Origin: Gemmatimonadota bacterium
GTDB taxonomy: Bacteria > Gemmatimonadota > Gemmatimonadetes > Gemmatimonadales > GWC2-71-9
Reading direction: 5' to 3'
Assembly (NCBI GenBank): GCA_040002695.1
Contig: JBDUEA010000002.1
Location: 1 to 50,357, forward strand
DNA length: 50,357 nt
Numbering within the stretch: the stretch's first letter is position 1; each line of letters begins with the position of its first letter. Shown here one piece after another: positions 1-50,357 of the stretch. Both the position numbers and the translations under genes were made by a program. Under the pieces are notes generated by a model, which saw only the letters and a list, made by a program, of their open reading frames with translations, was not told the origin of the DNA and ran no database searches.

Positions 1-35
1 TCCTGGTCGACGATGAAGCGTTCGATGGTGGTCAC
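1..35 (-). CDS. Possible 5-prime end of a fructose-1,6-bisphosphatase class 1 gene. Only 11 codons are visible; the gene runs off the left edge.
   Basis: The reverse complement of 1..35 reads GTG-ACC-ACC-ATC-GAA-CGC-TTC-ATC-GTC-GAC-CAG = (M)TTIERFIVDQ. This resembles the N-terminus of class 1 FBPases (MxTLxxFIxEQ). The fragment is far too short to be sure. Confidence 0.2.
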   Translation of the reverse strand, partial: MTTIERFIVDQ

Positions 36-79
36 AGACGAAGAAGGCAGCACCAGGCACGCTCCGGTTCGTGGTAGTC

Positions 80-2332
80 TCACGGTGAGTCGGTTACGTC
101 GAATACTTCCCTGCCCCTCCGGCCTTCGACGGTCATCGTCCGCCCGTCGGTCCTGAGCGTTACGTCTCCCTCTTCATCCGTACGCCACACTGAGACGCCG
201 TGATGCGCCAGTCGTCCGAGTGTCTCCGCTGACGGATGTCCGTAGGTGTTTCGCCGCCCGACGCTCACGACCGCCGCCTTCGGCTGCAACCGGTCGAGCC
301 ATGCATCGCCGGTCGCGTACCGCGAGCCGTGGTGTCCCACCTTGAGAAAATCTACCGACCGCGCTCGGCGGATCATCAGGGACTCCGCATGAAACCCCGC
401 ATCGCCGGTGAAGAGCGCCTGAAATTGTCCATACTCGACGAGGAGGACCACGGAATCCTCGTTCAGATCGTCGCGCCATTCGGACCAGGTCGTATCCGGA
501 TGCAGCAGCGTGAACCGCACGCCGTCCAATTCGAACTGCCGACCGGGTCGGCCCGCCTGCCATGGAATTCCCAGCGATGCCAGCTCGTCGAGAAAACCGA
601 GATAGATCGAATCGGAGATCAGCTCGCCGGGCTCGATCACCAGCGAGGCCGGCACCCGCTCGAGCACCGATGCCGCGCCCCCGATGTGATCGGCGTGCGC
701 ATGAGAGATGACGAGCGCGGAGAGGGACTGTACGCCCTCGCGGGCCAGAAAGGGCGCGACTACCCGGCGACCGGCATCATCCCGCGGGCCGCGCGGTCCC
801 GCGTCCACCACTACCCAGTGCCCACCGGGTGTGCGGATCGCCGCCGCGTCACCCTGACCCACATCGAGGAAATGTAACGTCAGATCGGAGCCCTTGTCAC
901 GCGCGCCAGGCGCGAGCGCGAACAACAGGCTCACGAGCGAGGCGACTGCGGCGGCGAGGCTCCAGCGCCGGAACGCCTCGCGGCCGGTTGCGCCACCGGA
1001 CATTCCCCAGAGTGCGGCAGCTAGCAGTGCGACCCAGGGGGCAGCGGAGAGCGGCTCCGCTGCCTGCACCACATGTCCGCCCGGCACCGATGCGCCAAGG
1101 CTCGCGAGGAGATCGAGACCCATGAGGCCCGCCCCTGATCCGCTGGCAAGCGCGGAGGCGAGTCCCGGCCACACCGGAGCCACGAGGACGCTGGCGATGA
1201 CGCCGGGGACGGCAACCGCCGCTAATGGAATAGCGATAAAGTTGAGTGCGATGCCTACTAGCGCGACGTTGCCGAGTATTGCGCTAGTGACCGGTGCCGT
1301 CGTGAGCGTGGCGCCGACGGACGACGTCAGCGTGCTCGCCCACCTGCCGCCTCCAAGCGCGCGCTCTCCCCAGCGGGAAAAATGCGTGGCGCCCCAGAGC
1401 GAGCCGGCGGACAACCACGCGCCCAGGTCGAGCACCGCCCATGGATCGGAGATCAGTACGACGAGACAGGTCATCGCGAGCAGCGCATCGGGCTCGACTT
1501 TCCGCTGGCGCAGCTGACAGATCGCCAGTAGCGCCGCCAGCGCGGCAGCACGCGTCGCCGGGGCCGGCCAGCCCAGGAACGCCACATAGAGACAGCCGGT
1601 GCACGCCGCTATGACGATGGCGCGCTCCCGGCTCGCGCGGAGCACCCGGCAGAGCATGAATACCCATGCGACGATGAGGCCGACATGGAATCCTGAAATC
1701 GAGAGAATGTGGATGAGGCCCGACTGCACGTACCGATCGCGGAGCTGCGGGTCCATCGCGCTTCGGCGGTTGAGAATCAGCGCATCTACCAGTGCCGCAC
1801 GATCTCCGTACAATCGTCGCGTGGTGGCGCTGATCCATGACCGGAGTCGTTCCGCCGCCGTCGGATCTTCCACGAGGAGGCTGACGCCCGTGACGACGAG
1901 GAGTCCGTCGGAGCGGCCCACGACACCGGGCCGAGTGATCCAGCGTGCGAAGACTTGGGCGGTACTTCCCGCGGACATCGGGCTCCCCGCCGGCCAGCTC
2001 GCCGAGACGGTACCACGACAGGGAATCATCGGGCGCACCGAGACCAATCCGCCCGCGATGTCGGCCGGTTCGAGGAGGCGAACCGAAATCTCGATGCGCT
2101 GGCCGGGGAGCAGGCTCACGCAACGATCCGCCTCCGCGAGCCAGGCCGCCGAGGCGGAGAGTCGCCCGACGAGCACTGCAATGGGAACGAGCGCGAGACC
2201 GCGCTTCCATGCAGCGGCTCCGAGGACGAGCAGAATCACAGCGACGCCGAGCGGATCCCCGAAATGCGCGAGGCCGGTCGCGAGACCGGCCCCATAGGCG
2301 ATAACGAACCGGACGTTCGGCCGCGGCATCAA
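80..2332 (-). CDS. comEC: DNA internalization-related competence protein ComEC/Rec2
   Basis: 750-aa ORF with a long polytopic hydrophobic core. The C-terminal metallo-beta-lactamase fold carries VISHAHADHIGG, FTGDAG and KVGHHGS motifs. Confidence 0.85.
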   Translation of the reverse strand: MMPRPNVRFVIAYGAGLATGLAHFGDPLGVAVILLVLGAAAWKRGLALVPIAVLVGRLSASAAWLAEADRCVSLLPGQRIEISVRLLEPADIAGGLVSVRPMIPCRGTVSASWPAGSPMSAGSTAQVFARWITRPGVVGRSDGLLVVTGVSLLVEDPTAAERLRSWISATTRRLYGDRAALVDALILNRRSAMDPQLRDRYVQSGLIHILSISGFHVGLIVAWVFMLCRVLRASRERAIVIAACTGCLYVAFLGWPAPATRAAALAALLAICQLRQRKVEPDALLAMTCLVVLISDPWAVLDLGAWLSAGSLWGATHFSRWGERALGGGRWASTLTSSVGATLTTAPVTSAILGNVALVGIALNFIAIPLAAVAVPGVIASVLVAPVWPGLASALASGSGAGLMGLDLLASLGASVPGGHVVQAAEPLSAAPWVALLAAALWGMSGGATGREAFRRWSLAAAVASLVSLLFALAPGARDKGSDLTLHFLDVGQGDAAAIRTPGGHWVVVDAGPRGPRDDAGRRVVAPFLAREGVQSLSALVISHAHADHIGGAASVLERVPASLVIEPGELISDSIYLGFLDELASLGIPWQAGRPGRQFELDGVRFTLLHPDTTWSEWRDDLNEDSVVLLVEYGQFQALFTGDAGFHAESLMIRRARSVDFLKVGHHGSRYATGDAWLDRLQPKAAVVSVGRRNTYGHPSAETLGRLAHHGVSVWRTDEEGDVTLRTDGRTMTVEGRRGREVFDVTDSP

Positions 2333-2345
2333 CGCGGCCTCGGCG

Positions 2346-2630
2346 CTAGGTCCGGCGGGCTCGCTGCGTCGGACAGCGCGGGGCGAGACCGACTTTTCTG
2401 AGTCCGTCCATCACCGCGACATCGATGGTGGCGCGGCTCTGGTCCTTGTCGAGATTCAGCTCGGTGACCACCGAGCCCTCGAGCCCGGCCACGTATTTCG
2501 CGGGCAGCCGGTTGAGCGCGTATACCAGCACGTCGACGCGACAGATGTCGCAGCCGCAGAAGTTCGGGAACTGCGAGAGCAGCGCATCGTAGGCGTCGGT
2601 GACGTGCTCTTCGACGAGATTTCGGATCAT
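2346..2630 (-). CDS. comFB: ComFB-family (late competence development) small protein
   Basis: 94 aa with the Cys cluster NFCGCDICRVDVLVYALNRLPAKY typical of ComFB. Its start overlaps the miaB stop by 4 nt, and it ends 13 nt upstream of comEC. Confidence 0.65.
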   Translation of the reverse strand: MIRNLVEEHVTDAYDALLSQFPNFCGCDICRVDVLVYALNRLPAKYVAGLEGSVVTELNLDKDQSRATIDVAVMDGLRKVGLAPRCPTQRARRT

Positions 2631-3937
2631 AGCGTCGCCAGCTGAGGTCGGAGAATGGTCCCGGTGAACGTCGAGCCCGTTGTACCGGACAGGACGACGT
2701 CGTGGTAACTGCCGATCGAGTCCGGCGGCAGGTCGAGCAGAACCATGTGGTTGGTCCGGGTTCGGCCGAGCAGCATGTCGCCACGCCTCGCAACGCGCTC
2801 AACAAGGACTTCGTGGGTGCTGCCGACGTGTGCCATGTTCCGCCGCCGCGCCTGCTGGCGGACGACCTGGATGAGCCGGTCGAGGCGCTCACTGGCGACC
2901 GCGTCGTCGACATGATCGGGGATCCGTACCGCCGGCGTACCTTCCCGCACCGAATACTTGAAGGTGTACGCGTCGTCGAATTCGGCGGCCGTGACGAGTG
3001 ACACCGTCTCCTGGAACTGCGACTCGGTCTCGCCGGGAAAGCCGACGATGATATCCGTCGAGAAGGTAATCCCGGAAATGGCCGACCGGAGCCGCGCCAC
3101 GACGTCGAGATACACTTCTCTGGTGTAGCGGCGGAGCATGCGACGCAGCACCGCGTTGGAGCCGCTCTGCGCCGGCAGGTGCACGTGGGCGCAGACCGCA
3201 GGCGTCGTGGCCATTGCGTCGATGACGCGGTCCGTGAAGTCGGTGGGATACGGACTGGTGAACCGGACGCGGCGAATGCCCTCGACCGCGCCGACCGCGC
3301 GCAGGAGGTCGGCGAAATCATGCGTCCCGTCGTGATAGCTGTTGACGGTCTGTCCAAGGAGCGTCACCTCGCTCGTGCCCTGTTCGGCCAGGCCCGCGAC
3401 CTCCCGGACCACGTCGGACAAGGTACGGCTGCGCTCCGGTCCCCGCGTGTACGGAACGATGCAGAAGGTGCACTTATAATCGCAGCCGCGCTGAACGGTG
3501 ACGAACGCCGTGGCCCCGCCATCTCGAACGGGCGGTACATCCTCGTAATGCTCCCACGAGCGGAATTCGGTCTCGCTCAGGCGCTGGCCACCCGCGGCCG
3601 CCGCGATCAGGGTCCCGAGATTCCGGTAGCCATCCGGGCCGACGACGAGATCCACCCGCGGCACCCGCTCCAGCAGTACCGGCCCGAGACGCTGCGCCAT
3701 GCAGCCGACGACGCCGAGGACTCCGCCTGCCTTCTTGAAGCGCTGTAACTCTCCCATCCTCCCGATCACCCGTTGCTCGGCGTTGTCCCGCACCGCGCAT
3801 GTATTGAGCAGGAGGACGTCGGCATCATCGGGAACGTCGGTGCGCACGTAGCCGTCACGCGCGAGCAGGCCGAGCATGATCTCGCTGTCGGCGACGTTCA
3901 TCTGGCAGCCATACGTTTCGATATAGAGGCGCTTCAT
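2627..3937 (-). CDS. miaB: tRNA-2-methylthio-N6-dimethylallyladenosine synthase MiaB (radical SAM methylthiotransferase)
   Basis: N-terminus MKRLYIETYGCQMN, radical-SAM motif CDYKCTFCIVP, C-terminal TRAM-like region, 436 aa. Confidence 0.95.
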   Translation of the reverse strand: MKRLYIETYGCQMNVADSEIMLGLLARDGYVRTDVPDDADVLLLNTCAVRDNAEQRVIGRMGELQRFKKAGGVLGVVGCMAQRLGPVLLERVPRVDLVVGPDGYRNLGTLIAAAAGGQRLSETEFRSWEHYEDVPPVRDGGATAFVTVQRGCDYKCTFCIVPYTRGPERSRTLSDVVREVAGLAEQGTSEVTLLGQTVNSYHDGTHDFADLLRAVGAVEGIRRVRFTSPYPTDFTDRVIDAMATTPAVCAHVHLPAQSGSNAVLRRMLRRYTREVYLDVVARLRSAISGITFSTDIIVGFPGETESQFQETVSLVTAAEFDDAYTFKYSVREGTPAVRIPDHVDDAVASERLDRLIQVVRQQARRRNMAHVGSTHEVLVERVARRGDMLLGRTRTNHMVLLDLPPDSIGSYHDVVLSGTTGSTFTGTILRPQLATL

Positions 3938-3995
3938 GATGCGGAAAGATGGCCCGGAGAGTCGGGAGGGACAAGACGACGGGAGTACGGCAAAG

Positions 3996-4023
3996 GGGCT
4001 CCGGCGCCCGGCGTCCCGAGCCC
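3996..4023 (-). terminator. Candidate intrinsic terminator after the outer-membrane barrel gene
   Basis: On the minus strand GGGCTCGGG...CCGGAGCCC forms a GC-rich stem with one bulge, followed by CTTTG. It lies between the barrel gene stop (4047) and the miaB start (3937). Confidence 0.35.
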
Positions 4024-4046
4024 ACGCGAGAGTGCCTGGTGCTCGG

Positions 4047-5204
4047 CTAGGGCCGGACCGAGATGCCCACGAAAAGCTGCAGGGCTCGTTCGCGGTACAG
4101 ACTTCCTTCGGATCTGAATACCTCCTCCAGTGTCAGGTCGACACCCGCGCGCTCCTTCGCGAAACGCGTTCCCGTACCGGCGGAAATCCCGAACTCGTGC
4201 GGCTTCCCTCCAGGGAGGACCGAAAATGGGAGCTGGCCATAGCGGAGCCCGAGTCGCAGGGGCTTCGAGTAGGGACGCTTGACGTTGGTCGTGGCCTCGA
4301 GCCCCACGGACAGGTCCATGCTGTTGCGAGAACCGACGCCGCCAAGGGCCAGCAGGTCGCTGTTTGCGCCCGACCAGGTGCGGTACACTCCCGAAGCGCC
4401 CACCTGCAGCCGGTTCGAGGGGCGGTACACGACACCCGCGCCGAAGGTGTACGGCATGTCGAAGCTCGCCACCTTGGTGGAATCCTGCTCCTCGGAGAGG
4501 CGGAGATCCTTCCGCGCGATCATCGACACCGACAGCGCCGGCGAGAGCGCACCGATCACTCCGACGTCGAAACCCAGTCCGGAGTACGAGAGCTCGGTTG
4601 AGGAGCCGGCCGTGTGAAAGGTCGTATCGCCGAAGGCGCGTCGCGCGATGATCCGGTTGGACCCGGTGAGAATGTGAACCGACGCTCCGACCGACCAGGC
4701 GGAAGTCCGGGCGTAACTCGCCGAGATCCGCACGTCGTTGAGACCGCCACGCGAGCTGAGCGTGTCGAATGTCGGGAGCGGGACGCCGCGGGGTGAAATG
4801 GTGTCCACCGTGGCCAGCGTAAAATCCCGGTCCGCGTACGAGGAAAAACTCAGTCCAAGTGCGACGGGGGTCTTGGGAATCGGCCCCTTGATGAAGACCT
4901 GCGGGAAGCGCGTGCTGCGGAGCGAACCGGTGCCTGCCGGAGTCGTCCAGTGCCGCCACTCCGGCGCCAGTACGAAGCTCGCAGTCACTGTACTGACCCC
5001 CGCGAGCGAAGCCGGGTTCAGGGTCGATTCGTTATCGAAGAGCCCGAAGCTCCCGCCCGTGGCCTCGGAGCGCGGGCTGAGAAACCGGTTCGGCAGCCCG
5101 AGTCCGCGCACACCGAACATCGAGGACTGCGCGGCGGCCGTGCGCGGGATGGCGGCGGTGGCCACCATGGCGATCATGCAGGCGACGAGCGTCGGCGCGC
5201 GCAC
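4047..5204 (-). CDS. Outer-membrane beta-barrel protein (FadL/PorV-like), function unknown
   Basis: Signal peptide MRAPTLVACMIAMVATAAIPRTAAAQ. The mature N-terminus GVRGLGL...ATGGSFGLFDNESTLNPASLAGV resembles FadL/PorV-type barrels. Alternating amphipathic strands run throughout. GTG start; an alternative ATG lies at 5177. Confidence 0.6.
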   Translation of the reverse strand: MRAPTLVACMIAMVATAAIPRTAAAQSSMFGVRGLGLPNRFLSPRSEATGGSFGLFDNESTLNPASLAGVSTVTASFVLAPEWRHWTTPAGTGSLRSTRFPQVFIKGPIPKTPVALGLSFSSYADRDFTLATVDTISPRGVPLPTFDTLSSRGGLNDVRISASYARTSAWSVGASVHILTGSNRIIARRAFGDTTFHTAGSSTELSYSGLGFDVGVIGALSPALSVSMIARKDLRLSEEQDSTKVASFDMPYTFGAGVVYRPSNRLQVGASGVYRTWSGANSDLLALGGVGSRNSMDLSVGLEATTNVKRPYSKPLRLGLRYGQLPFSVLPGGKPHEFGISAGTGTRFAKERAGVDLTLEEVFRSEGSLYRERALQLFVGISVRP

Positions 5205-6425
5205 CTATGGCCTCTGGAAAGGGAAGGAAAGCGCATACGTCAGTCGCAGGCGGGGAGCCGGCGTCGCCGAGCGCGTCGAGCCGAACTGCACGAGCGTGAA
5301 GCCGCTGCCTTCAGGCTCCATCGAGATCATGAGCTCGGAGGGCAGTGCATTCGGTCCCTGCCACGCCTTGACCAGGTTGAGGACCTCGACGCGGACGGTG
5401 TCGGCGGAGCCTTCGATCAGCGGGAAATTGCTGATCTGGTTCGACGCCGTCGGCGACTTCTTGCCGAAGTCCGACAACACAGCACGCGCCTGGAGAATCG
5501 CCGTGTCACTCGGCAGGCCGATGATTGGCGCCGAGGGGGTGAGCTCGAGCGTGGCCTTGAGGAACTGCGCCGAGTCCTTGAACTGCGCGGGGATCGCGAA
5601 CCGGAGCAGCGTCCGTGAGCTCGGAGATCCGCCCACTGCCAGCAGGTCCGGCGACAGTACCGGGCTCGACTGCGAGACAAACGTGTTGAACGCGGCCAGC
5701 TCGGTAAACACCTGATGCCGCAGCGCAGTGTCCGCGATATTCGCCGTGACAAAGGTGGTGAACACCGGACCCGTCGTGGATCCCGAGGCCGCACCGCCGA
5801 ACCGGACGCCGGTCGGCGCATTCGCGTGGATGCGGATGGCATATGCCAACTGCCCGCTGTCCGCCGCCGGAATACTCGCACGCACGGTATCCGCACCGCC
5901 CAGCACCATGCGGACGAATCCCCCCGCGAGCGTGTCCGACACGATCGCGCTGTCGATCAGGTTCGCGGGAACCAGCAGATTGTCGACGGCCGGGAAGGTC
6001 GCCACGGAATCCGCGAGCGCGATCGGAATCCGGTAGAGAAATACCGTGAGACCCTTGACCGACGAGTCGCGGGCCAGGATCGTGAGGTTGAATGCAACGG
6101 AGTCGAGGACGTAGCTCCGGAGCGTGTCCGAGACGAGGACCGAGTCACCGCGCGAAGTGAAGCGCACGATCGCCCGGTCCTCGGAGGCCGGAAGCTGGTC
6201 CGACACGCGGAGCGAGGCGCCCTGCCCCCGCAACACGTAACCGGTGAAACTCGAATCACTGCCCGGGAGCGGCGCGAGGATGGTGTCGAAGATGACGGTA
6301 TTCGCCGGGCAGAAGGCCGGACAGTCGGCCGGGGCGTTGAGCTTTTCCTGGCAGCCCATCGTCACGGCGGCGAAGGCCGCGGCGGCGAGGAAGCGGAGGG
6401 ACCGATATCGGGACTTCAAAGTCAT
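5205..6425 (-). CDS. Hypothetical lipoprotein
   Basis: Lipobox AAVTMGC in MTLKSRYRSLRFLAAAAFAAVTMGCQ. A GAGGAA Shine-Dalgarno sits 4 nt before the ATG at 6425 (the ORF track starts at 6449). Its stop abuts the start of the barrel gene with zero spacing. Confidence 0.6.
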   Translation of the reverse strand: MTLKSRYRSLRFLAAAAFAAVTMGCQEKLNAPADCPAFCPANTVIFDTILAPLPGSDSSFTGYVLRGQGASLRVSDQLPASEDRAIVRFTSRGDSVLVSDTLRSYVLDSVAFNLTILARDSSVKGLTVFLYRIPIALADSVATFPAVDNLLVPANLIDSAIVSDTLAGGFVRMVLGGADTVRASIPAADSGQLAYAIRIHANAPTGVRFGGAASGSTTGPVFTTFVTANIADTALRHQVFTELAAFNTFVSQSSPVLSPDLLAVGGSPSSRTLLRFAIPAQFKDSAQFLKATLELTPSAPIIGLPSDTAILQARAVLSDFGKKSPTASNQISNFPLIEGSADTVRVEVLNLVKAWQGPNALPSELMISMEPEGSGFTLVQFGSTRSATPAPRLRLTYALSFPFQRP

Positions 6426-6449
6426 TCGTTCCTCATGCAGGGTCGACAA

Positions 6450-6875
6450 TCAGGGTGTTTCTCGCAGACGCGGCACGTCACGTTTCAGCGCGTCCGCTCC
6501 AAATGCATCGGGCAACAGTTCGGCCAGCCGCCATTCCCTCCGTGCTATGCTCCCGATCGATAGGATTTCAAGACCGGGCCCGAACTCCGCCAGCACCTGG
6601 CGACAGGCCCCGCAGGGCGCCACCGGCGGGTCGGCATCGGTCACGATGACCAGCCGCCTGAACCGGCGGAGGCCGATCGCAACTGCGGCACCGACCGCCG
6701 ATCGCTCCGCGCAGATCGTGAGCCCATAGGAAGCGTTCTCGACGTTGCAGCCGATGTGGACCGAACCGTCTTCTCCCTCGATCGCCGCTCCCACTCGAAA
6801 TCCGCTGTAGGGCGCATGCGCGTGCCCTCGCGCCTCGCGCGCGGCGGACTCGAGCGACTCACTCACGCCAGACAT
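6450..6875 (-). CDS. cdd: Cytidine deaminase
   Basis: Zinc-ligand motifs CAERSA and [10 protein letters not shown] prefer the start MSGVSE at 6875, because the 181-aa ORF extension overlaps deoB. Confidence 0.85.
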
Positions 6876-8019
6876 CAGCGAGGAACGAGGTGCCCGAGGA
6901 AAGCGGCTCCGTCCCCAGAAATTCGGCGACGGTTTGCCCGATGTCGGCGAAGGTGGAACGAGTCCCCAGTGCCGCAGGCCGGATCCGGGGTCCATACACC
7001 AGAAGCGGGACCACTTCGCGGGAGTGATCGGTGGACGGAGTAGTCGGGTCGTTGCCGTGATCGGCCGTAAAGATAACGAGGTCCTCCTCCAAAACCCGCT
7101 TCAGCAGCCGAGGGATGGCCCGGTCCAGCTCGGCGAGGCCGCGCAGGTAGCCCGGCACGTCGTTCCGGTGACCCCAGGATTGATCGAACTCGATGACGTT
7201 GGCCAGCAGCAGTCCGCGTGGCATCGTGCCCAGCGCGGAAATGATGAGCTCGTACGCCTCGCCGTTGGTCGGGGCATGGATGCTCGTGATATTTCTGCCC
7301 GCGAACAGATCATCCACCTTGCCGACGCCGAGTCGGGGAATATGACGATCCGCGAGACGATCGAGCAGCGTCGGTCCGGGCGGCGCGACGCTGAAGTCAC
7401 GTCGGCGTGCGGTCCGTTTCCAGTCTCCCGAGGAGCCGACGAATGGGCGGGCAATGATGCGGGCCACGTCCGTCCCCAGCAGTTCCCTGGCCTGCTCGCA
7501 TGCCGCATACAGCTCGCCGATAGGAACCACGTCCTCGTGCGCAGCGAGCTGACAGACGCTGTCGGCCGAGGTGTAGAGAATCAGCGCTCCGCGCCGCACC
7601 TGCTCCGCCGCGAGCTCGTCGACTATCGCGGTGCCTGAGGCGGCCCGATTTCCCAGGATCGGGCGCCCGGTCCGTCGCGACAACTCCTCTACGAAGGACG
7701 AGGGAAATCCGTTGGGATAGGTCGTGAACGGCCGCTCGAGCGTGAGCCCGCAGATCTCCCAGTGTCCCGTCGTGCTGTCCTTCCCGGCGCCAGCCGGCAC
7801 GCAGATGCCTGTGGCGGCGAGCGGCGAGGCCACCGCGGCAATGCCTTCGAGAGGCGCACAGCAGCCGAGACCCAGCGCTTCCAGCTCGGGAAGCCGGAGC
7901 CCACCGGAGACCCGCGCCACGTTTCCGAGTGAGTGACTGCCGGCGTCTCCATAGGCCGCCGTATCCGGCGCCGGCCCGATGCCGACGCCGTCCAGTACGA
8001 TGATCGCCGCTCGGCGCAT
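6859..8019 (-). CDS. deoB: Phosphopentomutase
   Basis: N-terminus [13 protein letters not shown] and the metal-site motif [19 protein letters not shown]. 386 aa. Confidence 0.9.
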
Positions 8020-8267
8020 CAGCTCTTGCCGGTCTGCACGAATCGAAAGCGGATCGCCGTCAGCAGCTCGGCGAGAAGCTTCTCCTCATCGGGCTCGAGC
8101 TGTCCCTTCGTCTTGAGCTCGAGCATGCCGAGCGTGTCGATGAGCATCTGTGCCACCTGGCGGGAGTCCGCGGCCGCCCCTTCGGCGCCCGGCGGCAATT
8201 TCCCCTGGATGGCCATCTCCGCCTGCTGAGCGAGGCCGAGGATGAGTGAGGCGAAGTGTGAGTTCAT
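8019..8267 (-). CDS. DUF1844-family small protein
   Basis: 82 aa. FASLILGLAQQAEMAIQG...LIDTLGMLELKTKGQLEPDEEKLL matches my memory of the DUF1844 pattern. It is translationally coupled on both sides (4-nt overlap with alr, 1-nt overlap with deoB). Confidence 0.65.
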   Translation of the reverse strand: MNSHFASLILGLAQQAEMAIQGKLPPGAEGAAADSRQVAQMLIDTLGMLELKTKGQLEPDEEKLLAELLTAIRFRFVQTGKS

Positions 8268-9340
8268 GAGTGATCAGCGTAGCGGCGGATGACACGGCCG
8301 CCGAGTGAAGTGAGAAGTTCATAGGAGACGGTGCCCGCGGCGCTGGCCTGGGCATCGAGAGAAATCCGGCCGCCAAAAATCGTGGCGATATCACCATGAT
8401 GGACTGGCGAGGAAGTCGCGATCATCGTCATGTCCATCGTCACCCGTCCCACGATGGGCATGAGGTCCGCGCCGATCTCCACCCGCCCTCCGTGGCCCAG
8501 CGACCGATGTACGCCGTCGGCATAGCCGATTCCGAGCGTGGCGATCGTGGCATTCGCGGGAGCCGTCCAGTCGGCGCCGTAGCTCACAGTCTCACCGCGG
8601 GAGACGGTGCGCACTGCGACTACCCGCGCGTGGAGACGAGCCACCGGCAACGGCGTGTACCCCGTTCCGGCGGCCCCGCCGTACAGGAAGATGCCTGGGC
8701 GGATCAGATCGGCCGCATAGGCTTCGCCAAGGAGTGCGGCGCCGCTGTTCGCGGCATGAATCAGTGCGGGCCGGCGCGGGAAAAGCGCGAGCGTATGCTG
8801 AAAGCGCGCCCATTGCGTGGCGACCGACGAGGGATTGGATTCGGCCGAATGAAAGTGGGTGAAGACCCCCTCCCAGCCCGGCGCATCCGAGACGCGTCGT
8901 CGCACGGAGCCGCAGTCCGCGATCTCCTCCGCGCGAAATCCGGCCCGCCCCATTCCGGTGTCGATCTCGAGATGAAAGGGAGATTCGCTACGCGTGAGCC
9001 ACGCCTCGAGCGCGTCCGCGTGACCGATGGTTGGCCGGAGACCTGCGGCCAGACACGATTCTACGTCGCTGGGCTGGAGCGGAGTGAATACGATGATGGG
9101 GCGACGGATGCCGGCGGCGCGGAGTGCCGCACCTTCGTGGGAGGTTGCCACGCCGAATCCCCAGGGTGCAACCGCTTCGAGCGTCCGGCAGACCTCGACG
9201 GCCCCGAGTCCGTAGCCGTCGGCTTTGACCATGGGGAGGAGAGGACGGCGGGAAACGGCAGCCAGGGTTTTCGCGTTGGCGATCAGTGCGCCACGGTCGA
9301 TATCGACCCAGGCGCGCGCCGTTTCAGCCGGTGTTTGCAT
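8264..9340 (-). CDS. alr: Alanine racemase
   Basis: PLP-lysine motif PMVKADGYGLG. 358 aa with a C-terminal beta-domain. Confidence 0.9.
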   Translation of the reverse strand: MQTPAETARAWVDIDRGALIANAKTLAAVSRRPLLPMVKADGYGLGAVEVCRTLEAVAPWGFGVATSHEGAALRAAGIRRPIIVFTPLQPSDVESCLAAGLRPTIGHADALEAWLTRSESPFHLEIDTGMGRAGFRAEEIADCGSVRRRVSDAPGWEGVFTHFHSAESNPSSVATQWARFQHTLALFPRRPALIHAANSGAALLGEAYAADLIRPGIFLYGGAAGTGYTPLPVARLHARVVAVRTVSRGETVSYGADWTAPANATIATLGIGYADGVHRSLGHGGRVEIGADLMPIVGRVTMDMTMIATSSPVHHGDIATIFGGRISLDAQASAAGTVSYELLTSLGGRVIRRYADHS

Positions 9341-9357
9341 GGTCGGAAGCCGGCGGG

Positions 9358-9377
9358 TATGATAGGAGCCACGGAGG
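9358..9377 (+). promoter_or_regulatory. Possible -10 element (TATGAT) and Shine-Dalgarno (GGAGG) for mazG
   Basis: TATGAT lies at 9358-9363 and GGAGG at 9373-9377, 4 nt before the ATG at 9382. The alr/mazG divergent spacer is only 41 nt. Confidence 0.25.
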
Positions 9378-9381
9378 ATAA

Positions 9382-10227
9382 ATGCAAGATAAATCAGCGC
9401 TTGGACGTGCGATCACAATGGTGCGCGACCTGCGCACGCGCTGCCCCTGGGACCGGGCCCAGACCCGGGAAACCCTGCGACCGTACCTGATCGAGGAGGT
9501 TCACGAGCTCGACCACGCGCTCGCGTCCGCCGATCCGGCGGCCATCCGGGAGGAAGTCTCCGACCTGCTGCTCCATCTCGCCTGGCAGCTGGTGCTCGCC
9601 GGTGAGCTCGGCGAATTCACCCCGGATGATGTGGCCTCGGATCTCGAACGAAAGATGCGGCGGCGGCATCCGCATCTGTTCGATCTCGGTCCCGCGGAAC
9701 CGTGGCAGCGACTCAAGCAGAAGGAGAAGTCGCGCGGGACGCTCGAGGGACTGCCGCCGTCGCTCCCCGCCCTGCTCATGGCGTGGCGTCTCCAGGAACG
9801 GGCCGCGACGGTGGGCTTCGACTGGCCCGATGCGACGGGTCCCAGCGCCAAGGTTCGGGAGGAGCTCGAGGAGGTGGAACTGGAGATTGCCCGCGCCGCG
9901 CCGATAGTGCCCGCGGCCTCTTCGGAGACCGGTGAGCCGGTTACGTCGGTAGCTCAGGAGGAGCTCATCGATGAGATCGGCGACCTGCTCTTCGCCGTCG
10001 TGAACCTCGCGCGGAAGGCGCGGGTTCAGCCGACCTCCGCTCTCGACCGTGCCAATCGCAAGTTCCGGTCACGATTCGAGGCCATCGAACGCCTGGCCGC
10101 GGATCGAGGTGTAGATGTGCCGACGGCGGGACTGGCGAAGCTGGATGAGTTGTGGGAGCGGGTGAAGAAGGCGGAGAAGGCGGAGAAGGCGGAGAAGGCG
10201 GAGAAGGCGGAGAAGGCGGAGCGGTAG
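9382..10227 (+). CDS. mazG: Nucleoside triphosphate pyrophosphohydrolase MazG with a repetitive (KAE)n C-terminal tail
   Basis: The first MazG module carries CPWDRAQTRETLRPYLIEEVHEL; the second carries FDWPD...EELIDEIGDLLFAVVNLAR. The C-terminus is KKAEKAEKAEKAEKAEKAER. Confidence 0.9.
   Translation: MQDKSALGRAITMVRDLRTRCPWDRAQTRETLRPYLIEEVHELDHALASADPAAIREEVSDLLLHLAWQLVLAGELGEFTPDDVASDLERKMRRRHPHLFDLGPAEPWQRLKQKEKSRGTLEGLPPSLPALLMAWRLQERAATVGFDWPDATGPSAKVREELEEVELEIARAAPIVPAASSETGEPVTSVAQEELIDEIGDLLFAVVNLARKARVQPTSALDRANRKFRSRFEAIERLAADRGVDVPTAGLAKLDELWERVKKAEKAEKAEKAEKAEKAER
10171..10224 (+). repeat. In-frame 9-nt tandem repeat (GCGGAGAAG) x5 plus one imperfect copy
   Basis: Read directly: five perfect GCGGAGAAG units at 10171-10215, then GCGGAGCGG, then TAG. 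Confidence 0.95.
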
Positions 10228-10295
10228 TCGAGCTCGGAAATCAAGGCCCGAGCGTACCTCTCCGTCCTCTCCCACTTCTCCGCCCTCTCCGCCCC

Positions 10296-11591
10296 CTACG
10301 GATACAGCCGATGTATCTGCCGCGGGAAGGCGATCGTCTCCCGGATGTGGGGAACGCCCGTGAGCCAGGCCACGGTGCGCTCGACGCCGAGTCCAAACCC
10401 CGAATGCACGAAGGTGCCGTACTTCCGGAGGTCGAGGTACCAGCGGTAGGCCTCGGGATCGAGGTGCTGCGCGAGAATGCGGGCGAGAAGCTTGTCGTAG
10501 TCGTCCTCCCGCTGCGAGCCACCGATGATCTCCCCATAGCCTTCGGGAGCCAGGCAGTCATTATTGAGCACCGTCCGGGGATCGTCGGGATTCTCCTTCA
10601 TGTAGAACGCCTTCACCTGCTTCGGATAGTTGAAGACGAAGACCGGACCCTCGAATTCCTTCGCGAGAAGCGTCTCGTCGTCACCACCGAGGTCGTTGCC
10701 CCACACCATGTCGGAGCCGAGCGTATTCAGTTTCGTCACGGCGTCGGTGTACGATATGCGTGCGAACGGGAGAGTCATCTTTTCAAGGGCGGTCGTGTCC
10801 CGCTCCAGTTCCTTGAGCTCTTCCCGCTTCCGCTCAAGTACCCGGCTTACGATGTAACTGATGAACTGCTCCTGCAGCCGCATGTTATCGTTGGAATCGT
10901 TGAATGCGACCTCGGGTTCCACCATCCAGAATTCCGTGAGGTGCCGGCGGGTCTTCGATTTTTCGGCCCGAAAGGTCGGACCGAAGCAGTACACCCGACC
11001 GAGCGCGGCCGCGGCCGCCTCGACGTACAGCTGGCCGGTCTGGGCGAGATAGGCTTTGCCGAGATCGAAGTAGTCGGTGGAAAAGAGATTTCCGGCTTCC
11101 TCTCCGATGGCGCCCGTGAGGATCGGGGTATCGACGAGGGTGAAGCCGCGCTCGTGAAAGAAATCGCGGATCGCCTGCACCACCTCGTGCCGGACCTTCG
11201 CGATCGCGACTTGGCGGCGGCTGCGGAGCCAGAGGTGTCTATGCTCGAACAGGAAAGACGTCCCATGCTCCTTGGGAGAGATGGGAAAGTCGACGCTCGG
11301 CCCCAGGATCTCGAGGTCCGTCGCCTGCAGCTCGTAGCCGCCCGGCGCTCTCGGCTCGGCCCGCACCATCCCGGTCACGGCCAGGCTCGTCTCCTGGGTC
11401 AGAGACTGGAACCGTTCCCACACCGTATCCGAGACCTCTTTCTTCGAGATGACCGCCTGCAGAAATCCGCTGCCGTCCCTGAGCACCACAAACGCGATCT
11501 TGCCGCTGGACCGCGTGGTCACGACCCAGCCCCGCACCGTCGCGGTCTGGTCGGAATGCTTGCTCAATTCATCGATGCGCGCGAACGCCAT
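10296..11591 (-). CDS. asnS: Asparagine--tRNA ligase
   Basis: 431 aa with an N-terminal OB fold (TVRGWVVTTRSSGKIAFVVLRDGSG). Class II motifs FRAEKSKTRRHLTEFWMVEPE, GGSQRE and GFGLGVER. Confidence 0.9.
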   Translation of the reverse strand: MAFARIDELSKHSDQTATVRGWVVTTRSSGKIAFVVLRDGSGFLQAVISKKEVSDTVWERFQSLTQETSLAVTGMVRAEPRAPGGYELQATDLEILGPSVDFPISPKEHGTSFLFEHRHLWLRSRRQVAIAKVRHEVVQAIRDFFHERGFTLVDTPILTGAIGEEAGNLFSTDYFDLGKAYLAQTGQLYVEAAAAALGRVYCFGPTFRAEKSKTRRHLTEFWMVEPEVAFNDSNDNMRLQEQFISYIVSRVLERKREELKELERDTTALEKMTLPFARISYTDAVTKLNTLGSDMVWGNDLGGDDETLLAKEFEGPVFVFNYPKQVKAFYMKENPDDPRTVLNNDCLAPEGYGEIIGGSQREDDYDKLLARILAQHLDPEAYRWYLDLRKYGTFVHSGFGLGVERTVAWLTGVPHIRETIAFPRQIHRLYP

Positions 11592-11606
11592 GCACGACCC
11601 GCGTGT

Positions 11607-12689
11607 TTGAAGACCAGAAATAGAAGAAGGGGCTGGAGTCTAGTCCTGCTCGCAGGATGCGTCAACGCGGCCTGCGGGGGTCGAGTGACCATTCCCCCTG
11701 TCGTCGTGCCGCCGGGGGAAAGCGATAGTCCGCTGACCGAAGTGTGGTCGAGCCAGCCCGGGCGCGGCATCAGCGCGCCCTTCGCGCTGGATGATTCCTC
11801 GGTCTACCTTGGCGGTTCGGACCGGAGAGTGGAGGCCGTCTCGCTTGCCTCGGGTAAGACTCGCTGGAGCCTCCGCCTCGGAGGACCGCTGGTTGCAGGC
11901 GTGCTGTACGCTGGGGGTGTCGTCTACGCACCCACCGACCAGCCCGGCACCAAAGTCTTCGCGCTCCGCGTCGCGGATGGTCGCAAGCTCTGGGGCACAT
12001 CAACCGGTGGGATCGGCGCGCCACTCAGTCTGATCAACGGATTGCTCATTGCGCAGTCCCGGCGTGGGGTCGTGATGGCCCTCGATCCCGCGACCGGCGC
12101 GATCAAGTGGCGCCGGCGTGTCGGTCCATCGCGCGCCCCGGCCGTAGAGGGTGACAGTGGTGTCGTCATCGTCGCGACGATCGACTCGCTGTTTCGACTG
12201 AACGGTACCGACGGCAAAGTGCTCACCCGGATTCCCACGCCTGGCGTGATACTCTCGAGCTGGGTGCGTCGCGGGACCGAGCTGATCGCCGGCACGACGG
12301 ACTCGCTGGTGATCGGCCTGCGCGCGTCCGACCTCACTGTTGCATGGAAGGTCCGCGCTGATGGGCCAATCCTCTCGACGCCCGCGGTGCAAGGAGACAC
12401 CCTCTACGCCGCGACAGCGATCGGCGGTCTCTTCCGCGTGACGCTCACGCCGGAGCCTTCGATTCACAAGATCGCGGATCTGTCCTGGCCCGTGACCAGC
12501 GCACCGGTCCTCCTCGACAGCCTGATAGTGCTCGGCGGCGCCGATGGAACGGTCCGCGCCTTTGGCATGGATGGAAACGAGCGCTGGCGTCTTCGCATCG
12601 GACGTCCCGCGGAAAATCCCCCCCGGCTCATCGTCGACGGCTTCCTGGCACTCGGCGGACGCGGCGACCTTCACCGGTATCGCCAATGA
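11607..12689 (+). CDS. PQQ-like beta-propeller lipoprotein (BamB-like)
   Basis: This is the 3-prime third of the 845-aa ORF. A TTG start gives (M)KTRNRRRGWSLVLLAGC with lipobox LLAGC. Repeated propeller blades follow (GKTRWSLRLGG, GRKLWGTSTGG, GAIKWRRRVG, LTVAWKVRADG, GNERWRLRIG). Confidence 0.65.
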   Translation: MKTRNRRRGWSLVLLAGCVNAACGGRVTIPPVVVPPGESDSPLTEVWSSQPGRGISAPFALDDSSVYLGGSDRRVEAVSLASGKTRWSLRLGGPLVAGVLYAGGVVYAPTDQPGTKVFALRVADGRKLWGTSTGGIGAPLSLINGLLIAQSRRGVVMALDPATGAIKWRRRVGPSRAPAVEGDSGVVIVATIDSLFRLNGTDGKVLTRIPTPGVILSSWVRRGTELIAGTTDSLVIGLRASDLTVAWKVRADGPILSTPAVQGDTLYAATAIGGLFRVTLTPEPSIHKIADLSWPVTSAPVLLDSLIVLGGADGTVRAFGMDGNERWRLRIGRPAENPPRLIVDGFLALGGRGDLHRYRQ

Positions 12690-13180
12690 GGATCATGGGA
12701 TCGGAAGTGGACCTTCGTCGAAGGGCGACGCGCCTGCTCTCCGGGGCGACGCTGCTCCTCCTTCTGTGCTCGACCCCGCTCGTCGCGCAGAAGGTGAGTC
12801 CGCTCATCAAGTACGGCAAATGGGGGACGCTGGGCGTCTCCCTGGCATTCAACGCACTGGCGTTCCGAACCCACGATCAGGCGGAGAGCGCGTTCCATCG
12901 CCTGGAGAATTACTGCAACGTGGATTTTGCGCGGTGCAACACCGGCTCCAACGGCGCCTATGGGGATCCGTTGAGCGAACAGCTTTTTCAGCAGTCGCTC
13001 AGCTATGATCGTCGCACGCGACTCCGGCTCATCGCGGGAGAGACGGCTCTGCTCGGGAGCGTCGCGATGTTTGTCTGGGAGCTGAGTCAGCCGAAGGGAC
13101 CGCCGGACAACATCCCCTTTCGGCCCGAGGTGTCGACACGCGATGGGACGACTCACCTCGGAATTCGATTCACGTTCTGA
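12686..13180 (+). CDS. Hypothetical exported or outer-membrane-associated protein
   Basis: 164 aa with signal peptide LLSGATLLLLLCSTPLVAQ and a C-terminus THLGIRFTF ending in an aromatic residue. ATGA overlap with the upstream lipoprotein gene. Confidence 0.5.
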   Translation: MRIMGSEVDLRRRATRLLSGATLLLLLCSTPLVAQKVSPLIKYGKWGTLGVSLAFNALAFRTHDQAESAFHRLENYCNVDFARCNTGSNGAYGDPLSEQLFQQSLSYDRRTRLRLIAGETALLGSVAMFVWELSQPKGPPDNIPFRPEVSTRDGTTHLGIRFTF

Positions 13181-13202
13181 ATGTCGAGCGGAACAGCAGG
13201 TG

Positions 13203-13279
13203 CACCACAGAGGCACGAAGGGCGAATCCGCACGACGATTTACCATTACATCGGGCGATTTCCCGGTGCCTCTGTGGTG
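13203..13279. repeat. Hairpin element 1: inverted CACCACAGAGGCAC / GTGCCTCTGTGGTG arms
   Basis: Perfect 14-nt arms at 13203-13216 and 13266-13279 separated by a 49-nt loop. Confidence 0.9.
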
Positions 13280-13292
13280 ACCAGTTTGTGTT

Positions 13293-13579
13293 TCACCACG
13301 AAGGCACGAAGGACACGAAGGATTTAAGGAAAGGTGAGTACCGGACTTGCTCGGGCGGCGATCATCGTAGTCGGCGCTTCAAAGCAGATTCACCACAGAG
13401 GCACGGAGGGTAACTCTGAAGGACTTTCTACAGTAAGACAAGAATCCAATAATCTCTCCGTGCCTCTGTGGTGAACCGTTTGAAATATTATCGTGATGTT
13501 GTGTGCTGGAGCCAAGCTCGAGAACGCAGCGATCTCCCCGTTGCACGATGCCTTCGTGTCCTTCGTGCCTTCGTGGTGA
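13293..13579. repeat. Outer 29-nt perfect inverted repeat enclosing element 2
   Basis: TCACCACGAAGGCACGAAGGACACGAAGG (13293-13321) is the exact reverse complement of 13551-13579. Confidence 0.9.
13389..13475. repeat. Hairpin element 2: perfect 20-nt terminal inverted repeats (MITE/REP-like)
   Basis: TTCACCACAGAGGCACGGAG (13389-13408) pairs with CTCCGTGCCTCTGTGGTGAA (13456-13475). The loop is 47 nt and AT-rich. Confidence 0.9.
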
Positions 13580-13631
13580 GCTGTTTATCCAATCCTGAAC
13601 GGATTCAATGGAGTCGGCGCTTCACAAGGGA

Positions 13632-13720
13632 TTCACCACTGAGGCACGGAGAGTGCCTCTGAAGGACCTGTTACAGTAAAACAAGAATATCCTGCACTTT
13701 CTCTGTGCCCCTATGGTGAA
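13632..13720. repeat. Hairpin element 3: decayed copy of element 2
   Basis: Arms are TTCACCACTGAGGCACGGAGA and TCTCTGTGCCCCTATGGTGAA. The loop motif CTCTGAAGGAC..TACAGTAA.ACAAGAAT is shared with element 2, and the left flank GTCGGCGCTTCA.A is also shared. Confidence 0.8.
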
Positions 13721-13725
13721 TTGTT

Positions 13726-15795
13726 TTATCCAATCCTGAACAGCTCCACCGCCCTCGGATATCGCGCCAGCGCCCGCTCCTTCATCGCCTGATGCTCGGC
13801 TTTCGCCAGCGTCGGATCGGCGGAGATAGCCGTGGTCGCGAGTTCCCGCGCCCGTGCCAGCAGGTCGGCATCCTCGGGCAATCGAGCGTGCCGCAGGTCG
13901 AACCCACCTGATTGCCGGTCTCCGATCAGGTCTCCCATCTGCCGTTCCTGCAGATCCAGTTCCGCGATCTTGAAACCGTCGTCGGTCGCCGCAAAGGCGC
14001 GGAGCCGAGCGGGGATCTGCTCACCAGCCATGAGAATGCAGAAACTTTCACCGGTCCCGCGACCGATCCGGCCCCGAAGCTGGTGCAGCTGTGCCAACCC
14101 GAATCGCTCGGGGTGTTCGATGAGCATCACGGTCGCGTTGGCGACGTCGATGCCGACCTCGATGACGGTCGTCGCCACGAGCACATCGAGCTGTCCTGCG
14201 CGGAACTCCCGCATGCGGGATTCGCGCTCGGTGGGTTTGAGCCTGCCGTGCACGAGTCCCACGCGCAGGTCCGGCCACCTGCCCTGCAGCGTCTCCGCCA
14301 TGGTCGTCGCGGCACGCAGGTCCGTATTCTCCGACTCGTCGATCACTGGAAGCACCACGTACGCCTGGCGTCCTTGCTCGCACTGCTCGCGGACGAAATC
14401 GAGCGCCTTGGCGCGTTGCGCCTCGGTGCGGATTCCGGTGCGGATCATCCCGCGACCGGGAGGACGCTCGCGGAGCGCCGTGACGTCGAGATCTCCGAAC
14501 CGGGTTAGCGCCAGTGAGCGCGGAATCGGCGTGGCCGTGAGCAGGAGCACATCAGGCATCGCCCCCTTCCCGATCAGTGCAGCTCGCTGCTCCACGCCGA
14601 ACCGATGCTGCTCGTCGATGACGACGAGTCCCAGCCGCTTGAACGAGACGCTTTCCTGCAGCAATGCGTGGGTCCCAACCACGATACGCACCTGTCCAGT
14701 CGAGAGCTGGGCGCGTCGCGCGATCTTTTCGGCGGTCGTGAGACGGCCCAGCAGCACTTCCGGGCGGATATCGAGCGGTGCCAGCAGTGTGGTGAGTGTC
14801 GCCGCGTGCTGCTCGGCCAGCAGTTCGGTCGGCGCCATCAGCGCGGTCTGGAAATCATTCTCCATGGCCAGCAGCATCGCGAAGAGGGCCACGACCGTCT
14901 TGCCGGTTCCGACGTCTCCCATGAGCAGCCGGTGCATGCGTTCCGGAGCCGTCATATCCGCGGTGATCTCGCGGACAGCCGCCTTCTGGTCCCTGGTGAG
15001 CGGCCAGGGAAGGGCGTTCATCAGTCTGGTCGTGAGGTCGTGGCGGACGGTGAAGGCGACGCCGGTCCGGCGGCGCTTGGCGAGCGCGCGAGCCCGGACC
15101 AGCATCAGCTGCAGGTCGAAGAGCTCGTCAAAGGCAAGCCGCCGACGGCCGCGTTCGGCCTCTTCGATGGTCGCCGGCCGGTGGACGAGGCGGAGGGCTT
15201 CGGGCAGCGCGGGGAGGTCCAACTCACGACGCAACGACTCGGGCAGAACATCTCGACTGAGTGCCACCAGCGCATCGAGATGCTGGTCAAGCAGCGATCG
15301 AATGATCTTGTGACTGAGCCCTTCGGTGGCTGGATAGACCGGCAGCACCTTGCCGGGAGGCGCCGTCTCTCCGTCGGCGCTGGCCTCCGAGAGCACCAGG
15401 AATTCGCGGGGTGCCATCTGCCGACCATGATAGAACCGGACTGGCCCGGCCACGAGCAGCGTCTGCCCCTCGACGATCTTGCGGTCGAGGAAGGCCTGCC
15501 CCGGCCAGGCACACTCGAGCACTCCACTCTCGTCCCGCAGCACCGCGTGAAAGATCCGGAGTCCGCGCCGGGTGGGCATCACTCGCTTCGCGACGACGCG
15601 CCCGATGCAGGCGACGTCCATGCCCACGCGCGCTTCCGCCAGCGGCGTCACCGTGGAGGCGTCGATATACCGGTGCGGAATGTGCCAGAGCAATTCCTGC
15701 GCGGTGGTCACACCGAGCCGGGCGAACTGCTCCGCACGTCGCTCGCCGATCCCTTTCAGGAATTTGATGGGGGTGTCGAGCCGGAGTGCTGGCAT
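13726..15795 (-). CDS. recG: ATP-dependent DNA helicase RecG
   Basis: 689 aa. Walker A GDVGTGKTVVA, DEAH-type VIDEQHRFG, an N-terminal wedge/OB region and helicase C motifs (QLHQLRGRIGRG). Confidence 0.95.
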   Translation of the reverse strand: MPALRLDTPIKFLKGIGERRAEQFARLGVTTAQELLWHIPHRYIDASTVTPLAEARVGMDVACIGRVVAKRVMPTRRGLRIFHAVLRDESGVLECAWPGQAFLDRKIVEGQTLLVAGPVRFYHGRQMAPREFLVLSEASADGETAPPGKVLPVYPATEGLSHKIIRSLLDQHLDALVALSRDVLPESLRRELDLPALPEALRLVHRPATIEEAERGRRRLAFDELFDLQLMLVRARALAKRRRTGVAFTVRHDLTTRLMNALPWPLTRDQKAAVREITADMTAPERMHRLLMGDVGTGKTVVALFAMLLAMENDFQTALMAPTELLAEQHAATLTTLLAPLDIRPEVLLGRLTTAEKIARRAQLSTGQVRIVVGTHALLQESVSFKRLGLVVIDEQHRFGVEQRAALIGKGAMPDVLLLTATPIPRSLALTRFGDLDVTALRERPPGRGMIRTGIRTEAQRAKALDFVREQCEQGRQAYVVLPVIDESENTDLRAATTMAETLQGRWPDLRVGLVHGRLKPTERESRMREFRAGQLDVLVATTVIEVGIDVANATVMLIEHPERFGLAQLHQLRGRIGRGTGESFCILMAGEQIPARLRAFAATDDGFKIAELDLQERQMGDLIGDRQSGGFDLRHARLPEDADLLARARELATTAISADPTLAKAEHQAMKERALARYPRAVELFRIG

Positions 15796-15890
15796 GAGAG
15801 AGGTCTACGCGGTCGTGGCGGCGGGGCGGCGTGCGTCACCGAGCATGTCCGCGATCGCCGATGTGAGTTCGCCGGCCTCCGATGCCGGGA

Positions 15891-16823
15891 TTATTCGGCG
15901 CTTTCCAGGAGGCGACCGGCGAACACAGCGGCGTCGAACGGCTCGAGATCGTCCACCGATTCGCCGACACCGAGGAACCGGATCGGAATCTGGAGTTCGC
16001 GGCGGAGCGCCACGATGGCGCCTCCCCTGGCACTCCCATCGAGCTTGGTCACGATGATTCCTGTAGGAGACACTGCCTGCGCGAACAGCTTGCCCTGCTG
16101 CACCGCGTTCTGACCCACAGTCCCGTCGAGCACCAGCAGGGTTTCCTGTGGAGCGCCCGGACTCTTTCGCGCGAGCACGCGCACCACCTTGCGTAGCTCC
16201 TCCATCAGGCCTTCCTGCGTGTGCAGTCGCCCCGCAGTATCAATCAGCAGAGTATCAGCGCCACGGGACCGCGCGGCCTCGAGCGCATCGAACGCGACCG
16301 CGGCCGGATCTCCTCCCGGCGCCCCGGCGACGCAGGGAATCGCGAGTCGCTCAGCCCAGGTCTGCAGCTGCGCGATTGCGCCGGCGCGATAGGTGTCGGC
16401 GGCGGCGAGGATCACCTTCCGTCCTTCCCGGCTCAACCGGCTGGCGAGCTTCGCGACTGTCGTGGTCTTGCCGACCCCGTTAACGCCGATCATGACGATG
16501 ACGGTAGGATTGCCCGGTTCGGCTGAAGCCATGCGTTCCGGATGCTCGGGGCCGGCAAGGATCGCGGCGATGTTCCGGGCGATCGCCTCGTGCAGATCTT
16601 TCTCGGTCTTGAGACGGCCTCGGCGCACTTCGTCCTCGACCGCCTGCACCAGATCCAGCGTGGCCGCCACACCGAAGTCTGCCTCGATGAGCGTCTGTTC
16701 CAGCGCTTCGAGATCGGCGGCGTTCATGCCGCGCATCAGCGCATTGACGTCGCTGAGCGCAAGCCGCTTGATGCGGCCCCAGAGGCTGAGCTTCGGGCCG
16801 TCGCCGAGTCGGGTAGTCTTCAT
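15891..16823 (-). CDS. ftsY: Signal recognition particle receptor FtsY
   Basis: SRP GTPase motifs GVNGVGKTTT, DTAGR and TKLDGSARGG. 310 aa. Confidence 0.95.
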   Translation of the reverse strand: MKTTRLGDGPKLSLWGRIKRLALSDVNALMRGMNAADLEALEQTLIEADFGVAATLDLVQAVEDEVRRGRLKTEKDLHEAIARNIAAILAGPEHPERMASAEPGNPTVIVMIGVNGVGKTTTVAKLASRLSREGRKVILAAADTYRAGAIAQLQTWAERLAIPCVAGAPGGDPAAVAFDALEAARSRGADTLLIDTAGRLHTQEGLMEELRKVVRVLARKSPGAPQETLLVLDGTVGQNAVQQGKLFAQAVSPTGIIVTKLDGSARGGAIVALRRELQIPIRFLGVGESVDDLEPFDAAVFAGRLLESAE

Positions 16824-16951
16824 GTCGATTCTATTCGTCGCGGTGCATCAGCAGCCGAAACCGTTCGCAGGATACGAACTGCTCGGGCCGGAAATCTAGC
16901 GGGGGCCCGGCGGACGTGGCGGACGAGGGCGGACGGGAATGAATTGTCAGG

Positions 16952-18751
16952 CTAGCGAAGGCCCAGGCGTCTTCTAGTGAGCCACTCGCCCGAAAGCGCC
17001 GCCACACATATGCCGAAGAGCCAGATCCACTGCCGCGCGTTGGTACGAGCAAACGACGGGCGTTGAGCCGCGGGGTGATCCGCGAGAACCACGGGACGTG
17101 GGAGCCATTCATCGGAATATTCCTCCACGGCGATCGTCCCCGACCCGCCGCCTTCCAGCCGATAGCGATACCGCCCCACTGGGAGCCGAAGCTGCGCACG
17201 GCCGGCGCCATCGAAACGCAGGGTGTCTTCCAGGCTGGTCTTCTCGGCATCGAGGACGATCCGGAGCGGTGTCGCGGGACTTGACGCCACCCACTCGAAT
17301 GTCACTGGACGGCTGTTCTGCACCACCTCACGCACCGGGCGCGCGCGACCGCTGACGGTATCCGCTCCACCGAGGAGCCAGGTGGTTGTCGATGCCACGA
17401 GCGAGCGGTACGCCTGCTCGCTGCTTCCACCGCGAAACGCCCATCGCCACAATCCATCCGCTGCCACCGTGACGCGGCGAGTCACCGCCGAATCGCGCCC
17501 CGTCATGACCGGACGCCCAACGCCACGCCGTCCCTCCTGCGCCGTCAACCCGACCCAGTCGCGTGCGCCGGGTTCGATGGGCGTGATCTGTATGGCAGGC
17601 GGAAAGGAATCCATCGGCGCCCCCGTGAACGCTCCCGCCACCGGACTCGCGCTCCCGGCCGACAGATACCAGTCGCCTGCGATGAGCGTCTCCCCCGATT
17701 CTCCACTCGGCCATGACCATACGCCTCGGGCCCGGCTGCCGCGCAGCATTTCCGGCGCGGATCCCTTGATGACGAGCATATCGGCCCGCTGTGCCGCCTG
17801 TCGTACCTCATCCGCCGGCACGACCGACAGGTCGTCCATCCGGCGCCAGCGACCATTCTCCACGCGAACGTAGCCCCGGACCGGAAGCTGTGCGACGTCC
17901 TTGAGGGTCCGGTACAGAAACCGGCTGTCCCAGTCGGCGGGACTCGCGAGGAGCACGACACCAGGCGTGGCCGTCACCGTCACGAGCAGCAGGCGCGCGT
18001 CGTCGCGCGGTTCGCCGTCGGGCCGACCGGCGAGCTGGGCGCGGAGCAGGTGTTCACCCGCGGGAAGCGCCCGCGTCGGCAGCGTCGCGCGGAAGGAGGC
18101 AGCGCCGCCCTTGAGCGTCACCTTGCGGGTGAGCAGCGTCGCCTGCTCCGAACGGATCTCGACTTTCACAGTATCAGTTCCGGAATCGCCGTAGGCGCGA
18201 AGCTGCACCTCGATGGCCAGCGAATCGCCGGCAGTGACGCGCGCCGGGCCATCAAACTGCGTCACCGCCACGTCGCGCAGAGTCTGCCGGGGAAAGAGGT
18301 GCACGCCCGCACGCGCGATGAGGTCCGCGGGAAGGTCGGGGCCGTCCTCGATTTCTCCATCACTCACGACGAGTACGGGCCGGTCTCCCGCGAGTGCGGC
18401 GACGAGTGACGGCGCGAGCAGCGAGCGTCCGCGATCCGGCGTGGTATCGCCCTGTGATCGCTCGTCACCGAAGGTCCGGATTTCCCCCCACTGTCCCGCG
18501 GAATCCTTCGCCTCGCGCCAGCGTCCGGCGGCGCCGGCCAGACTGAGACTGCCGTCGAGCAGCACGAGGGGTCGTGCGAGTGCCGGCCCCGGAGCCGGAC
18601 AGCTCACGTTGAGCAGCAGGAGCCCCAGCGTGGCCCACGCAATCGCCCGAAAGATGAAAGGAACCAGCGCCCGAGTGCCCAGGTGCTCGAGGCGCCAGTA
18701 GGTGAAGGCGGATGCCACCACGGCCAGCAGAACGACGAGTGCGATCGCCAT
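16952..18751 (-). CDS. Hypothetical membrane-anchored protein (N-terminal double TM, C-terminal TM anchor; Bat/aerotolerance-like architecture)
   Basis: 599 aa. There are two N-terminal hydrophobic helices, a large soluble middle region and a C-terminal WIWLFGICVAALSGEWLTRRRLGL anchor. The functional assignment rests on architecture only. Confidence 0.5.
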   Translation of the reverse strand: MAIALVVLLAVVASAFTYWRLEHLGTRALVPFIFRAIAWATLGLLLLNVSCPAPGPALARPLVLLDGSLSLAGAAGRWREAKDSAGQWGEIRTFGDERSQGDTTPDRGRSLLAPSLVAALAGDRPVLVVSDGEIEDGPDLPADLIARAGVHLFPRQTLRDVAVTQFDGPARVTAGDSLAIEVQLRAYGDSGTDTVKVEIRSEQATLLTRKVTLKGGAASFRATLPTRALPAGEHLLRAQLAGRPDGEPRDDARLLLVTVTATPGVVLLASPADWDSRFLYRTLKDVAQLPVRGYVRVENGRWRRMDDLSVVPADEVRQAAQRADMLVIKGSAPEMLRGSRARGVWSWPSGESGETLIAGDWYLSAGSASPVAGAFTGAPMDSFPPAIQITPIEPGARDWVGLTAQEGRRGVGRPVMTGRDSAVTRRVTVAADGLWRWAFRGGSSEQAYRSLVASTTTWLLGGADTVSGRARPVREVVQNSRPVTFEWVASSPATPLRIVLDAEKTSLEDTLRFDGAGRAQLRLPVGRYRYRLEGGGSGTIAVEEYSDEWLPRPVVLADHPAAQRPSFARTNARQWIWLFGICVAALSGEWLTRRRLGLR

Positions 18752-18870
18752 GGTGGTGTAGCGTCAATCCTGGCGGGAGGAAGCAGTCGAGAACAATCCC
18801 CGTCCGTACGGCGGACGGGCGGGTCCGGCAACCATACGGCCCAGCTCCTCGCCGGATTCGGCGGAGCCAC

Positions 18871-19584
18871 TCAGGCGCATGCGAGCGCCTCGGCGAGCGT
18901 CAGCCGTCCCTCGTAGAGCGCACGACCGATGATGACGCCGGAGAGGCCTGCGGCGCGCACGGCACGGACGTCGGCGGCGCCAGAGATGCCGCCGCTGGCG
19001 ATCACGCGGGCGCCGAGGGCCTGGAGCTGCACGGCTCCGTCGATGTCGGGTCCGGTGAGCATGCCGTCCCGGGTCACGTCGGTATAGATGATCGTCTCAA
19101 CGCCCGCATCGATCACTCTGCGGGCCACGTCACTAACGAGCTCGTCGCTGGTTTCGATCCATCCCCTGATCGCGAGCTTCCCCGCCCTGGCGTCGAGTCC
19201 GACGGCCACGCGCGCTTTGCCGAATTCCCTGACGATCGGTGCGACAAGGCCGGGTGCCGTTACCGCCGCGGTGCCGATGACCACCCGCGCGATCGGAAGC
19301 CGCAGCGCCGACCGGGCACTCTCTGCCGACCGGATCCCCCCACTCACTTCGATGCGCACTGTGGCTCCAACCGCCTCCGCGATGCGGCGGATGAGGACGG
19401 AATTCTCGCCGTCACCGAAGGCGCGATCGAGATCGACCACGTGCAGCCACGCGGCACCGTCGGCTGCAAACCGCTCCGCCTGCGCGACGGGGTCGGTCTC
19501 ATACGCGGTCGAGCGTGCGGCTTCACCCTGGCTGAGCCGAACGACGTGTCCACGGCGTATATCGATGGCGGGAAGGATGTCCAC
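18871..19584 (-). CDS. hisA: 1-(5-phosphoribosyl)-5-[(5-phosphoribosylamino)methylideneamino]imidazole-4-carboxamide isomerase (HisA or PriA-type)
   Basis: GTG start giving (M)DILPAIDIRRGHVVRL, with VSGGIRS and ASGGISG phosphate-binding motifs. The 301-aa ORF extension is Pro/Ser/Arg-rich and overlaps the upstream gene, so I rejected it. Confidence 0.85.
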   Translation of the reverse strand: MDILPAIDIRRGHVVRLSQGEAARSTAYETDPVAQAERFAADGAAWLHVVDLDRAFGDGENSVLIRRIAEAVGATVRIEVSGGIRSAESARSALRLPIARVVIGTAAVTAPGLVAPIVREFGKARVAVGLDARAGKLAIRGWIETSDELVSDVARRVIDAGVETIIYTDVTRDGMLTGPDIDGAVQLQALGARVIASGGISGAADVRAVRAAGLSGVIIGRALYEGRLTLAEALACA

Positions 19585-19618
19585 AGCGGCCGTGCGAGGT
19601 AGGGCGAGCGGCGGGCGC

Positions 19619-20881
19619 TCAGTCGTGCGCGCCGGCCGTCGCCACGGCCCGGGCTGCGGGATGGCTGAGCAGGGCGAGGTAATGATTGCGCTCGCGCTCG
19701 AACAGTGAGCGGTCACGTGACGGGATCGGATCGCCGTTGCCGGCGTCCACGGTGCGGGCATCGCGGGCGACACCATTCACACGAAATTCATAGTGCAGGT
19801 GGGGGCCGGTCGCGAGGCCGGTGGATCCAACGAATCCGATCACCTGGCCCTGCGTGACAAAGGCGCCGGAGCGAACGCCCTTTGCAAAGGCGCGGAGGTG
19901 ACCATACCGGGTGGTGATCCCGTTCCGGTGCCGGAGCTCAATGAGATTGCCGTACCCGCCCGCAACTCCGGCGCGAAGTACGGTGCCGTCTCCAGCCGCC
20001 ATCACCGGAGTGCCAGGCGCGGCCGCGTAATCAGTGCCTTCGTGCTTGCGGGTCGTGCCGAGGATCGGGTGGAGGCGGGCGGTGCTGAAACCTGAGGAGA
20101 TGCGCCGGAATTCAACGGGCGCGCGGAGGAAGGCTCGTCGGAGCGAAGTTCCCTGTGCGTCGTAATACGCCGCGTGGCCGGCTTCTTCGTTGTAGCGGAA
20201 GGCGCTCAGCTCCCGTCCCCCGACTTGGAGGCTTGCGGCGAGCACGTGACCGAAACGGACTTCTCCTTCGGAGGAAATGAGCCGTTCCACCAGCACAACG
20301 AAGTGATCGCCAGGATGAATATCCCGGGTGAAATCGAGCTGCCAGGCGTAGACGTCCGCGAGATCCCACGCGAGACGGACTCGCTCGACGGCGCCGAGGG
20401 TCGCGTCGCTGACCTGTTCATCAAGCGACTGGTAGAGCGAATTGTCGACCCGGCCCTCGAGACGGATGACCTCGGGTGACCAGATGATCGGTTGCGCGAC
20501 CGCCGTCCAGCCCTCGGGCATGCGGTCGAGGCGAACGAGCTGATCCGGTCCGGTGCGCACCAGTACGCGTGAGGGAATCGAGTCCTTGATGGCGCGCAGG
20601 AAGTTGAAAACCATTCCCGCGCGAAGCCTTCTCGGATCCAGCGCGAGTCCGTGCGAGAGTGCCGGAATCGTGAGGCCGTGGAGTCCTTGCCGGGCGAAGA
20701 GATCGGAGAGAGTCTCGCCGCGGCGGAGCGTATCGGAGATCTGCGAGAAGCGGGTCGCGGTATCCGGCGTCACGGCAAAGGTGCGCACGGTGAGCCGATG
20801 CCAGGGCCAGACGCCGCGCACCGCGAAGACGGTGGCGGCGCCGAGGATCAGAATGGCAGCGAGCGCGCGTGCGAACCGCAT
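19619..20881 (-). CDS. M23-family peptidoglycan DD-metalloendopeptidase (MepM/YebA-like), membrane-anchored
   Basis: N-terminal TM ALAAILILGAATVFAV. M23 zinc motifs HEGTDYAA and GSTGLATGPHLHYEFRVNG. Its start shares 1 nt with the ftsZ stop (TAATG). Confidence 0.85.
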   Translation of the reverse strand: MRFARALAAILILGAATVFAVRGVWPWHRLTVRTFAVTPDTATRFSQISDTLRRGETLSDLFARQGLHGLTIPALSHGLALDPRRLRAGMVFNFLRAIKDSIPSRVLVRTGPDQLVRLDRMPEGWTAVAQPIIWSPEVIRLEGRVDNSLYQSLDEQVSDATLGAVERVRLAWDLADVYAWQLDFTRDIHPGDHFVVLVERLISSEGEVRFGHVLAASLQVGGRELSAFRYNEEAGHAAYYDAQGTSLRRAFLRAPVEFRRISSGFSTARLHPILGTTRKHEGTDYAAAPGTPVMAAGDGTVLRAGVAGGYGNLIELRHRNGITTRYGHLRAFAKGVRSGAFVTQGQVIGFVGSTGLATGPHLHYEFRVNGVARDARTVDAGNGDPIPSRDRSLFERERNHYLALLSHPAARAVATAGAHD

Positions 20882-22041
20882 TAGTCCATCTGCCTGCGAA
20901 TAAATGTTGGGATTTCCATCTCGGGCACGTCGGCCGCGCCGCCGGGACCGCGCTTGGGCTCGGTGCGTGGCGTCGAAGGCTGGATGATCGGCGGCGGCGT
21001 GCTGGGCCGCTTCTGCGCGGGAAAGCTGAGCACTCCGGCGCCCGGCATCGAGGAGGAGCGCAGCGGCACTTCGGGAGTAACGGCCCGGTCGAATCCCGTC
21101 GCGATCACGGTCACCCGCACCTCGCCCTGCATGGAAGGATCGGTCGCGGCGCCGAAGATGATCTCCGCATCGTCCCCAACCGCGTCGTGAATGATGTCGT
21201 TGATGTGCGTGGTCTCACCGAGCGTGAGATCCTCGCCGCCGGTGATGTTGATCAGCACACCAGTGGCGCCGGCGATCGACACGTTGTCGAGGAGTGGGCT
21301 GGAGATCGCCTGCTGCGCCGCTTCGAGCGCCCGATTCTCGCCGCGGCCGATACCGGTCCCCATGAGCGCGGCTCCGCCATTCTGCATGATGGTGCGGACG
21401 TCCGCGAAGTCGACGTTGATGATGCCGGTGGAAGTGATCAGGCTGGCGATGCCCTGCGTGGCGTGGAGCAGAACTTCATCCGCCTTCTTGAGCGAGTCCT
21501 GGAAGGGAATGCCCTTCCCGACGACGGCGAGCAGGCGTTCGTTCGGGACTACGATCATGGTATCGACGTTCTTGCGCATCTCGGCGATGCCCATGTCGGC
21601 CTGCTTCATTCGCTTCCTGCCCTCGAAGAGGAAGGGCTTGGTCACGATGCCGACGGTGAGTGCTCCTCCGTCACGCGCCATTCCCGCGATGATCGGCGCC
21701 GCTCCGGTTCCGGTGCCGCCGCCCATGCCGCAGGTGATGAACACGAGGTCGGCGCCATGGATGGCCTGCATGACCTCGTCCCGGTTTTCCTCGATGGCCT
21801 GCCGCCCGATCTCGGGGCGGGCTCCGGCGCCGAGTCCGCGCGTCAGTTTCCGTCCGATCTGGATCTTGATGTCCGACTTCGAGGCGGATAGCGCCTGGGC
21901 GTCGGTATTGACCGAGATGAACTCGACGCCGCCCAGCTGTTCCTGGATCATGCGGTTCACGGCGTTGCCGCCGCCACCGCCGACGCCGACGACCTTCATC
22001 CGGGCGTTTTGCGCCCCGGTCTCTTCCAGTTCGAAGATCAT
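20881..22041 (-). CDS. ftsZ: Cell division protein FtsZ
   Basis: Tubulin signature GGGTGTGAAP in CGMGGGTGTGAAPIIA, with VGVGGGGGNAVN near the N-terminus. The conserved C-terminal peptide is EIPTFIRRQ. Confidence 0.97.
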   Translation of the reverse strand: MIFELEETGAQNARMKVVGVGGGGGNAVNRMIQEQLGGVEFISVNTDAQALSASKSDIKIQIGRKLTRGLGAGARPEIGRQAIEENRDEVMQAIHGADLVFITCGMGGGTGTGAAPIIAGMARDGGALTVGIVTKPFLFEGRKRMKQADMGIAEMRKNVDTMIVVPNERLLAVVGKGIPFQDSLKKADEVLLHATQGIASLITSTGIINVDFADVRTIMQNGGAALMGTGIGRGENRALEAAQQAISSPLLDNVSIAGATGVLINITGGEDLTLGETTHINDIIHDAVGDDAEIIFGAATDPSMQGEVRVTVIATGFDRAVTPEVPLRSSSMPGAGVLSFPAQKRPSTPPPIIQPSTPRTEPKRGPGGAADVPEMEIPTFIRRQMD

Positions 22042-22063
22042 GGGTTGTCCTCTCCGGACCGAC

Positions 22064-23317
22064 TCAGAAGAAGTCCTGAAGCCATCGTTTCACCGGTTCG
22101 ACCCACTTGCCCATCGCCTGCGTCTTGCGCCCTCCGGACCCGAACGCGCTGCCCAGCGCGAGCTGCCGCGCGCCATACAATACGAGTCCCGCTGCCACCG
22201 CGTGCCGCGGAGTTTCCACGCTGTCCGCGAGCCCGGAGAGTCCCTGCCCCGGTCGGCCGATCCGGACCGGCATCGCGAAGACTTCGCGCGCGAGCTCCGT
22301 GATGCCAGGCACCTGCGCTCCACCACCGGTGAGAATCACGCCCGCGGGCAGTCGCTGGTGATACCCGGCGCGGGTGATCTCATCCAGCGCGAACTCCATC
22401 ACTTCCTGCAGTCGCATGTGCATGATATGGGCGATCACGCGGCGATGCGCGTTCCGGGTTCCCTGCCCCGGAGTGCTCGGCAGCTCGACGATATCGGACT
22501 CGGGCACCAGCGGCTCGTACGCCGCGCCGTGCCTCTCCTTCAGACGTTCGGCATCCTGCTGGGTAACCTGAAGTCCGTGAACGATGTCGGTCGTCACGTG
22601 GCCGCCGGCACAGAGCAATGACCCGGTGTGCCGGATCTTGCCGTTGTGGAAGATAGCCACGTTGGTCGATCCGCCGCCCAGCTCGACGATGGCGCAGCCG
22701 AGTTCGCGCTCATCCGGTGTCAGGACCGCAAGCGACGCCGCCAGCGGCTCGAGCACGAACTCACCGACGTGGTATCCCGCCCGCTCGACGCATTTCCGAA
22801 GATTCTGCAGTGCGCTCGACAGCACGGTCACCAGATAGACCTCGGCCTCGAGCCGTGTCCCGGTCATGCCGATCGGCTCACTGATGCCCGACTGCTGGTC
22901 GATCAGGTAGTCCTGCGGAATCGCGTGGAGCAACTCGTGATCCCGGCCGAACGAAATGTTGCTCGCCATGTCGTTGACGCGCGCGACATCGCTGGTGCGG
23001 ATTTCGTCGCCGGTGACCGAGACCATCCCATGAGAGCTCCTGCCAGCGACGTGCTCCCCTGCGATGCCGCAGTAGAGCGTCCCGACCTCGACTCCGGCCA
23101 TCCGCTCCGCGTTCTGCATCGCCTTGGTGATCGCCCGCGTGGTTTCCTCGATGTCCCGGACCACGCCTCGGCGGATGCCGCTGCTGCGCTCGGTGCCGAC
23201 ACCGAGCACCCGCGCGATCGGGGCCCGCGAGTCTCCCGTCACCTCGGCGATGACGGCGTTCACGCGCGTCGAGCCCAGGTCGAGTGCGGCGACCAGGCGC
23301 TGCGGGGCCACGCTCAT
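22064..23317 (-). CDS. ftsA: Cell division protein FtsA
   Basis: Actin/HSP70-fold motifs ALDLGSTRV, VELGGGSTNV and VILTGGGAQVPG. C-terminal amphipathic helix WVEPVKRWLQDFF. Confidence 0.95.
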   Translation of the reverse strand: MSVAPQRLVAALDLGSTRVNAVIAEVTGDSRAPIARVLGVGTERSSGIRRGVVRDIEETTRAITKAMQNAERMAGVEVGTLYCGIAGEHVAGRSSHGMVSVTGDEIRTSDVARVNDMASNISFGRDHELLHAIPQDYLIDQQSGISEPIGMTGTRLEAEVYLVTVLSSALQNLRKCVERAGYHVGEFVLEPLAASLAVLTPDERELGCAIVELGGGSTNVAIFHNGKIRHTGSLLCAGGHVTTDIVHGLQVTQQDAERLKERHGAAYEPLVPESDIVELPSTPGQGTRNAHRRVIAHIMHMRLQEVMEFALDEITRAGYHQRLPAGVILTGGGAQVPGITELAREVFAMPVRIGRPGQGLSGLADSVETPRHAVAAGLVLYGARQLALGSAFGSGGRKTQAMGKWVEPVKRWLQDFF

Positions 23318-24003
23318 GCGCCCCCCCGGCGGACGATCACCTGGCCCGCGAAACGGCCATCCAGTTCATCATTCCGATGTCCCCTGCGGATCCGGTCCTG
23401 AGAGACGATCATAACCGCCCGTATGGCTTCCGCCGCCGCGTCGGGGCGCAACCGAAAACGCTGCCCGTCCGCATTCAGCACGATGTCATCCTGCACCCGC
23501 CACGCCGTCGAGACGCGGCTGAAGAGAGTCGGCTCGACGCTCCGCACGCGCGCCAGGAGCCCCGTGACCAGCGAATCCGGCTCCCGCGCCACCGGAAGAT
23601 CCGGTGGATCCAGCGTCGGATCGAAGGGGAGAATTCTCCCTGATTGATCCTCGAGCCGAAGCAGCAGTCCCTGCGGAACGAGCGCGATGGGCTCCGTCTC
23701 CTGCAGCGTGATCCGGAGTGTCCCCGGCCACCGGCGGACTACCGTCGCCTCATGAATGCCCGGCAGCGCCCGCGCCCTTCGCTCGATTGCGCTCGCATCG
23801 TCGAAGACACTTATGCGCTGCGGAATCTTGAGAGCGCGCAGCACCTCCTCGGCGTGCAGGTGCTCGAGTCCCACGAGTTCGACCCGGCGGATGCGGAAGA
23901 ATGACATCTGCCGAAGCAGCCTCGGCATCCCGAACCAGATCGTCGCTCCGAGTGCCAGAGCACCGAGGACGTACCAGCCCTTCTTCAGGCGGAACGAAGG
24001 CAC
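23314..24003 (-). CDS. ftsQ: Cell division protein FtsQ (POTRA domain)
   Basis: Single N-terminal TM WYVLGALALGATIWF followed by a POTRA region (FRIRRVELVGLEHLHAEEVLRAL). It sits between murC and ftsA. Confidence 0.8.
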   Translation of the reverse strand: MPSFRLKKGWYVLGALALGATIWFGMPRLLRQMSFFRIRRVELVGLEHLHAEEVLRALKIPQRISVFDDASAIERRARALPGIHEATVVRRWPGTLRITLQETEPIALVPQGLLLRLEDQSGRILPFDPTLDPPDLPVAREPDSLVTGLLARVRSVEPTLFSRVSTAWRVQDDIVLNADGQRFRLRPDAAAEAIRAVMIVSQDRIRRGHRNDELDGRFAGQVIVRRGGA

Positions 24004-25385
24004 TCGAACAGCTCCCGGCTTACTCGAGTGATGTCTCCCGCACCGAGCGTGATGACGATGTCCCCGGGAAGAAGGCTGGCCAGTACTCGACGGGTAACAG
24101 CACTCCGGTCAGGTTCGAAGATGGTCTCGGCGCCGGCCCGTCGGGCGGCTTCCGCGACGCGCTCTCCGCTCACGCCGGGAATCGGCTGCTCGCGCGCGCC
24201 ATAGACCTCGGTGACGAACACCAGATCCGCGGCGGCGAGTTCCCGGCCCATTGCTTCACCGTGCGTCTCGGTCCGCGAATAGAGATGCGGCTGAAAGACC
24301 GCGACCAGCCGTTGCCCGGGAAACGCCTGTCGTGCCGCGGAGAGCGTTGCCGCCAGTTCCGACGGGTGGTGAGCATAATCGTCGACGATGTCGATTCCGC
24401 CCGACTTTCCGAGCCGTTCGAAGCGTCGGCCGAGCCCACCGTACCTGGCCAGTGCCTCGAGGGCGGGTTCCAGTGCTCCACCGAGGGCGAGGACGGCGCC
24501 GACGGCCGCGGTCGCGTTTCGGAGGTTGTGCAGGCCGGGAACCCGAAGCGCGAGGGTGATTCGGTGTCCGTCGGGAAGAACCAGCGTCGAACGGCTTCCG
24601 TCTTTCCCCTGCTCGATCTCGGTGAGACGGAGATCCGCTTCACCGGTTCCGAAGCGCCACACTGGGACTGACAGGCGCCTGGCGACACGCGCCGCTCCTG
24701 CATCATTCGCGCCGATGATCACCCGCTCCGCGCGATTCGCGAACGTGACGAACGCGGTCTCCAGTGCCTCGAGCGAACCGTAGCATTCGAGGTGATCCGC
24801 TTCCACGTTGTTCACGATCGCGATCGACGGCGTGAGCGCGAGAAATGCCTGGTCGTATTCGTCCGATTCGACCACGAACAGCTTATTGCCGCCGAGCCGG
24901 GCGTTGCCTCCCCAGGCCTCGACCCTGCCGCCGGCGACGCCGGTCGGGTCGAGGTCGGCCGCGATGAGAGCCTCGGTCGTCATGACCGTCGTCGTGGACT
25001 TGCCGTGGGTCCCCGAGACGCCGACAACTTTCCCCGCGGAAACGAGTTGGGCCAGCGCCTGCTTCCGAGGCACTACCGGGACGCCGAGGGCGCGAGCCCG
25101 CTCCAGTTCGGCGTGGTGCGGTGGAACCGCGGCGGTTACGACGACCGCCCGGGCGCCTTCCACATGCGCAGGATCATGTCCGGGATGCACCACGGCTCCG
25201 AGTGCAGCGACATCCGCGGCACCGCTCGGTTCCGGATCGCAGCCGGTAACGGGCACTCCCTGACGGCGCGCGATGAGGGCCAGGGCACTCATCCCTGCGC
25301 CAGCGATTCCCATGAAGTGAACGGGACGCGGATCGGAAGGGGCGAACAGGTCCATCGTCGGTGAGCTAATGTAAGATGCCTCCAA
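23985..25385 (-). CDS. murC: UDP-N-acetylmuramate--L-alanine ligase
   Basis: HFMGIAGAGMSALA Rossmann motif and Mur-ligase P-loop GTHGKSTTT. 466 aa; an alternative ATG lies at 25355. Confidence 0.93.
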   Translation of the reverse strand: MEASYISSPTMDLFAPSDPRPVHFMGIAGAGMSALALIARRQGVPVTGCDPEPSGAADVAALGAVVHPGHDPAHVEGARAVVVTAAVPPHHAELERARALGVPVVPRKQALAQLVSAGKVVGVSGTHGKSTTTVMTTEALIAADLDPTGVAGGRVEAWGGNARLGGNKLFVVESDEYDQAFLALTPSIAIVNNVEADHLECYGSLEALETAFVTFANRAERVIIGANDAGAARVARRLSVPVWRFGTGEADLRLTEIEQGKDGSRSTLVLPDGHRITLALRVPGLHNLRNATAAVGAVLALGGALEPALEALARYGGLGRRFERLGKSGGIDIVDDYAHHPSELAATLSAARQAFPGQRLVAVFQPHLYSRTETHGEAMGRELAAADLVFVTEVYGAREQPIPGVSGERVAEAARRAGAETIFEPDRSAVTRRVLASLLPGDIVITLGAGDITRVSRELFECLRSA

Positions 25386-25404
25386 TAGTTGCGAAAGAGC
25401 GAGT

Positions 25405-26526
25405 TCAGCGTGCGAGCGTCAAAAGACGCGACACTATCTCCGTTACGGCGTACGGTTTCCCGCGACTCCTGGCGGCCTCGGCCATTCGTCGCCTTCGCTC
25501 TCCATCCGCCATCAGCTCCAGGACCGTCCGGCCGAGCCGCTCTGGCGAGAGTTCGGACTGGAGCAGCAACTCAGCGGCGCCTGCCGCCTGAAGGGCTCGT
25601 CCGTTGTACGTCTGATGATCCGCTGCGGCGGAGGGGAGCGGAATCAGTACGCTCGGCAGGCCCCACGCGCAGAGCTCGGCGCCGGTCATCATGCCGGCGC
25701 GCGCCACGACCAGGTCCGCGACAGCGTAGCCATCCGCCATCGGATCGAGAAAATCAAAGACCTGGACACCCGGCGGACGATGATGCCGTGAGAAACGGGC
25801 GTAGCTTCCCTTCCCGGTCGCCCACAGCACGACCAGTCCGTCTACGCCTCTGTCCAGCCATTCGGAGACCGTCTGGTTGATGGCAAGAGCGCCCTGGCTT
25901 CCGCCGGTCACGAGGAGGACCGGAGTCTCATCCGTCAGGCCGAAACGCTTTCGCGCCGCATTCCGGCGTGAATGGTCCGGCGGCGTGATCGGATTGCCGG
26001 TGTCAAAGACCGTCGTCTCGCGGCCGAAATGCAGTCGGGCCCGCGCTTCAGGCAGACCGAGGTAAACCTCGCGCACCACTCGACTGAGTCGCCGCGTCGC
26101 GAGCCCCGGAAACGCGTTCTGTTCCTGGATCGCGGTCGGAATGCCGCGGCGGGCCGCGAGCCACACTACAGGCGCGGAGGCGTAGCCTCCAGTGCCCACA
26201 ACCGCGGCCGGCCGCTCCTGGTCGAGCAGGCGGTTGATGTCGCGAACTACCCTGAGAGCCAGGATCGGCCAGCGCGCATTCTTCCACCACTGCCGCCGAT
26301 AAATCGGTTCGAGCGGCAGCAGCTGAAAACGAAAATTGCGGGTCGGCAGCAGTGACGCTTCGATGCCGCGCAACGCTCCGACCAGCACCGGTTCGAACGC
26401 CGGCGCCTGTTCCCGTAACGCGTTCGCGATGGCGAGGGCCGGTATCAGGTGCCCGCCGGTTCCGCCGCCCGCGATGAGAATGGTCCGATGCTCGGCTGGA
26501 TCGCGTCGCTCGACCACCGCGTTCAC
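25405..26526 (-). CDS. murG: Undecaprenyldiphospho-muramoylpentapeptide beta-N-acetylglucosaminyltransferase
   Basis: IAGGGTGGHLIPALA N-terminal motif and a GT28 architecture. 373 aa. Confidence 0.93.
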   Translation of the reverse strand: MNAVVERRDPAEHRTILIAGGGTGGHLIPALAIANALREQAPAFEPVLVGALRGIEASLLPTRNFRFQLLPLEPIYRRQWWKNARWPILALRVVRDINRLLDQERPAAVVGTGGYASAPVVWLAARRGIPTAIQEQNAFPGLATRRLSRVVREVYLGLPEARARLHFGRETTVFDTGNPITPPDHSRRNAARKRFGLTDETPVLLVTGGSQGALAINQTVSEWLDRGVDGLVVLWATGKGSYARFSRHHRPPGVQVFDFLDPMADGYAVADLVVARAGMMTGAELCAWGLPSVLIPLPSAAADHQTYNGRALQAAGAAELLLQSELSPERLGRTVLELMADGERRRRMAEAARSRGKPYAVTEIVSRLLTLAR

Positions 26527-27719
26527 AGTTCCACGGATACGGAAGACTTGGACCGCCGGCCGCGCGGCTCATCCGATCGCGAATCCGCTCGTCGCTCTCC
26601 CCGGCCGCGCATACGTCCGACACTGAGCAGGATGCCGGTACCCAGCAGCGAAATCACCAGGCTCGATCTTCCATAGGACATGAAAGGGAGCGTGAGACCG
26701 GTGGTCGGCATCAGGCTCAGTGAGACGGCCATGTGCATGAACGCGGTGAGCCCGATGGCCGCGGTGAGTCCCACCGCGAGATACTTTCCGAACGGATCCT
26801 CTGCGGTGCGCGCGATCCGGAAGCCGAGCCAGCAAAAGAGCCCGAAGAGCGAGACGATGAGCACGACGCCGAGGAATCCCCACTCTTCGCCGATGGTGCT
26901 GAAGATGAAATCCGAGTAGGCGTACGGCAGGTATCCGAGTTTCTGCTGGCCCTGCCCGAACCCGACTCCAAAGATCCGTCCCGAGCCGATTCCGATGAGC
27001 GATTGATTGATCTGCGAGGTAGCGTCCGCGCCGTTAAGAAACTTGTCGAGTCGGTCACCCCGATAGCCGCGCGCGTGAATCGCGTTGACCACGATGATCA
27101 CCGACGCGAGTCCGAGGAGGAGGAAGTGTCCGATCTTGGCGCCCGCGGTGAACAGCACAATGCCGCCGAGCAGGGAGACGACGACGGCCATCGAGAGGTT
27201 GGGCTGCAGGAGGATGAGGAGCGCCACGACGCCGAGTACGAGGATGAACGGCACGACGCCACGCTTGAACTGGCGGACCTGCTCGCCCTTCTTCGCGGCC
27301 AGCATCGCGCACCAGATCACCACGACGAGCCGTGCGAGTTCGGATGGCTGGAAGCTGATCGGCCCGTACGAGATCCATCGGCGGGCGCCGTTGAGCGAAG
27401 GCGAGAGGGCATGGGTGAACGGCAGCAGCGGAATGAGCAGGCAGACGACCGTGATGATCAGCAGCGGCCAGGCCAGCGCACGGAGCCGGCGGTAATCGAA
27501 GCGCGCAGCGATCAGGAGCAGCACGCCGCCGGCGATGGCGCCGGTGAACTGGCGCAGCGCGTACGACATGCCGACGATCGTGTGGTCCTTGTTGTTGAGC
27601 AGGCTGGAGGCACCGTACGTCGTGGCGAGACCGAACACCACGAGCGTCGCGGTGACGACGACCAGCAATCGGGTTTCCCAGCGTAGTTCGCCGGGATGAC
27701 GGATGCCGGTGCCGGTCAC
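26523..27719 (-). CDS. ftsW: SEDS-family cell division protein FtsW
   Basis: 398 aa with about 10 TM helices. It sits between murD and murG, with 4-nt overlaps on both sides. Confidence 0.9.
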   Translation of the reverse strand: MTGTGIRHPGELRWETRLLVVVTATLVVFGLATTYGASSLLNNKDHTIVGMSYALRQFTGAIAGGVLLLIAARFDYRRLRALAWPLLIITVVCLLIPLLPFTHALSPSLNGARRWISYGPISFQPSELARLVVVIWCAMLAAKKGEQVRQFKRGVVPFILVLGVVALLILLQPNLSMAVVVSLLGGIVLFTAGAKIGHFLLLGLASVIIVVNAIHARGYRGDRLDKFLNGADATSQINQSLIGIGSGRIFGVGFGQGQQKLGYLPYAYSDFIFSTIGEEWGFLGVVLIVSLFGLFCWLGFRIARTAEDPFGKYLAVGLTAAIGLTAFMHMAVSLSLMPTTGLTLPFMSYGRSSLVISLLGTGILLSVGRMRGRGERRADSRSDEPRGRRSKSSVSVEL

Positions 27720-29065
27720 ATCGCTTCCACGGCGGCGCGGAACTGAGCGCCGCGATCCTCATAATTCTTGAACATGTCGTAGCTGGAGCAGGCGGGAGAG
27801 AGCAGCACGGCGTCACCTGGCCGTGCGAGCGCCCGGGCCGCCGACAGCACTTCCCCAAACGTTACCGCTTCGGTCACCGGGACTCGGCCCGCGAGATCAT
27901 GGACGACGAGCGGTCGCGCTTCGCCGAACGCGACCACGCCTCGACAGCGATCGCCCATCGGCTCGAGGAGACCGGTGTACGGTTCTCCCTTATGGCGGCC
28001 ACCGAGCAGCAACACGAATGGCCGGTCGAGCGCCGCCACGGCAACCGTGGTCGAGGCGACGTTCGTGGCTTTTGAATCGTTGATCCACAGCACCCCACCG
28101 ACCTCACGCACCGGCTCGAGACGATGCGCCAGCGCGCGGAAGCTCACCAGCCCCTTACGCAGGCCGTCGAGCGGTGCGCCTGCTGCCTCTGCGACCAGCA
28201 CCGCGGCGAGCGCGTTGGCGATGTTGTGGTCGCCGAGGAGTGACAGATCTTTCCGCGAAACGACGGTCACGTCGCCGAGCATGAGCATAGAGGTCGAGCG
28301 GTCGAACCACGCGTCGGCGCGATCTCGGACGGAGAAGCGGAGCTGCCGGCCTTCGACCCCTTCGGCCATCCGCACCGCCGCGTCGTCGTCCCCGTTGACT
28401 ATCCACGTGGAGGACAGCGTCGCGTGGCGGAAGAGCAGACGCTTGTCCGCGTAGTAGCCCTCGAGCGTGGGATACCGGTCGAGATGATCGGGCGCGAGAT
28501 TGGTGAGCAACCCGATGTCCGGCACCAGGTAGTGCGTGTCGTGCAGCTGGAAGGAAGAGATCTCGAGCGCGATCCAGGACGGATGCTCGCCGTCGAGCGC
28601 CACCTGGCAAAGCGGCCGTCCGATGTTGCCGGCGGTGAGTGAGGTGATGCCTGCCGTCGTGAGCAGGTGCCCGACCAGCGCCGTCGTCGTCGTCTTGCCG
28701 TTGGTCCCCGTGATCACGGCGTACCTGGCCCCCTGTACCGCTTCGGCCCCGACATCCAATTCAGAAACGATCTCGATGCCTGCGCGGCGAGCAGCGACCA
28801 GTGCTGGGACCTCGGGTGGCACGCCGGGAGAAACGACCACCGCCGTCGCGCGACCGATGCGTGGCAGGTCGTGGTCGCCAAGTTCGACGGTCGCACCGGC
28901 GGCACGCAACGATTCAGCGCGGGCTTCAGTCGCAGGGTCCGACGCCTTGTCGGACGCGTAGACCTGGAATCCTGCCTGGCGGAGCACCAGCGTCGCCGCG
29001 ACGCCGCTCTTGGCGAGGCCGAGCACGGCGACCTCTCCGCCGCTTTTCCTCCAGCGCTCGAACAT
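27716..29065 (-). CDS. murD: UDP-N-acetylmuramoylalanine--D-glutamate ligase
   Basis: True start MFERWRKSGGEVAVLGLAKSGVA, in an ATGA overlap with the mraY stop at 29065. P-loop GTNGKTTTT. The 694-aa ORF extension lies inside mraY in another frame. Confidence 0.93.
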   Translation of the reverse strand: MFERWRKSGGEVAVLGLAKSGVAATLVLRQAGFQVYASDKASDPATEARAESLRAAGATVELGDHDLPRIGRATAVVVSPGVPPEVPALVAARRAGIEIVSELDVGAEAVQGARYAVITGTNGKTTTTALVGHLLTTAGITSLTAGNIGRPLCQVALDGEHPSWIALEISSFQLHDTHYLVPDIGLLTNLAPDHLDRYPTLEGYYADKRLLFRHATLSSTWIVNGDDDAAVRMAEGVEGRQLRFSVRDRADAWFDRSTSMLMLGDVTVVSRKDLSLLGDHNIANALAAVLVAEAAGAPLDGLRKGLVSFRALAHRLEPVREVGGVLWINDSKATNVASTTVAVAALDRPFVLLLGGRHKGEPYTGLLEPMGDRCRGVVAFGEARPLVVHDLAGRVPVTEAVTFGEVLSAARALARPGDAVLLSPACSSYDMFKNYEDRGAQFRAAVEAM

Positions 29066-30192
29066 CAGCGCACCTTGAGCGTCGCGAGCGCGAGCATGGC
29101 GCAGAAGATCCCGAGGATATAAAATCGTGTCACCACCGTCGTCTCCGCCCAGCCGATCTTTTCGAAATGATGATGCAGCGGCGCCATGCGGAAGACTCGA
29201 TGCGCGCTCGCATATTCCTGTCCCCGGCTCCGCTTCATCAGCTTGAACCAGCTCGTCTGCACCAGGACCGAGACGGCTTCCGCGACGAACACGCCACCGA
29301 TCAGCACCAGCAGGAACTCCGCCTTGAGCAGGATCGCGACGGTGCCGAACGCGCCGCCGATCGCGAGGCTGCCTGTGTCGCCCATGAAGACCTGGGCCGG
29401 ATACGCGTTGAACCAGAGAAAGCCGAGGCACCCGCCCATGAGCGCCGCGCAGAAGACCGTGAGCTCTCCGGCGCCGGGGAGGTAGAAGAGGTTCAGGTAC
29501 TGCGTCGTGTCGACCCGTCCGAACAGATAGGCGAAGAGTGCAAAGGCGGCCGCCGCGATGGCCCCGAGGCCCGTCGCGAGCCCGTCGAGGCCATCGGTAA
29601 GGTTGACCGCGTTGCTGCTGCCGGTGATCACGGTGGTGACGAATAGGGCGAAGAGCCAGGGTGCGAAGTTGACGACCTGGTACTTGAGGAATGGCAGCGC
29701 CGTCGCCGTCGCGGGGATCGTGTCGATCGAGACGACCGGCTTCCAGATCAGCAGCAGCGCCAGCACCAGGCCGAACGAGCATTGCCCCACGAGCTTCCAC
29801 TTGGCCACCAGCCCGCGAGACTTGCCCTGCACCACCTTGAGGTAATCGTCGATGAAGCCGATGCTCCCCATCCAGAGCGTCGCGAGCATGGCGACGAGCA
29901 CGAACCGGTTGTTGAGCGGAGCCCAGAGCAGTGTGGGTACGATGGTCGAGAGCAGGATGATGAGTCCGCCCATGGTCGGCGTGCCGCGCTTCACCTGGTG
30001 GCTGGCCGGTCCCTCGGCACGAATCACCTGCCCGACTTTGCGCTCGCGCAGGAGCCGGATGATGCCGGGACCGATGACGAAGGCCAGCAGAAGCGCCGTG
30101 ACCGTGGCGCCCCCGGCTCTGAAACTGATGTAGGTGAAAAGATTGAAGACGATGTAGCGCTTGCCGAGAGGGGCGAGCAGGTGATAGAACAT
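29065..30192 (-). CDS. mraY: Phospho-N-acetylmuramoyl-pentapeptide transferase
   Basis: NAVNLTDGLDGLA motif, a polytopic membrane protein of 375 aa. Confidence 0.95.
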   Translation of the reverse strand: MFYHLLAPLGKRYIVFNLFTYISFRAGGATVTALLLAFVIGPGIIRLLRERKVGQVIRAEGPASHQVKRGTPTMGGLIILLSTIVPTLLWAPLNNRFVLVAMLATLWMGSIGFIDDYLKVVQGKSRGLVAKWKLVGQCSFGLVLALLLIWKPVVSIDTIPATATALPFLKYQVVNFAPWLFALFVTTVITGSSNAVNLTDGLDGLATGLGAIAAAAFALFAYLFGRVDTTQYLNLFYLPGAGELTVFCAALMGGCLGFLWFNAYPAQVFMGDTGSLAIGGAFGTVAILLKAEFLLVLIGGVFVAEAVSVLVQTSWFKLMKRSRGQEYASAHRVFRMAPLHHHFEKIGWAETTVVTRFYILGIFCAMLALATLKVR

Positions 30193-30198
30193 CGTTCC

Positions 30199-31560
30199 TC
30201 AGTTCGGTGAGTGCGCGCGGGCCAGGAGGTGCGGAATAATACGTTCGAGCGCCACGCCGCGGGATGCCTTGAGCACCACGAGTTCATCGCCGGAGAGTCG
30301 TTCGGCCAGGATCGGCCCGAGGGACAGCGCGTCCGGTGCGCTCAGCAGTCGTCCGTCCAGGCGGCTCGCGTACGGCTGGAGGGCCGGGACGAATTCCCCC
30401 ACCACCGCGAGGATCTCCGGGTCGAGCGCGACCAGTTCGCGAGCGATATCGGCATGCAGCGCCGCCGAGGCTTCGCCCAGCTCCCGCATCGTGCCGGCCA
30501 CGAACACGAGTTTCCGGTTCGGCCGCATCAGGCGGGCGGTCGCGATCGCGCTTCGGAATGAGCCGGGATTCGCGTTGTAGGAATCGTTGACGATCGTGAG
30601 CCCGTGCGATTCGAGAATCTCGCCGCGTCCCGGCGGCAGGCTGAGGGAACTCAATGCTTCGGCCGCGGCCTTGCGATCGAGTCCAGCCTCCCGTACCAGC
30701 GCCCAGGCGAGCATCGCGTTCGCCGCCTGGTGGAGTCCCAGCACCGGTAGCCGGATCTCGAGGCCGTCTACCGAGATGGTCGCGCGCCCGGTGGCATCCA
30801 TGTGGACACCTTCCGGCACGCAATCGGCATCGCGCAGCCCGGCACTGATGACACGGCGTGCGCGGGACCGAGCTTCGATCGCCAGGCGCCGAGGCTCCGG
30901 CCCGGTGATCGCGAGCGGCACTTCATCGGTGAGCGCGAGTTTCTCGCGCAGAATCCCGTCCGCGCTGCCGAACCCTTCGAGGTGCGCCTCAGTCACGTTG
31001 GTTACGATCGCGACATCCGGCTCGATGATCTCGCGAGCGCGGGGAATTTCGCCGAGCTGATTCGCGCCTGCCTCCACGACGAGGGCCTCGGTGTCGATCG
31101 GCGCCGCCAGGATGGTCAGCGGAATCCCGACCAGATTGTTGTCGTTGGCGCGGGTCGAATGGGTGCGGTACGCCGTGCGGAGCACTGCGGCGACCATCTC
31201 CTTGGTACTGGTCTTCCCGTTGCTGCCGGTAATGGCCACTACCGGTCCGGGCATCCGCATTCGCCACGCACGAGCCAGATCACCGAGCGCGCGTAGAGTG
31301 TCGGGCACCTGGAAGAGCTCGAGTCCCGGGACAGGCGCGGTCCCGGTGCGCACCACGGCGGCCGTCGCTCCGGCCAGCACCGCATTCGCGAGATGGTCAT
31401 GCCCGTCGAACCGCTCTCCCGCGAGAGCGACATACAGCGCTCCGGGCCGGAGCGAGCGCGTGTCGGTGGAAATCGACGGAAACTCCGTCTCGCCGATCGA
31501 TCCGGGGGCCGGCAGGCCGAGTGCATCGGCGACGGTCGCTCCGGTCCACGAGTCGGACAT
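30199..31560 (-). CDS. murF: UDP-N-acetylmuramoyl-tripeptide--D-alanyl-D-alanine ligase
   Basis: True start MSDSWTGATVADALG at 31560. STDTRSLRPGALYVAL and P-loop GSNGKTSTK are present. The longer ORF extension overlaps murE. Confidence 0.9.
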   Translation of the reverse strand: MSDSWTGATVADALGLPAPGSIGETEFPSISTDTRSLRPGALYVALAGERFDGHDHLANAVLAGATAAVVRTGTAPVPGLELFQVPDTLRALGDLARAWRMRMPGPVVAITGSNGKTSTKEMVAAVLRTAYRTHSTRANDNNLVGIPLTILAAPIDTEALVVEAGANQLGEIPRAREIIEPDVAIVTNVTEAHLEGFGSADGILREKLALTDEVPLAITGPEPRRLAIEARSRARRVISAGLRDADCVPEGVHMDATGRATISVDGLEIRLPVLGLHQAANAMLAWALVREAGLDRKAAAEALSSLSLPPGRGEILESHGLTIVNDSYNANPGSFRSAIATARLMRPNRKLVFVAGTMRELGEASAALHADIARELVALDPEILAVVGEFVPALQPYASRLDGRLLSAPDALSLGPILAERLSGDELVVLKASRGVALERIIPHLLARAHSPN

Positions 31561-31576
31561 CAGTGACCCCGCCGGT

Positions 31577-33043
31577 TCATCGGCCGCTTTCTCCCGCCCG
31601 CGCAACCCGCTCCTGCACAATGGCGCGCTCGTCGAACGGAACCTTGGTCGTGCCGATGACCTGGTAGGTCTCGTGTCCCTTCCCCGCGAGGAGCAGGGTG
31701 TCACCCGTTCGCGCCTCTGCCAGCGCCGCATCGATCGCGGCGAGGCGATCGTTGAAGCGCAGGTGGGGCACGCTGCCCATGCCAAGTTCGACCTCATCGA
31801 TGATGAACCCAGGGTCCTCGGTCCGCGGATTGTCCGAGGTGACGATCGGAAAATCTGAGAGCGTCGCCGCAATCCGTCCCATCACCGGGCGTTTTCCGCG
31901 GTCCCGGTCACCGCCACAGCCGAAGACGACGATGAGGCGGCCGCCAGTCAGCGGCCTGAGGGTGCTCAGCGCGCGCTCCAGCGCATCGGGAGTATGCGCG
32001 TAATCTCTCAGCACGACGCAGGGACGCTCGCTGATGCGCTCCATGCGCCCCGGCACCTGCGGAGCATGCTCGAGTGCCGCGGCCACATCCCGTAGCGGGA
32101 TACCGAGCGCGAGTGCCGCGCCCGCGGCCCCAAGCGCGTTGGAGATGTTGAAATCGCCGAGCAGCGGAAGGCGGACCGGATGTCTGCCCTGCGGCGTCTC
32201 GAGTACGAACGAGCTTCCTTCACTCCCCATCAGCACATCCACCGCGCGGACGTCCGCCGCTGCATGCTGCGCGAAGGTGAGCCGCGTGCTGCGATCGGGC
32301 ATGGCGAGCCAGGCGGGGTCGTCGCGATTCACAACTTCGACGCCGTCGAGCGCGAGGTACGCGCTCAACCGGAGCTTGGCGGCGAGGTACGATTCCATCG
32401 TACCGTGATAGTCGAGATGATCGAGTGTCAGGTTGGTGAATATTCCGGCGGCGAAGACCAGCCCGTCGAGGCGGCCCTGGTCCAGGCTGTGGGACGAAGT
32501 TTCCATTGCGACGTGGGTGCAGCCTCGCGCGACCAGCGCCGCGAACGTCGCCTGCAGGTCGATCGCGCCCGGCGTCGTGAGGGAACCAGCGGTCGAAGAC
32601 ACCGGTGCGCCCGAGCCGTCGAACGCGCCGAGTGTCCCGATGAACCCTGCGGTGCCGGCGCCATTGAGCAGGTGCTGCGTCAGCATCGCCGTCGTCGTCT
32701 TGCCGTTGGTGCCGGTGACGCCGACGAGCGTCAGCTTCCGTGCGGGGTCCTTGTACCATGCGCGACCGAGGGCGATCGCCGCCAGACGGCCATCGCGCAC
32801 GAGTATCTCGGGTACGGTGGATCCCTGCGCGGTCTCCACGACCAGCGCGGCCGCACCGCGTGCGATTGCATCAGGGATGAACTTGTGACCGTCCGCCTGG
32901 GATCCGCGCACCGCGACGTAGACCATGCCGGGCGCGATCGCCCGGCTATCCGCACTGACGCCGACCACGGCAGTATCAGGCACCGGCGCGGCCTGACTGA
33001 GGCCCTCGCGGACCAGCGCCAGCAGGAGTTCGGTCAGTTTCAT
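31577..33043 (-). CDS. murE: UDP-N-acetylmuramoyl-L-alanyl-D-glutamate--2,6-diaminopimelate ligase
   Basis: GTNGKTTT P-loop and the DNPR motif (VTSDNPRTEDP). I prefer the ATG start MKLTELL at 33043. A GTG at 33112 would overlap ftsI by 13 nt and cannot be excluded. Confidence 0.9.
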   Translation of the reverse strand: MKLTELLLALVREGLSQAAPVPDTAVVGVSADSRAIAPGMVYVAVRGSQADGHKFIPDAIARGAAALVVETAQGSTVPEILVRDGRLAAIALGRAWYKDPARKLTLVGVTGTNGKTTTAMLTQHLLNGAGTAGFIGTLGAFDGSGAPVSSTAGSLTTPGAIDLQATFAALVARGCTHVAMETSSHSLDQGRLDGLVFAAGIFTNLTLDHLDYHGTMESYLAAKLRLSAYLALDGVEVVNRDDPAWLAMPDRSTRLTFAQHAAADVRAVDVLMGSEGSSFVLETPQGRHPVRLPLLGDFNISNALGAAGAALALGIPLRDVAAALEHAPQVPGRMERISERPCVVLRDYAHTPDALERALSTLRPLTGGRLIVVFGCGGDRDRGKRPVMGRIAATLSDFPIVTSDNPRTEDPGFIIDEVELGMGSVPHLRFNDRLAAIDAALAEARTGDTLLLAGKGHETYQVIGTTKVPFDERAIVQERVARAGESGR

Positions 33044-33099
33044 CGTTCGCGTCAATTGATCGGAGGGAACGAACCGGAAAGTCGCAAGATAATCTCGAA

Positions 33100-35058
33100 C
33101 TACTCTGCCCACACGATGACGGTCTCGCCGTACCGGGCCGAATCACCGGGAGCAGGCTCCGTTCGGGTGACGGTCCCCAGTCCCCGGACCGAGACGTGAA
33201 AGCCTCGGCGGTGGAGCGCCAGTGCGGCGCGACGGCTCGTCGTGCCGACGACATTCGGAACCAGCCGGGCTCCGGTCTCCGAGTCTGGCGGGACTGGACC
33301 GGGCCACGGGATCACCACTCTTCGCTCCGCCGAAGGCACGGCTTCCGCAGCAGCTGGATTCGTATCCGCGGCGCCGCTCGTGGCGAGCCTCGACCGATCC
33401 AGCGCTACCCGGCGTGCCGAGAGCGCCTGCTGCAGCATGCTGCGCGTGACGGGGGCTGCCGTGCTGCCGCCGTAGTATTGCCCTTTCGGATCGTCGATCT
33501 TCACGATGACGACGAGCTGGGGATCGTCCGCGGGAAAGAGCGCGGCGAACGATCCGGTGTACTTGCCGGGCACATAGCGCCCGTTCTCGAATCGCTCCGC
33601 GGTTCCTGTCTTTCCCATCAGCGTGAAGTTTGCCAGCTGCGCGCGTTCTCCGGTGCCTCCTTCACCCACGGCGCCACGAAGAAATTCCCGGAGTCGGGCG
33701 GCGATCTCGGGGGTGACCGCGCGTCGCACCGGCTCGGGTCGATGCTCGTAGAGCGCCGTGCCGTCGCGACCGCGGATTGCCTTCACCAGTGTCGGCGCGA
33801 GCAGGATACCGTCATTCGCGATGGCGCCATAGGCGGTCGCGAGCTGGATCGGCGTCACGCCGAATTCGTACCCCATCGCGATGCTCTGCCCGCTGATTCC
33901 CGCGTTCCAGCGGTCAGGCCGGTTGAGACGCCCGCGAGACTCGGAGGGGAATTCCACCCCGGTCGGACTGCCGAATCCAAAATCCCTCAGCTTGTCATAC
34001 TGCTCCGCGGAAGTCAGGCGCCGGGAAAATTTCGCCATCACGATATTCGAGGAGACCTGGATTGCCTGGGCGAGCGTCAGGCTCCCGATCGATTTGTGTG
34101 CATCGGTGATCGGCCGCGGTCGTCCTGGCACGATCCACTGCCCGTTCTCGGCGAATTCCCGGTCGGTACTGTCCACGCGTCCATGACTGAGCAGTGCGGC
34201 GGCCGTGAAGAGCTTTGCGGTCGAGCCGGGCTCGAATGGATCCGTGAATCCTGCCGCGCGAAGACCGGTGGGGCCGGAGGGAGACTCCTGCAACGACGCG
34301 AGCGCCAGAATCTCGCCGGTGCGAGGGTCCAGAAATACCACGTCTCCGCCGATCGCGTGCATCGCCGCGAGCGCGTCTTCCAGTCCGCGCTCGGCGATAT
34401 CCTGAAGCTCCGCATCGAGTGTGAGCGTCACGTCCACTCCCGGTAGCGGCTCCCGGGCCCGGCGGGAAGGTGAGTCGAATCGGTGGCCGGCACGGTCCCG
34501 CAATTGATATGCGACTCCCGGAACCCCGCGGAGCATCGAGTCGAGTGCCAGCTCGATGCCGCTCGCTCCGGTGCCGCTGTCCGACGTGAGCGCGCCGATC
34601 ACCGGGCGGGCAAGTGCGCCGGCCGGATAGGTTCGGGCGAACTGGGAGTCGAGGTGGACGCCACTCAGAGGACGGAGCGCCTCGATCTGCAGCGCGGTGA
34701 AGGGCCCGTAGTAATAGAGCCAGCGCTTCCCGCTCGCGAGATCACGATCGACTCGTGCTCTCGGCAACTCCAAGCCGGTGGTCATCGCGCGGATGAGCGC
34801 CGCGCGGTTCGACACCTCGTTCGGCGCGATGCCGACGTGGTAATACTCCTGCGTGATCGACAGCGCGCTCCCGTTGCGATCGAAGATGCTTCCCCGCCGC
34901 GCCGGCAGGATCACCTCCGCCTTGCGCTGCCGTTCGGCCTCCGAAGTCCAGTGCTGGCCGTGAATGATCTGGAGATCCGCGGCGCGTCCCACCACCGCGA
35001 CAATCGCGAGGAGAAAACAGACCTCGAGCAGCGTGATGCGCGCGGCGGGCCTCGCCAT
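33100..35058 (-). CDS. ftsI: Peptidoglycan D,D-transpeptidase FtsI (class B PBP) with a C-terminal PASTA-like domain
   Basis: N-terminal TM, SxxK (GSTAKLF), SxN (VSSNIV) and KTG (GKTGTA). C-terminal VPNVVGTTSRRAALALHRRGFHVSVRGLGTVTRTEPAPGDSARYGETVIVWAE. Confidence 0.9.
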   Translation of the reverse strand: MARPAARITLLEVCFLLAIVAVVGRAADLQIIHGQHWTSEAERQRKAEVILPARRGSIFDRNGSALSITQEYYHVGIAPNEVSNRAALIRAMTTGLELPRARVDRDLASGKRWLYYYGPFTALQIEALRPLSGVHLDSQFARTYPAGALARPVIGALTSDSGTGASGIELALDSMLRGVPGVAYQLRDRAGHRFDSPSRRAREPLPGVDVTLTLDAELQDIAERGLEDALAAMHAIGGDVVFLDPRTGEILALASLQESPSGPTGLRAAGFTDPFEPGSTAKLFTAAALLSHGRVDSTDREFAENGQWIVPGRPRPITDAHKSIGSLTLAQAIQVSSNIVMAKFSRRLTSAEQYDKLRDFGFGSPTGVEFPSESRGRLNRPDRWNAGISGQSIAMGYEFGVTPIQLATAYGAIANDGILLAPTLVKAIRGRDGTALYEHRPEPVRRAVTPEIAARLREFLRGAVGEGGTGERAQLANFTLMGKTGTAERFENGRYVPGKYTGSFAALFPADDPQLVVIVKIDDPKGQYYGGSTAAPVTRSMLQQALSARRVALDRSRLATSGAADTNPAAAEAVPSAERRVVIPWPGPVPPDSETGARLVPNVVGTTSRRAALALHRRGFHVSVRGLGTVTRTEPAPGDSARYGETVIVWAE

Positions 35059-35354
35059 CAGGGATGCTCGTCTGGATTCGCCGGAATCTTCAGCAGGACG
35101 ATCTCCGAATCACTCGGCGCGTGCAGTCCGAGACTCTGCTCGGCCAGCCTTCCGAGCGCCTGGCGACCGCTCAGTTCGCGGATGCGATGCTGCAGTTCGG
35201 CGCGCTGGGCCTCGAGTGCCGTCCGATTCTCCCGGACCTTCGTCAGCCGACCGCTGATGCTGATGGCGGAGGTCTGACGCGCCGTGACGATGACCGCCAC
35301 CACAAGAAAGAGCAGGAGCCACAGCATCACCCAGTGGCGGCCTTTAGCGCTCAT
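35058..35354 (-). CDS. ftsL: Cell division protein FtsL-like
   Basis: 98 aa with a single TM WVMLWLLLFLVVAVIV followed by a coiled coil (ENRTALEAQRAELQHRIRELS). It sits between rsmH and ftsI. Confidence 0.7.
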   Translation of the reverse strand: MSAKGRHWVMLWLLLFLVVAVIVTARQTSAISISGRLTKVRENRTALEAQRAELQHRIRELSGRQALGRLAEQSLGLHAPSDSEIVLLKIPANPDEHP

Positions 35355-36264
35355 GAGGAACGCGGAACACCCTCAGCTTTGCGCTGCGGGCGCGGGAGTT
35401 GGAGGCGACTTCGGCGGGAGCGGGCACGATCGGTTTCCGCGGCTCCAGAGTGCCGAGCGGACGGGCGCGGCAGGTGCAGATGGGTTGTTCCGGGGGACAG
35501 ACACAGGAGCGCGCCCAATCCTGAAAGGCGTGCTTCACCACTCGATCTTCCCCCGAATGATAACTGATTATCGCCAGCGCCCCATCAGGCATCAGGGCGT
35601 CGCGCCAGACCGGGAGCGCCGTGGATAGGCCGCCGAGCTCATCATTGACGGCAATGCGGACCGCCTGAAAGATGCGGGCGAAATCCGAGGGGCCAGACTG
35701 AGGACCCAGCACGGCGCGAATAGCGTTGACGAGGTCATCGCTCGTCGCGTGAGGACCCCGATCGCGGCGGCGGACTACTTCCCGGGCGAGACGCCCCGCC
35801 CGTCGCTCGTCGGCGTAGTCGGAGAAGATGTCGCGAAGCTCTTCCTCCGAGGCCTCGTTCAGCAGATCGGCGGCGCTCGTCCCCGTAGAGGACATGCGCA
35901 TATCGAGTGGAGCGCCCGGCCGGAAACTGAACCCGCGAGTCTCGTCGTCGAGCTGACGCGAGGAGACGCCGAGATCGAGCAAGATGAAATCGGGATGGAA
36001 GGCCTGAACCGCCTCGAGCACCGTGCGCTCGCCGAATGCGCCGAGCAGCAGGGTGACGTCTCGACCGGCCAGCCGGGTGCCCGCCACTTCGAGCGCTACC
36101 GGATCCCGGTCGATTGCGAGGAGCGTTACTCCAGTGTCCAGCAGCGACGCGGCATGCCCACCACCGCCAACCGTGCCATCCACGGCACGCCGGGCGCCGC
36201 GCGCCGCGTTGAGCACTTCACGGAGCAGCACTGGTTCATGATAGGTCGATGGGAGGTCGCTCAT
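35344..36264 (-). CDS. rsmH: 16S rRNA (cytosine1402-N4)-methyltransferase RsmH
   Basis: HEPVLLREV, GTVGGGGHA and DLGVSSRQLD motifs. 306 aa. It is the first gene of the dcw cluster. Confidence 0.93.
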   Translation of the reverse strand: MSDLPSTYHEPVLLREVLNAARGARRAVDGTVGGGGHAASLLDTGVTLLAIDRDPVALEVAGTRLAGRDVTLLLGAFGERTVLEAVQAFHPDFILLDLGVSSRQLDDETRGFSFRPGAPLDMRMSSTGTSAADLLNEASEEELRDIFSDYADERRAGRLAREVVRRRDRGPHATSDDLVNAIRAVLGPQSGPSDFARIFQAVRIAVNDELGGLSTALPVWRDALMPDGALAIISYHSGEDRVVKHAFQDWARSCVCPPEQPICTCRARPLGTLEPRKPIVPAPAEVASNSRARSAKLRVFRVPHER

Positions 36265-36336
36265 GGCGCCGGGTCCGGTCGGAAATGCAACACCCCGCCC
36301 GCAGGCGCGGACGGGGTGAGGAATCGAGTAAACCAG

Positions 36337-36411
36337 CGGGGCTGACGGGGCTCGAACCCGCGACCTCCGCAGTGACAGTGCGGCACTCTAACCAAGCTGA
36401 GCTACAGCCCC
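36337..36411 (-). tRNA. tRNA-Asp (anticodon GTC)
   Basis: The minus strand reads GGGGCTG-TA-GCTCAGCTTGGTTAGAGT-G-CCGCA-CTGTCAC-TGCGG-AGGTC-GCGGG-TTCGAGC-CCCGT-CAGCCCC-G. It folds as a cloverleaf with a 7-bp acceptor stem. No CCA is encoded. Confidence 0.9.
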
Positions 36412-36493
36412 CGGCGAAGAGCGCATCAATATAGGAACGCATCCCCCAGATTGGTAGGCCCGAACCGGCCTCAACACGACTGGCTCTTATGCC

Positions 36494-38218
36494 CTACTTG
36501 CAGAAGGCCTTCACCATGGACGCCGCGCGAACCTGGTACTTCTTGATGTAGTCCAGGTACTTCGCGTAATCCTCCGGCTTGGCAGCCGACTGACCCGCCG
36601 TCATAAACTTTTCCGCATCCGCCAGCGACGCCTGTTCGGCCTTTGCTCCCTCGCAGGACTTCGCCTTTTCGGTTCCCGCGTCGGTCTTCGTGACTTCGAG
36701 GAACGTGGTCAGGCCAAGATAGTAGTTCGCGAACGGCGCGATCTTGCTCGTGGGGCTCGCGACGGCGACGGCACGGTGGAGCATCGTATCCGCCCCGGCG
36801 AGATCCTGCGGTTCCTGCAGCAGCGGCAGGGCCGATGTCGTGATCAGCGTTGCCGCCGCATCCTTCGCCGCCTGATCGCCATACTTGATGACGTAGTCGA
36901 GGAAGGGCATCGCGTCTTTGGTCTTCGCGGGCTTCGCGTTGAGCAGGGATTGCGCGGCGGCCAACGCCGCCGGTACCTGGGTCGAATCGGTCTGCATGAG
37001 TTTCGACGTGAGGACGACGACGCTGTCGGTGAGCCCGCTCAGCGCGTAGGCGGTCAGCAGCTGCTTCTGCAGTTCGACGTTATTCGGATATTTCTTGACG
37101 CCCGCACTCGCCCACCGGAGGAGGCGCGAGGTGTCGGGTTTCTGGCTGGCCATGACCGTGATTTTGAGATAGAACGCGCTGTCCGCCTTCGCCGAGTCGT
37201 TCGCGATCACCTGCTCGAGCGCGTCCACTGCGCCGGCGTAGTCACCACGATAGACCCGGGCGTTGCTCAAGAGGTCGTAGAGGTCCGAATTGGTCGGATC
37301 GAGTTTGAGGCCCTCCTGGGCGGCCAGTTCGGCGGCTTCGGGATGGCCGTACTTGAGAAAGAGTTTGAACGCCTGTTCGCGGAGCGGCTGATTCGTCGGA
37401 GCGACGAGCAGCATGTGCTTGAGGGATTCGACCGTCTGATTCGTGTCACCGTGGGCTTCGTACCCGGCGGCGAGCAGGGTCCACGCGGGCAGACTCAGCG
37501 AGTCTCCGGCGACCGCGGCCAGCAGGTGATTCATCGCCTCGACGCTGTCATTCTTGGTCTTGAGGTCAAGTGAAAGCAGCCCGAGGCAGTAATGTGCCAG
37601 CCCATTCTTCGGCATCGTGGCCAGAGCCTTCTTGGCTGACGCGATCGCCTTGGGTGCCGCGGTGCTGCGCTGGTCCATGCACCCCTTCGCGTCCGCCGAA
37701 CTCTTGATGGCCGGCTGGAACGCGTCCGCCACTGCGGAGCTGAAATCCGCTGGAGTCTGTCCGGAGGCTTGCGTGAGATAGACGGTATTTCCCGCATCTT
37801 CATTGAGCCCGGCGAGTCGGGCCGCGATGTTGTATCGCCCGCCTTCCGCCTTGGTAATCGTGCTGCTCAACAGGTACCGCGACTGCATTGAGCTGCCGAA
37901 GCTGCGCTGGACGGGCGGAGCGAGAATCGCATCCGCAGGATATCCGAACTGCTTGAGCGCGTCATTCATCTGCGCCCTCGGAATGACGAAGAACTGCCCG
38001 CCGACGACCTTGTCCATCCGGGTTCTGAGACCATCTCCCACCGCCACGCTCGCAGCCGAGTCCTGCGCCACGAATGTGTACGGATTCGCGACCAGAAGCC
38101 GCGGTCCGCTCGACGCCTGCGCGGCCTGGGTGGGACGACGTGTGGGAATCTGGGAAAACAGGGTGCCGGCGGTCACACCGCTCAGCAGCGGGACAATGAA
38201 CAAACGGGCCAAGCGCAT
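36494..38218 (-). CDS. Secreted TPR-repeat protein, function unknown
   Basis: 574 aa with signal peptide MRLARLFIVPLLSGVTAGTLFSQ and multiple TPR-like helical repeats. It is unusually Lys-rich compared with its Arg-rich neighbours. Confidence 0.75.
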   Translation of the reverse strand: MRLARLFIVPLLSGVTAGTLFSQIPTRRPTQAAQASSGPRLLVANPYTFVAQDSAASVAVGDGLRTRMDKVVGGQFFVIPRAQMNDALKQFGYPADAILAPPVQRSFGSSMQSRYLLSSTITKAEGGRYNIAARLAGLNEDAGNTVYLTQASGQTPADFSSAVADAFQPAIKSSADAKGCMDQRSTAAPKAIASAKKALATMPKNGLAHYCLGLLSLDLKTKNDSVEAMNHLLAAVAGDSLSLPAWTLLAAGYEAHGDTNQTVESLKHMLLVAPTNQPLREQAFKLFLKYGHPEAAELAAQEGLKLDPTNSDLYDLLSNARVYRGDYAGAVDALEQVIANDSAKADSAFYLKITVMASQKPDTSRLLRWASAGVKKYPNNVELQKQLLTAYALSGLTDSVVVLTSKLMQTDSTQVPAALAAAQSLLNAKPAKTKDAMPFLDYVIKYGDQAAKDAAATLITTSALPLLQEPQDLAGADTMLHRAVAVASPTSKIAPFANYYLGLTTFLEVTKTDAGTEKAKSCEGAKAEQASLADAEKFMTAGQSAAKPEDYAKYLDYIKKYQVRAASMVKAFCK

Positions 38219-38257
38219 TAAAGAGCCTCCGTATCCGAACGGGCCTCGTGCATCTCA

Positions 38258-38279
38258 AGGCCACAGGGGGTTGTGGCCT
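38258..38279 (-). other. Perfect 8-bp hairpin immediately downstream of tRNA-Val (possible processing or terminator stem)
   Basis: AGGCCACA-GGGGGT-TGTGGCCT. No clear U-tract follows on the minus strand. Confidence 0.3.
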
Positions 38280-38283
38280 GATA

Positions 38284-38358
38284 TGGGCGAAGAGGGATTC
38301 GAACCCCCGACATCCTGCGTGTAAGGCAGGCGCTCTGAACCAGCTGAGCTATTCGCCC
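38284..38358 (-). tRNA. tRNA-Val (anticodon TAC)
   Basis: The minus strand reads GGGCGAA-TA-GCTCAGCTGGTTCAGAGC-G-CCTGC-CTTACAC-GCAGG-ATGTC-GGGGG-TTCGAAT-CCCTC-TTCGCCC-A. The acceptor stem pairs over 7 bp. Confidence 0.9.
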
Positions 38359-38418
38359 CAGACTGCCTTCACGCCCACTGCCATGAAGCAGTAGACATGC
38401 CACCGATGAGAACTGGTC

Positions 38419-38610
38419 CTACAGGGCGATACCGAGCGGAATCAGCACACAGTAGCCGAGTACCAGCAATAGCGCCGCTCCAGTTGTACCCCCGGACTGC
38501 AGCCAGTAGTACCCGGCAGCTAGGGAGACGACAGCGGACGCGAGAAGAAGGACATTTCGCCGGCCGAAGCGCAGCTGAGGGCCGCCGGAAGGCGAGGGGG
38601 AACTTGGCAT
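38419..38610 (-). CDS. Small two-TM membrane protein, hypothetical
   Basis: 63 aa with hydrophobic segments VLLLASAVVSLAAGYYW and AALLLVLGYCVLIPLGIAL. It lies 11 nt downstream of the preceding gene. Confidence 0.45.
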   Translation of the reverse strand: MPSSPSPSGGPQLRFGRRNVLLLASAVVSLAAGYYWLQSGGTTGAALLLVLGYCVLIPLGIAL

Positions 38611-38621
38611 AGGGGTTGAGC

Positions 38622-39608
38622 TTACACAACCCCGTCGTGCTGGTCAACCGGCGGCTCCGGATCTTCGACGATCACCCACCCATCGTTGAGCGCGGCACGA
38701 CGAGGCGCATCCGCCCGCCTCCGAGCCCACAGTATCCCTCCCAATCCGAACGCCACGATCGCCCAGAACCCACCTGCAAGGAGCCACGTGAGGATACCGT
38801 AACGTGTCTTGAGCGACCGCTGCCACTCCGTTTCGAAGCGACTCTCGGTCAGCCCCGTGGTCTCGACGAGCGCGGAATCGAAGTCCTCCCCTGCTTCGAG
38901 GTGACTCATTAGCGGGGCGATTGTCCCCGATGGATTACGTCGGGCAAGTTCCAGGACCGCCGACACCGCCAGCGCGTAGGCCGCATCCGCCGTGTTGGCG
39001 GAACCGCGGAGGAGCCCGTCGAGTTCTCTGAGCCCCGGACGGCTGCCGCTCGCCACGGCGAGATTGAGCTTGAGGGATTCGAGCCGGTCCCACTCATTGG
39101 CTCCCCACGACGCGTACCCTTCATCGAACCAGAGGGGCACCCGGACCTTGACCGCGTCATGCAGGGCGAGATGACCGAGCTCATGACGAAGCGTATGATC
39201 CAGCCCGTCGAGATCGGCGCGGAGAATGATGATGTGCGGGTCCGGGAGCGCGATGCCCGCCCCCCAGGCAGGCGCTCTCCCGCGGGAAATCCGGGCAAGC
39301 GCCGCAGCGTCCGCAACGACGATCAACCGAAATGGTGGCAGTACGCGTGTCCCGAGCCCAGGCCACGGAAGCGGCCGGTCGGCACGCTCCGCGAGCCCGA
39401 TTCCGAGTGCGAGGTGTGCGGGATCGGCGATGACCGTGATCCGGCCGACCTGCGTCTCGACGGCACCGGGCGCTATCGTTTGGGCTCGTGCGCCGGAAGC
39501 CCGGAGCAGGAGCATGCCTGTCAGGGGAATCGTTAGGAGGAGAGTCCGCGCGGCGGTTCCCCTCCCGACGCGATCAGGTCGAGCATTTCCTTGCAGCGCT
39601 TGCCCCAC
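38622..39608 (-). CDS. Exported HExxH zinc-metallopeptidase-like protein with a C-terminal TM anchor
   Basis: HELGHLALHD motif followed by WFDEGYASW (a possible third ligand Glu). It has a signal-like N-terminus and a C-terminal TM ILTWLLAGGFWAIVAFGLGGILW. The start is uncertain: candidates are 39608, 39569 (GTG) and 39515 (ATG). Confidence 0.6.
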   Translation of the reverse strand: MGQALQGNARPDRVGRGTAARTLLLTIPLTGMLLLRASGARAQTIAPGAVETQVGRITVIADPAHLALGIGLAERADRPLPWPGLGTRVLPPFRLIVVADAAALARISRGRAPAWGAGIALPDPHIIILRADLDGLDHTLRHELGHLALHDAVKVRVPLWFDEGYASWGANEWDRLESLKLNLAVASGSRPGLRELDGLLRGSANTADAAYALAVSAVLELARRNPSGTIAPLMSHLEAGEDFDSALVETTGLTESRFETEWQRSLKTRYGILTWLLAGGFWAIVAFGLGGILWARRRADAPRRAALNDGWVIVEDPEPPVDQHDGVV

Positions 39609-40417
39609 GGATTGAACTTGTTCGCCTTGTAACCCTCGGTCCAGGTCTGGAGCGCAGGCTCACGCTCGCCGAGAAACCAGTCCACTCGCCCGAGCTCGAA
39701 GTACGCCTCGATGAGATTGGGACCGAGTTGGACCGTCTTCTGGAAGAAGGTTTGCGCGTCCTCGAACATCTCGCGCTCCAGGTAGACGAGCCCCAGGTAA
39801 TAATGCGCGTACAACGTCGCCTTGCGATCGTTGTCGAGCCTGATCGCCTTGGACAAATGCTCGATCGCCTCTCCGAAGATCCGCTTCTTGAGACAAATGT
39901 ACCCGACGTTGATGCGGGCGAGCGAATTCGCGGGCTCTTTCATCAGCACCTTGGAGAACGTCGTCAGCGCGTCATCGTACTCTTCATGCAGCATCTGGGC
40001 CCAGCCCAGTAGCGACTGCGCCTGGATATCCGCCGGAGAAAGCGTGAGCGCCCTGTTGAGACTCTGGATCGCCGCGGCATAATCGCCGAGGGAAATCAGG
40101 CTCCAACCCTTCTCGATGTAGGTGGAGGCGCCAAGGTGATCCGCGTGGACGACCGGTCTCGCCCCAGTGAACTGTGGCGCCTGCGCCGAATCCGTCGACG
40201 CGGCGAGCTGCTTGTAGCGCTCCACGAGTCCACGGATATCCTCCTTGAGTTGGGTCAGCTCGGTGAGCGAGCCATCGACCCGCTTGAAGAAGGAAATGAT
40301 CTCGCGCTTGATCGCTTCCCGTTCGGGGGTGGTGCCCGCCTGCTCCAGGCGGGCGACGATTTCCTGGTACTGCGCCCTGAGCCCCGCGACCGGCGAATCC
40401 GGAACCGGCGCTGTCAT
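39533..40417 (-). CDS. Cytoplasmic TPR-repeat protein with an N-terminal coiled coil
   Basis: 294 aa with TPR repeats (GDYAAAIQSLNRALTLSP, YDDALTTFSKVLMKEP, FGEAIEHLSKAIRLD, FEDAQTFFQKTVQLGP). 4-nt overlap with cheW. Confidence 0.75.
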   Translation of the reverse strand: MTAPVPDSPVAGLRAQYQEIVARLEQAGTTPEREAIKREIISFFKRVDGSLTELTQLKEDIRGLVERYKQLAASTDSAQAPQFTGARPVVHADHLGASTYIEKGWSLISLGDYAAAIQSLNRALTLSPADIQAQSLLGWAQMLHEEYDDALTTFSKVLMKEPANSLARINVGYICLKKRIFGEAIEHLSKAIRLDNDRKATLYAHYYLGLVYLEREMFEDAQTFFQKTVQLGPNLIEAYFELGRVDWFLGEREPALQTWTEGYKANKFNPWGKRCKEMLDLIASGGEPPRGLSS

Positions 40418-40875
40418 GACGCTGCCTCGGCAAGCGCGAGCCGCTCGGTCGAGCTGAACAGGCGGCCCGCGTTGAGTACGACGATCGTCCGGCCCGGCCG
40501 GCTGATGATTCCGGAGATGTAGTCCGCCGAAAGCCCGCGCACCATCGGCGGCGGTGCGGAAATGGTGCGGGTATCGACACGAAGCACTTCCAGTACCTGG
40601 TCAACCACTACCGCGATGCGCTGCCCTTCGAGCTCCAGGACCATCTGCCTGGTTTCCTCGCGAAGCCTGGCTTCGACACTGAGCCGTTTGCGCAGATCGA
40701 TCACCGGTACGACGCCACCGGCGTACGGCACCACACCTTCGAGGTAGTCGGGAGACTTGGGCAGGCTCGCGGGCTTCGAATACCGGAGGATCCGCTCGAC
40801 CTGAAAAATGTTGAGCGCGAACTCCTGGCTCCCCACCCGGAAGGTCACGAACTGCAATTCGTCTGCGGTGGTCAT
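40414..40875 (-). CDS. cheW: Chemotaxis coupling protein CheW
   Basis: 153 aa. FVTFRVGSQEFALNIFQVERIL...GVVPYAGGVVPVIDLRKRL is a classic CheW fold signature. Confidence 0.9.
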   Translation of the reverse strand: MTTADELQFVTFRVGSQEFALNIFQVERILRYSKPASLPKSPDYLEGVVPYAGGVVPVIDLRKRLSVEARLREETRQMVLELEGQRIAVVVDQVLEVLRVDTRTISAPPPMVRGLSADYISGIISRPGRTIVVLNAGRLFSSTERLALAEAAS

Positions 40876-41303
40876 GAGATCGGTTTAGCCTCCGCGAGGC
40901 GCTCGGCCAGCGCACTCAGGTTCAGAATCGGGATCAGGCCTTCGGGACGGCGAACGACGGATGTCGCCCACGGCATCGATTCGCCGGGTGGGACAGGAAG
41001 CCGTTCTCCATCGGATACAAAATCGGCTTCATCGACTTCCAGACAGATCGAGAGCCCCTGGACATCGACGAGCACGCCAGCGGCGGTCGGGTTCTCGCCT
41101 ATCGGGCCGCCCCGGAGCAGCGCCCCGAGATGAAAGATCGGCACCAGGTGACCCCTCGCGAGCGTGACGCCGCGCATCGATGGTATGACGGACGGTACCG
41201 GGTGCACCGCTCCGAGATCCTTCACTTCGATCACGTCCTCGAGCGGAAGTCCGACGCTCAGCCGGTCGACCCGGACAAGCAGGAACGAGTTCGCGCCGCT
41301 CAT
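40872..41303 (-). CDS. Second, divergent CheW-like protein
   Basis: 143 aa. [21 protein letters not shown]...[21 protein letters not shown] matches the CheW pattern but has diverged from its neighbour. Confidence 0.8.
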
Positions 41304-42370
41304 CTGCGCGGAAGCCGGGTCAACAACTCAGTGACCCTCGGTGCGATCGCGGTGAGTGAGAGCACTTCGTCGGCCCCGCCACTCTGTGCGGCGGCATTGG
41401 GCATTCCGAAGATGGTGGAACTTTCCCGATCCTGAGCAATCCCGATGCCGCCCGCATCGTGAATCGCCCGAAGTCCCAGTGCGCCATCCCGGCCTAGGCC
41501 GGTGAGGACGACTCCAATTGCGGATCCGTTGAAAATTCCCGCGACCGAATGAAAGAGCGGGTCCGCGGCGGGCCGGACTCCCCAGACCTGAGGCTCCTTA
41601 TCCAGCACGAGCCGCAGGCCACCGTCTCCATTGGTGACGCGCATGTGGAAATCGCCGGGGGCGATATAGGCAGTATCGGCATTCACGGGAGAACCATGCT
41701 CCGCCTCCACTACCAGCAGCTGACTCTGCGCCGCGAGTCGCTCCGCCAGACTCCGCGTGAAACGAGGCGGCATGTGCTGGACGACGAGGACGGCGGCCCC
41801 CTGCCCTGTGATCAGTTGCGGTATCAGCTCCGCGAGTGCCCGCGGCCCTCCGGTCGAGGCGGCCACCGCGACGCAGGCACCGGCCTCGTTGGGGGATCGG
41901 TCCTGCTTCTCGATCGAGCGATGGCGCGGCCGGGCCAGCATCGGCACCCGGTAGATATCCGCGGCGCGCGCGGCGCGAAGCGCATTGATGAGACGAGGCC
42001 CGATGCGTACGGCGTCCTGCCGGACGCCATCGTCTTCCTTTTCCACAAGTTCAACGGCGCCCAGCTCGAGAGCCCGAATGGTGAGGGCGGATCCGGCCCC
42101 GGCGTAGGAGCTTACCACGACGATCGGCCTCGGGCTCTCGGACATGATGTAACCGATCGTGCTGATCCCGTCGACGAGTGGCATTTCGAGATCCATCGTG
42201 ACGAGATCGGGTTGGAGCTCGTGCACTTTGGCGAGCGCTTCCATCCCGTTCGCGGCGGTCCCGACCACGCGGAACTGGCCCGACCCGTTGATGATCTGCG
42301 AAATCAGCCGGCGGAAGAACAGGCTGTCATCCACGACGAGGACGCCGGGGATGCTAGAGGAGCTGTTCAC
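41300..42370 (-). CDS. cheB: Chemotaxis response regulator protein-glutamate methylesterase CheB
   Basis: Receiver domain ([12 protein letters not shown]...[14 protein letters not shown]) plus a methylesterase domain ([26 protein letters not shown]). I prefer the GTG start at 42370, because the ORF-track start at 42445 overlaps cheD by 92 nt. Confidence 0.9.
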
Positions 42371-42839
42371 CGTGCGCCACCGATTTAATTTCGATCCGGT
42401 TGAGGCGAACATGGAACCGTACGGAGCGGCCGAAATCTCCTCCAACCGATTCCCCGATGACCGGGATGCCCTGCGAGTTGAGGACTTCCCTGGTGGCTAC
42501 CAGATTCCGCTCACCCATTTGGATCGACCCCGGCGGCGCCAGGCCGGCGAACATGCTCGCTCCACCTACGAGACGGGCGGTCAGCCGTCCCGGAATCGCG
42601 CCGAGAAGGCTCATCTCGGCAACCAGGGCGGGGACGGCCGATTGAGGAAACTTCGCGGGATTCTCGGTGCCCCGACTCAGTGATCGAGATGGAAGCAGGA
42701 TATGCGCGAGACCACCGACCTTGCTCTCGTTATCGAACAGCAGAATGGCGACGCAGCTGCCGAGGCCGAGCGTGACGAGAATGTCTTCCCCGCTGCCGGC
42801 CTTGAGATCCGCCACCCGCACCATCAGTTCCCGACTCAT
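42354..42839 (-). CDS. cheD: Chemoreceptor glutamine deamidase CheD
   Basis: [14 protein letters not shown] with the catalytic Cys, GLAHILLP and GGASMF motifs. 161 aa. Confidence 0.9.
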
Positions 42840-43660
42840 TCGACGGGCCGCCGATAAATGCGTTCGCGCGCGTCCACCAGTTCGAGACGATTGCGCGACG
42901 GACCAAAGATCGTCTCCACTTTGCCGAGCAGCAGGTAACCTCCAGGGCGAAGCGCGTCATGGAAGCGCTCGAGCAGCGCTTCCTGCGTCGGCCGATCGAA
43001 ATAGATCACGACGTTCCGGCAGGTGATGAGATCATACGGAGCGCCGGGAGCCGCTTCCCGAGTCAGATCATTCCGGGTGACGCGCACTCGGGCGCGTAGT
43101 TCCGGCGTAACGCTCCAGCCATCGGCGCCATCGGAGACGAAGTATTTCGAGATGAGTTCGGGTGGCGTTTCCGCCAGCGAAGGCGTCTGATAGAATGCGG
43201 CTGCGCACCGTTCCAGCGACATCCGGTCGATATCCGTGGCGTCGATCGCGTACCGGTCACGCCACTGCGGATTGGAGCGCAATCCGGCCTCGGCCAGCAG
43301 GATCGCGATCGTGTACGGCTCTTCTCCCGACGAGCACCCGGCACTCCAGACGCGGACCCGTCCGTGCAGGCGCTCGAAGAGGTCGCTGATGGCGGTCTCG
43401 GAGACCCGAGCCCATGCCTCCCGGTTCCGGAAGAACTTGGTCACGTTGATGGTCAGCACATCGAAGAGCGATGCCATCTCTGCCGGAGTCTTCGACAGCA
43501 CGCGGCGGTACTCCTCGAAGGTATGAACTCCGCACGCGCGCATGCGAACCGCGATGCGCCGGCGGAGGCATTTTTCCTTATACGCGCCAAGAGTCATTCC
43601 CGTGCCGGCGGAAATGACGGTGGCAAGCGCGGCAAAGCTCGCTTCATCCTCGGCGCTCAC
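42836..43660 (-). CDS. cheR: Chemotaxis protein methyltransferase CheR
   Basis: TKFFRN, VWSAGCSSGEEPYTIA and CRNVVIYF SAM-methyltransferase motifs. 274 aa. Confidence 0.92.
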   Translation of the reverse strand: MSAEDEASFAALATVISAGTGMTLGAYKEKCLRRRIAVRMRACGVHTFEEYRRVLSKTPAEMASLFDVLTINVTKFFRNREAWARVSETAISDLFERLHGRVRVWSAGCSSGEEPYTIAILLAEAGLRSNPQWRDRYAIDATDIDRMSLERCAAAFYQTPSLAETPPELISKYFVSDGADGWSVTPELRARVRVTRNDLTREAAPGAPYDLITCRNVVIYFDRPTQEALLERFHDALRPGGYLLLGKVETIFGPSRNRLELVDARERIYRRPVE

Positions 43661-45276
43661 ACGCTTGCATCCAGCGTATCGAGATTGGCCCGCGCCAGCT
43701 GGTGTCCGGGGTTGAGCTCGGTGACGCGCTGCCAGCAGTATCGCGCCCGCTCGCGGTCTCTGCGTTTGTACGCAATGTTGCCGAGCTTGAAGTAGAGATC
43801 ATCTCCGAGATCGGGACTCAGCTTTGCGGCGCGTTCATAGGCCTCCGCAGCCTCCTCGTAGCGTCCGGCCCGGTAATGCAGGTCCGCGAGGTTCTTCGAG
43901 ATCTGCGGCATGGTCGGTTCTTCCTGCAGCGCGCCGGTGAGCAGCGCCTCGGCGCCTTCGAGATCGCCGCTCAGCTCCAGGAGGACAGCCAGGTTGTTCC
44001 GCAGCACCGCATTTCCCGGATACGCCGCCACGCCGTCCCTGCCGGCTGCAAGTGCGCCGTCGATGTCTCCGGCCCCGGCGGCCGCGAGCGCGCTCGCCCA
44101 GTACCAGGTGGCCGGCACCGGCCGGTCTCCCAGCAGCTCCTTCGCGCGGGCGAGTCTGCCCGAGGCGACTTCGGCATCGTTCCGCTTGAGCGCGATGATT
44201 CCCCATCCGAGCATCAGCCGCGCGTCATCACGGGAGCGACTGACCGCCTCGCCGTAGGCGGTCTCGGCTTCGGAAAGGCGGCCGAGCTGCTCGAGAGCAA
44301 AGGCGAGATTATGCAGGGCGGCGGGGCGGCTTCCTCCCTTGTCCACCGCCTGGCGCAGGGCATCCACCGCCTCCAGCCAGCGCGCCTGCTTGAGCGCGAT
44401 CAGGCCGAGGTAGAAGGGTGCACTGGCCTCGGCGGGCCGGAGCTCGGCGACCCGGCGGAACTCGCGTTGGCCCTCGTCGAGCATGCCGGTCTTGTAGAAC
44501 GCGATGCCGAGGTTTCGATGCTCCTCGACGCGGACGTCGTTCACCTTGGGTGCGGTGGGCGTCGCGGAAGTGCCGATCCGCCGCACAAATCCGGCGGTGA
44601 TCAATCCATATAGCGCTTTCCCCACCTCGAACTCCACGAGGCCCGAGTCTTCCACGACCTGGTGCACGTCCCGCGCGCCGTCGAGCAGCAGGAGGATGCG
44701 TTCCTGTTCGGGGCTCAAGCCAGCGTCGGTACCGTTCGTGCGGTCTCGATCCGGCGCGAAGATCAGGTCGAAGGTGGGGATCTTCTTCTCGACCAGGCTC
44801 CATTCGTCGACCCGTCGCGCGCCTTCGAGCAGCAACGACTCCGGATTGATCTGGACGAGGAAATCCTGCTGCTCAGGCCGCACCCCGGCTTCGAAGTTGA
44901 AGGTTCCCGACGTCCACGTGAACAGGAAGTAGACGGCCTCCTCGATCTGGAGGCGCATGTACTCTTCCAGCTCCGACCGCGCGATTGCCCCGATGTTCAC
45001 CAGGATCTCGCCCAGCTTCTGTTCCCGGTGCTCTTCCTGGAGCTCGATCGCGCGCTCGAGCTGCTCCCGGCTGATGCGGTTGCTCTTCGACAGCAGGTCA
45101 CCCAGGCGATCCCGTCGATTCACAATGGATGCGTAGCAGATCCACCCCTCGTCGAAATAGATGTAGCCGAAGTTGTGACGATCGGCCACGGCGAGGCAGC
45201 CGGTTTTCTTCCCTAGCGCGAGGAGCTGGAGAACGTCCGGAAGACTCGCTTCCTTGAGACTGCCCTTGATCGCCAT
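43657..45276 (-). CDS. DUF4388 (PATAN-like) domain protein fused to a long TPR array
   Basis: N-terminus [49 protein letters not shown] is a DUF4388 signature. It is followed by about 8 TPR repeats. 539 aa. Confidence 0.8.
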   Translation of the reverse strand: MAIKGSLKEASLPDVLQLLALGKKTGCLAVADRHNFGYIYFDEGWICYASIVNRRDRLGDLLSKSNRISREQLERAIELQEEHREQKLGEILVNIGAIARSELEEYMRLQIEEAVYFLFTWTSGTFNFEAGVRPEQQDFLVQINPESLLLEGARRVDEWSLVEKKIPTFDLIFAPDRDRTNGTDAGLSPEQERILLLLDGARDVHQVVEDSGLVEFEVGKALYGLITAGFVRRIGTSATPTAPKVNDVRVEEHRNLGIAFYKTGMLDEGQREFRRVAELRPAEASAPFYLGLIALKQARWLEAVDALRQAVDKGGSRPAALHNLAFALEQLGRLSEAETAYGEAVSRSRDDARLMLGWGIIALKRNDAEVASGRLARAKELLGDRPVPATWYWASALAAAGAGDIDGALAAGRDGVAAYPGNAVLRNNLAVLLELSGDLEGAEALLTGALQEEPTMPQISKNLADLHYRAGRYEEAAEAYERAAKLSPDLGDDLYFKLGNIAYKRRDRERARYCWQRVTELNPGHQLARANLDTLDASV

Positions 45277-47264
45277 CAGCGCAGATCCTCGATCACACGG
45301 TCAGCGACATCCGGCCAGTCCCAGACCGTCTTTTCCCGGCTCCGGACGCTGCCGAGCGGAGACACGATGCCACTCGTCCGGCCGGAATTTGTACGCCGGA
45401 CCGGCGCGGCCGGACTGCCTTCCAGCAGCCGCCGCGCGATGGTGAGGCTGGGTCGAACCTGCTGAGCGTCAGCCGCCTGGACTACGCGCTGCACCAGTCC
45501 CTGCAATCCACGAATCGAATCCGCCGGACGACTGGACAGGTACGCGACCAGTTCCTCATCCTGATTTTCGAGGCGTGCGGAGAGCAGCCGCTCGACAATG
45601 GCGACACGAATTTCCCGCTCCGGCATCGGCAATTCTACGACCAGGCCGCCCTCGAGGCGCGTGATCAGGCGCGGCTCGACGCCTTCGAGCTCCTGCAGCG
45701 GAAGCGCACAGGTGAACACCATCTGGCGACCTGCCTCCTGCAGGAGGTTGAAAAGCCAGAAGAGCTCCTCCTGCGTCCGTTCCTTGCCGGCGATCAGGTG
45801 GATATCGTCGAGCAGCAGCGCGGTGATGCGCCGGTAGCGCGCGCGCCACCACGTGACCCGGTCGCGGTCGATGGCCTTGATGAGCTCATCGATGAAGTCC
45901 TGTGCGTTGAGGCAGGCGACGATCGACTCGGCCGCATGCGCGAGCTCATTCCCGATGCCGTGCAGCAAATGAGTCTTGCCGACACTGGTGCCGCCGGTGA
46001 TCACCAGCGGATTGTATTCGTTCCCCGGCGTGGCGATGACAGCCGCCGCCGCACGCAGGGCCATCCGGTTGCTCGCGGCTTCGACGAACTCCTTGAGATC
46101 CCAGAAGGGTGAGGGACCGGGAGGTGGGCTGGTGCCCAGTCGTGCGCGATCGACAAGCGCCCGCGCCTCCTCGACCGCGTCAGGATCACGGAAGAGCGGG
46201 AGTCCGGGCAGCGCCGGATCGAGTTCAGTCGCTTCGGCCTGCAGCAGTCGCAGGCGTTCGATGTCCTTGACGAATTCCTGCACCACCGCCTCAGGATCCA
46301 CCGGCGACTGCTCCTCCAGCAGCGCATCGAGGCGCTGAGTCCGGTAGCCCTCCCCTTCCCAGCGGAGAATCGCTTCAGCGACGCGGGCTTTCCATGCGTC
46401 CACCTGCTGCGTTACCGTGTTCACGATTTCGGAGAGAAAGGAGCCGAACTCGTCGGGGGCGGGCTCCGCACGTGAGGCACCCGGGCTCGCGACACCGGTG
46501 ACGACGCTTCCTTCGACGCCCGCCGGTGCGCGCAGTGCCGCCGGAATCGACTTGCCCAGGACCGCGCGCGCCTGCGTTGCATCGAGCGGCGTATCGCTGA
46601 CGGCCTGGAAGGCGATCAGGCGATTGAGCGCGCCGATGAGTTCGCGGATGCTGTTGATCGCGAGGGAGGCGACCGTCTCGATGACGCCGGGTCCGAAATC
46701 GGCACGCCGCTCCTCCGCCTGGCGGCGCAGAATGGCCACGCGAGTCTCGTAGTCCGGCGCCGAGATATCGATGACGAGCCCGCCCGCGAAGCGCTGGATG
46801 AGCCGCTCGTCGAGCGCCTCGATTTCGTTCGGTGGACGGTCACTCGAGAGTACGATCTGGCGTCCGGAACTCAGCATCGTGTTCGTGAGCCTGAGCAGCT
46901 CCGCCTGCATCTCCCGCCGATGCGTGAGAAACTGGATATCGTCCACCAGCAGCAGATTGACCTCGGTGTATCGCTTGCGATACACGTCTCCCTGCCCCGC
47001 GGCGATCGCCGCGTGGAACGACTCGACGAAGTCATCGAGGGTGAGGTATTCGACCGCAACCTGGGGATTGATCACCGTCGCGGCCTGCCCGATCGCCATG
47101 AGCAGATGCGTCTTCCCCAGCCCGGACCCGGCATAGATGAAGAGCGGGTTGTAGACTGATCCCGGTGATTCCGCGACCGCCTTCGCTGCGGTTGCCGCAA
47201 GACGATTTGCGGAACCGACGACGTAATTCTCGAAGCGGTAGCGAGGGTTCAGCTGAATCGTCAC
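45276..47264 (-). CDS. Tandem DnaA-like AAA+ ATPase (two DnaA domain-III modules; no domain I/II and no domain IV)
   Basis: Module 1 (aa 5-235): [51 protein letters not shown], Walker [24 protein letters not shown] and [13 protein letters not shown]. Module 2 (aa 400-640): [46 protein letters not shown] and [13 protein letters not shown]. The C-terminal 50 aa show no DnaA-box-binding helix-turn-helix. Confidence 0.85.
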
Positions 47265-47863
47265 GGCGTCGGCGCCCCGGCCGCGAGCCGTTTGAGCACC
47301 AGCTCGGAAATCCCTTTCAGGGTCTCGAATACGCCGGCGCCGCGCAGGGCATCCGCGCCGAAGCTTCGGTGCGGACGGAAATTCAGCGCCTCATCGAGAT
47401 CCGCCGGAGTCAGGGTCAGATCGGACGGCAGGTCCTGCTTGTTGTATTGCAGGACGATCGGAAACTGGCGGACGTCGACGCCCTGACCCAGCAGATTGGC
47501 CTGGAGATTCTGCATACTTTCGATGTTATCGTCGAGGCGCCGGGCCTGACTGTCCGCGACGAACACCACGCCGTCGGTGCCCTGCAGCACCAGTTTTCGG
47601 GTGGCGTTGTAATAGACCTGGCCCGGGACGGTATAGAGTTGGAAGCGCGTCGTGAACCCCGAGATGATCCCGAGGTCCAGCGGCAGAAAATCAAAGAACA
47701 GGGTCCGGTCCGCCTGCGTGGCCAGCGAGACCATGCGTCCGCGACGGGTCTCCGGAACTCTGCCGTAGATGTAATGCAGATTCGTGGTCTTGCCGGACCG
47801 CCCCGGTCCGTAATATACGATCTTGCAGGTGATCTCACGGGTCGTGAAATTCACGAGAGACAT
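47261..47863 (-). CDS. mglA: Ras-like GTPase MglA (mutual gliding motility protein A family)
   Basis: 200 aa. [33 protein letters not shown]...[11 protein letters not shown]...[33 protein letters not shown]...LQYNKQDLP is near-colinear with Myxococcus MglA, including the PGQ switch-2 motif and NKxD. The longer 317-aa ORF extension is rejected. Confidence 0.92.
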
Positions 47864-47867
47864 TTGG

Positions 47868-48329
47868 TTACCGTCCGAAGAGCGCGCGAAGGCTCGCGTT
47901 GAGCTCCCGCTCGAAATTTTCCGCCAGCACTTCTCGCTTGGGAGCTTCGCGCGGTGCCGCCGCGGCCAGCTCCTCCACCATCTGTTCGAAGAACAGCTGC
48001 ACGATTCCCAGCGTCGTCTCGCCGCCGAACACCACGAGGCCGATCCACGGTCCGCGCGGCGTCTCGAACCACGCCAGGAAGTGACCCTGTCGCTGCCCCT
48101 GGTGCACCAGCACGCGAAACGGTCGCCATCCCATCTGCCGCGCGAGCTCACTCGACGAGGCGACGATGCCGGCCCCGAGTGCCGCGGCGGACATGAGATC
48201 GAGCGCGCCGGCAAAACCGTGTTGCGCCACGACCTGTCCCGAAAGCGTCATGAGCAGCGTCAGTCGCGCGGACGATTCAGCGACGAAGGTATTCAGCGGT
48301 CCGGCGACCCACGGTTCGATCGCCTTCAT
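47868..48329 (-). CDS. mglB: Roadblock/LC7 protein, MglB-like (candidate MglA GAP)
   Basis: 153 aa immediately upstream of mglA, as in Myxococcus. Pattern [16 protein letters not shown]...[23 protein letters not shown]...[15 protein letters not shown], plus a C-terminal tail ending LNASLRALF. Confidence 0.75.
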
Positions 48330-48679
48330 CAGGCGAGGCGCTCGGCGGCGCGAAGCGTCTCCAGCCGCGCGAGTCCGATGGGGACTTCACGGCCCGCGAG
48401 GATCACCAGCAGAAGGTCTCCCGCTCCCGCCGCCACGAGCAGTGCGCCGTCTTCCCCTTCGAGATGAATGAAATGCGGGGCCTGTCCGGCTGCTGCCCGC
48501 GTGATTCCCTCGACCCGTTTCGCCAGGCTTCCCGCGAGTGCGGCGAGCGCACGACCCTTCACGCCTTCCATCAGCGATTCCGCGACCACCACGCCGTCCT
48601 GTCCGGCGACGACCATCGCGCCATGCACGCCGCGAACGCGCGTCAGCGCATCCACAACGGCGACGTAGTCGACGCTCAT
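48329..48679 (-). CDS. Roadblock/LC7 domain protein (second paralogue)
   Basis: 116 aa from MSVDYVAVVDALTRVRGVHGAMVVAGQDGVVVAES...LAALAGSLAKRV...LLVAAGAGDLLLVILAGREVPIGLARLE. ATGA overlap with the upstream gene and 1-nt overlap with mglB. Confidence 0.7.
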   Translation of the reverse strand: MSVDYVAVVDALTRVRGVHGAMVVAGQDGVVVAESLMEGVKGRALAALAGSLAKRVEGITRAAAGQAPHFIHLEGEDGALLVAAGAGDLLLVILAGREVPIGLARLETLRAAERLA

Positions 48680-49545
48680 CGAACCAGCTCCAGCCACTGC
48701 CGTGCGGCCTTGGCTGCCCGCTCGGCAAGGAAGCCGACCTGCCCGACGGGCAGGTCGGCGGGACGCGCCGCGATGAGACAGGTATCCGGCGTCGGCTGCA
48801 CCAGCGAGAAATTCCATTCACCCGTCTCCACCGAGACGCTCTTCCATTCCCCCAATCCGAGAATTCGCGCCGCGCGTGCTGCCTCGCGCGCCGCTCCAGC
48901 GCCACAGGCGCTGATTTCTTCGCTTATATCAGCACCGTCAATGCTGCGGAATTCTCCCCCGAGGCGCAGCCCGCTTCCATCTACCAGGAGCAGCATATTC
49001 AGGGCATTCTCGACTCCGGCGAAGGGACCCTGCTCGTCGACGCCCTCGTCCGCGGACGCGAACGAGAATACCGGCGCGGCACTCGGCGTCGGGGGGACCG
49101 TCGACACAGCAGCTGACACCTCCGGCTCGCTCTGAGCGGGCGAGAGTCGCCCGCCTTCGACCAGCGCCAGTGCGGACAAAATGCCTTCGTCATCCGGAAC
49201 GATGGCCGCGGCCGCGCGAAGGTGTTCGCGCGCGTGCTCCGCGTCTCCGGCCTGGAAATAGAGAAAGCCGATTCCCTTGAGTGAGCCGAGGTGGTTGGGA
49301 TCGAGACGCAATGCCATGTCCCATTCATCGAACGCGCTGGCGAAGTCCCGCCGATCGGCGAGTACTCGCGCGTACAGATCGTGCGCATCGGGGAGATGCG
49401 GATATCGATTCAGTCCCGCGAGCGCCACCTTCTGCGCCGCGTCGAGCTGGCCGCGCCGCCGGAGCGCCTCGCCAAGACGCAGGAATACCAGGCTGGCGGG
49501 GTCGGCGGCCAGCGCCGCGGTAAGGCCGCGAATATCCTCGGTCAC
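48676..49545 (-). CDS. TPR - Roadblock/LC7 fusion protein
   Basis: 289 aa. The N-terminal half has TPR repeats (GQLDAAQKVALAGLNRYP, DFASAFDEWDMALRLDP, GDAEHAREHLRAAAAIVP). The C-terminal half reads NMLLLVDGSGLRLGGE...ISACGAGAAREAARAARILGLGEW..VSVETGEWNFSLVQPTPDTCLIAARPADLPVGQV, which is Roadblock-like. Confidence 0.65.
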   Translation of the reverse strand: MTEDIRGLTAALAADPASLVFLRLGEALRRRGQLDAAQKVALAGLNRYPHLPDAHDLYARVLADRRDFASAFDEWDMALRLDPNHLGSLKGIGFLYFQAGDAEHAREHLRAAAAIVPDDEGILSALALVEGGRLSPAQSEPEVSAAVSTVPPTPSAAPVFSFASADEGVDEQGPFAGVENALNMLLLVDGSGLRLGGEFRSIDGADISEEISACGAGAAREAARAARILGLGEWKSVSVETGEWNFSLVQPTPDTCLIAARPADLPVGQVGFLAERAAKAARQWLELVR

Positions 49546-50357
49546 GCGCCACCTCGCAGCGCGACGTCAATCGTCAGCGCAGCCTGACGCACCCGCTCGA
49601 TCAGTGGCATCTCCGCCTCCTCTTCCGGTGGCATGAGTCCCAGATTCTTCCATTGATCCCAGACTTCCACCGCTTCACGGAACCGGCCGCACGCGGCGAG
49701 ACTGAGCCCCAGCACCCGGTGGGCCGCCGGAGAAGTGGGATCGAGTTCGACGGCGATCCACAGCGAATCCGCAGCCTCCTCGTAGCGCGACGACGCGAGG
49801 AGTGCTCGGCCATAGACAAATTGCGCGAGGGGCTGGTGCGGATGCGCGGCGATCGCCCGCTCGGCCGCAGCGATCGCCGAGGCGGGGTCCCCGACGGCCA
49901 GATGACGCTCGGCCTCCTGAAGCAGCCGGGCCAATTCGCCACCGCTGGTGCCCTGGCTGCTGCGGCGCGCGGGATCCTCGAGATGAATGATACCCGCGCT
50001 GGTCAATCCGAAAACGGTCTTCGCGACATCGAACTCGGGCCGGCCCAGCTGGCTTGCGATGTCGCGTACGCTGCGTTCGCTGTCGACGACGGCAAGCACT
50101 TCCCATTCCGCCGGCAGCAGGTCGAGCGGCGCGGTTCCCTCTCCATTCGACGTCAGTCGGGGAATGAGCCCGAGATGGGTGATCCGTTTCTCGATACGGG
50201 ACCACTCGTCGATCCGGCGCGCCGCCTCCATCAGCAGGACCGCCGTTGGAATCCGAAAGGTCGCTTCGGTTTCCCAGTGCTCCCGGCCACGCTCCTCGAA
50301 GGCGAAGTATCCCTCCGACCAGCCCATCAGCTCGAAGATGACTTCCTCGACCTGGGC
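49542..50357 (-). CDS. Second DUF4388-TPR protein (partial; N-terminus beyond the right edge)
   Basis: The frame stays open to the window end. AQVEEVIFELMGWSEGYFAFEE...LLMEAARRIDEWSRIEKRI aligns with QIEEAVYFLFTWTSGTFNFEAG...LLLEGARRVDEWSLVEKKI of the 539-aa paralogue. The C-terminus has TPR repeats. Confidence 0.7.
   Translation of the reverse strand, partial: AQVEEVIFELMGWSEGYFAFEERGREHWETEATFRIPTAVLLMEAARRIDEWSRIEKRITHLGLIPRLTSNGEGTAPLDLLPAEWEVLAVVDSERSVRDIASQLGRPEFDVAKTVFGLTSAGIIHLEDPARRSSQGTSGGELARLLQEAERHLAVGDPASAIAAAERAIAAHPHQPLAQFVYGRALLASSRYEEAADSLWIAVELDPTSPAAHRVLGLSLAACGRFREAVEVWDQWKNLGLMPPEEEAEMPLIERVRQAALTIDVALRGGA

Follow-up and report, generated by a model that had tools for sequence, protein, structure and literature searches.

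A Gemmatimonadota operon combining MglA/MglB, chemotaxis-type genes, PATAN–TPR proteins and a tandem DnaA-like ATPase

Organization of the locus

The window is a 50,357-nt stretch of DNA from a Gemmatimonadota bacterium (GCA_040002695.1). Fourteen genes (G1–G14), all on the minus strand, run from its right-hand edge at 50357 down to 38622. Starting at the edge, which cuts off its 5′ end, G1 (49542–50357) encodes a PATAN (DUF4388)–TPR protein. Pfam matches TPR repeats, and DUF4388 (2.2e-9) over profile positions 74–122 only, i.e. the C-terminal part; orthologues have 381–382 aa, and a full-length one (L002:6613–7758) scores 1.3e-31. G2 (48676–49545) has an N-terminal TPR region (Pfam) followed by a Roadblock-like domain. 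The latter has no Pfam match to Roadblock, but the C-terminal 125 aa align with the G3 family in hhalign (95.7% probability, E 1e-8), and orthologues give weak Robl_LC7 matches. G3 (48329–48679; 116 aa) is a stand-alone Roadblock/LC7 protein (Robl_LC7, 1.9e-9) with the Roadblock protein 7f8m_A as its best PDB match (3.5e-6).

The next two genes form the polarity module. G4 (47868–48329; 153 aa) is an MglB-type Roadblock protein and the predicted GAP partner of MglA; it matches the Myxococcus xanthus MglB chain 6h5b_B in phmmer (E 3.6e-7), and the NCBIfam MglB model at 2.2e-7, yet under the cut-off of that model. G5 (47261–47863; 200 aa) is the small Ras-like GTPase MglA, with ∼63% identity to M. 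xanthus MglA (5ymx, E 4e-71). It retains the P-loop, the arginine of DRTLFFDF and TVPGQ, so that the catalytic residues are kept, and its identity is 73–91% in 11 of 12 related loci. Judged by sequence, the locus encodes a genuine MglB–MglA pair plus two extra Roadblock units (the G2 C-terminus and G3).

The strand then continues through G6 (45276–47264; Pfam Bac_DnaA twice, 3.5e-96), here called DnaA2, and G7 (43657–45276; 539 aa), a second PATAN–TPR protein (DUF4388 3.1e-35, plus TPR) that is 53–73% identical across all related Gemmatimonadota loci. The adaptation genes follow as CheR (G8, 42836–43660; CheR 3.2e-51, CheR_N 1.7e-10), CheD (G9, 42354–42839; 2.7e-24) and CheB (G10, 41300–42370; CheB_methylest 5.6e-60, Response_reg 1.1e-19), the last having either 42370 or a GTG ∼27 nt downstream as its start. 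G11 (40872–41303) is a divergent CheW-like protein with a weak Pfam CheW match (1.2e-13), often missing in relatives (absent in L003, L006, L013 and L015), and G12 (40414–40875) is CheW (6.5e-34). G13 (39533–40417; 294 aa), a TPR protein by Pfam, belongs to the conserved core, with 57–79% identity in all but two of the 11 related loci that have a G13 match; the outliers are L015 (50% over a truncated match) and L009 (36%), and it is present also in the Che-poor L004. The cluster ends with the HExxH protein G14 (38622–39608, start uncertain; Peptidase_MA_2, 3e-11), whose translation begins like a signal peptide and contains a hydrophobic segment near its C-terminus. G14 is kept downstream of G13 in relatives.

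The junctions are tight. When frames and junctions were recomputed, the gaps from G1/G2 to G7/G8 were −4, −4, −1, +4, −4, −1 and −4 nt, and those from G8/G9 to G12/G13 were −4, −17 (∼+10 with the later GTG for CheB), −4, −4 and −4 nt. G13/G14 is −76, −37 or +17 nt depending on whether GTG 39608, GTG 39569 or ATG 39515 is the start, and the gap at this position in relatives is 100–150 nt. At eleven of the 13 junctions the genes thus overlap by 1 or 4 nt or, in one case, are 4 nt apart, while G9/G10 and G13/G14 hinge on the start codon chosen. Every module border is crossed by overlaps, among them those of 4 nt at PATAN–TPR/CheR and MglA/DnaA2, and scanning 38622–50357 for terminator-like patterns gave none on the minus strand. 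The original prediction had described a tightly coupled operon, entirely on the minus strand and truncated at the edge, with this gene order and domain content; all of this is borne out, each domain call having been verified with Pfam, hhalign and phmmer.

Beyond G14 there is a conserved tail, also on the minus strand (36291–38358): tRNA-Val (38284–38358; ARAGORN), a TPR protein with a signal peptide (36494–38218; Pfam), tRNA-Asp (36336–36411; ARAGORN) and, from a terminator scan, a strong terminator-like hairpin (36318–36291) with a 12-bp stem including 10 GC pairs. The dcw division cluster (20884–36264; RsmH, FtsI, MurE, on to FtsA and FtsZ) comes directly after.

Conservation and turnover of the modules

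In agreement with the original prediction, related genomes share this neighbourhood. A block of ∼20 genes has unchanged order in all 12 of the Gemmatimonadota-type loci examined, and always lies directly upstream of dcw. Coupling and order recur at 35–91% protein identity, and their recurrence in such diverged relatives indicates more than the chance arrangement of one genome. In relatives the gene upstream of G1 encodes a giant TPR protein of ∼890 aa, and CheW, CheY, CheA and CheC are also found past the window edge, so that the Mgl/DnaA2 core has Che genes to its left and right. Of the three genes sought in this direction on the strength of the earlier reading, CheA and CheY are thus present and MCP is not; no MCP is encoded in the cluster, taking the window together with the upstream part as known from relatives. 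Nor are there pilus, flagellar or gliding genes in the locus. We conclude, with moderate confidence, that the window carries the 3′ two-thirds of a ∼20-gene supra-operon that is vertically inherited in Gemmatimonadota.

The layers of this block are not inseparable. CheA/W and CheR/D/B are variably gained and lost: in L004 the Mgl/DnaA2/PATAN core is accompanied by CheY and CheC alone, CheA/W/R/D/B being absent, and parts of the adaptation set are missing from L009 and L014. Conversely, L086 and L088 have Che–TPR–PATAN–DnaA2 without MglA/MglB, and L089 has just the giant TPR protein and DnaA2, adjoined by bactofilin genes. A lineage labelled Cloacimonetes bacterium 4572_55 (45–49% GC) keeps CheY (68% identical), CheC (53% identical), the giant TPR protein, PATAN and DnaA2 together, and MglA/MglB and the Roadblock genes are absent. 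The tandem DnaA-like ATPase thus has its constant partner in the giant TPR protein, followed in constancy by a PATAN protein and CheY/CheC, and MglA/MglB with the Roadblock genes are an insertion specific to Gemmatimonadota. These patterns tie DnaA2 first to TPR, PATAN and CheY/CheC, and not to MglA. The mgl, dnaA-like and che blocks, predicted to form one unit, do stand together in the window, but they can be separated elsewhere.

Mgl genes without CheA/R/B/D (L004), and Che–DnaA2 without Mgl (L086, L088), mean that co-location may partly reflect history. Taken to its limit, this would make the modules independent and co-located by descent: the Che proteins would serve ordinary (e.g. flagellar) chemotaxis, MglA/MglB a separate polarity task, and DnaA2 with TPR something else, with shared strand and tight spacing arising only from an old, compact, vertically inherited block beside dcw. 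The separate turnover of layers in the six loci above is consistent with this, and the flanks are conserved as well (ileS–lspA–rluB upstream, dcw downstream), indicating strong positional inertia in Gemmatimonadota. Against it, Che genes are interleaved on both sides of the core, the 1–4-nt overlaps span module borders, and CheY and CheC stay with the core after the kinase is lost. It also sits poorly with the CheY–CheC–TPR–PATAN–DnaA2 string in a second deep lineage of very different GC. We consider independence unlikely, while taking it seriously.

The tandem DnaA-like ATPase and the PATAN insertion

DnaA2 comprises a DnaA domain III (AAA1, residues 4–240), a disordered linker, a helical middle domain (272–377), a second DnaA/Hda-like AAA+ domain (AAA2, ∼400–615), a further disordered linker and a conserved C-terminal peptide, REKxVWxWPxxxDRLIEE. 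A PDB sequence search gave 45–50% identity between AAA1 and domain III of Bacillus subtilis DnaA (8bv3, 8btg), and Foldseek superimposed the AAA1 model on 8bv3 with a TM score of 0.95 and an rmsd of 1.4 Å. The AF2 model of the whole protein has a pLDDT of 85.7 and a pTM of 0.48, making its inter-domain geometry unreliable. DnaA2 lacks DnaA domains I, II and IV. The claim that the ATPase derives from the replication initiator thus stands, and DnaA2 is, from its sequence, a tandem DnaA-domain-III ATPase without the DNA-binding domain.

Conservation of the motifs was counted over 30 diverse homologues. In each domain the Walker A lysine and one of the Walker B aspartates (D108, D486) never vary (30/30), the second Walker B aspartates occur in 28/30 and 27/30, and the sensor II arginines in 27–28/30. 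The arginine finger is kept in AAA2 (R536, 25/30) but often lost in AAA1 (R158, only 14/30), which suggests an internal AAA2-to-AAA1 ATPase pair. K645, W650 and P651 of the C-terminal peptide are nearly invariant, and this acidic peptide probably docks on a TPR groove.

Might DnaA2 instead regulate replication or the cell cycle, as an Hda-like factor or anti-initiator that co-oligomerises with DnaA or binds single-stranded DNA, so coupling environmental and polarity signals to replication initiation or chromosome organisation? The closeness of AAA1 to domain III would fit, as would the location beside dcw and, in L089, the bactofilin genes. The most DnaA-like members (P0165, P0299) keep the box VII sequence RLRSRFEGGL, and a further ten-residue sequence, in both domains. 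The AAA2 residue aligned with E. coli R245, presumably the B-motif residue that contacts single-strand DNA, is present in 15/30 homologues, including the window protein and the most DnaA-like members, and DnaA2 may have a nucleic-acid role. Set against this are the missing domain I and DNA-binding domain IV, the loss of the AAA1 finger in about half the family, and constant neighbours that work in signalling and scaffolding rather than replication. Inspection found no QL[SD]LF-type clamp-binding motif at the N-terminus, and the Hda equivalog model scores 163, under its cut-off of 194.8. A replication regulator is distinctly unlikely.

The PATAN domain of G7 contains a helical insertion (residues 57–110; 44947–45108, minus strand) that matches NCBIfam NF053729 (7.6e-11; 41.6 bits, cut-off 38). 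Two RLGxxL...Q motifs 30 residues apart are present in every G7 orthologue, and the modelled insertion superimposes on MshE with bound c-di-GMP (5htl_B) at 1.2 Å over 57 columns (33% identity). The PATAN domains of both G1 and G7 have such an insertion, although in G1 orthologues the first motif is degenerate. The insertion is an MshEN-type tandem motif with predicted c-di-GMP binding, a new finding, and the PATAN–TPR scaffold proteins probably sense this nucleotide. The motif had escaped the original prediction.

Twitching taxis of the cyanobacterial Pix/Tax kind, with PATAN binding the PilB motor, MglA sorting pilus ATPases and DnaA2 a minor lineage-specific accessory, would accommodate an MshEN motif of the type at the N-terminus of pilus ATPases, the binding of PATAN-REC to PilB1 in Synechocystis and the frequent association of PATAN proteins with GspE_N/MshEN-like segments (bioRxiv 10.1101/2021.06.11.447907), and the activation of pili by M. 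xanthus MglA via the TPR protein SgmX, but the window and the 10-kb flanks of all loci are free of pil genes, and DnaA2, far from being an accessory, persists the most of all members of the set, making this reading very doubtful.

A proposed pathway and its relation to known systems

The operon joins chemotaxis-type signalling, a Ras-like polarity switch, PATAN–TPR scaffolds and an uncharacterised double DnaA-derived ATPase. We propose, at about an even chance, that a chemosensory and c-di-GMP pathway acts on the MglA polarity module by way of the TPR/PATAN scaffolds and a DnaA-III switch driven by ATP, in keeping with the chemosensory-gated polarity device that had been suggested. CheA would be driven by receptors encoded elsewhere. 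CheY∼P, which CheC would reset, and c-di-GMP, which the PATAN insertions would bind, would both act on a scaffold in the cytoplasm composed of the giant TPR protein and the PATAN(–TPR) proteins. The tandem DnaA-III protein would be the ATP-dependent switch or assembly element of this scaffold. The output in Gemmatimonadota would be the nucleotide state or location of MglA, with MglB as GAP and the G2/G3 Roadblock pair as a putative co-regulator comparable to MglC and RomY; it might decide at which pole a polar machine works or polar growth and division take place. The module-crossing overlaps, the interleaved Che genes and the string kept in the Cloacimonetes-labelled lineage all argue for such a pathway. 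According to the literature, MglA/MglB of M. xanthus is a target of the Frz Che system, genes for PATAN proteins recur close to mglA and mglB (PMC4316618), and PATAN-REC regulators are outputs of Che-like systems and bind the pilus motor (bioRxiv 10.1101/2021.06.11.447907). No published description of MglA, Che, PATAN–TPR and a DnaA-like ATPase in combination was found in the literature, as the original prediction had supposed.

The closest parallel to the proposed pathway is Frz–MglA/MglB/RomR of M. xanthus, where a CheA/CheY-type pathway, with adaptation by CheR and CheB, is likewise coupled to a Group-1 MglA, with the Roadblock GAP MglB, a further Roadblock paralogue (MglC) and TPR proteins as MglA partners (SgmX). 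There, frz, mglBA, mglC, romR and sgmX are separate loci, mglA not being near its partners (PMC4316618), whereas the Gemmatimonadota genes form one translationally coupled operon that adds PATAN–TPR proteins, CheC/CheD and the tandem DnaA-III ATPase; no RomR/RomX or FrzZ-like genes were seen within the locus. Cyanobacterial Pix/Tax systems (PatA-type PATAN-REC) share a Che-like kinase pathway, a PATAN protein as likely output or adaptor, and a link to polarity of a surface-motility machine. They differ in that PATAN is here fused to TPR and not to a receiver domain, CheY is encoded on its own, the locus includes MglA/MglB and DnaA2, and pilus genes are not nearby. Actinobacterial conservons (CvnA–D) also place a sensor kinase, an MglB-type Roadblock protein and an MglA-family GTPase in one operon (PMC4316618, PMC13343842), but the kinase is a membrane histidine kinase and not CheA, the GTPase is MglA Group 2, and PATAN, TPR, Che adaptation and AAA+ genes are lacking.

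At the level of the proteins, AAA1 of DnaA2 has the full domain III fold and motifs of DnaA (Walker A/B, box VII, sensor II) and AAA2 resembles DnaA/Hda. Unlike either, DnaA2 has two copies of domain III per chain with a family-specific helical domain between them, has neither domains I, II and IV nor the Hda clamp-binding motif, carries the conserved C-terminal peptide, and lies in a signalling and not a replication context; it exceeds the NCBI DnaA equivalog cut-off only through the summed scores of its two domains. The G7 insertion resembles MshEN of Vibrio cholerae MshE (PDB 5HTL) in its two tandem 24-residue RLGxx(L/V/I)...Q motifs and four-helix unit. It is inserted within PATAN in place of an N-terminal position on a secretion or pilus ATPase, its spacer is 6 residues and not 5, and its binding of c-di-GMP is predicted from sequence and model.

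The operon and its flanking genes

Fourteen reading frames on the minus strand fill the interval from 50357 to 38622, as anticipated by the original prediction of at least 14 translationally coupled genes. They are termed G1 to G14 in order of transcription. The gaps at successive junctions from G1/G2 to G12/G13, recomputed by script, are −4, −4, −1, +4, −4, −1, −4, −4, −17, −4, −4 and −4 nt, with overlaps of the ATGA, GTGA or TGATG type. The G13/G14 junction depends upon the start chosen for G14, and relatives have 100–150 nt at this position. A pattern scan found no terminator-like hairpin on the minus strand inside 38622–50357, and a sigma-70 promoter scan gave two sites, both on the wrong strand and at a count not above expectation.

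The predicted gene identities are confirmed by Pfam, with a single exception. G1, cut by the window edge, comprises the C-terminal part of a PATAN (DUF4388) domain followed by TPR repeats, G3 is a Roadblock/LC7 protein, G4 and G5 are MglB and MglA, and G6 contains two Bac_DnaA domains (hereafter DnaA2). G7 is a second PATAN–TPR protein. The adaptation enzymes follow as CheR (G8), CheD (G9) and CheB with a receiver domain (REC-CheB; G10), and then two CheW proteins, the divergent G11 giving a weak match and G12 a good one. G13 is a TPR protein and G14 a Peptidase_MA_2 HExxH protein. The exception is the Roadblock domain of the TPR–Roadblock protein G2, which was missed by Pfam and found by aligning a profile of the C-terminal 125 residues of its orthologues with that of the G3 family (probability 95.7%, E = 1e-8).

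Downstream of the operon lie two tRNA genes and a gene for a TPR protein that carries a signal peptide; past tRNA-Asp a pattern scan locates one strong terminator-like hairpin (36318–36291; 12-bp stem with 10 GC pairs). These are followed on the same strand by a complete division and cell-wall (dcw) cluster (36264–20884, minus strand; rsmH, ftsI, murE, murF, murD, murC, ftsA and ftsZ). The adjacency of operon and dcw cluster is seen in every Gemmatimonadota locus of sufficient length. This conserved placement is suggestive, yet may be positional inertia. The remainder of the window contains housekeeping genes. A short open reading frame (38369–38647, minus strand) is present between the G14 gene and tRNA-Val, and a gene of 61–63 aa is called at the same place in relatives (L002:18681–18872 and L004:15378–15563, loci on related contigs).

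The genes upstream of G1 were read from the contigs of relatives, found via the DnaA-like protein. L002, a contig of 902 kb, and L003 share the order rluB-like, CheW, CheY, CheA, CheC, an 894-aa protein and then G1 (382 aa). From G1 onward the order is exactly that of the window, continuing into the tRNA region, the signal-peptide TPR protein and rsmH. The CheW-CheY-CheA-CheC string is also found upstream in L006, L007, L012 and L013. Thus the CheA and CheY expected beyond the window edge are there in relatives, while the MCP sought with them was not found; no MCP signal domain is present in the window or in the 10-kb flanks of the relatives. The 894-aa protein was considered as a divergent MCP and rejected, as it has TPR repeats throughout. 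Of CheA, CheW and CheY, the window itself has only the two CheW genes. With the upstream genes and giant TPR protein of the relatives included, the cluster would comprise about 20 genes and every part of a Che pathway except the MCP. The adaptation block of L002 (14447–16666) looks damaged, with a CheD of 119 aa, a CheB lacking the receiver and fused to a CheW domain, and an uncalled gap of 900 nt; this could result from assembly frameshifts or from real decay.

Conservation and layered composition of the cluster

All the cluster proteins were compared with 13 loci by tblastn. Wherever the contig is long enough the core is conserved in order, as TPR(890)-PATAN/TPR-TPR/Roadblock-Roadblock-MglB-MglA-DnaA2-PATAN/TPR-TPR-peptidase, so that the neighbourhood conservation looked for in related genomes is found. 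Using the taxon labels given by the depositors of the metagenome-assembled genomes (MAGs), the loci with this core are Gemmatimonadota with the exception of L010 (CAXMUQ010000073.1). This contig carries the full cluster, with a DnaA2 that is 57% identical, and was deposited as 'uncultured Acidimicrobiia bacterium'; its gene content and identity make mis-binning of a Gemmatimonadota contig the probable explanation. Of the cluster proteins MglA is the best conserved (73–91% identical, L009 excepted), and DnaA2 evolves faster (35–69%). The Che genes are more variable. In L004, with a DnaA2 of 35% identity, CheY and CheC occur without CheA, CheW, CheR, CheD or CheB; L014 is without CheB and CheW, and G11 is often absent among the loci. 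In L009 the CheR/D/B/W block is absent and only 383 aa are left of the giant TPR protein. The MglA slot of this Gemmatimonadales MAG (L009:9385–9987) is occupied by a divergent GTPase (37% identical), adjoining an MglB that is 63% identical.

An exhaustive search without profiles, covering 1.8 billion representative proteins, yielded full-length tandem homologues of DnaA2 down to 33% identity. The most divergent, P0178, has a 66%-identical named relative in 'Candidatus Cloacimonetes bacterium 4572_55'. Contigs of this Cloacimonetes-labelled lineage have a GC content of 45–49% (versus ~65% in the window) and the order CheW-CheY-CheA-(AAA_22 ATPase)-long CheW-CheC-TPR(823)-PATAN-DnaA2, in which the PATAN protein is 241–248 aa without TPR repeats. 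No MglA, MglB or Roadblock genes were found on the contigs so labelled (L086 and L088). Identity to the proteins of the Gemmatimonadota cluster is 68% for CheY and 53% for CheC, and so the gene strings of the two lineages are orthologous. The genes between CheA and CheC (L086:4035–5923, L088:3743–5493) encode an AAA_22/STAND-like ATPase of 272 aa and a long CheW of 310–344 aa with an N-terminal extension of ~175 aa. A simpler arrangement occurs in L089 (3765–12094; a MAG labelled Gemmatimonadetes, 50% GC). Here the giant TPR protein (867 aa) adjoins DnaA2, the pair being followed by a 200-aa protein without a Pfam match. This locus has no Che, PATAN or Mgl genes, and two bactofilin genes lie a few genes upstream. 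A profile scan of genome contigs gave at least 10 tandem loci and at least 70 ordinary dnaA loci among the matches listed; the distribution beyond Gemmatimonadota is under-sampled, resting on few contigs in three further contexts.

Comparison of these loci therefore reveals a layered build-up of the cluster. The first layer is the giant TPR protein with DnaA2, and the second is PATAN with CheY and CheC, usually accompanied by CheA and CheW. In Gemmatimonadota a third layer was inserted, made up of a TPR-Roadblock, Roadblock, MglB and MglA cassette together with a second PATAN–TPR protein. The CheR/D/B/W block is a fourth, optional layer. Gain and loss by layers favours an alternative in which the modules may be functionally independent and stay together by descent. 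Against this, the genes are interleaved with overlaps across module borders, and the CheY-CheC-TPR-PATAN-DnaA2 string survives in a second deep lineage.

The DnaA2, Mgl and PATAN proteins

DnaA2 (G6) is a protein of 662 aa. Residues 4–243 form a first AAA+ module (AAA1), which shares 45–50% identity with the domain III of DnaA from Bacillus subtilis (E = 7e-58), and its 11-residue N-terminus is the normal beginning of that domain. In the AlphaFold model (mean pLDDT 85.7) AAA1 superimposes on the crystal structure of B. subtilis DnaA (8bv3) with a TM score of 0.95 and an RMSD of 1.4 Å. A disordered linker (240–272) leads into a confidently modelled helical domain (272–377), and the second DnaA/Hda-like module (AAA2) comprises residues 412–612. 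This is followed by a disordered region (621–646) and a short C-terminal helix.

Conservation was counted in 30 homologues of 31–60% identity. In each domain the Walker A lysine and one of the Walker B aspartates (D108 and D486) are invariant. The second Walker B aspartates are retained in 28/30 and 27/30, as are the sensor II arginines (28/30 and 27/30). The box VII arginine is kept in 25 of the 30 in AAA2, and in only 14 in AAA1. The family hallmarks are DEFGxFLSE in the middle domain and REKxVWxWPxxxDRLIEE at the C-terminus. The C-terminal peptide (residues 642–660; 45279–45338, minus strand) has nearly invariant K645, W650 and P651 and the acidic DRLIEE end. It is recognisable in the lineages lacking MglA too, and resembles a tail by which DnaA2 would dock on one of the TPR proteins.

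Domains I, II and IV of DnaA are missing from G6. Neither PF11638 (domain I) nor PF08299 (domain IV) has a match in the DnaA2 family, while genuine DnaA proteins from the same searches have both, and G6 was rejected as the DnaA of this genome on the absence of these domains. It was also rejected as Hda, having two AAA+ domains, a score below the TIGR03420 Hda cut-off (163.2 versus 194.8) and no clamp-binding motif recognised by eye. The TIGR00362 DnaA equivalog gives 475.7 bits against a cut-off of 343.9, passed only by the sum of the two domains. Many JGI records give tandem proteins the name 'chromosomal replication initiator protein DnaA' because their two domains together exceed this cut-off, and the label is a systematic mis-annotation. 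DnaA2 may nevertheless act on replication. It is strikingly DnaA-like, and the equivalent of E. coli DnaA R245, a contact to single-stranded DNA, is kept in AAA2 of the window protein and in 15/30 members of the family. This role is opposed by its lack of DNA-binding or clamp motifs, and by neighbours that are signalling proteins.

The mglA gene lies directly 3′ of mglB, with G4 ending at 47868 and G5 starting at 47863 after a 4-nt gap. G5 aligns with Myxococcus xanthus MglA (5ymx) over residues 1–197 with ~63% identity (E = 3.7e-71), and with 3t12_A, deposited as 'Gliding protein mglA' (E = 1.2e-67). It keeps the P-loop GxxxxGKT, the intrinsic arginine (R53 of M. xanthus) and TVPGQ, containing the Thr for Asp replacement and the catalytic Gln; an 18-residue stretch and YTVPGQV align with residues of M. 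xanthus MglA. The roles of the P-loop, arginine and switch II residues of MglA are described in PMC3199381 and PMC3000849. Judged by its sequence, G5 is a true Group 1 MglA-family small GTPase. G4 matches MglB structures (E = 3.6e-7 to 6h5b_B and 8.5e-5 to 1j3w, deposited as 'Giding protein-mglB'), with only a marginal match to Pfam Robl_LC7 (E = 0.0098). Under the NCBIfam MglB equivalog NF052242 it scores 31.1 bits, below the cut-off of 200; either G4 is a divergent MglB orthologue, or the model is narrow.

The PATAN domain of G7 contains a feature that escaped the original prediction, a c-di-GMP motif. Residues 4–160 match positions 1–122 of the PF14332 profile (E = 3.1e-35), and in the AlphaFold model of residues 1–245 (pLDDT 80.8) helices 58–119 are inserted between the PATAN strands. 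The NCBIfam model NF053729 ('c-di-GMP_motif, MshE-related') matches residues 57–108 (E = 7.6e-11; 41.6 bits, cut-off 38). The MshEN motif is a 24-residue element, RLGxx(L/V/I)(L/V/I)xxG(L/V/I)(L/V/I)xxxxLxxxLxxQ (PMC5013675). Two copies spaced by 30 residues are present in G7 (44947–45108, minus strand), and both occur in every G7 orthologue. A full-length G1 orthologue scores 36.6 bits with NF053729, just below the cut-off (segment L002:6787–6948), and the second copy is present in every G1 orthologue. The modelled insertion of G7 superimposes on Vibrio cholerae MshE with bound c-di-GMP (5htl_B) with an RMSD of 1.2 Å over 57 columns, at 33% identity. Profile score, motif conservation and superposition of the model together suggest that the helical insertion is a putative MshEN-type c-di-GMP site. 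PATAN is not mentioned in the MshEN paper (PMC5013675), and a preprint on PATAN regulators only notes a GspE_N annotation on some PATAN proteins (bioRxiv 10.1101/2021.06.11.447907).

A Foldseek search with the PATAN model (44542–45276, minus strand) gave no significant global match. The best matches, all weak, are the Nprl2 and Nprl3 chains of GATOR1 (E = 0.015–0.13, TM ~0.3). GATOR1 is the GAP of the Rag GTPases, and Nprl2 and Nprl3 contain longin domains. That the modelled PATAN domain might be a small-GTPase regulator fold is a lead only, and not significant.

Proposed function and known systems

We infer the functions of the locus from sequence, models and synteny. CheA phosphorylates CheY, CheC dephosphorylates CheY~P, and CheR, CheB and CheD adapt receptors. 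MshEN motifs bind c-di-GMP. In the proposed mechanism CheY~P and c-di-GMP would both act on one scaffold, built from TPR and PATAN proteins, for which DnaA2 would be the ATP-dependent switch. AAA+ domains of the DnaA type form oligomers on ATP, and their arginine finger acts in trans. That this finger is more often lost from AAA1 than from AAA2 points to an internal pairing, whereby AAA2 would complete the AAA1 site within one chain. The disordered linker and conserved acidic C-terminal peptide would have the typical form of a TPR-docking tail.

MglA-GTP marks a cell pole and recruits effectors, several of which are TPR proteins; MglB is the GAP of MglA, and Roadblock paralogues modulate it. 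The output in Gemmatimonadota would be this MglA/MglB switch. The whole locus may instead be a pilus taxis system akin to cyanobacterial Pix/Tax, and no pilus, flagellar or gliding genes were found near it. For the scaffold with its DnaA2 switch, a more far-reaching possibility can be raised, though we consider it unlikely. DnaA2, the giant TPR protein as its obligate partner and a PATAN protein that binds c-di-GMP would constitute an unrecognised class of chemosensory output device, an ATP-driven oligomeric switch of the initiator type under the control of CheY~P and c-di-GMP, that has captured MglA/MglB in Gemmatimonadota and possibly acts on DNA or DnaA. If true, such action would tie environmental sensing and polarity directly to replication or division.

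The locus shows an ATPase module of the replication initiator apparently reused outside replication, and flags a systematic database error in which tandem proteins are labelled as the initiator DnaA. The long-unexplained helical insertion of PATAN is suggested as a c-di-GMP site, which would bear upon cyanobacterial PatA-type regulators; if the motif is general to PATAN domains these would become candidate c-di-GMP receptors. A literature search found no description of this locus or of a single-operon combination of these parts, in keeping with the initial view that the composition has no described counterpart. Neither the tandem DnaA-III ATPase family with its fixed giant TPR/PATAN partnership, nor any interpretation of the PATAN insertion as a c-di-GMP site of the MshEN kind, was found described in that search. 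The role of DnaA2 and the TPR protein could prove new in kind.

In the known operons called conservons, a kinase is combined with an MglA/MglB-like pair. For Myxococcus, the route by which chemosensory signals act on the MglA polarity switch continues to be debated. The operon described here offers direct candidates for the missing links: scaffolds of the TPR and PATAN type, additional Roadblock proteins, an input through c-di-GMP and a switch of the AAA+ class. The occurrence of PATAN genes close to mglA and mglB is on record (PMC4316618, citing Makarova 2006), and control of the MglA/MglB polarity module by a Che pathway is known from Myxococcus Frz, where the genes are dispersed (PMC4316618). 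Whereas the Frz and Mgl parts of Myxococcus are scattered over the genome, the candidate parts are gathered here in one conserved operon.

What the first reader, a model, noticed from the sequence alone, without database searches (positions are those of the whole stretch)
45276..47264. 662-aa protein built from two tandem DnaA domain-III AAA+ modules with no DNA-binding domain, encoded directly downstream of mglA
Seen in the sequence:
- Residues 5-60 are almost a consensus DnaA domain-III start ([51 protein letters not shown]).
- Module 1 has Walker B (LLLVDDIQF), sensor-1 (SSDRPP), box VII (RFAGG) and sensor-2 ([13 protein letters not shown]).
- A second, more diverged copy follows ([49 protein letters not shown]).
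- Domains I/II are missing, and the C-terminus has no domain-IV helix-turn-helix.

Established knowledge: canonical DnaA has a single domain III plus domain IV, and Hda-type paralogues have a single module.

Inference: this is an internally duplicated DnaA-derived ATPase recruited to a GTPase/chemosensory operon. It might build ATP-dependent oligomers without binding DnaA boxes, or it might connect polarity to replication control. It is likely to be mis-annotated automatically as the chromosomal replication initiator.
Basis: partly seen in the sequence, partly recalled or inferred. Interest (0 to 1): 0.8.

Follow-up and report, generated by a model that had tools for sequence, protein, structure and literature searches.

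The report
Two-module DnaA-like ATPase in polarity operon
This gene looks like the bacterial replication starter DnaA, but it is a double-ATPase relative with no DNA-reading domain; it is found across the phylum Gemmatimonadota, almost always beside a PATAN or large TPR scaffold protein, and here it also sits with a cell-polarity GTPase and chemotaxis-type genes next to the cell-division cluster, with no function described so far.

Summary
ORF 45276-47264 (-) encodes 662 aa with two DnaA domain-III AAA+ modules. Pfam Bac_DnaA matches twice; the halves are 34% identical (E 6e-39). There is no domain I or IV. mglA precedes it with a GTGA stop/start overlap.

It is not an artefact. Full-length orthologues occur in at least 161 GTDB species, all Gemmatimonadota apart from one mis-binned contig. 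About 100 further 50%-identity clusters share the same mod1-helical-mod2-tail layout.

The constant neighbour is not MglA. It is a PATAN and/or large TPR protein: PATAN-TPR lies immediately downstream in 138/145 loci. MglA/MglB and Che genes are a Gemmatimonadales addition. Longimicrobiales-type genomes have only rluD-DnaA2x-PATAN/TPR-peptidase.

In that clade module 2 has lost Walker A/B but keeps both box-VII arginines (120/120 and 118/120), and module 1 stays fully catalytic.

Best reading, confidence 0.42: an ATP-driven assembly switch. Module 2 supplies the arginine finger to a module-1 site, and a conserved C-terminal W-x-W-P tail docks onto the PATAN-TPR partner. The output is probably spatial control (polarity or division), not origin firing.

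It is auto-annotated as DnaA (TIGR00362 475.7 bits against a 343.9 cut-off). No paper describing it was found. Verdict: new variant of a known kind.

The parts
45276..47264 (-). DnaA2x: 662-aa protein with two DnaA domain-III AAA+ modules (stop codon included)
   Evidence: ORF. Pfam Bac_DnaA matches twice. 117 full-length homologues.
46545..47264 (-). Module 1 (residues 1-240), a complete DnaA-type ATPase. Walker A K51, Walker B D108/D109, sensor-1 D142, box VII R154/R158 and sensor-2 R207.
   Evidence: These residues are invariant in 76 Gemmatimonadales orthologues. In 120 Longimicrobiales-type orthologues all are invariant except sensor-2 R207 (118/120). About 50% identical to B. subtilis DnaA domain III.
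46455..46544 (-). Poorly conserved, disordered linker (residues 241-270)
   Evidence: pLDDT below 50. Mean column identity 0.21.
46137..46454 (-). Family-specific helical middle domain (residues 271-376), with conserved D271-E272-F273, W291 and W302
   Evidence: Domain-only model has pLDDT 89.8 and pTM 0.74. No PDB fold match; best E is 3.4. No Pfam match. Present in most two-module representatives.
45414..46109 (-). Module 2 (residues 386-617). Walker A K430, Walker B D486/D487, box VII R532/R536 and sensor-2 R585 are kept, but the sensor-1 Asp is replaced. It retains I462/I465 and the 'AGKERTQEE' motif.
   Evidence: In clade F, Walker A/B and sensor 2 are lost but R532 and R536 are kept in 120/120 and 118/120.
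45279..45413 (-). Disordered C-terminal tail (residues 618-662) carrying the conserved motif S-R-E-K-x-V-W-D-W-P-D-x-x-D-R (residues 642-656, nt 45297-45341)
   Evidence: pLDDT below 50. S642 through W650 are invariant in 117 sequences. W650 and P651 are kept in 119/120 and 116/120 clade-F proteins. The tail co-occurs with the downstream PATAN-TPR gene in 106/111 loci and never occurs without it.
43657..45276 (-). PATAN (DUF4388/PatA_N) + TPR protein, 539 aa. Its ATG overlaps the DnaA2x stop (TGATG). Proposed direct partner.
   Evidence: Pfam DUF4388 E 3e-35 plus TPR. Junction. Immediately downstream in 138/145 loci.
47261..47863 (-). mglA (200 aa), a Ras-like polarity GTPase. Its stop overlaps the DnaA2x start (GTGA).
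   Evidence: E 4e-71 to M. xanthus MglA structures. Junction. Upstream in 145/152 loci.
47868..48329 (-). mglB-like Roadblock protein (153 aa)
   Evidence: E 4e-7 to M. xanthus MglB. Present in 142/149 loci.
48329..48682 (-). Second Roadblock/LC7 protein (117 aa)
   Evidence: Pfam Robl_LC7 E 2e-9. PDB Roadblock hits.
48676..49545 (-). TPR protein (289 aa)
   Evidence: Pfam TPR. Present in 132/138 loci.
49542..50357 (-). PATAN + TPR protein, cut at its N-terminus by the end of the window (orthologues are 346-391 aa)
   Evidence: Pfam matches the DUF4388 C-terminal part plus TPR. Full-length orthologues in L001, L026 and L315.
40414..43660 (-). cheR (42836-43660), cheD (42354-42839), cheB (41300-42445), cheW (40872-41303) and a second, likely cheW (40414-40875)
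   Evidence: Pfam CheR and CheW. CheD, CheB and the second CheW are assigned from called orthologues in related loci. This is the variable part of the cluster: CheR in 112/137 loci, CheB in 96/118.
38622..40417 (-). TPR protein (39533-40417) and membrane-anchored Peptidase_MA_2-like protein with an HELGH motif (38622-39608). These are the conserved end of the cluster.
   Evidence: Pfam. Present in 100/103 and 97/100 loci. Also kept in the reduced Longimicrobiales-type loci.

Best explanation
DnaA2x is a DnaA-derived, two-module AAA+ ATP switch that no longer reads DnaA boxes.

Module 1 is the constant catalytic site. The constant contribution of module 2 is its box-VII arginine pair. I infer that the protein assembles head-to-tail, within one chain and/or between chains, so that a module-2 arginine finger completes a module-1 ATP site. 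This would resemble the alternating competent and degenerate sites of ORC/Cdc6 or DnaA-DnaC assemblies.

Because both modules keep the initiator-specific helical insert, the assembly would be an open spiral or a dimer, not a closed unfoldase ring.

The nucleotide state is read out through proteins, not through an origin. The disordered C-terminal W-x-W-P tail is proposed to dock on the TPR array of the PATAN-TPR protein translated from the overlapping downstream gene. The family-specific helical middle domain offers a second interaction surface.

In Gemmatimonadales this pair has been placed under an MglA/MglB GTPase switch and a Che-type pathway. It lies between the divIVA-ileS-lspA-rluD genes and the dcw cluster. 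The likely output is spatial control: polarity, or placement of a division, growth or motility machine.

**Shown:** architecture, motif conservation, synteny, translational coupling.
**Inferred:** oligomer geometry, tail-TPR docking, cellular role.
For: - **Architecture.** Two DnaA-type modules; no domain I or IV.
- **Module 1.** All ATPase residues are invariant in 76 Gemmatimonadales sequences. In 120 clade-F sequences they are invariant except sensor-2 R207 (118/120).
- **Module 2, Gemmatimonadales.** Walker A K, Walker B DD, both box-VII Arg and sensor-2 Arg are invariant. The sensor-1 Asp is replaced.
- **Module 2, clade F.** Walker A K becomes A/G/P, DD becomes HG and sensor 2 is deleted. 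R532 is kept in 120/120 and R536 in 118/120. This is the pattern expected of an arginine-finger donor.
- **Initiator insert.** Neither module shows a gap against DnaA across the alpha3/alpha4 insert.
- **Partner gene.** The PATAN-TPR gene overlaps the stop codon and follows in 138/145 loci.
- **Tail covariation.** Of 111 non-redundant loci, 106 have both tail and PATAN-TPR, 3 clade-E loci lack both, 2 lack only the tail, and none has the tail without PATAN-TPR.
- **Other contexts.** Every context examined has a PATAN and/or large TPR gene beside it.
- **Precedent.** MglA-TPR-PATAN associations are known from M. xanthus and from comparative genomics (PMC11580455; PMC4316618).
- **Position.** The cluster is flanked by rluD upstream in 36/36 and by mraW/dcw downstream in 35/36 full-flank loci.
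- **No origin.** There is no DnaA-box cluster, skew switch or dnaN in the window.
Against: - No experiment exists and no interaction was modelled.
- The inter-module geometry in the AlphaFold model is unreliable (pTM 0.48), so the arginine-finger pairing is inference.
- The tail/PATAN-TPR covariation rests on very few independent evolutionary events. It also has two exceptions, L163 and L315.
- Gene neighbourhood is the only evidence for a polarity or division role. In Longimicrobiales-type genomes the dcw cluster is not adjacent.
- Module 2 keeps residues that contact ssDNA in DnaA, even where its ATPase is dead. A purely protein-scaffold model does not explain this.
- The operon also ends with a metallopeptidase-like gene whose role the model ignores.
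Confidence: 0.42

Rival explanations
1. Replication- or nucleoid-linked regulator. DnaA2x binds single-stranded DNA or the nucleoid in its ATP form, or co-oligomerises with and caps canonical DnaA filaments through its DnaA-like interfaces. Either way it would couple chromosome state to the polarity/Che module. This is Hda-like or ParA/PpfA-like logic.
For: - Module 1 is about 50% identical to canonical domain III, unusually conservative for a paralogue.
- Module 2 keeps 'AGKERTQEE', identical in its K-E-R-T core to the Aquifex DnaA segment that contacts ssDNA.
- Module 2 also keeps the two insert isoleucines equivalent to B. subtilis I190/I193 (residue roles are from memory of Duderstadt 2011 and Richardson 2016).
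- I/L462, L/I465, E495, R496 and Q498 persist in clade F, where module 2 is catalytically dead.
- Initiator-clade relatives without specific DNA-binding domains (IstB, DnaC) bind DNA as ATP oligomers (established knowledge).
Against: - No domain IV and no clamp-binding motif.
- Hda model TIGR03420 scores below its cut-off.
- In module 1 the equivalent motif has diverged to 'HRREMQ', and to 'GQPxAQ' in clade F.
- The conserved 'ER.Q.EFF' residues may be structural.
- No replication gene lies in any of about 160 neighbourhoods.
Confidence: 0.22
2. Dedicated MglA effector or regulator. The protein exists to act on, or be acted on by, MglA-GTP, for example as a GTPase-controlled ATPase output of the polarity switch.
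For: - mglA stop and DnaA2x start overlap.
- mglA is immediately upstream in 145/152 loci.
- G. aurantiaca GAU_1409 is listed as 'PATAN>MglA>-PATAN>' in published Table S2. The unnamed gene between MglA and PATAN is in the position DnaA2x occupies here.
Against: - Longimicrobiales-type orthologues, the reduced locus L317 and clade E have DnaA2x with PATAN/TPR but no adjacent mglA.
- The MglA link is therefore an add-on. It may still hold in this lineage.
Confidence: 0.15
3. ATPase partner of the conserved membrane Peptidase_MA_2-like protein. This would be a regulated-proteolysis module with the PATAN-TPR protein as adaptor.
For: The peptidase-like gene (HELGH motif) closes the cluster in 97/100 loci. 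It is retained in the minimal three-gene Longimicrobiales version.
Against: - Initiator-clade AAA+ modules have no pore loops or ring architecture for unfolding (established knowledge).
- The peptidase appears to be anchored in the membrane, with its catalytic part outside the cytoplasm. This is read from the sequence and was not tested.
- Clade E loci lack it.
Confidence: 0.05
4. It is the chromosomal replication initiator itself, or the only DnaA homologue of these bacteria.
For: - It passes the TIGR00362 cut-off.
- I could not retrieve a canonical Gemmatimonadota DnaA with the scans available.
Against: - No domain IV or domain I.
- No dnaN, no DnaA-box cluster and no skew switch.
- In clade F half of the protein is degenerate.
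- The published G. aurantiaca mglA locus tag GAU_1409 shows this neighbourhood is far from the start of the genome numbering.
- G. aurantiaca was in the data set of a study that places dciA in or near the dnaA-dnaN-recF-gyrB operon in Gemmatimonadetes.
Confidence: 0.02
5. Assembly or frameshift artefact that fuses two genes.
For: None. One long-read genome (L243) shows the opposite: the gene is split by a frameshift.
Against: The reading frame is continuous here. It is also continuous in over 100 independent assemblies of 645-679 aa with conserved linker domains.
Confidence: 0.01

Closest known systems
DnaA, the bacterial replication initiator (TIGR00362; Pfam PF11638 + PF00308 + PF08299)
   Same: - Both modules have the domain-III AAA+ fold (TM 0.92).
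- Walker A/B, box VII with two arginines, sensor 2 and the initiator-specific insert are all present.
- Module 1 is about 50% identical to B. subtilis domain III.
   Different: - No domain I/II and no domain-IV helix-turn-helix.
- Two modules in one chain, separated by a new helical domain.
- A conserved disordered W-x-W-P tail.
- Encoded in a PATAN/TPR/MglA/Che cluster instead of next to dnaN/oriC.
Hda / HdaA (TIGR03420), the single-module DnaA paralogue that inactivates DnaA-ATP with the sliding clamp
   Same: A DnaA-derived AAA+ protein lacking the DNA-binding domain. The arginine finger is the key functional residue.
   Different: - Hda has one module and an N-terminal clamp-binding motif.
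- DnaA2x has two modules and no such motif.
- DnaA2x scores below the Hda cut-off (163.2 against 194.8).
- Each module is far closer to DnaA than to Hda.
Initiator-clade hetero-oligomers with mixed competent and degenerate ATP sites (ORC/Cdc6, DnaA-DnaC, clamp-loader-like logic)
   Same: In clade F, module 2 has lost nucleotide-binding residues but keeps the arginine finger while module 1 stays catalytic. This is the pattern of an activator subunit completing a neighbour's site.
   Different: - Here the two subunits are fused in one polypeptide.
- The system has no identified DNA or helicase substrate.
- The geometry was not tested.
Type II (tandem) AAA+ proteins such as p97/Cdc48, NSF and ClpB
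   Same: Two AAA+ modules in one chain. Foldseek aligns the whole model to them at low TM (0.24-0.30, rmsd over 22 A).
   Different: - Those belong to the classical/HCLR clades.
- They have pore loops and form stacked closed hexamers.
- DnaA2x modules are initiator-clade with the helical insert, which in DnaA enforces an open spiral.
MglA/MglB polarity module with TPR effectors (SgmX) and PATAN proteins; Frz chemosensory input (Myxococcus xanthus)
   Same: - The operon has bona fide MglA, MglB and an extra Roadblock protein.
- It also has large TPR proteins, PATAN proteins and Che genes.
- MglA-PATAN neighbourhoods, and SgmX-PATAN co-occurrence, are published.
   Different: - No DnaA-like ATPase is part of any described MglA system.
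- The published G. aurantiaca neighbourhood table leaves the gene between MglA and PATAN unnamed.
ParA-like PpfA encoded in a che operon (Rhodobacter sphaeroides). Functional analogy only, from memory.
   Same: A nucleotide-switch ATPase encoded inside a chemosensory cluster and used for spatial organisation.
   Different: - An unrelated fold (deviant Walker A ParA/MinD).
- DNA binding by DnaA2x is unproven.

Membership tests
DnaA chromosomal replication initiator | AAA+ domain III (PF00308) with Walker A/B, box VII and sensor 2 | tested here: met
   Present twice. Pfam E 3.5e-96 with 2 stretches. Motifs confirmed.
DnaA chromosomal replication initiator | C-terminal domain IV helix-turn-helix that binds DnaA boxes (PF08299) | tested here: not met
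   No PF08299 hit at E<=0.01 and none for the tail at E<=10. The C-terminal 45 residues are predicted disordered.
DnaA chromosomal replication initiator | N-terminal domain I (PF11638) plus linker | tested here: not met
   The protein starts at the domain-III boundary; residue 4 aligns to B. subtilis residue 110. No PF11638 hit.
DnaA chromosomal replication initiator | Encoded at or near oriC and dnaN, with DnaA-box clusters | tested here: not met
   No dnaN in the 50-kb window. DnaA-box matches are 3 against 2.4 expected and scattered. GC skew is flat.
DnaA chromosomal replication initiator | Score above the curated TIGR00362 cut-off | tested here: met
   475.7 bits against 343.9. This is reached only because two domain-III matches add up and only profile positions 103-339 are covered. 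It is a false positive of the model.
Hda / HdaA | Single domain-III module scoring above the TIGR03420 cut-off | tested here: not met
   163.2 bits against a cut-off of 194.8, and two modules are present. Module 2 matches DnaA with E 6e-41 but Hda only with 7e-8.
Hda / HdaA | N-terminal beta-clamp-binding motif (QL[SP]LPL-like) | tested here: not met
   No match to four clamp-motif patterns anywhere in the protein.
AAA+ initiator clade (DnaA/DnaC/Orc/IstB) | Extra helical insert (initiator-specific motif) between alpha3 and alpha4 | tested here: met
   Both modules align to DnaA without gaps through this segment. The fold matches domain III at rmsd 1.8 A.
Type II tandem AAA+ unfoldases (p97/ClpB type) | Two AAA+ modules forming stacked hexameric rings with substrate pore loops | tested here: inconclusive
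   Two modules are present. However, whole-chain Foldseek matches are poor (TM 0.24-0.30, rmsd over 22 A) and the modules are initiator-clade. Oligomeric state cannot be tested with these tools.
MglA-MglB polarity system (as a component) | Co-encoded with MglA and MglB wherever it occurs | tested here: not met
   True in 145/152 mostly Gemmatimonadales loci. Absent in clade F, clade E and locus L317.
PATAN/TPR-associated module (proposed here) | Adjacent PATAN-domain and/or large TPR gene | tested here: met
   PATAN-TPR is downstream in 138/145 loci. Clade E has TPR826-PATAN241 upstream. L233 has the orthologous 867-aa TPR gene upstream.

The most novel reading that the evidence does not exclude
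DnaA2x keeps the ATP-dependent oligomerisation and single-strand or nucleoid contact surface of DnaA but has swapped origin recognition for PATAN/TPR and MglA partners. It would then report or use chromosome or replication state, or act directly on canonical DnaA filaments, to set cell polarity and division site. Gemmatimonadota is a phylum whose type genus divides partly by budding (from memory). That would be a direct molecular bridge between the replication-initiator fold and a Ras-like polarity switch.
Probability: 0.15. Interest if true: 0.85.

Novelty: new variant of a known kind. Interest (0 to 1): 0.6.

Why it matters
1. **A new use of the initiator fold.** The DnaA AAA+ module has been duplicated, stripped of DNA recognition and fixed across a whole phylum beside scaffold and polarity proteins. 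This gives a natural system for asking what the initiator-clade ATP switch can do away from origins.

2. **A natural experiment within the family.** One clade has both sites intact. Another has module 2 reduced to an arginine-finger donor. This makes the mechanism directly testable.

3. **A missing component of a known neighbourhood.** MglA-PATAN neighbourhoods have been catalogued, but the gene between MglA and PATAN was left unnamed (PMC4316618 Table S2).

4. **An annotation problem.** The protein passes the curated DnaA equivalog cut-off and is labelled as the replication initiator in metagenome annotations. By inference, this can mislead origin prediction and could create a duplicate hit wherever TIGR00362 is used as a single-copy marker for Gemmatimonadota.

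Tried and rejected
- **Canonical dnaA in the same genomes: failed.** The closest canonical domain-III hits to module 1 turned out to be Actinomyces and Clostridia or a Firmicute-type locus. I used P0250 (DnaA_N + domain III) as bait for the last genome scan. It recovered only module 1 of DnaA2x in Gemmatimonadota, plus one Alphaproteobacterial DnaA. P0250 sits on a 1.6-kb contig and may be chimeric. All four genome scans are used.
- **Taxonomy of distant representatives by exact look-up:** no organism names came back.
- **Family outside Gemmatimonadota:** two profile scans of GTDB genomes gave only Gemmatimonadota for two-module hits. One distant clade is labelled 'Cloacimonetes bacterium 4572_55'.
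- **Middle domain and tail:** no Pfam match and no PDB fold match.
- **Clamp-binding motif:** none.
- **NJ tree of modules:** it shows orthology of module 1 and of module 2 across clades A-D. It does not resolve where the duplication sits relative to canonical DnaA.
- **Literature:** six searches combining DnaA, MglA, Roadblock, PATAN, Gemmatimonadota, tandem AAA+ terms or GAU locus tags found no description of this protein.
- **My first tail/PATAN co-occurrence count** was wrong because it used stop-to-stop ORF starts. It was redone with tblastn coordinates.

Full report
**1.
- The minus-strand ORF 45276-47264 starts with GTG and encodes 662 aa.
- Pfam finds the DnaA ATPase domain twice (E 3.5e-96). 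It finds neither the DnaA N-terminal domain nor the domain-IV helix-turn-helix.
- The two halves are 34% identical over 241 residues (E 6e-39).
- Module 1 aligns end to end with B. subtilis DnaA residues 110-349 (E 7e-58).
- Module 2 on its own matches DnaA domain III with E 6e-41, Hda with 7e-8 and DnaI with 2e-3. Both modules therefore derive from DnaA proper.
- The AlphaFold model (pLDDT 80.7) has two DnaA-type folds, with TM 0.92 to B. subtilis domain III.
- Between the modules lie a disordered stretch (residues 240-270) and a confident helical domain (272-376). The C-terminal tail (618-662) is disordered.
- The upstream gene is a true MglA (E 4e-71). It is preceded by MglB and a second Roadblock protein.
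- The mglA stop overlaps the DnaA2x start (GTGA). The DnaA2x stop overlaps the start of the next gene (TGATG).

**2. It is a real, conserved family.**
- The 120 best database hits are 645-679 aa and 64-91% identical, with 96-100% coverage.
- A scan of one genome per GTDB species found 161 carriers. The 80 retrieved are all Gemmatimonadota, except one contig identical to a Gemmatimonadales contig, which is a binning error.
- An exhaustive search of 1.84 billion cluster representatives shows about 100 further 50%-identity clusters with the same layout: module 1, middle domain, module 2, tail. These fall into six clades.
- Profile scans seeded with the distant clades again returned only Gemmatimonadota for two-module hits.
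- Clade F carries Longimicrobiales or Gemmatimonadota source names wherever it is named.
- A small clade E includes a MAG labelled Cloacimonetes 4572_55.
- Module 1 and module 2 each group across clades A-D, consistent with one old duplication.

**3. What travels with it.**

| Lineage | Gene order |
|---|---|
| Gemmatimonadales | rluD / cheW-cheA-cheC / 900-aa TPR / PATAN-TPR / TPR / Roadblock / mglB / mglA / DnaA2x / PATAN-TPR / cheR-cheD-cheB-cheW-cheW / TPR / Peptidase_MA_2 |
| Longimicrobiales-type (clade F) and locus L317 | rluD-DnaA2x-PATAN/TPR-(TPR)-peptidase, after yggS-divIVA-pnp-ileS-lspA |
| Clade E | cheW-cheY-cheA-AAA-cheW-cheC-TPR-PATAN-DnaA2x, no MglA |
| Locus L233 | The orthologous 867-aa TPR gene directly upstream of DnaA2x |

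- I counted neighbours over about 160 non-redundant loci with enough flank:

| Neighbour | Loci with it |
|---|---|
| mglA | 145/152 |
| mglB | 142/149 |
| Downstream PATAN-TPR | 138/145 |
| Terminal TPR | 100/103 |
| Peptidase | 97/100 |
| cheR | 112/137 |
| cheB | 96/118 |

- The recurring partner is therefore a PATAN and/or large TPR protein. MglA and Che are lineage-specific additions.
- In this window the cluster is followed by tRNA-Val, a TPR protein, tRNA-Asp and a complete dcw cluster from mraW to ftsZ. In full-flank loci rluD lies upstream in 36/36 and mraW downstream in 35/36.

**4. Clues to mechanism.**
- In 76 Gemmatimonadales orthologues both modules keep several residues invariant: the Walker A Lys, Walker B Asp-Asp, both box-VII arginines and the sensor-2 Arg. 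Only the sensor-1 Asp of module 2 is replaced.
- In 120 clade-F proteins module 1 is essentially unchanged.
- In those same proteins module 2 has lost the Walker A Lys, Walker B (DD to HG) and the sensor-2 region. It still keeps R532 in 120/120 and R536 in 118/120.
- From memory, the residue equivalent to R158/R536 is the DnaA arginine finger (E. coli R285, B. subtilis R264). It completes the ATP site of the neighbouring protomer.
- The simplest reading is that the conserved job of module 2 is to donate an arginine finger to a module-1 site. The protein would then work as a built-in pseudo-dimer, or as an alternating head-to-tail oligomer.
- Neither module has a gap in the initiator-specific insert. 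This argues for an open assembly, not a closed ring.
- The tail motif S-R-E-K-x-V-W-D-W-P is invariant in 117 sequences. Its W-P core survives in clade F.
- Of 111 loci, 106 have both the tail and the downstream PATAN-TPR gene. Three clade-E loci lack both, two lack only the tail, and none has the tail alone.
- TPR arrays commonly bind short terminal peptides, so I propose tail-TPR docking. This is inference and rests on few independent events.
- The middle domain models confidently (pLDDT 89.8) but has no Pfam or PDB counterpart.

**5. The main rival.**
- Module 2 retains 'AGKERTQEE' and I462/I465. From memory, the DnaA equivalents (Aquifex K188/R190/T191, B. subtilis I190/I193) contact single-stranded DNA.
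- Most of these positions persist even in the catalytically dead clade-F module.
- A nucleic-acid, nucleoid or DnaA-filament interaction therefore remains possible. I give it 0.22.
- Against it: there is no domain IV, no clamp motif and no replication gene in any neighbourhood. The module-1 motif has also diverged.

**6. What could not be settled.**
- Indirect support exists:
  - the window has no DnaA-box cluster, no skew switch and no dnaN;
  - published Table S2 of PMC4316618 lists G. aurantiaca GAU_1409 as 'PATAN>MglA>-PATAN>', which places this neighbourhood far from the start of the genome numbering and leaves the gene between MglA and PATAN unnamed;
  - PMC5109545 places dciA in or near the dnaA-dnaN-recF-gyrB operon in Gemmatimonadetes.

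**7. Comparison and novelty.**
- The protein fails the DnaA membership test on domains I and IV and on genomic context.
- It fails the Hda test on module number, score and clamp motif.
- It nevertheless exceeds the curated TIGR00362 cut-off (475.7 against 343.9), because two partial matches add up. JGI annotation calls it the replication initiator; NCBI calls it 'DnaA/Hda family protein'.
- Six literature searches found no description of it.
- I classify it as a new variant of a known kind: a tandem, DNA-binding-domain-less DnaA paralogue with its own middle domain, its own tail and a conserved PATAN/TPR partnership.
- Interest is 0.6. The architecture and its phylum-wide fixation are surprising, and the natural loss of the module-2 site makes the mechanism testable. 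The cellular role rests on neighbourhood evidence only.

Noticed in passing
window 20881-36264 (-): A complete division/cell-wall (dcw) cluster lies directly downstream of the Che/MglA/DnaA2x cluster on the same strand: mraW, ftsI, murE, murF, mraY, murD, ftsW, murG, murC, ftsQ, ftsA, ftsZ. In related loci rluD, preceded by divIVA-ileS-lspA, lies upstream. The rluD...mraW bracketing holds in 35/36 full-flank loci.
   Followed up: partly
window 38622-50357 and loci L001, L026, L315, L321: The chemosensory gene set has cheA, three cheW, cheC, cheD, cheR and cheB but no receptor (MCP) gene. None is found in the cluster or in the flanks examined, although CheR/CheB need a methyl-accepting substrate.
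   Followed up: no
P0199 (1990 aa), P0209 (1876 aa), P0247 (1381 aa), P0327 (839 aa): Other proteins use DnaA domain III without domain IV. Two giant proteins have an MshEN (c-di-GMP-binding, pilus-ATPase-type) N-terminus and two DnaA modules about 1300 residues apart. A Poribacteria protein named 'tetratricopeptide repeat protein' by NCBI ends in a DnaA module. A fourth protein combines a zinc ribbon with a DnaA module.
   Followed up: partly
P0250 (357 aa, 1.6-kb metagenome contig); loci L236, L246: This protein joins a DnaA_N domain closest to an Alphaproteobacterial DnaA with a domain III that is 84% identical to module 1 of a Gemmatimonadetes DnaA2x. It is either a chimeric contig or a real recombinant.
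   Followed up: partly
L041 vs L043; L243 (OZ252244.1, 3.86-Mb chromosome): A contig binned as Solirubrobacterales has the same length and identical match coordinates and identities as a Gemmatimonadales contig, which points to binning contamination. In a complete long-read Gemmatimonadales chromosome DnaA2x is split between two frames, probably a sequencing frameshift.
   Followed up: partly
L232 3743-4561, L316 4339-5157, L320 7074-7874: A 266-272-aa AAA_22/AAA_16 ATPase gene sits inside the che part of the cluster in clade E and in some Gemmatimonadota loci. It is absent from this window.
   Followed up: no
window 38622-39608 (-): The Peptidase_MA_2-like protein that closes the cluster has an HELGH zinc-protease motif and, read from the sequence only, hydrophobic N- and C-terminal segments. 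It is as conserved in position as the PATAN-TPR gene (97/100 loci) and is kept in the minimal three-gene version.
   Followed up: partly
window 36336-36411 and 38284-38358 (-): tRNA-Asp(GTC) and tRNA-Val(TAC) flank a 574-aa TPR protein between the cluster and mraW.
   Followed up: yes
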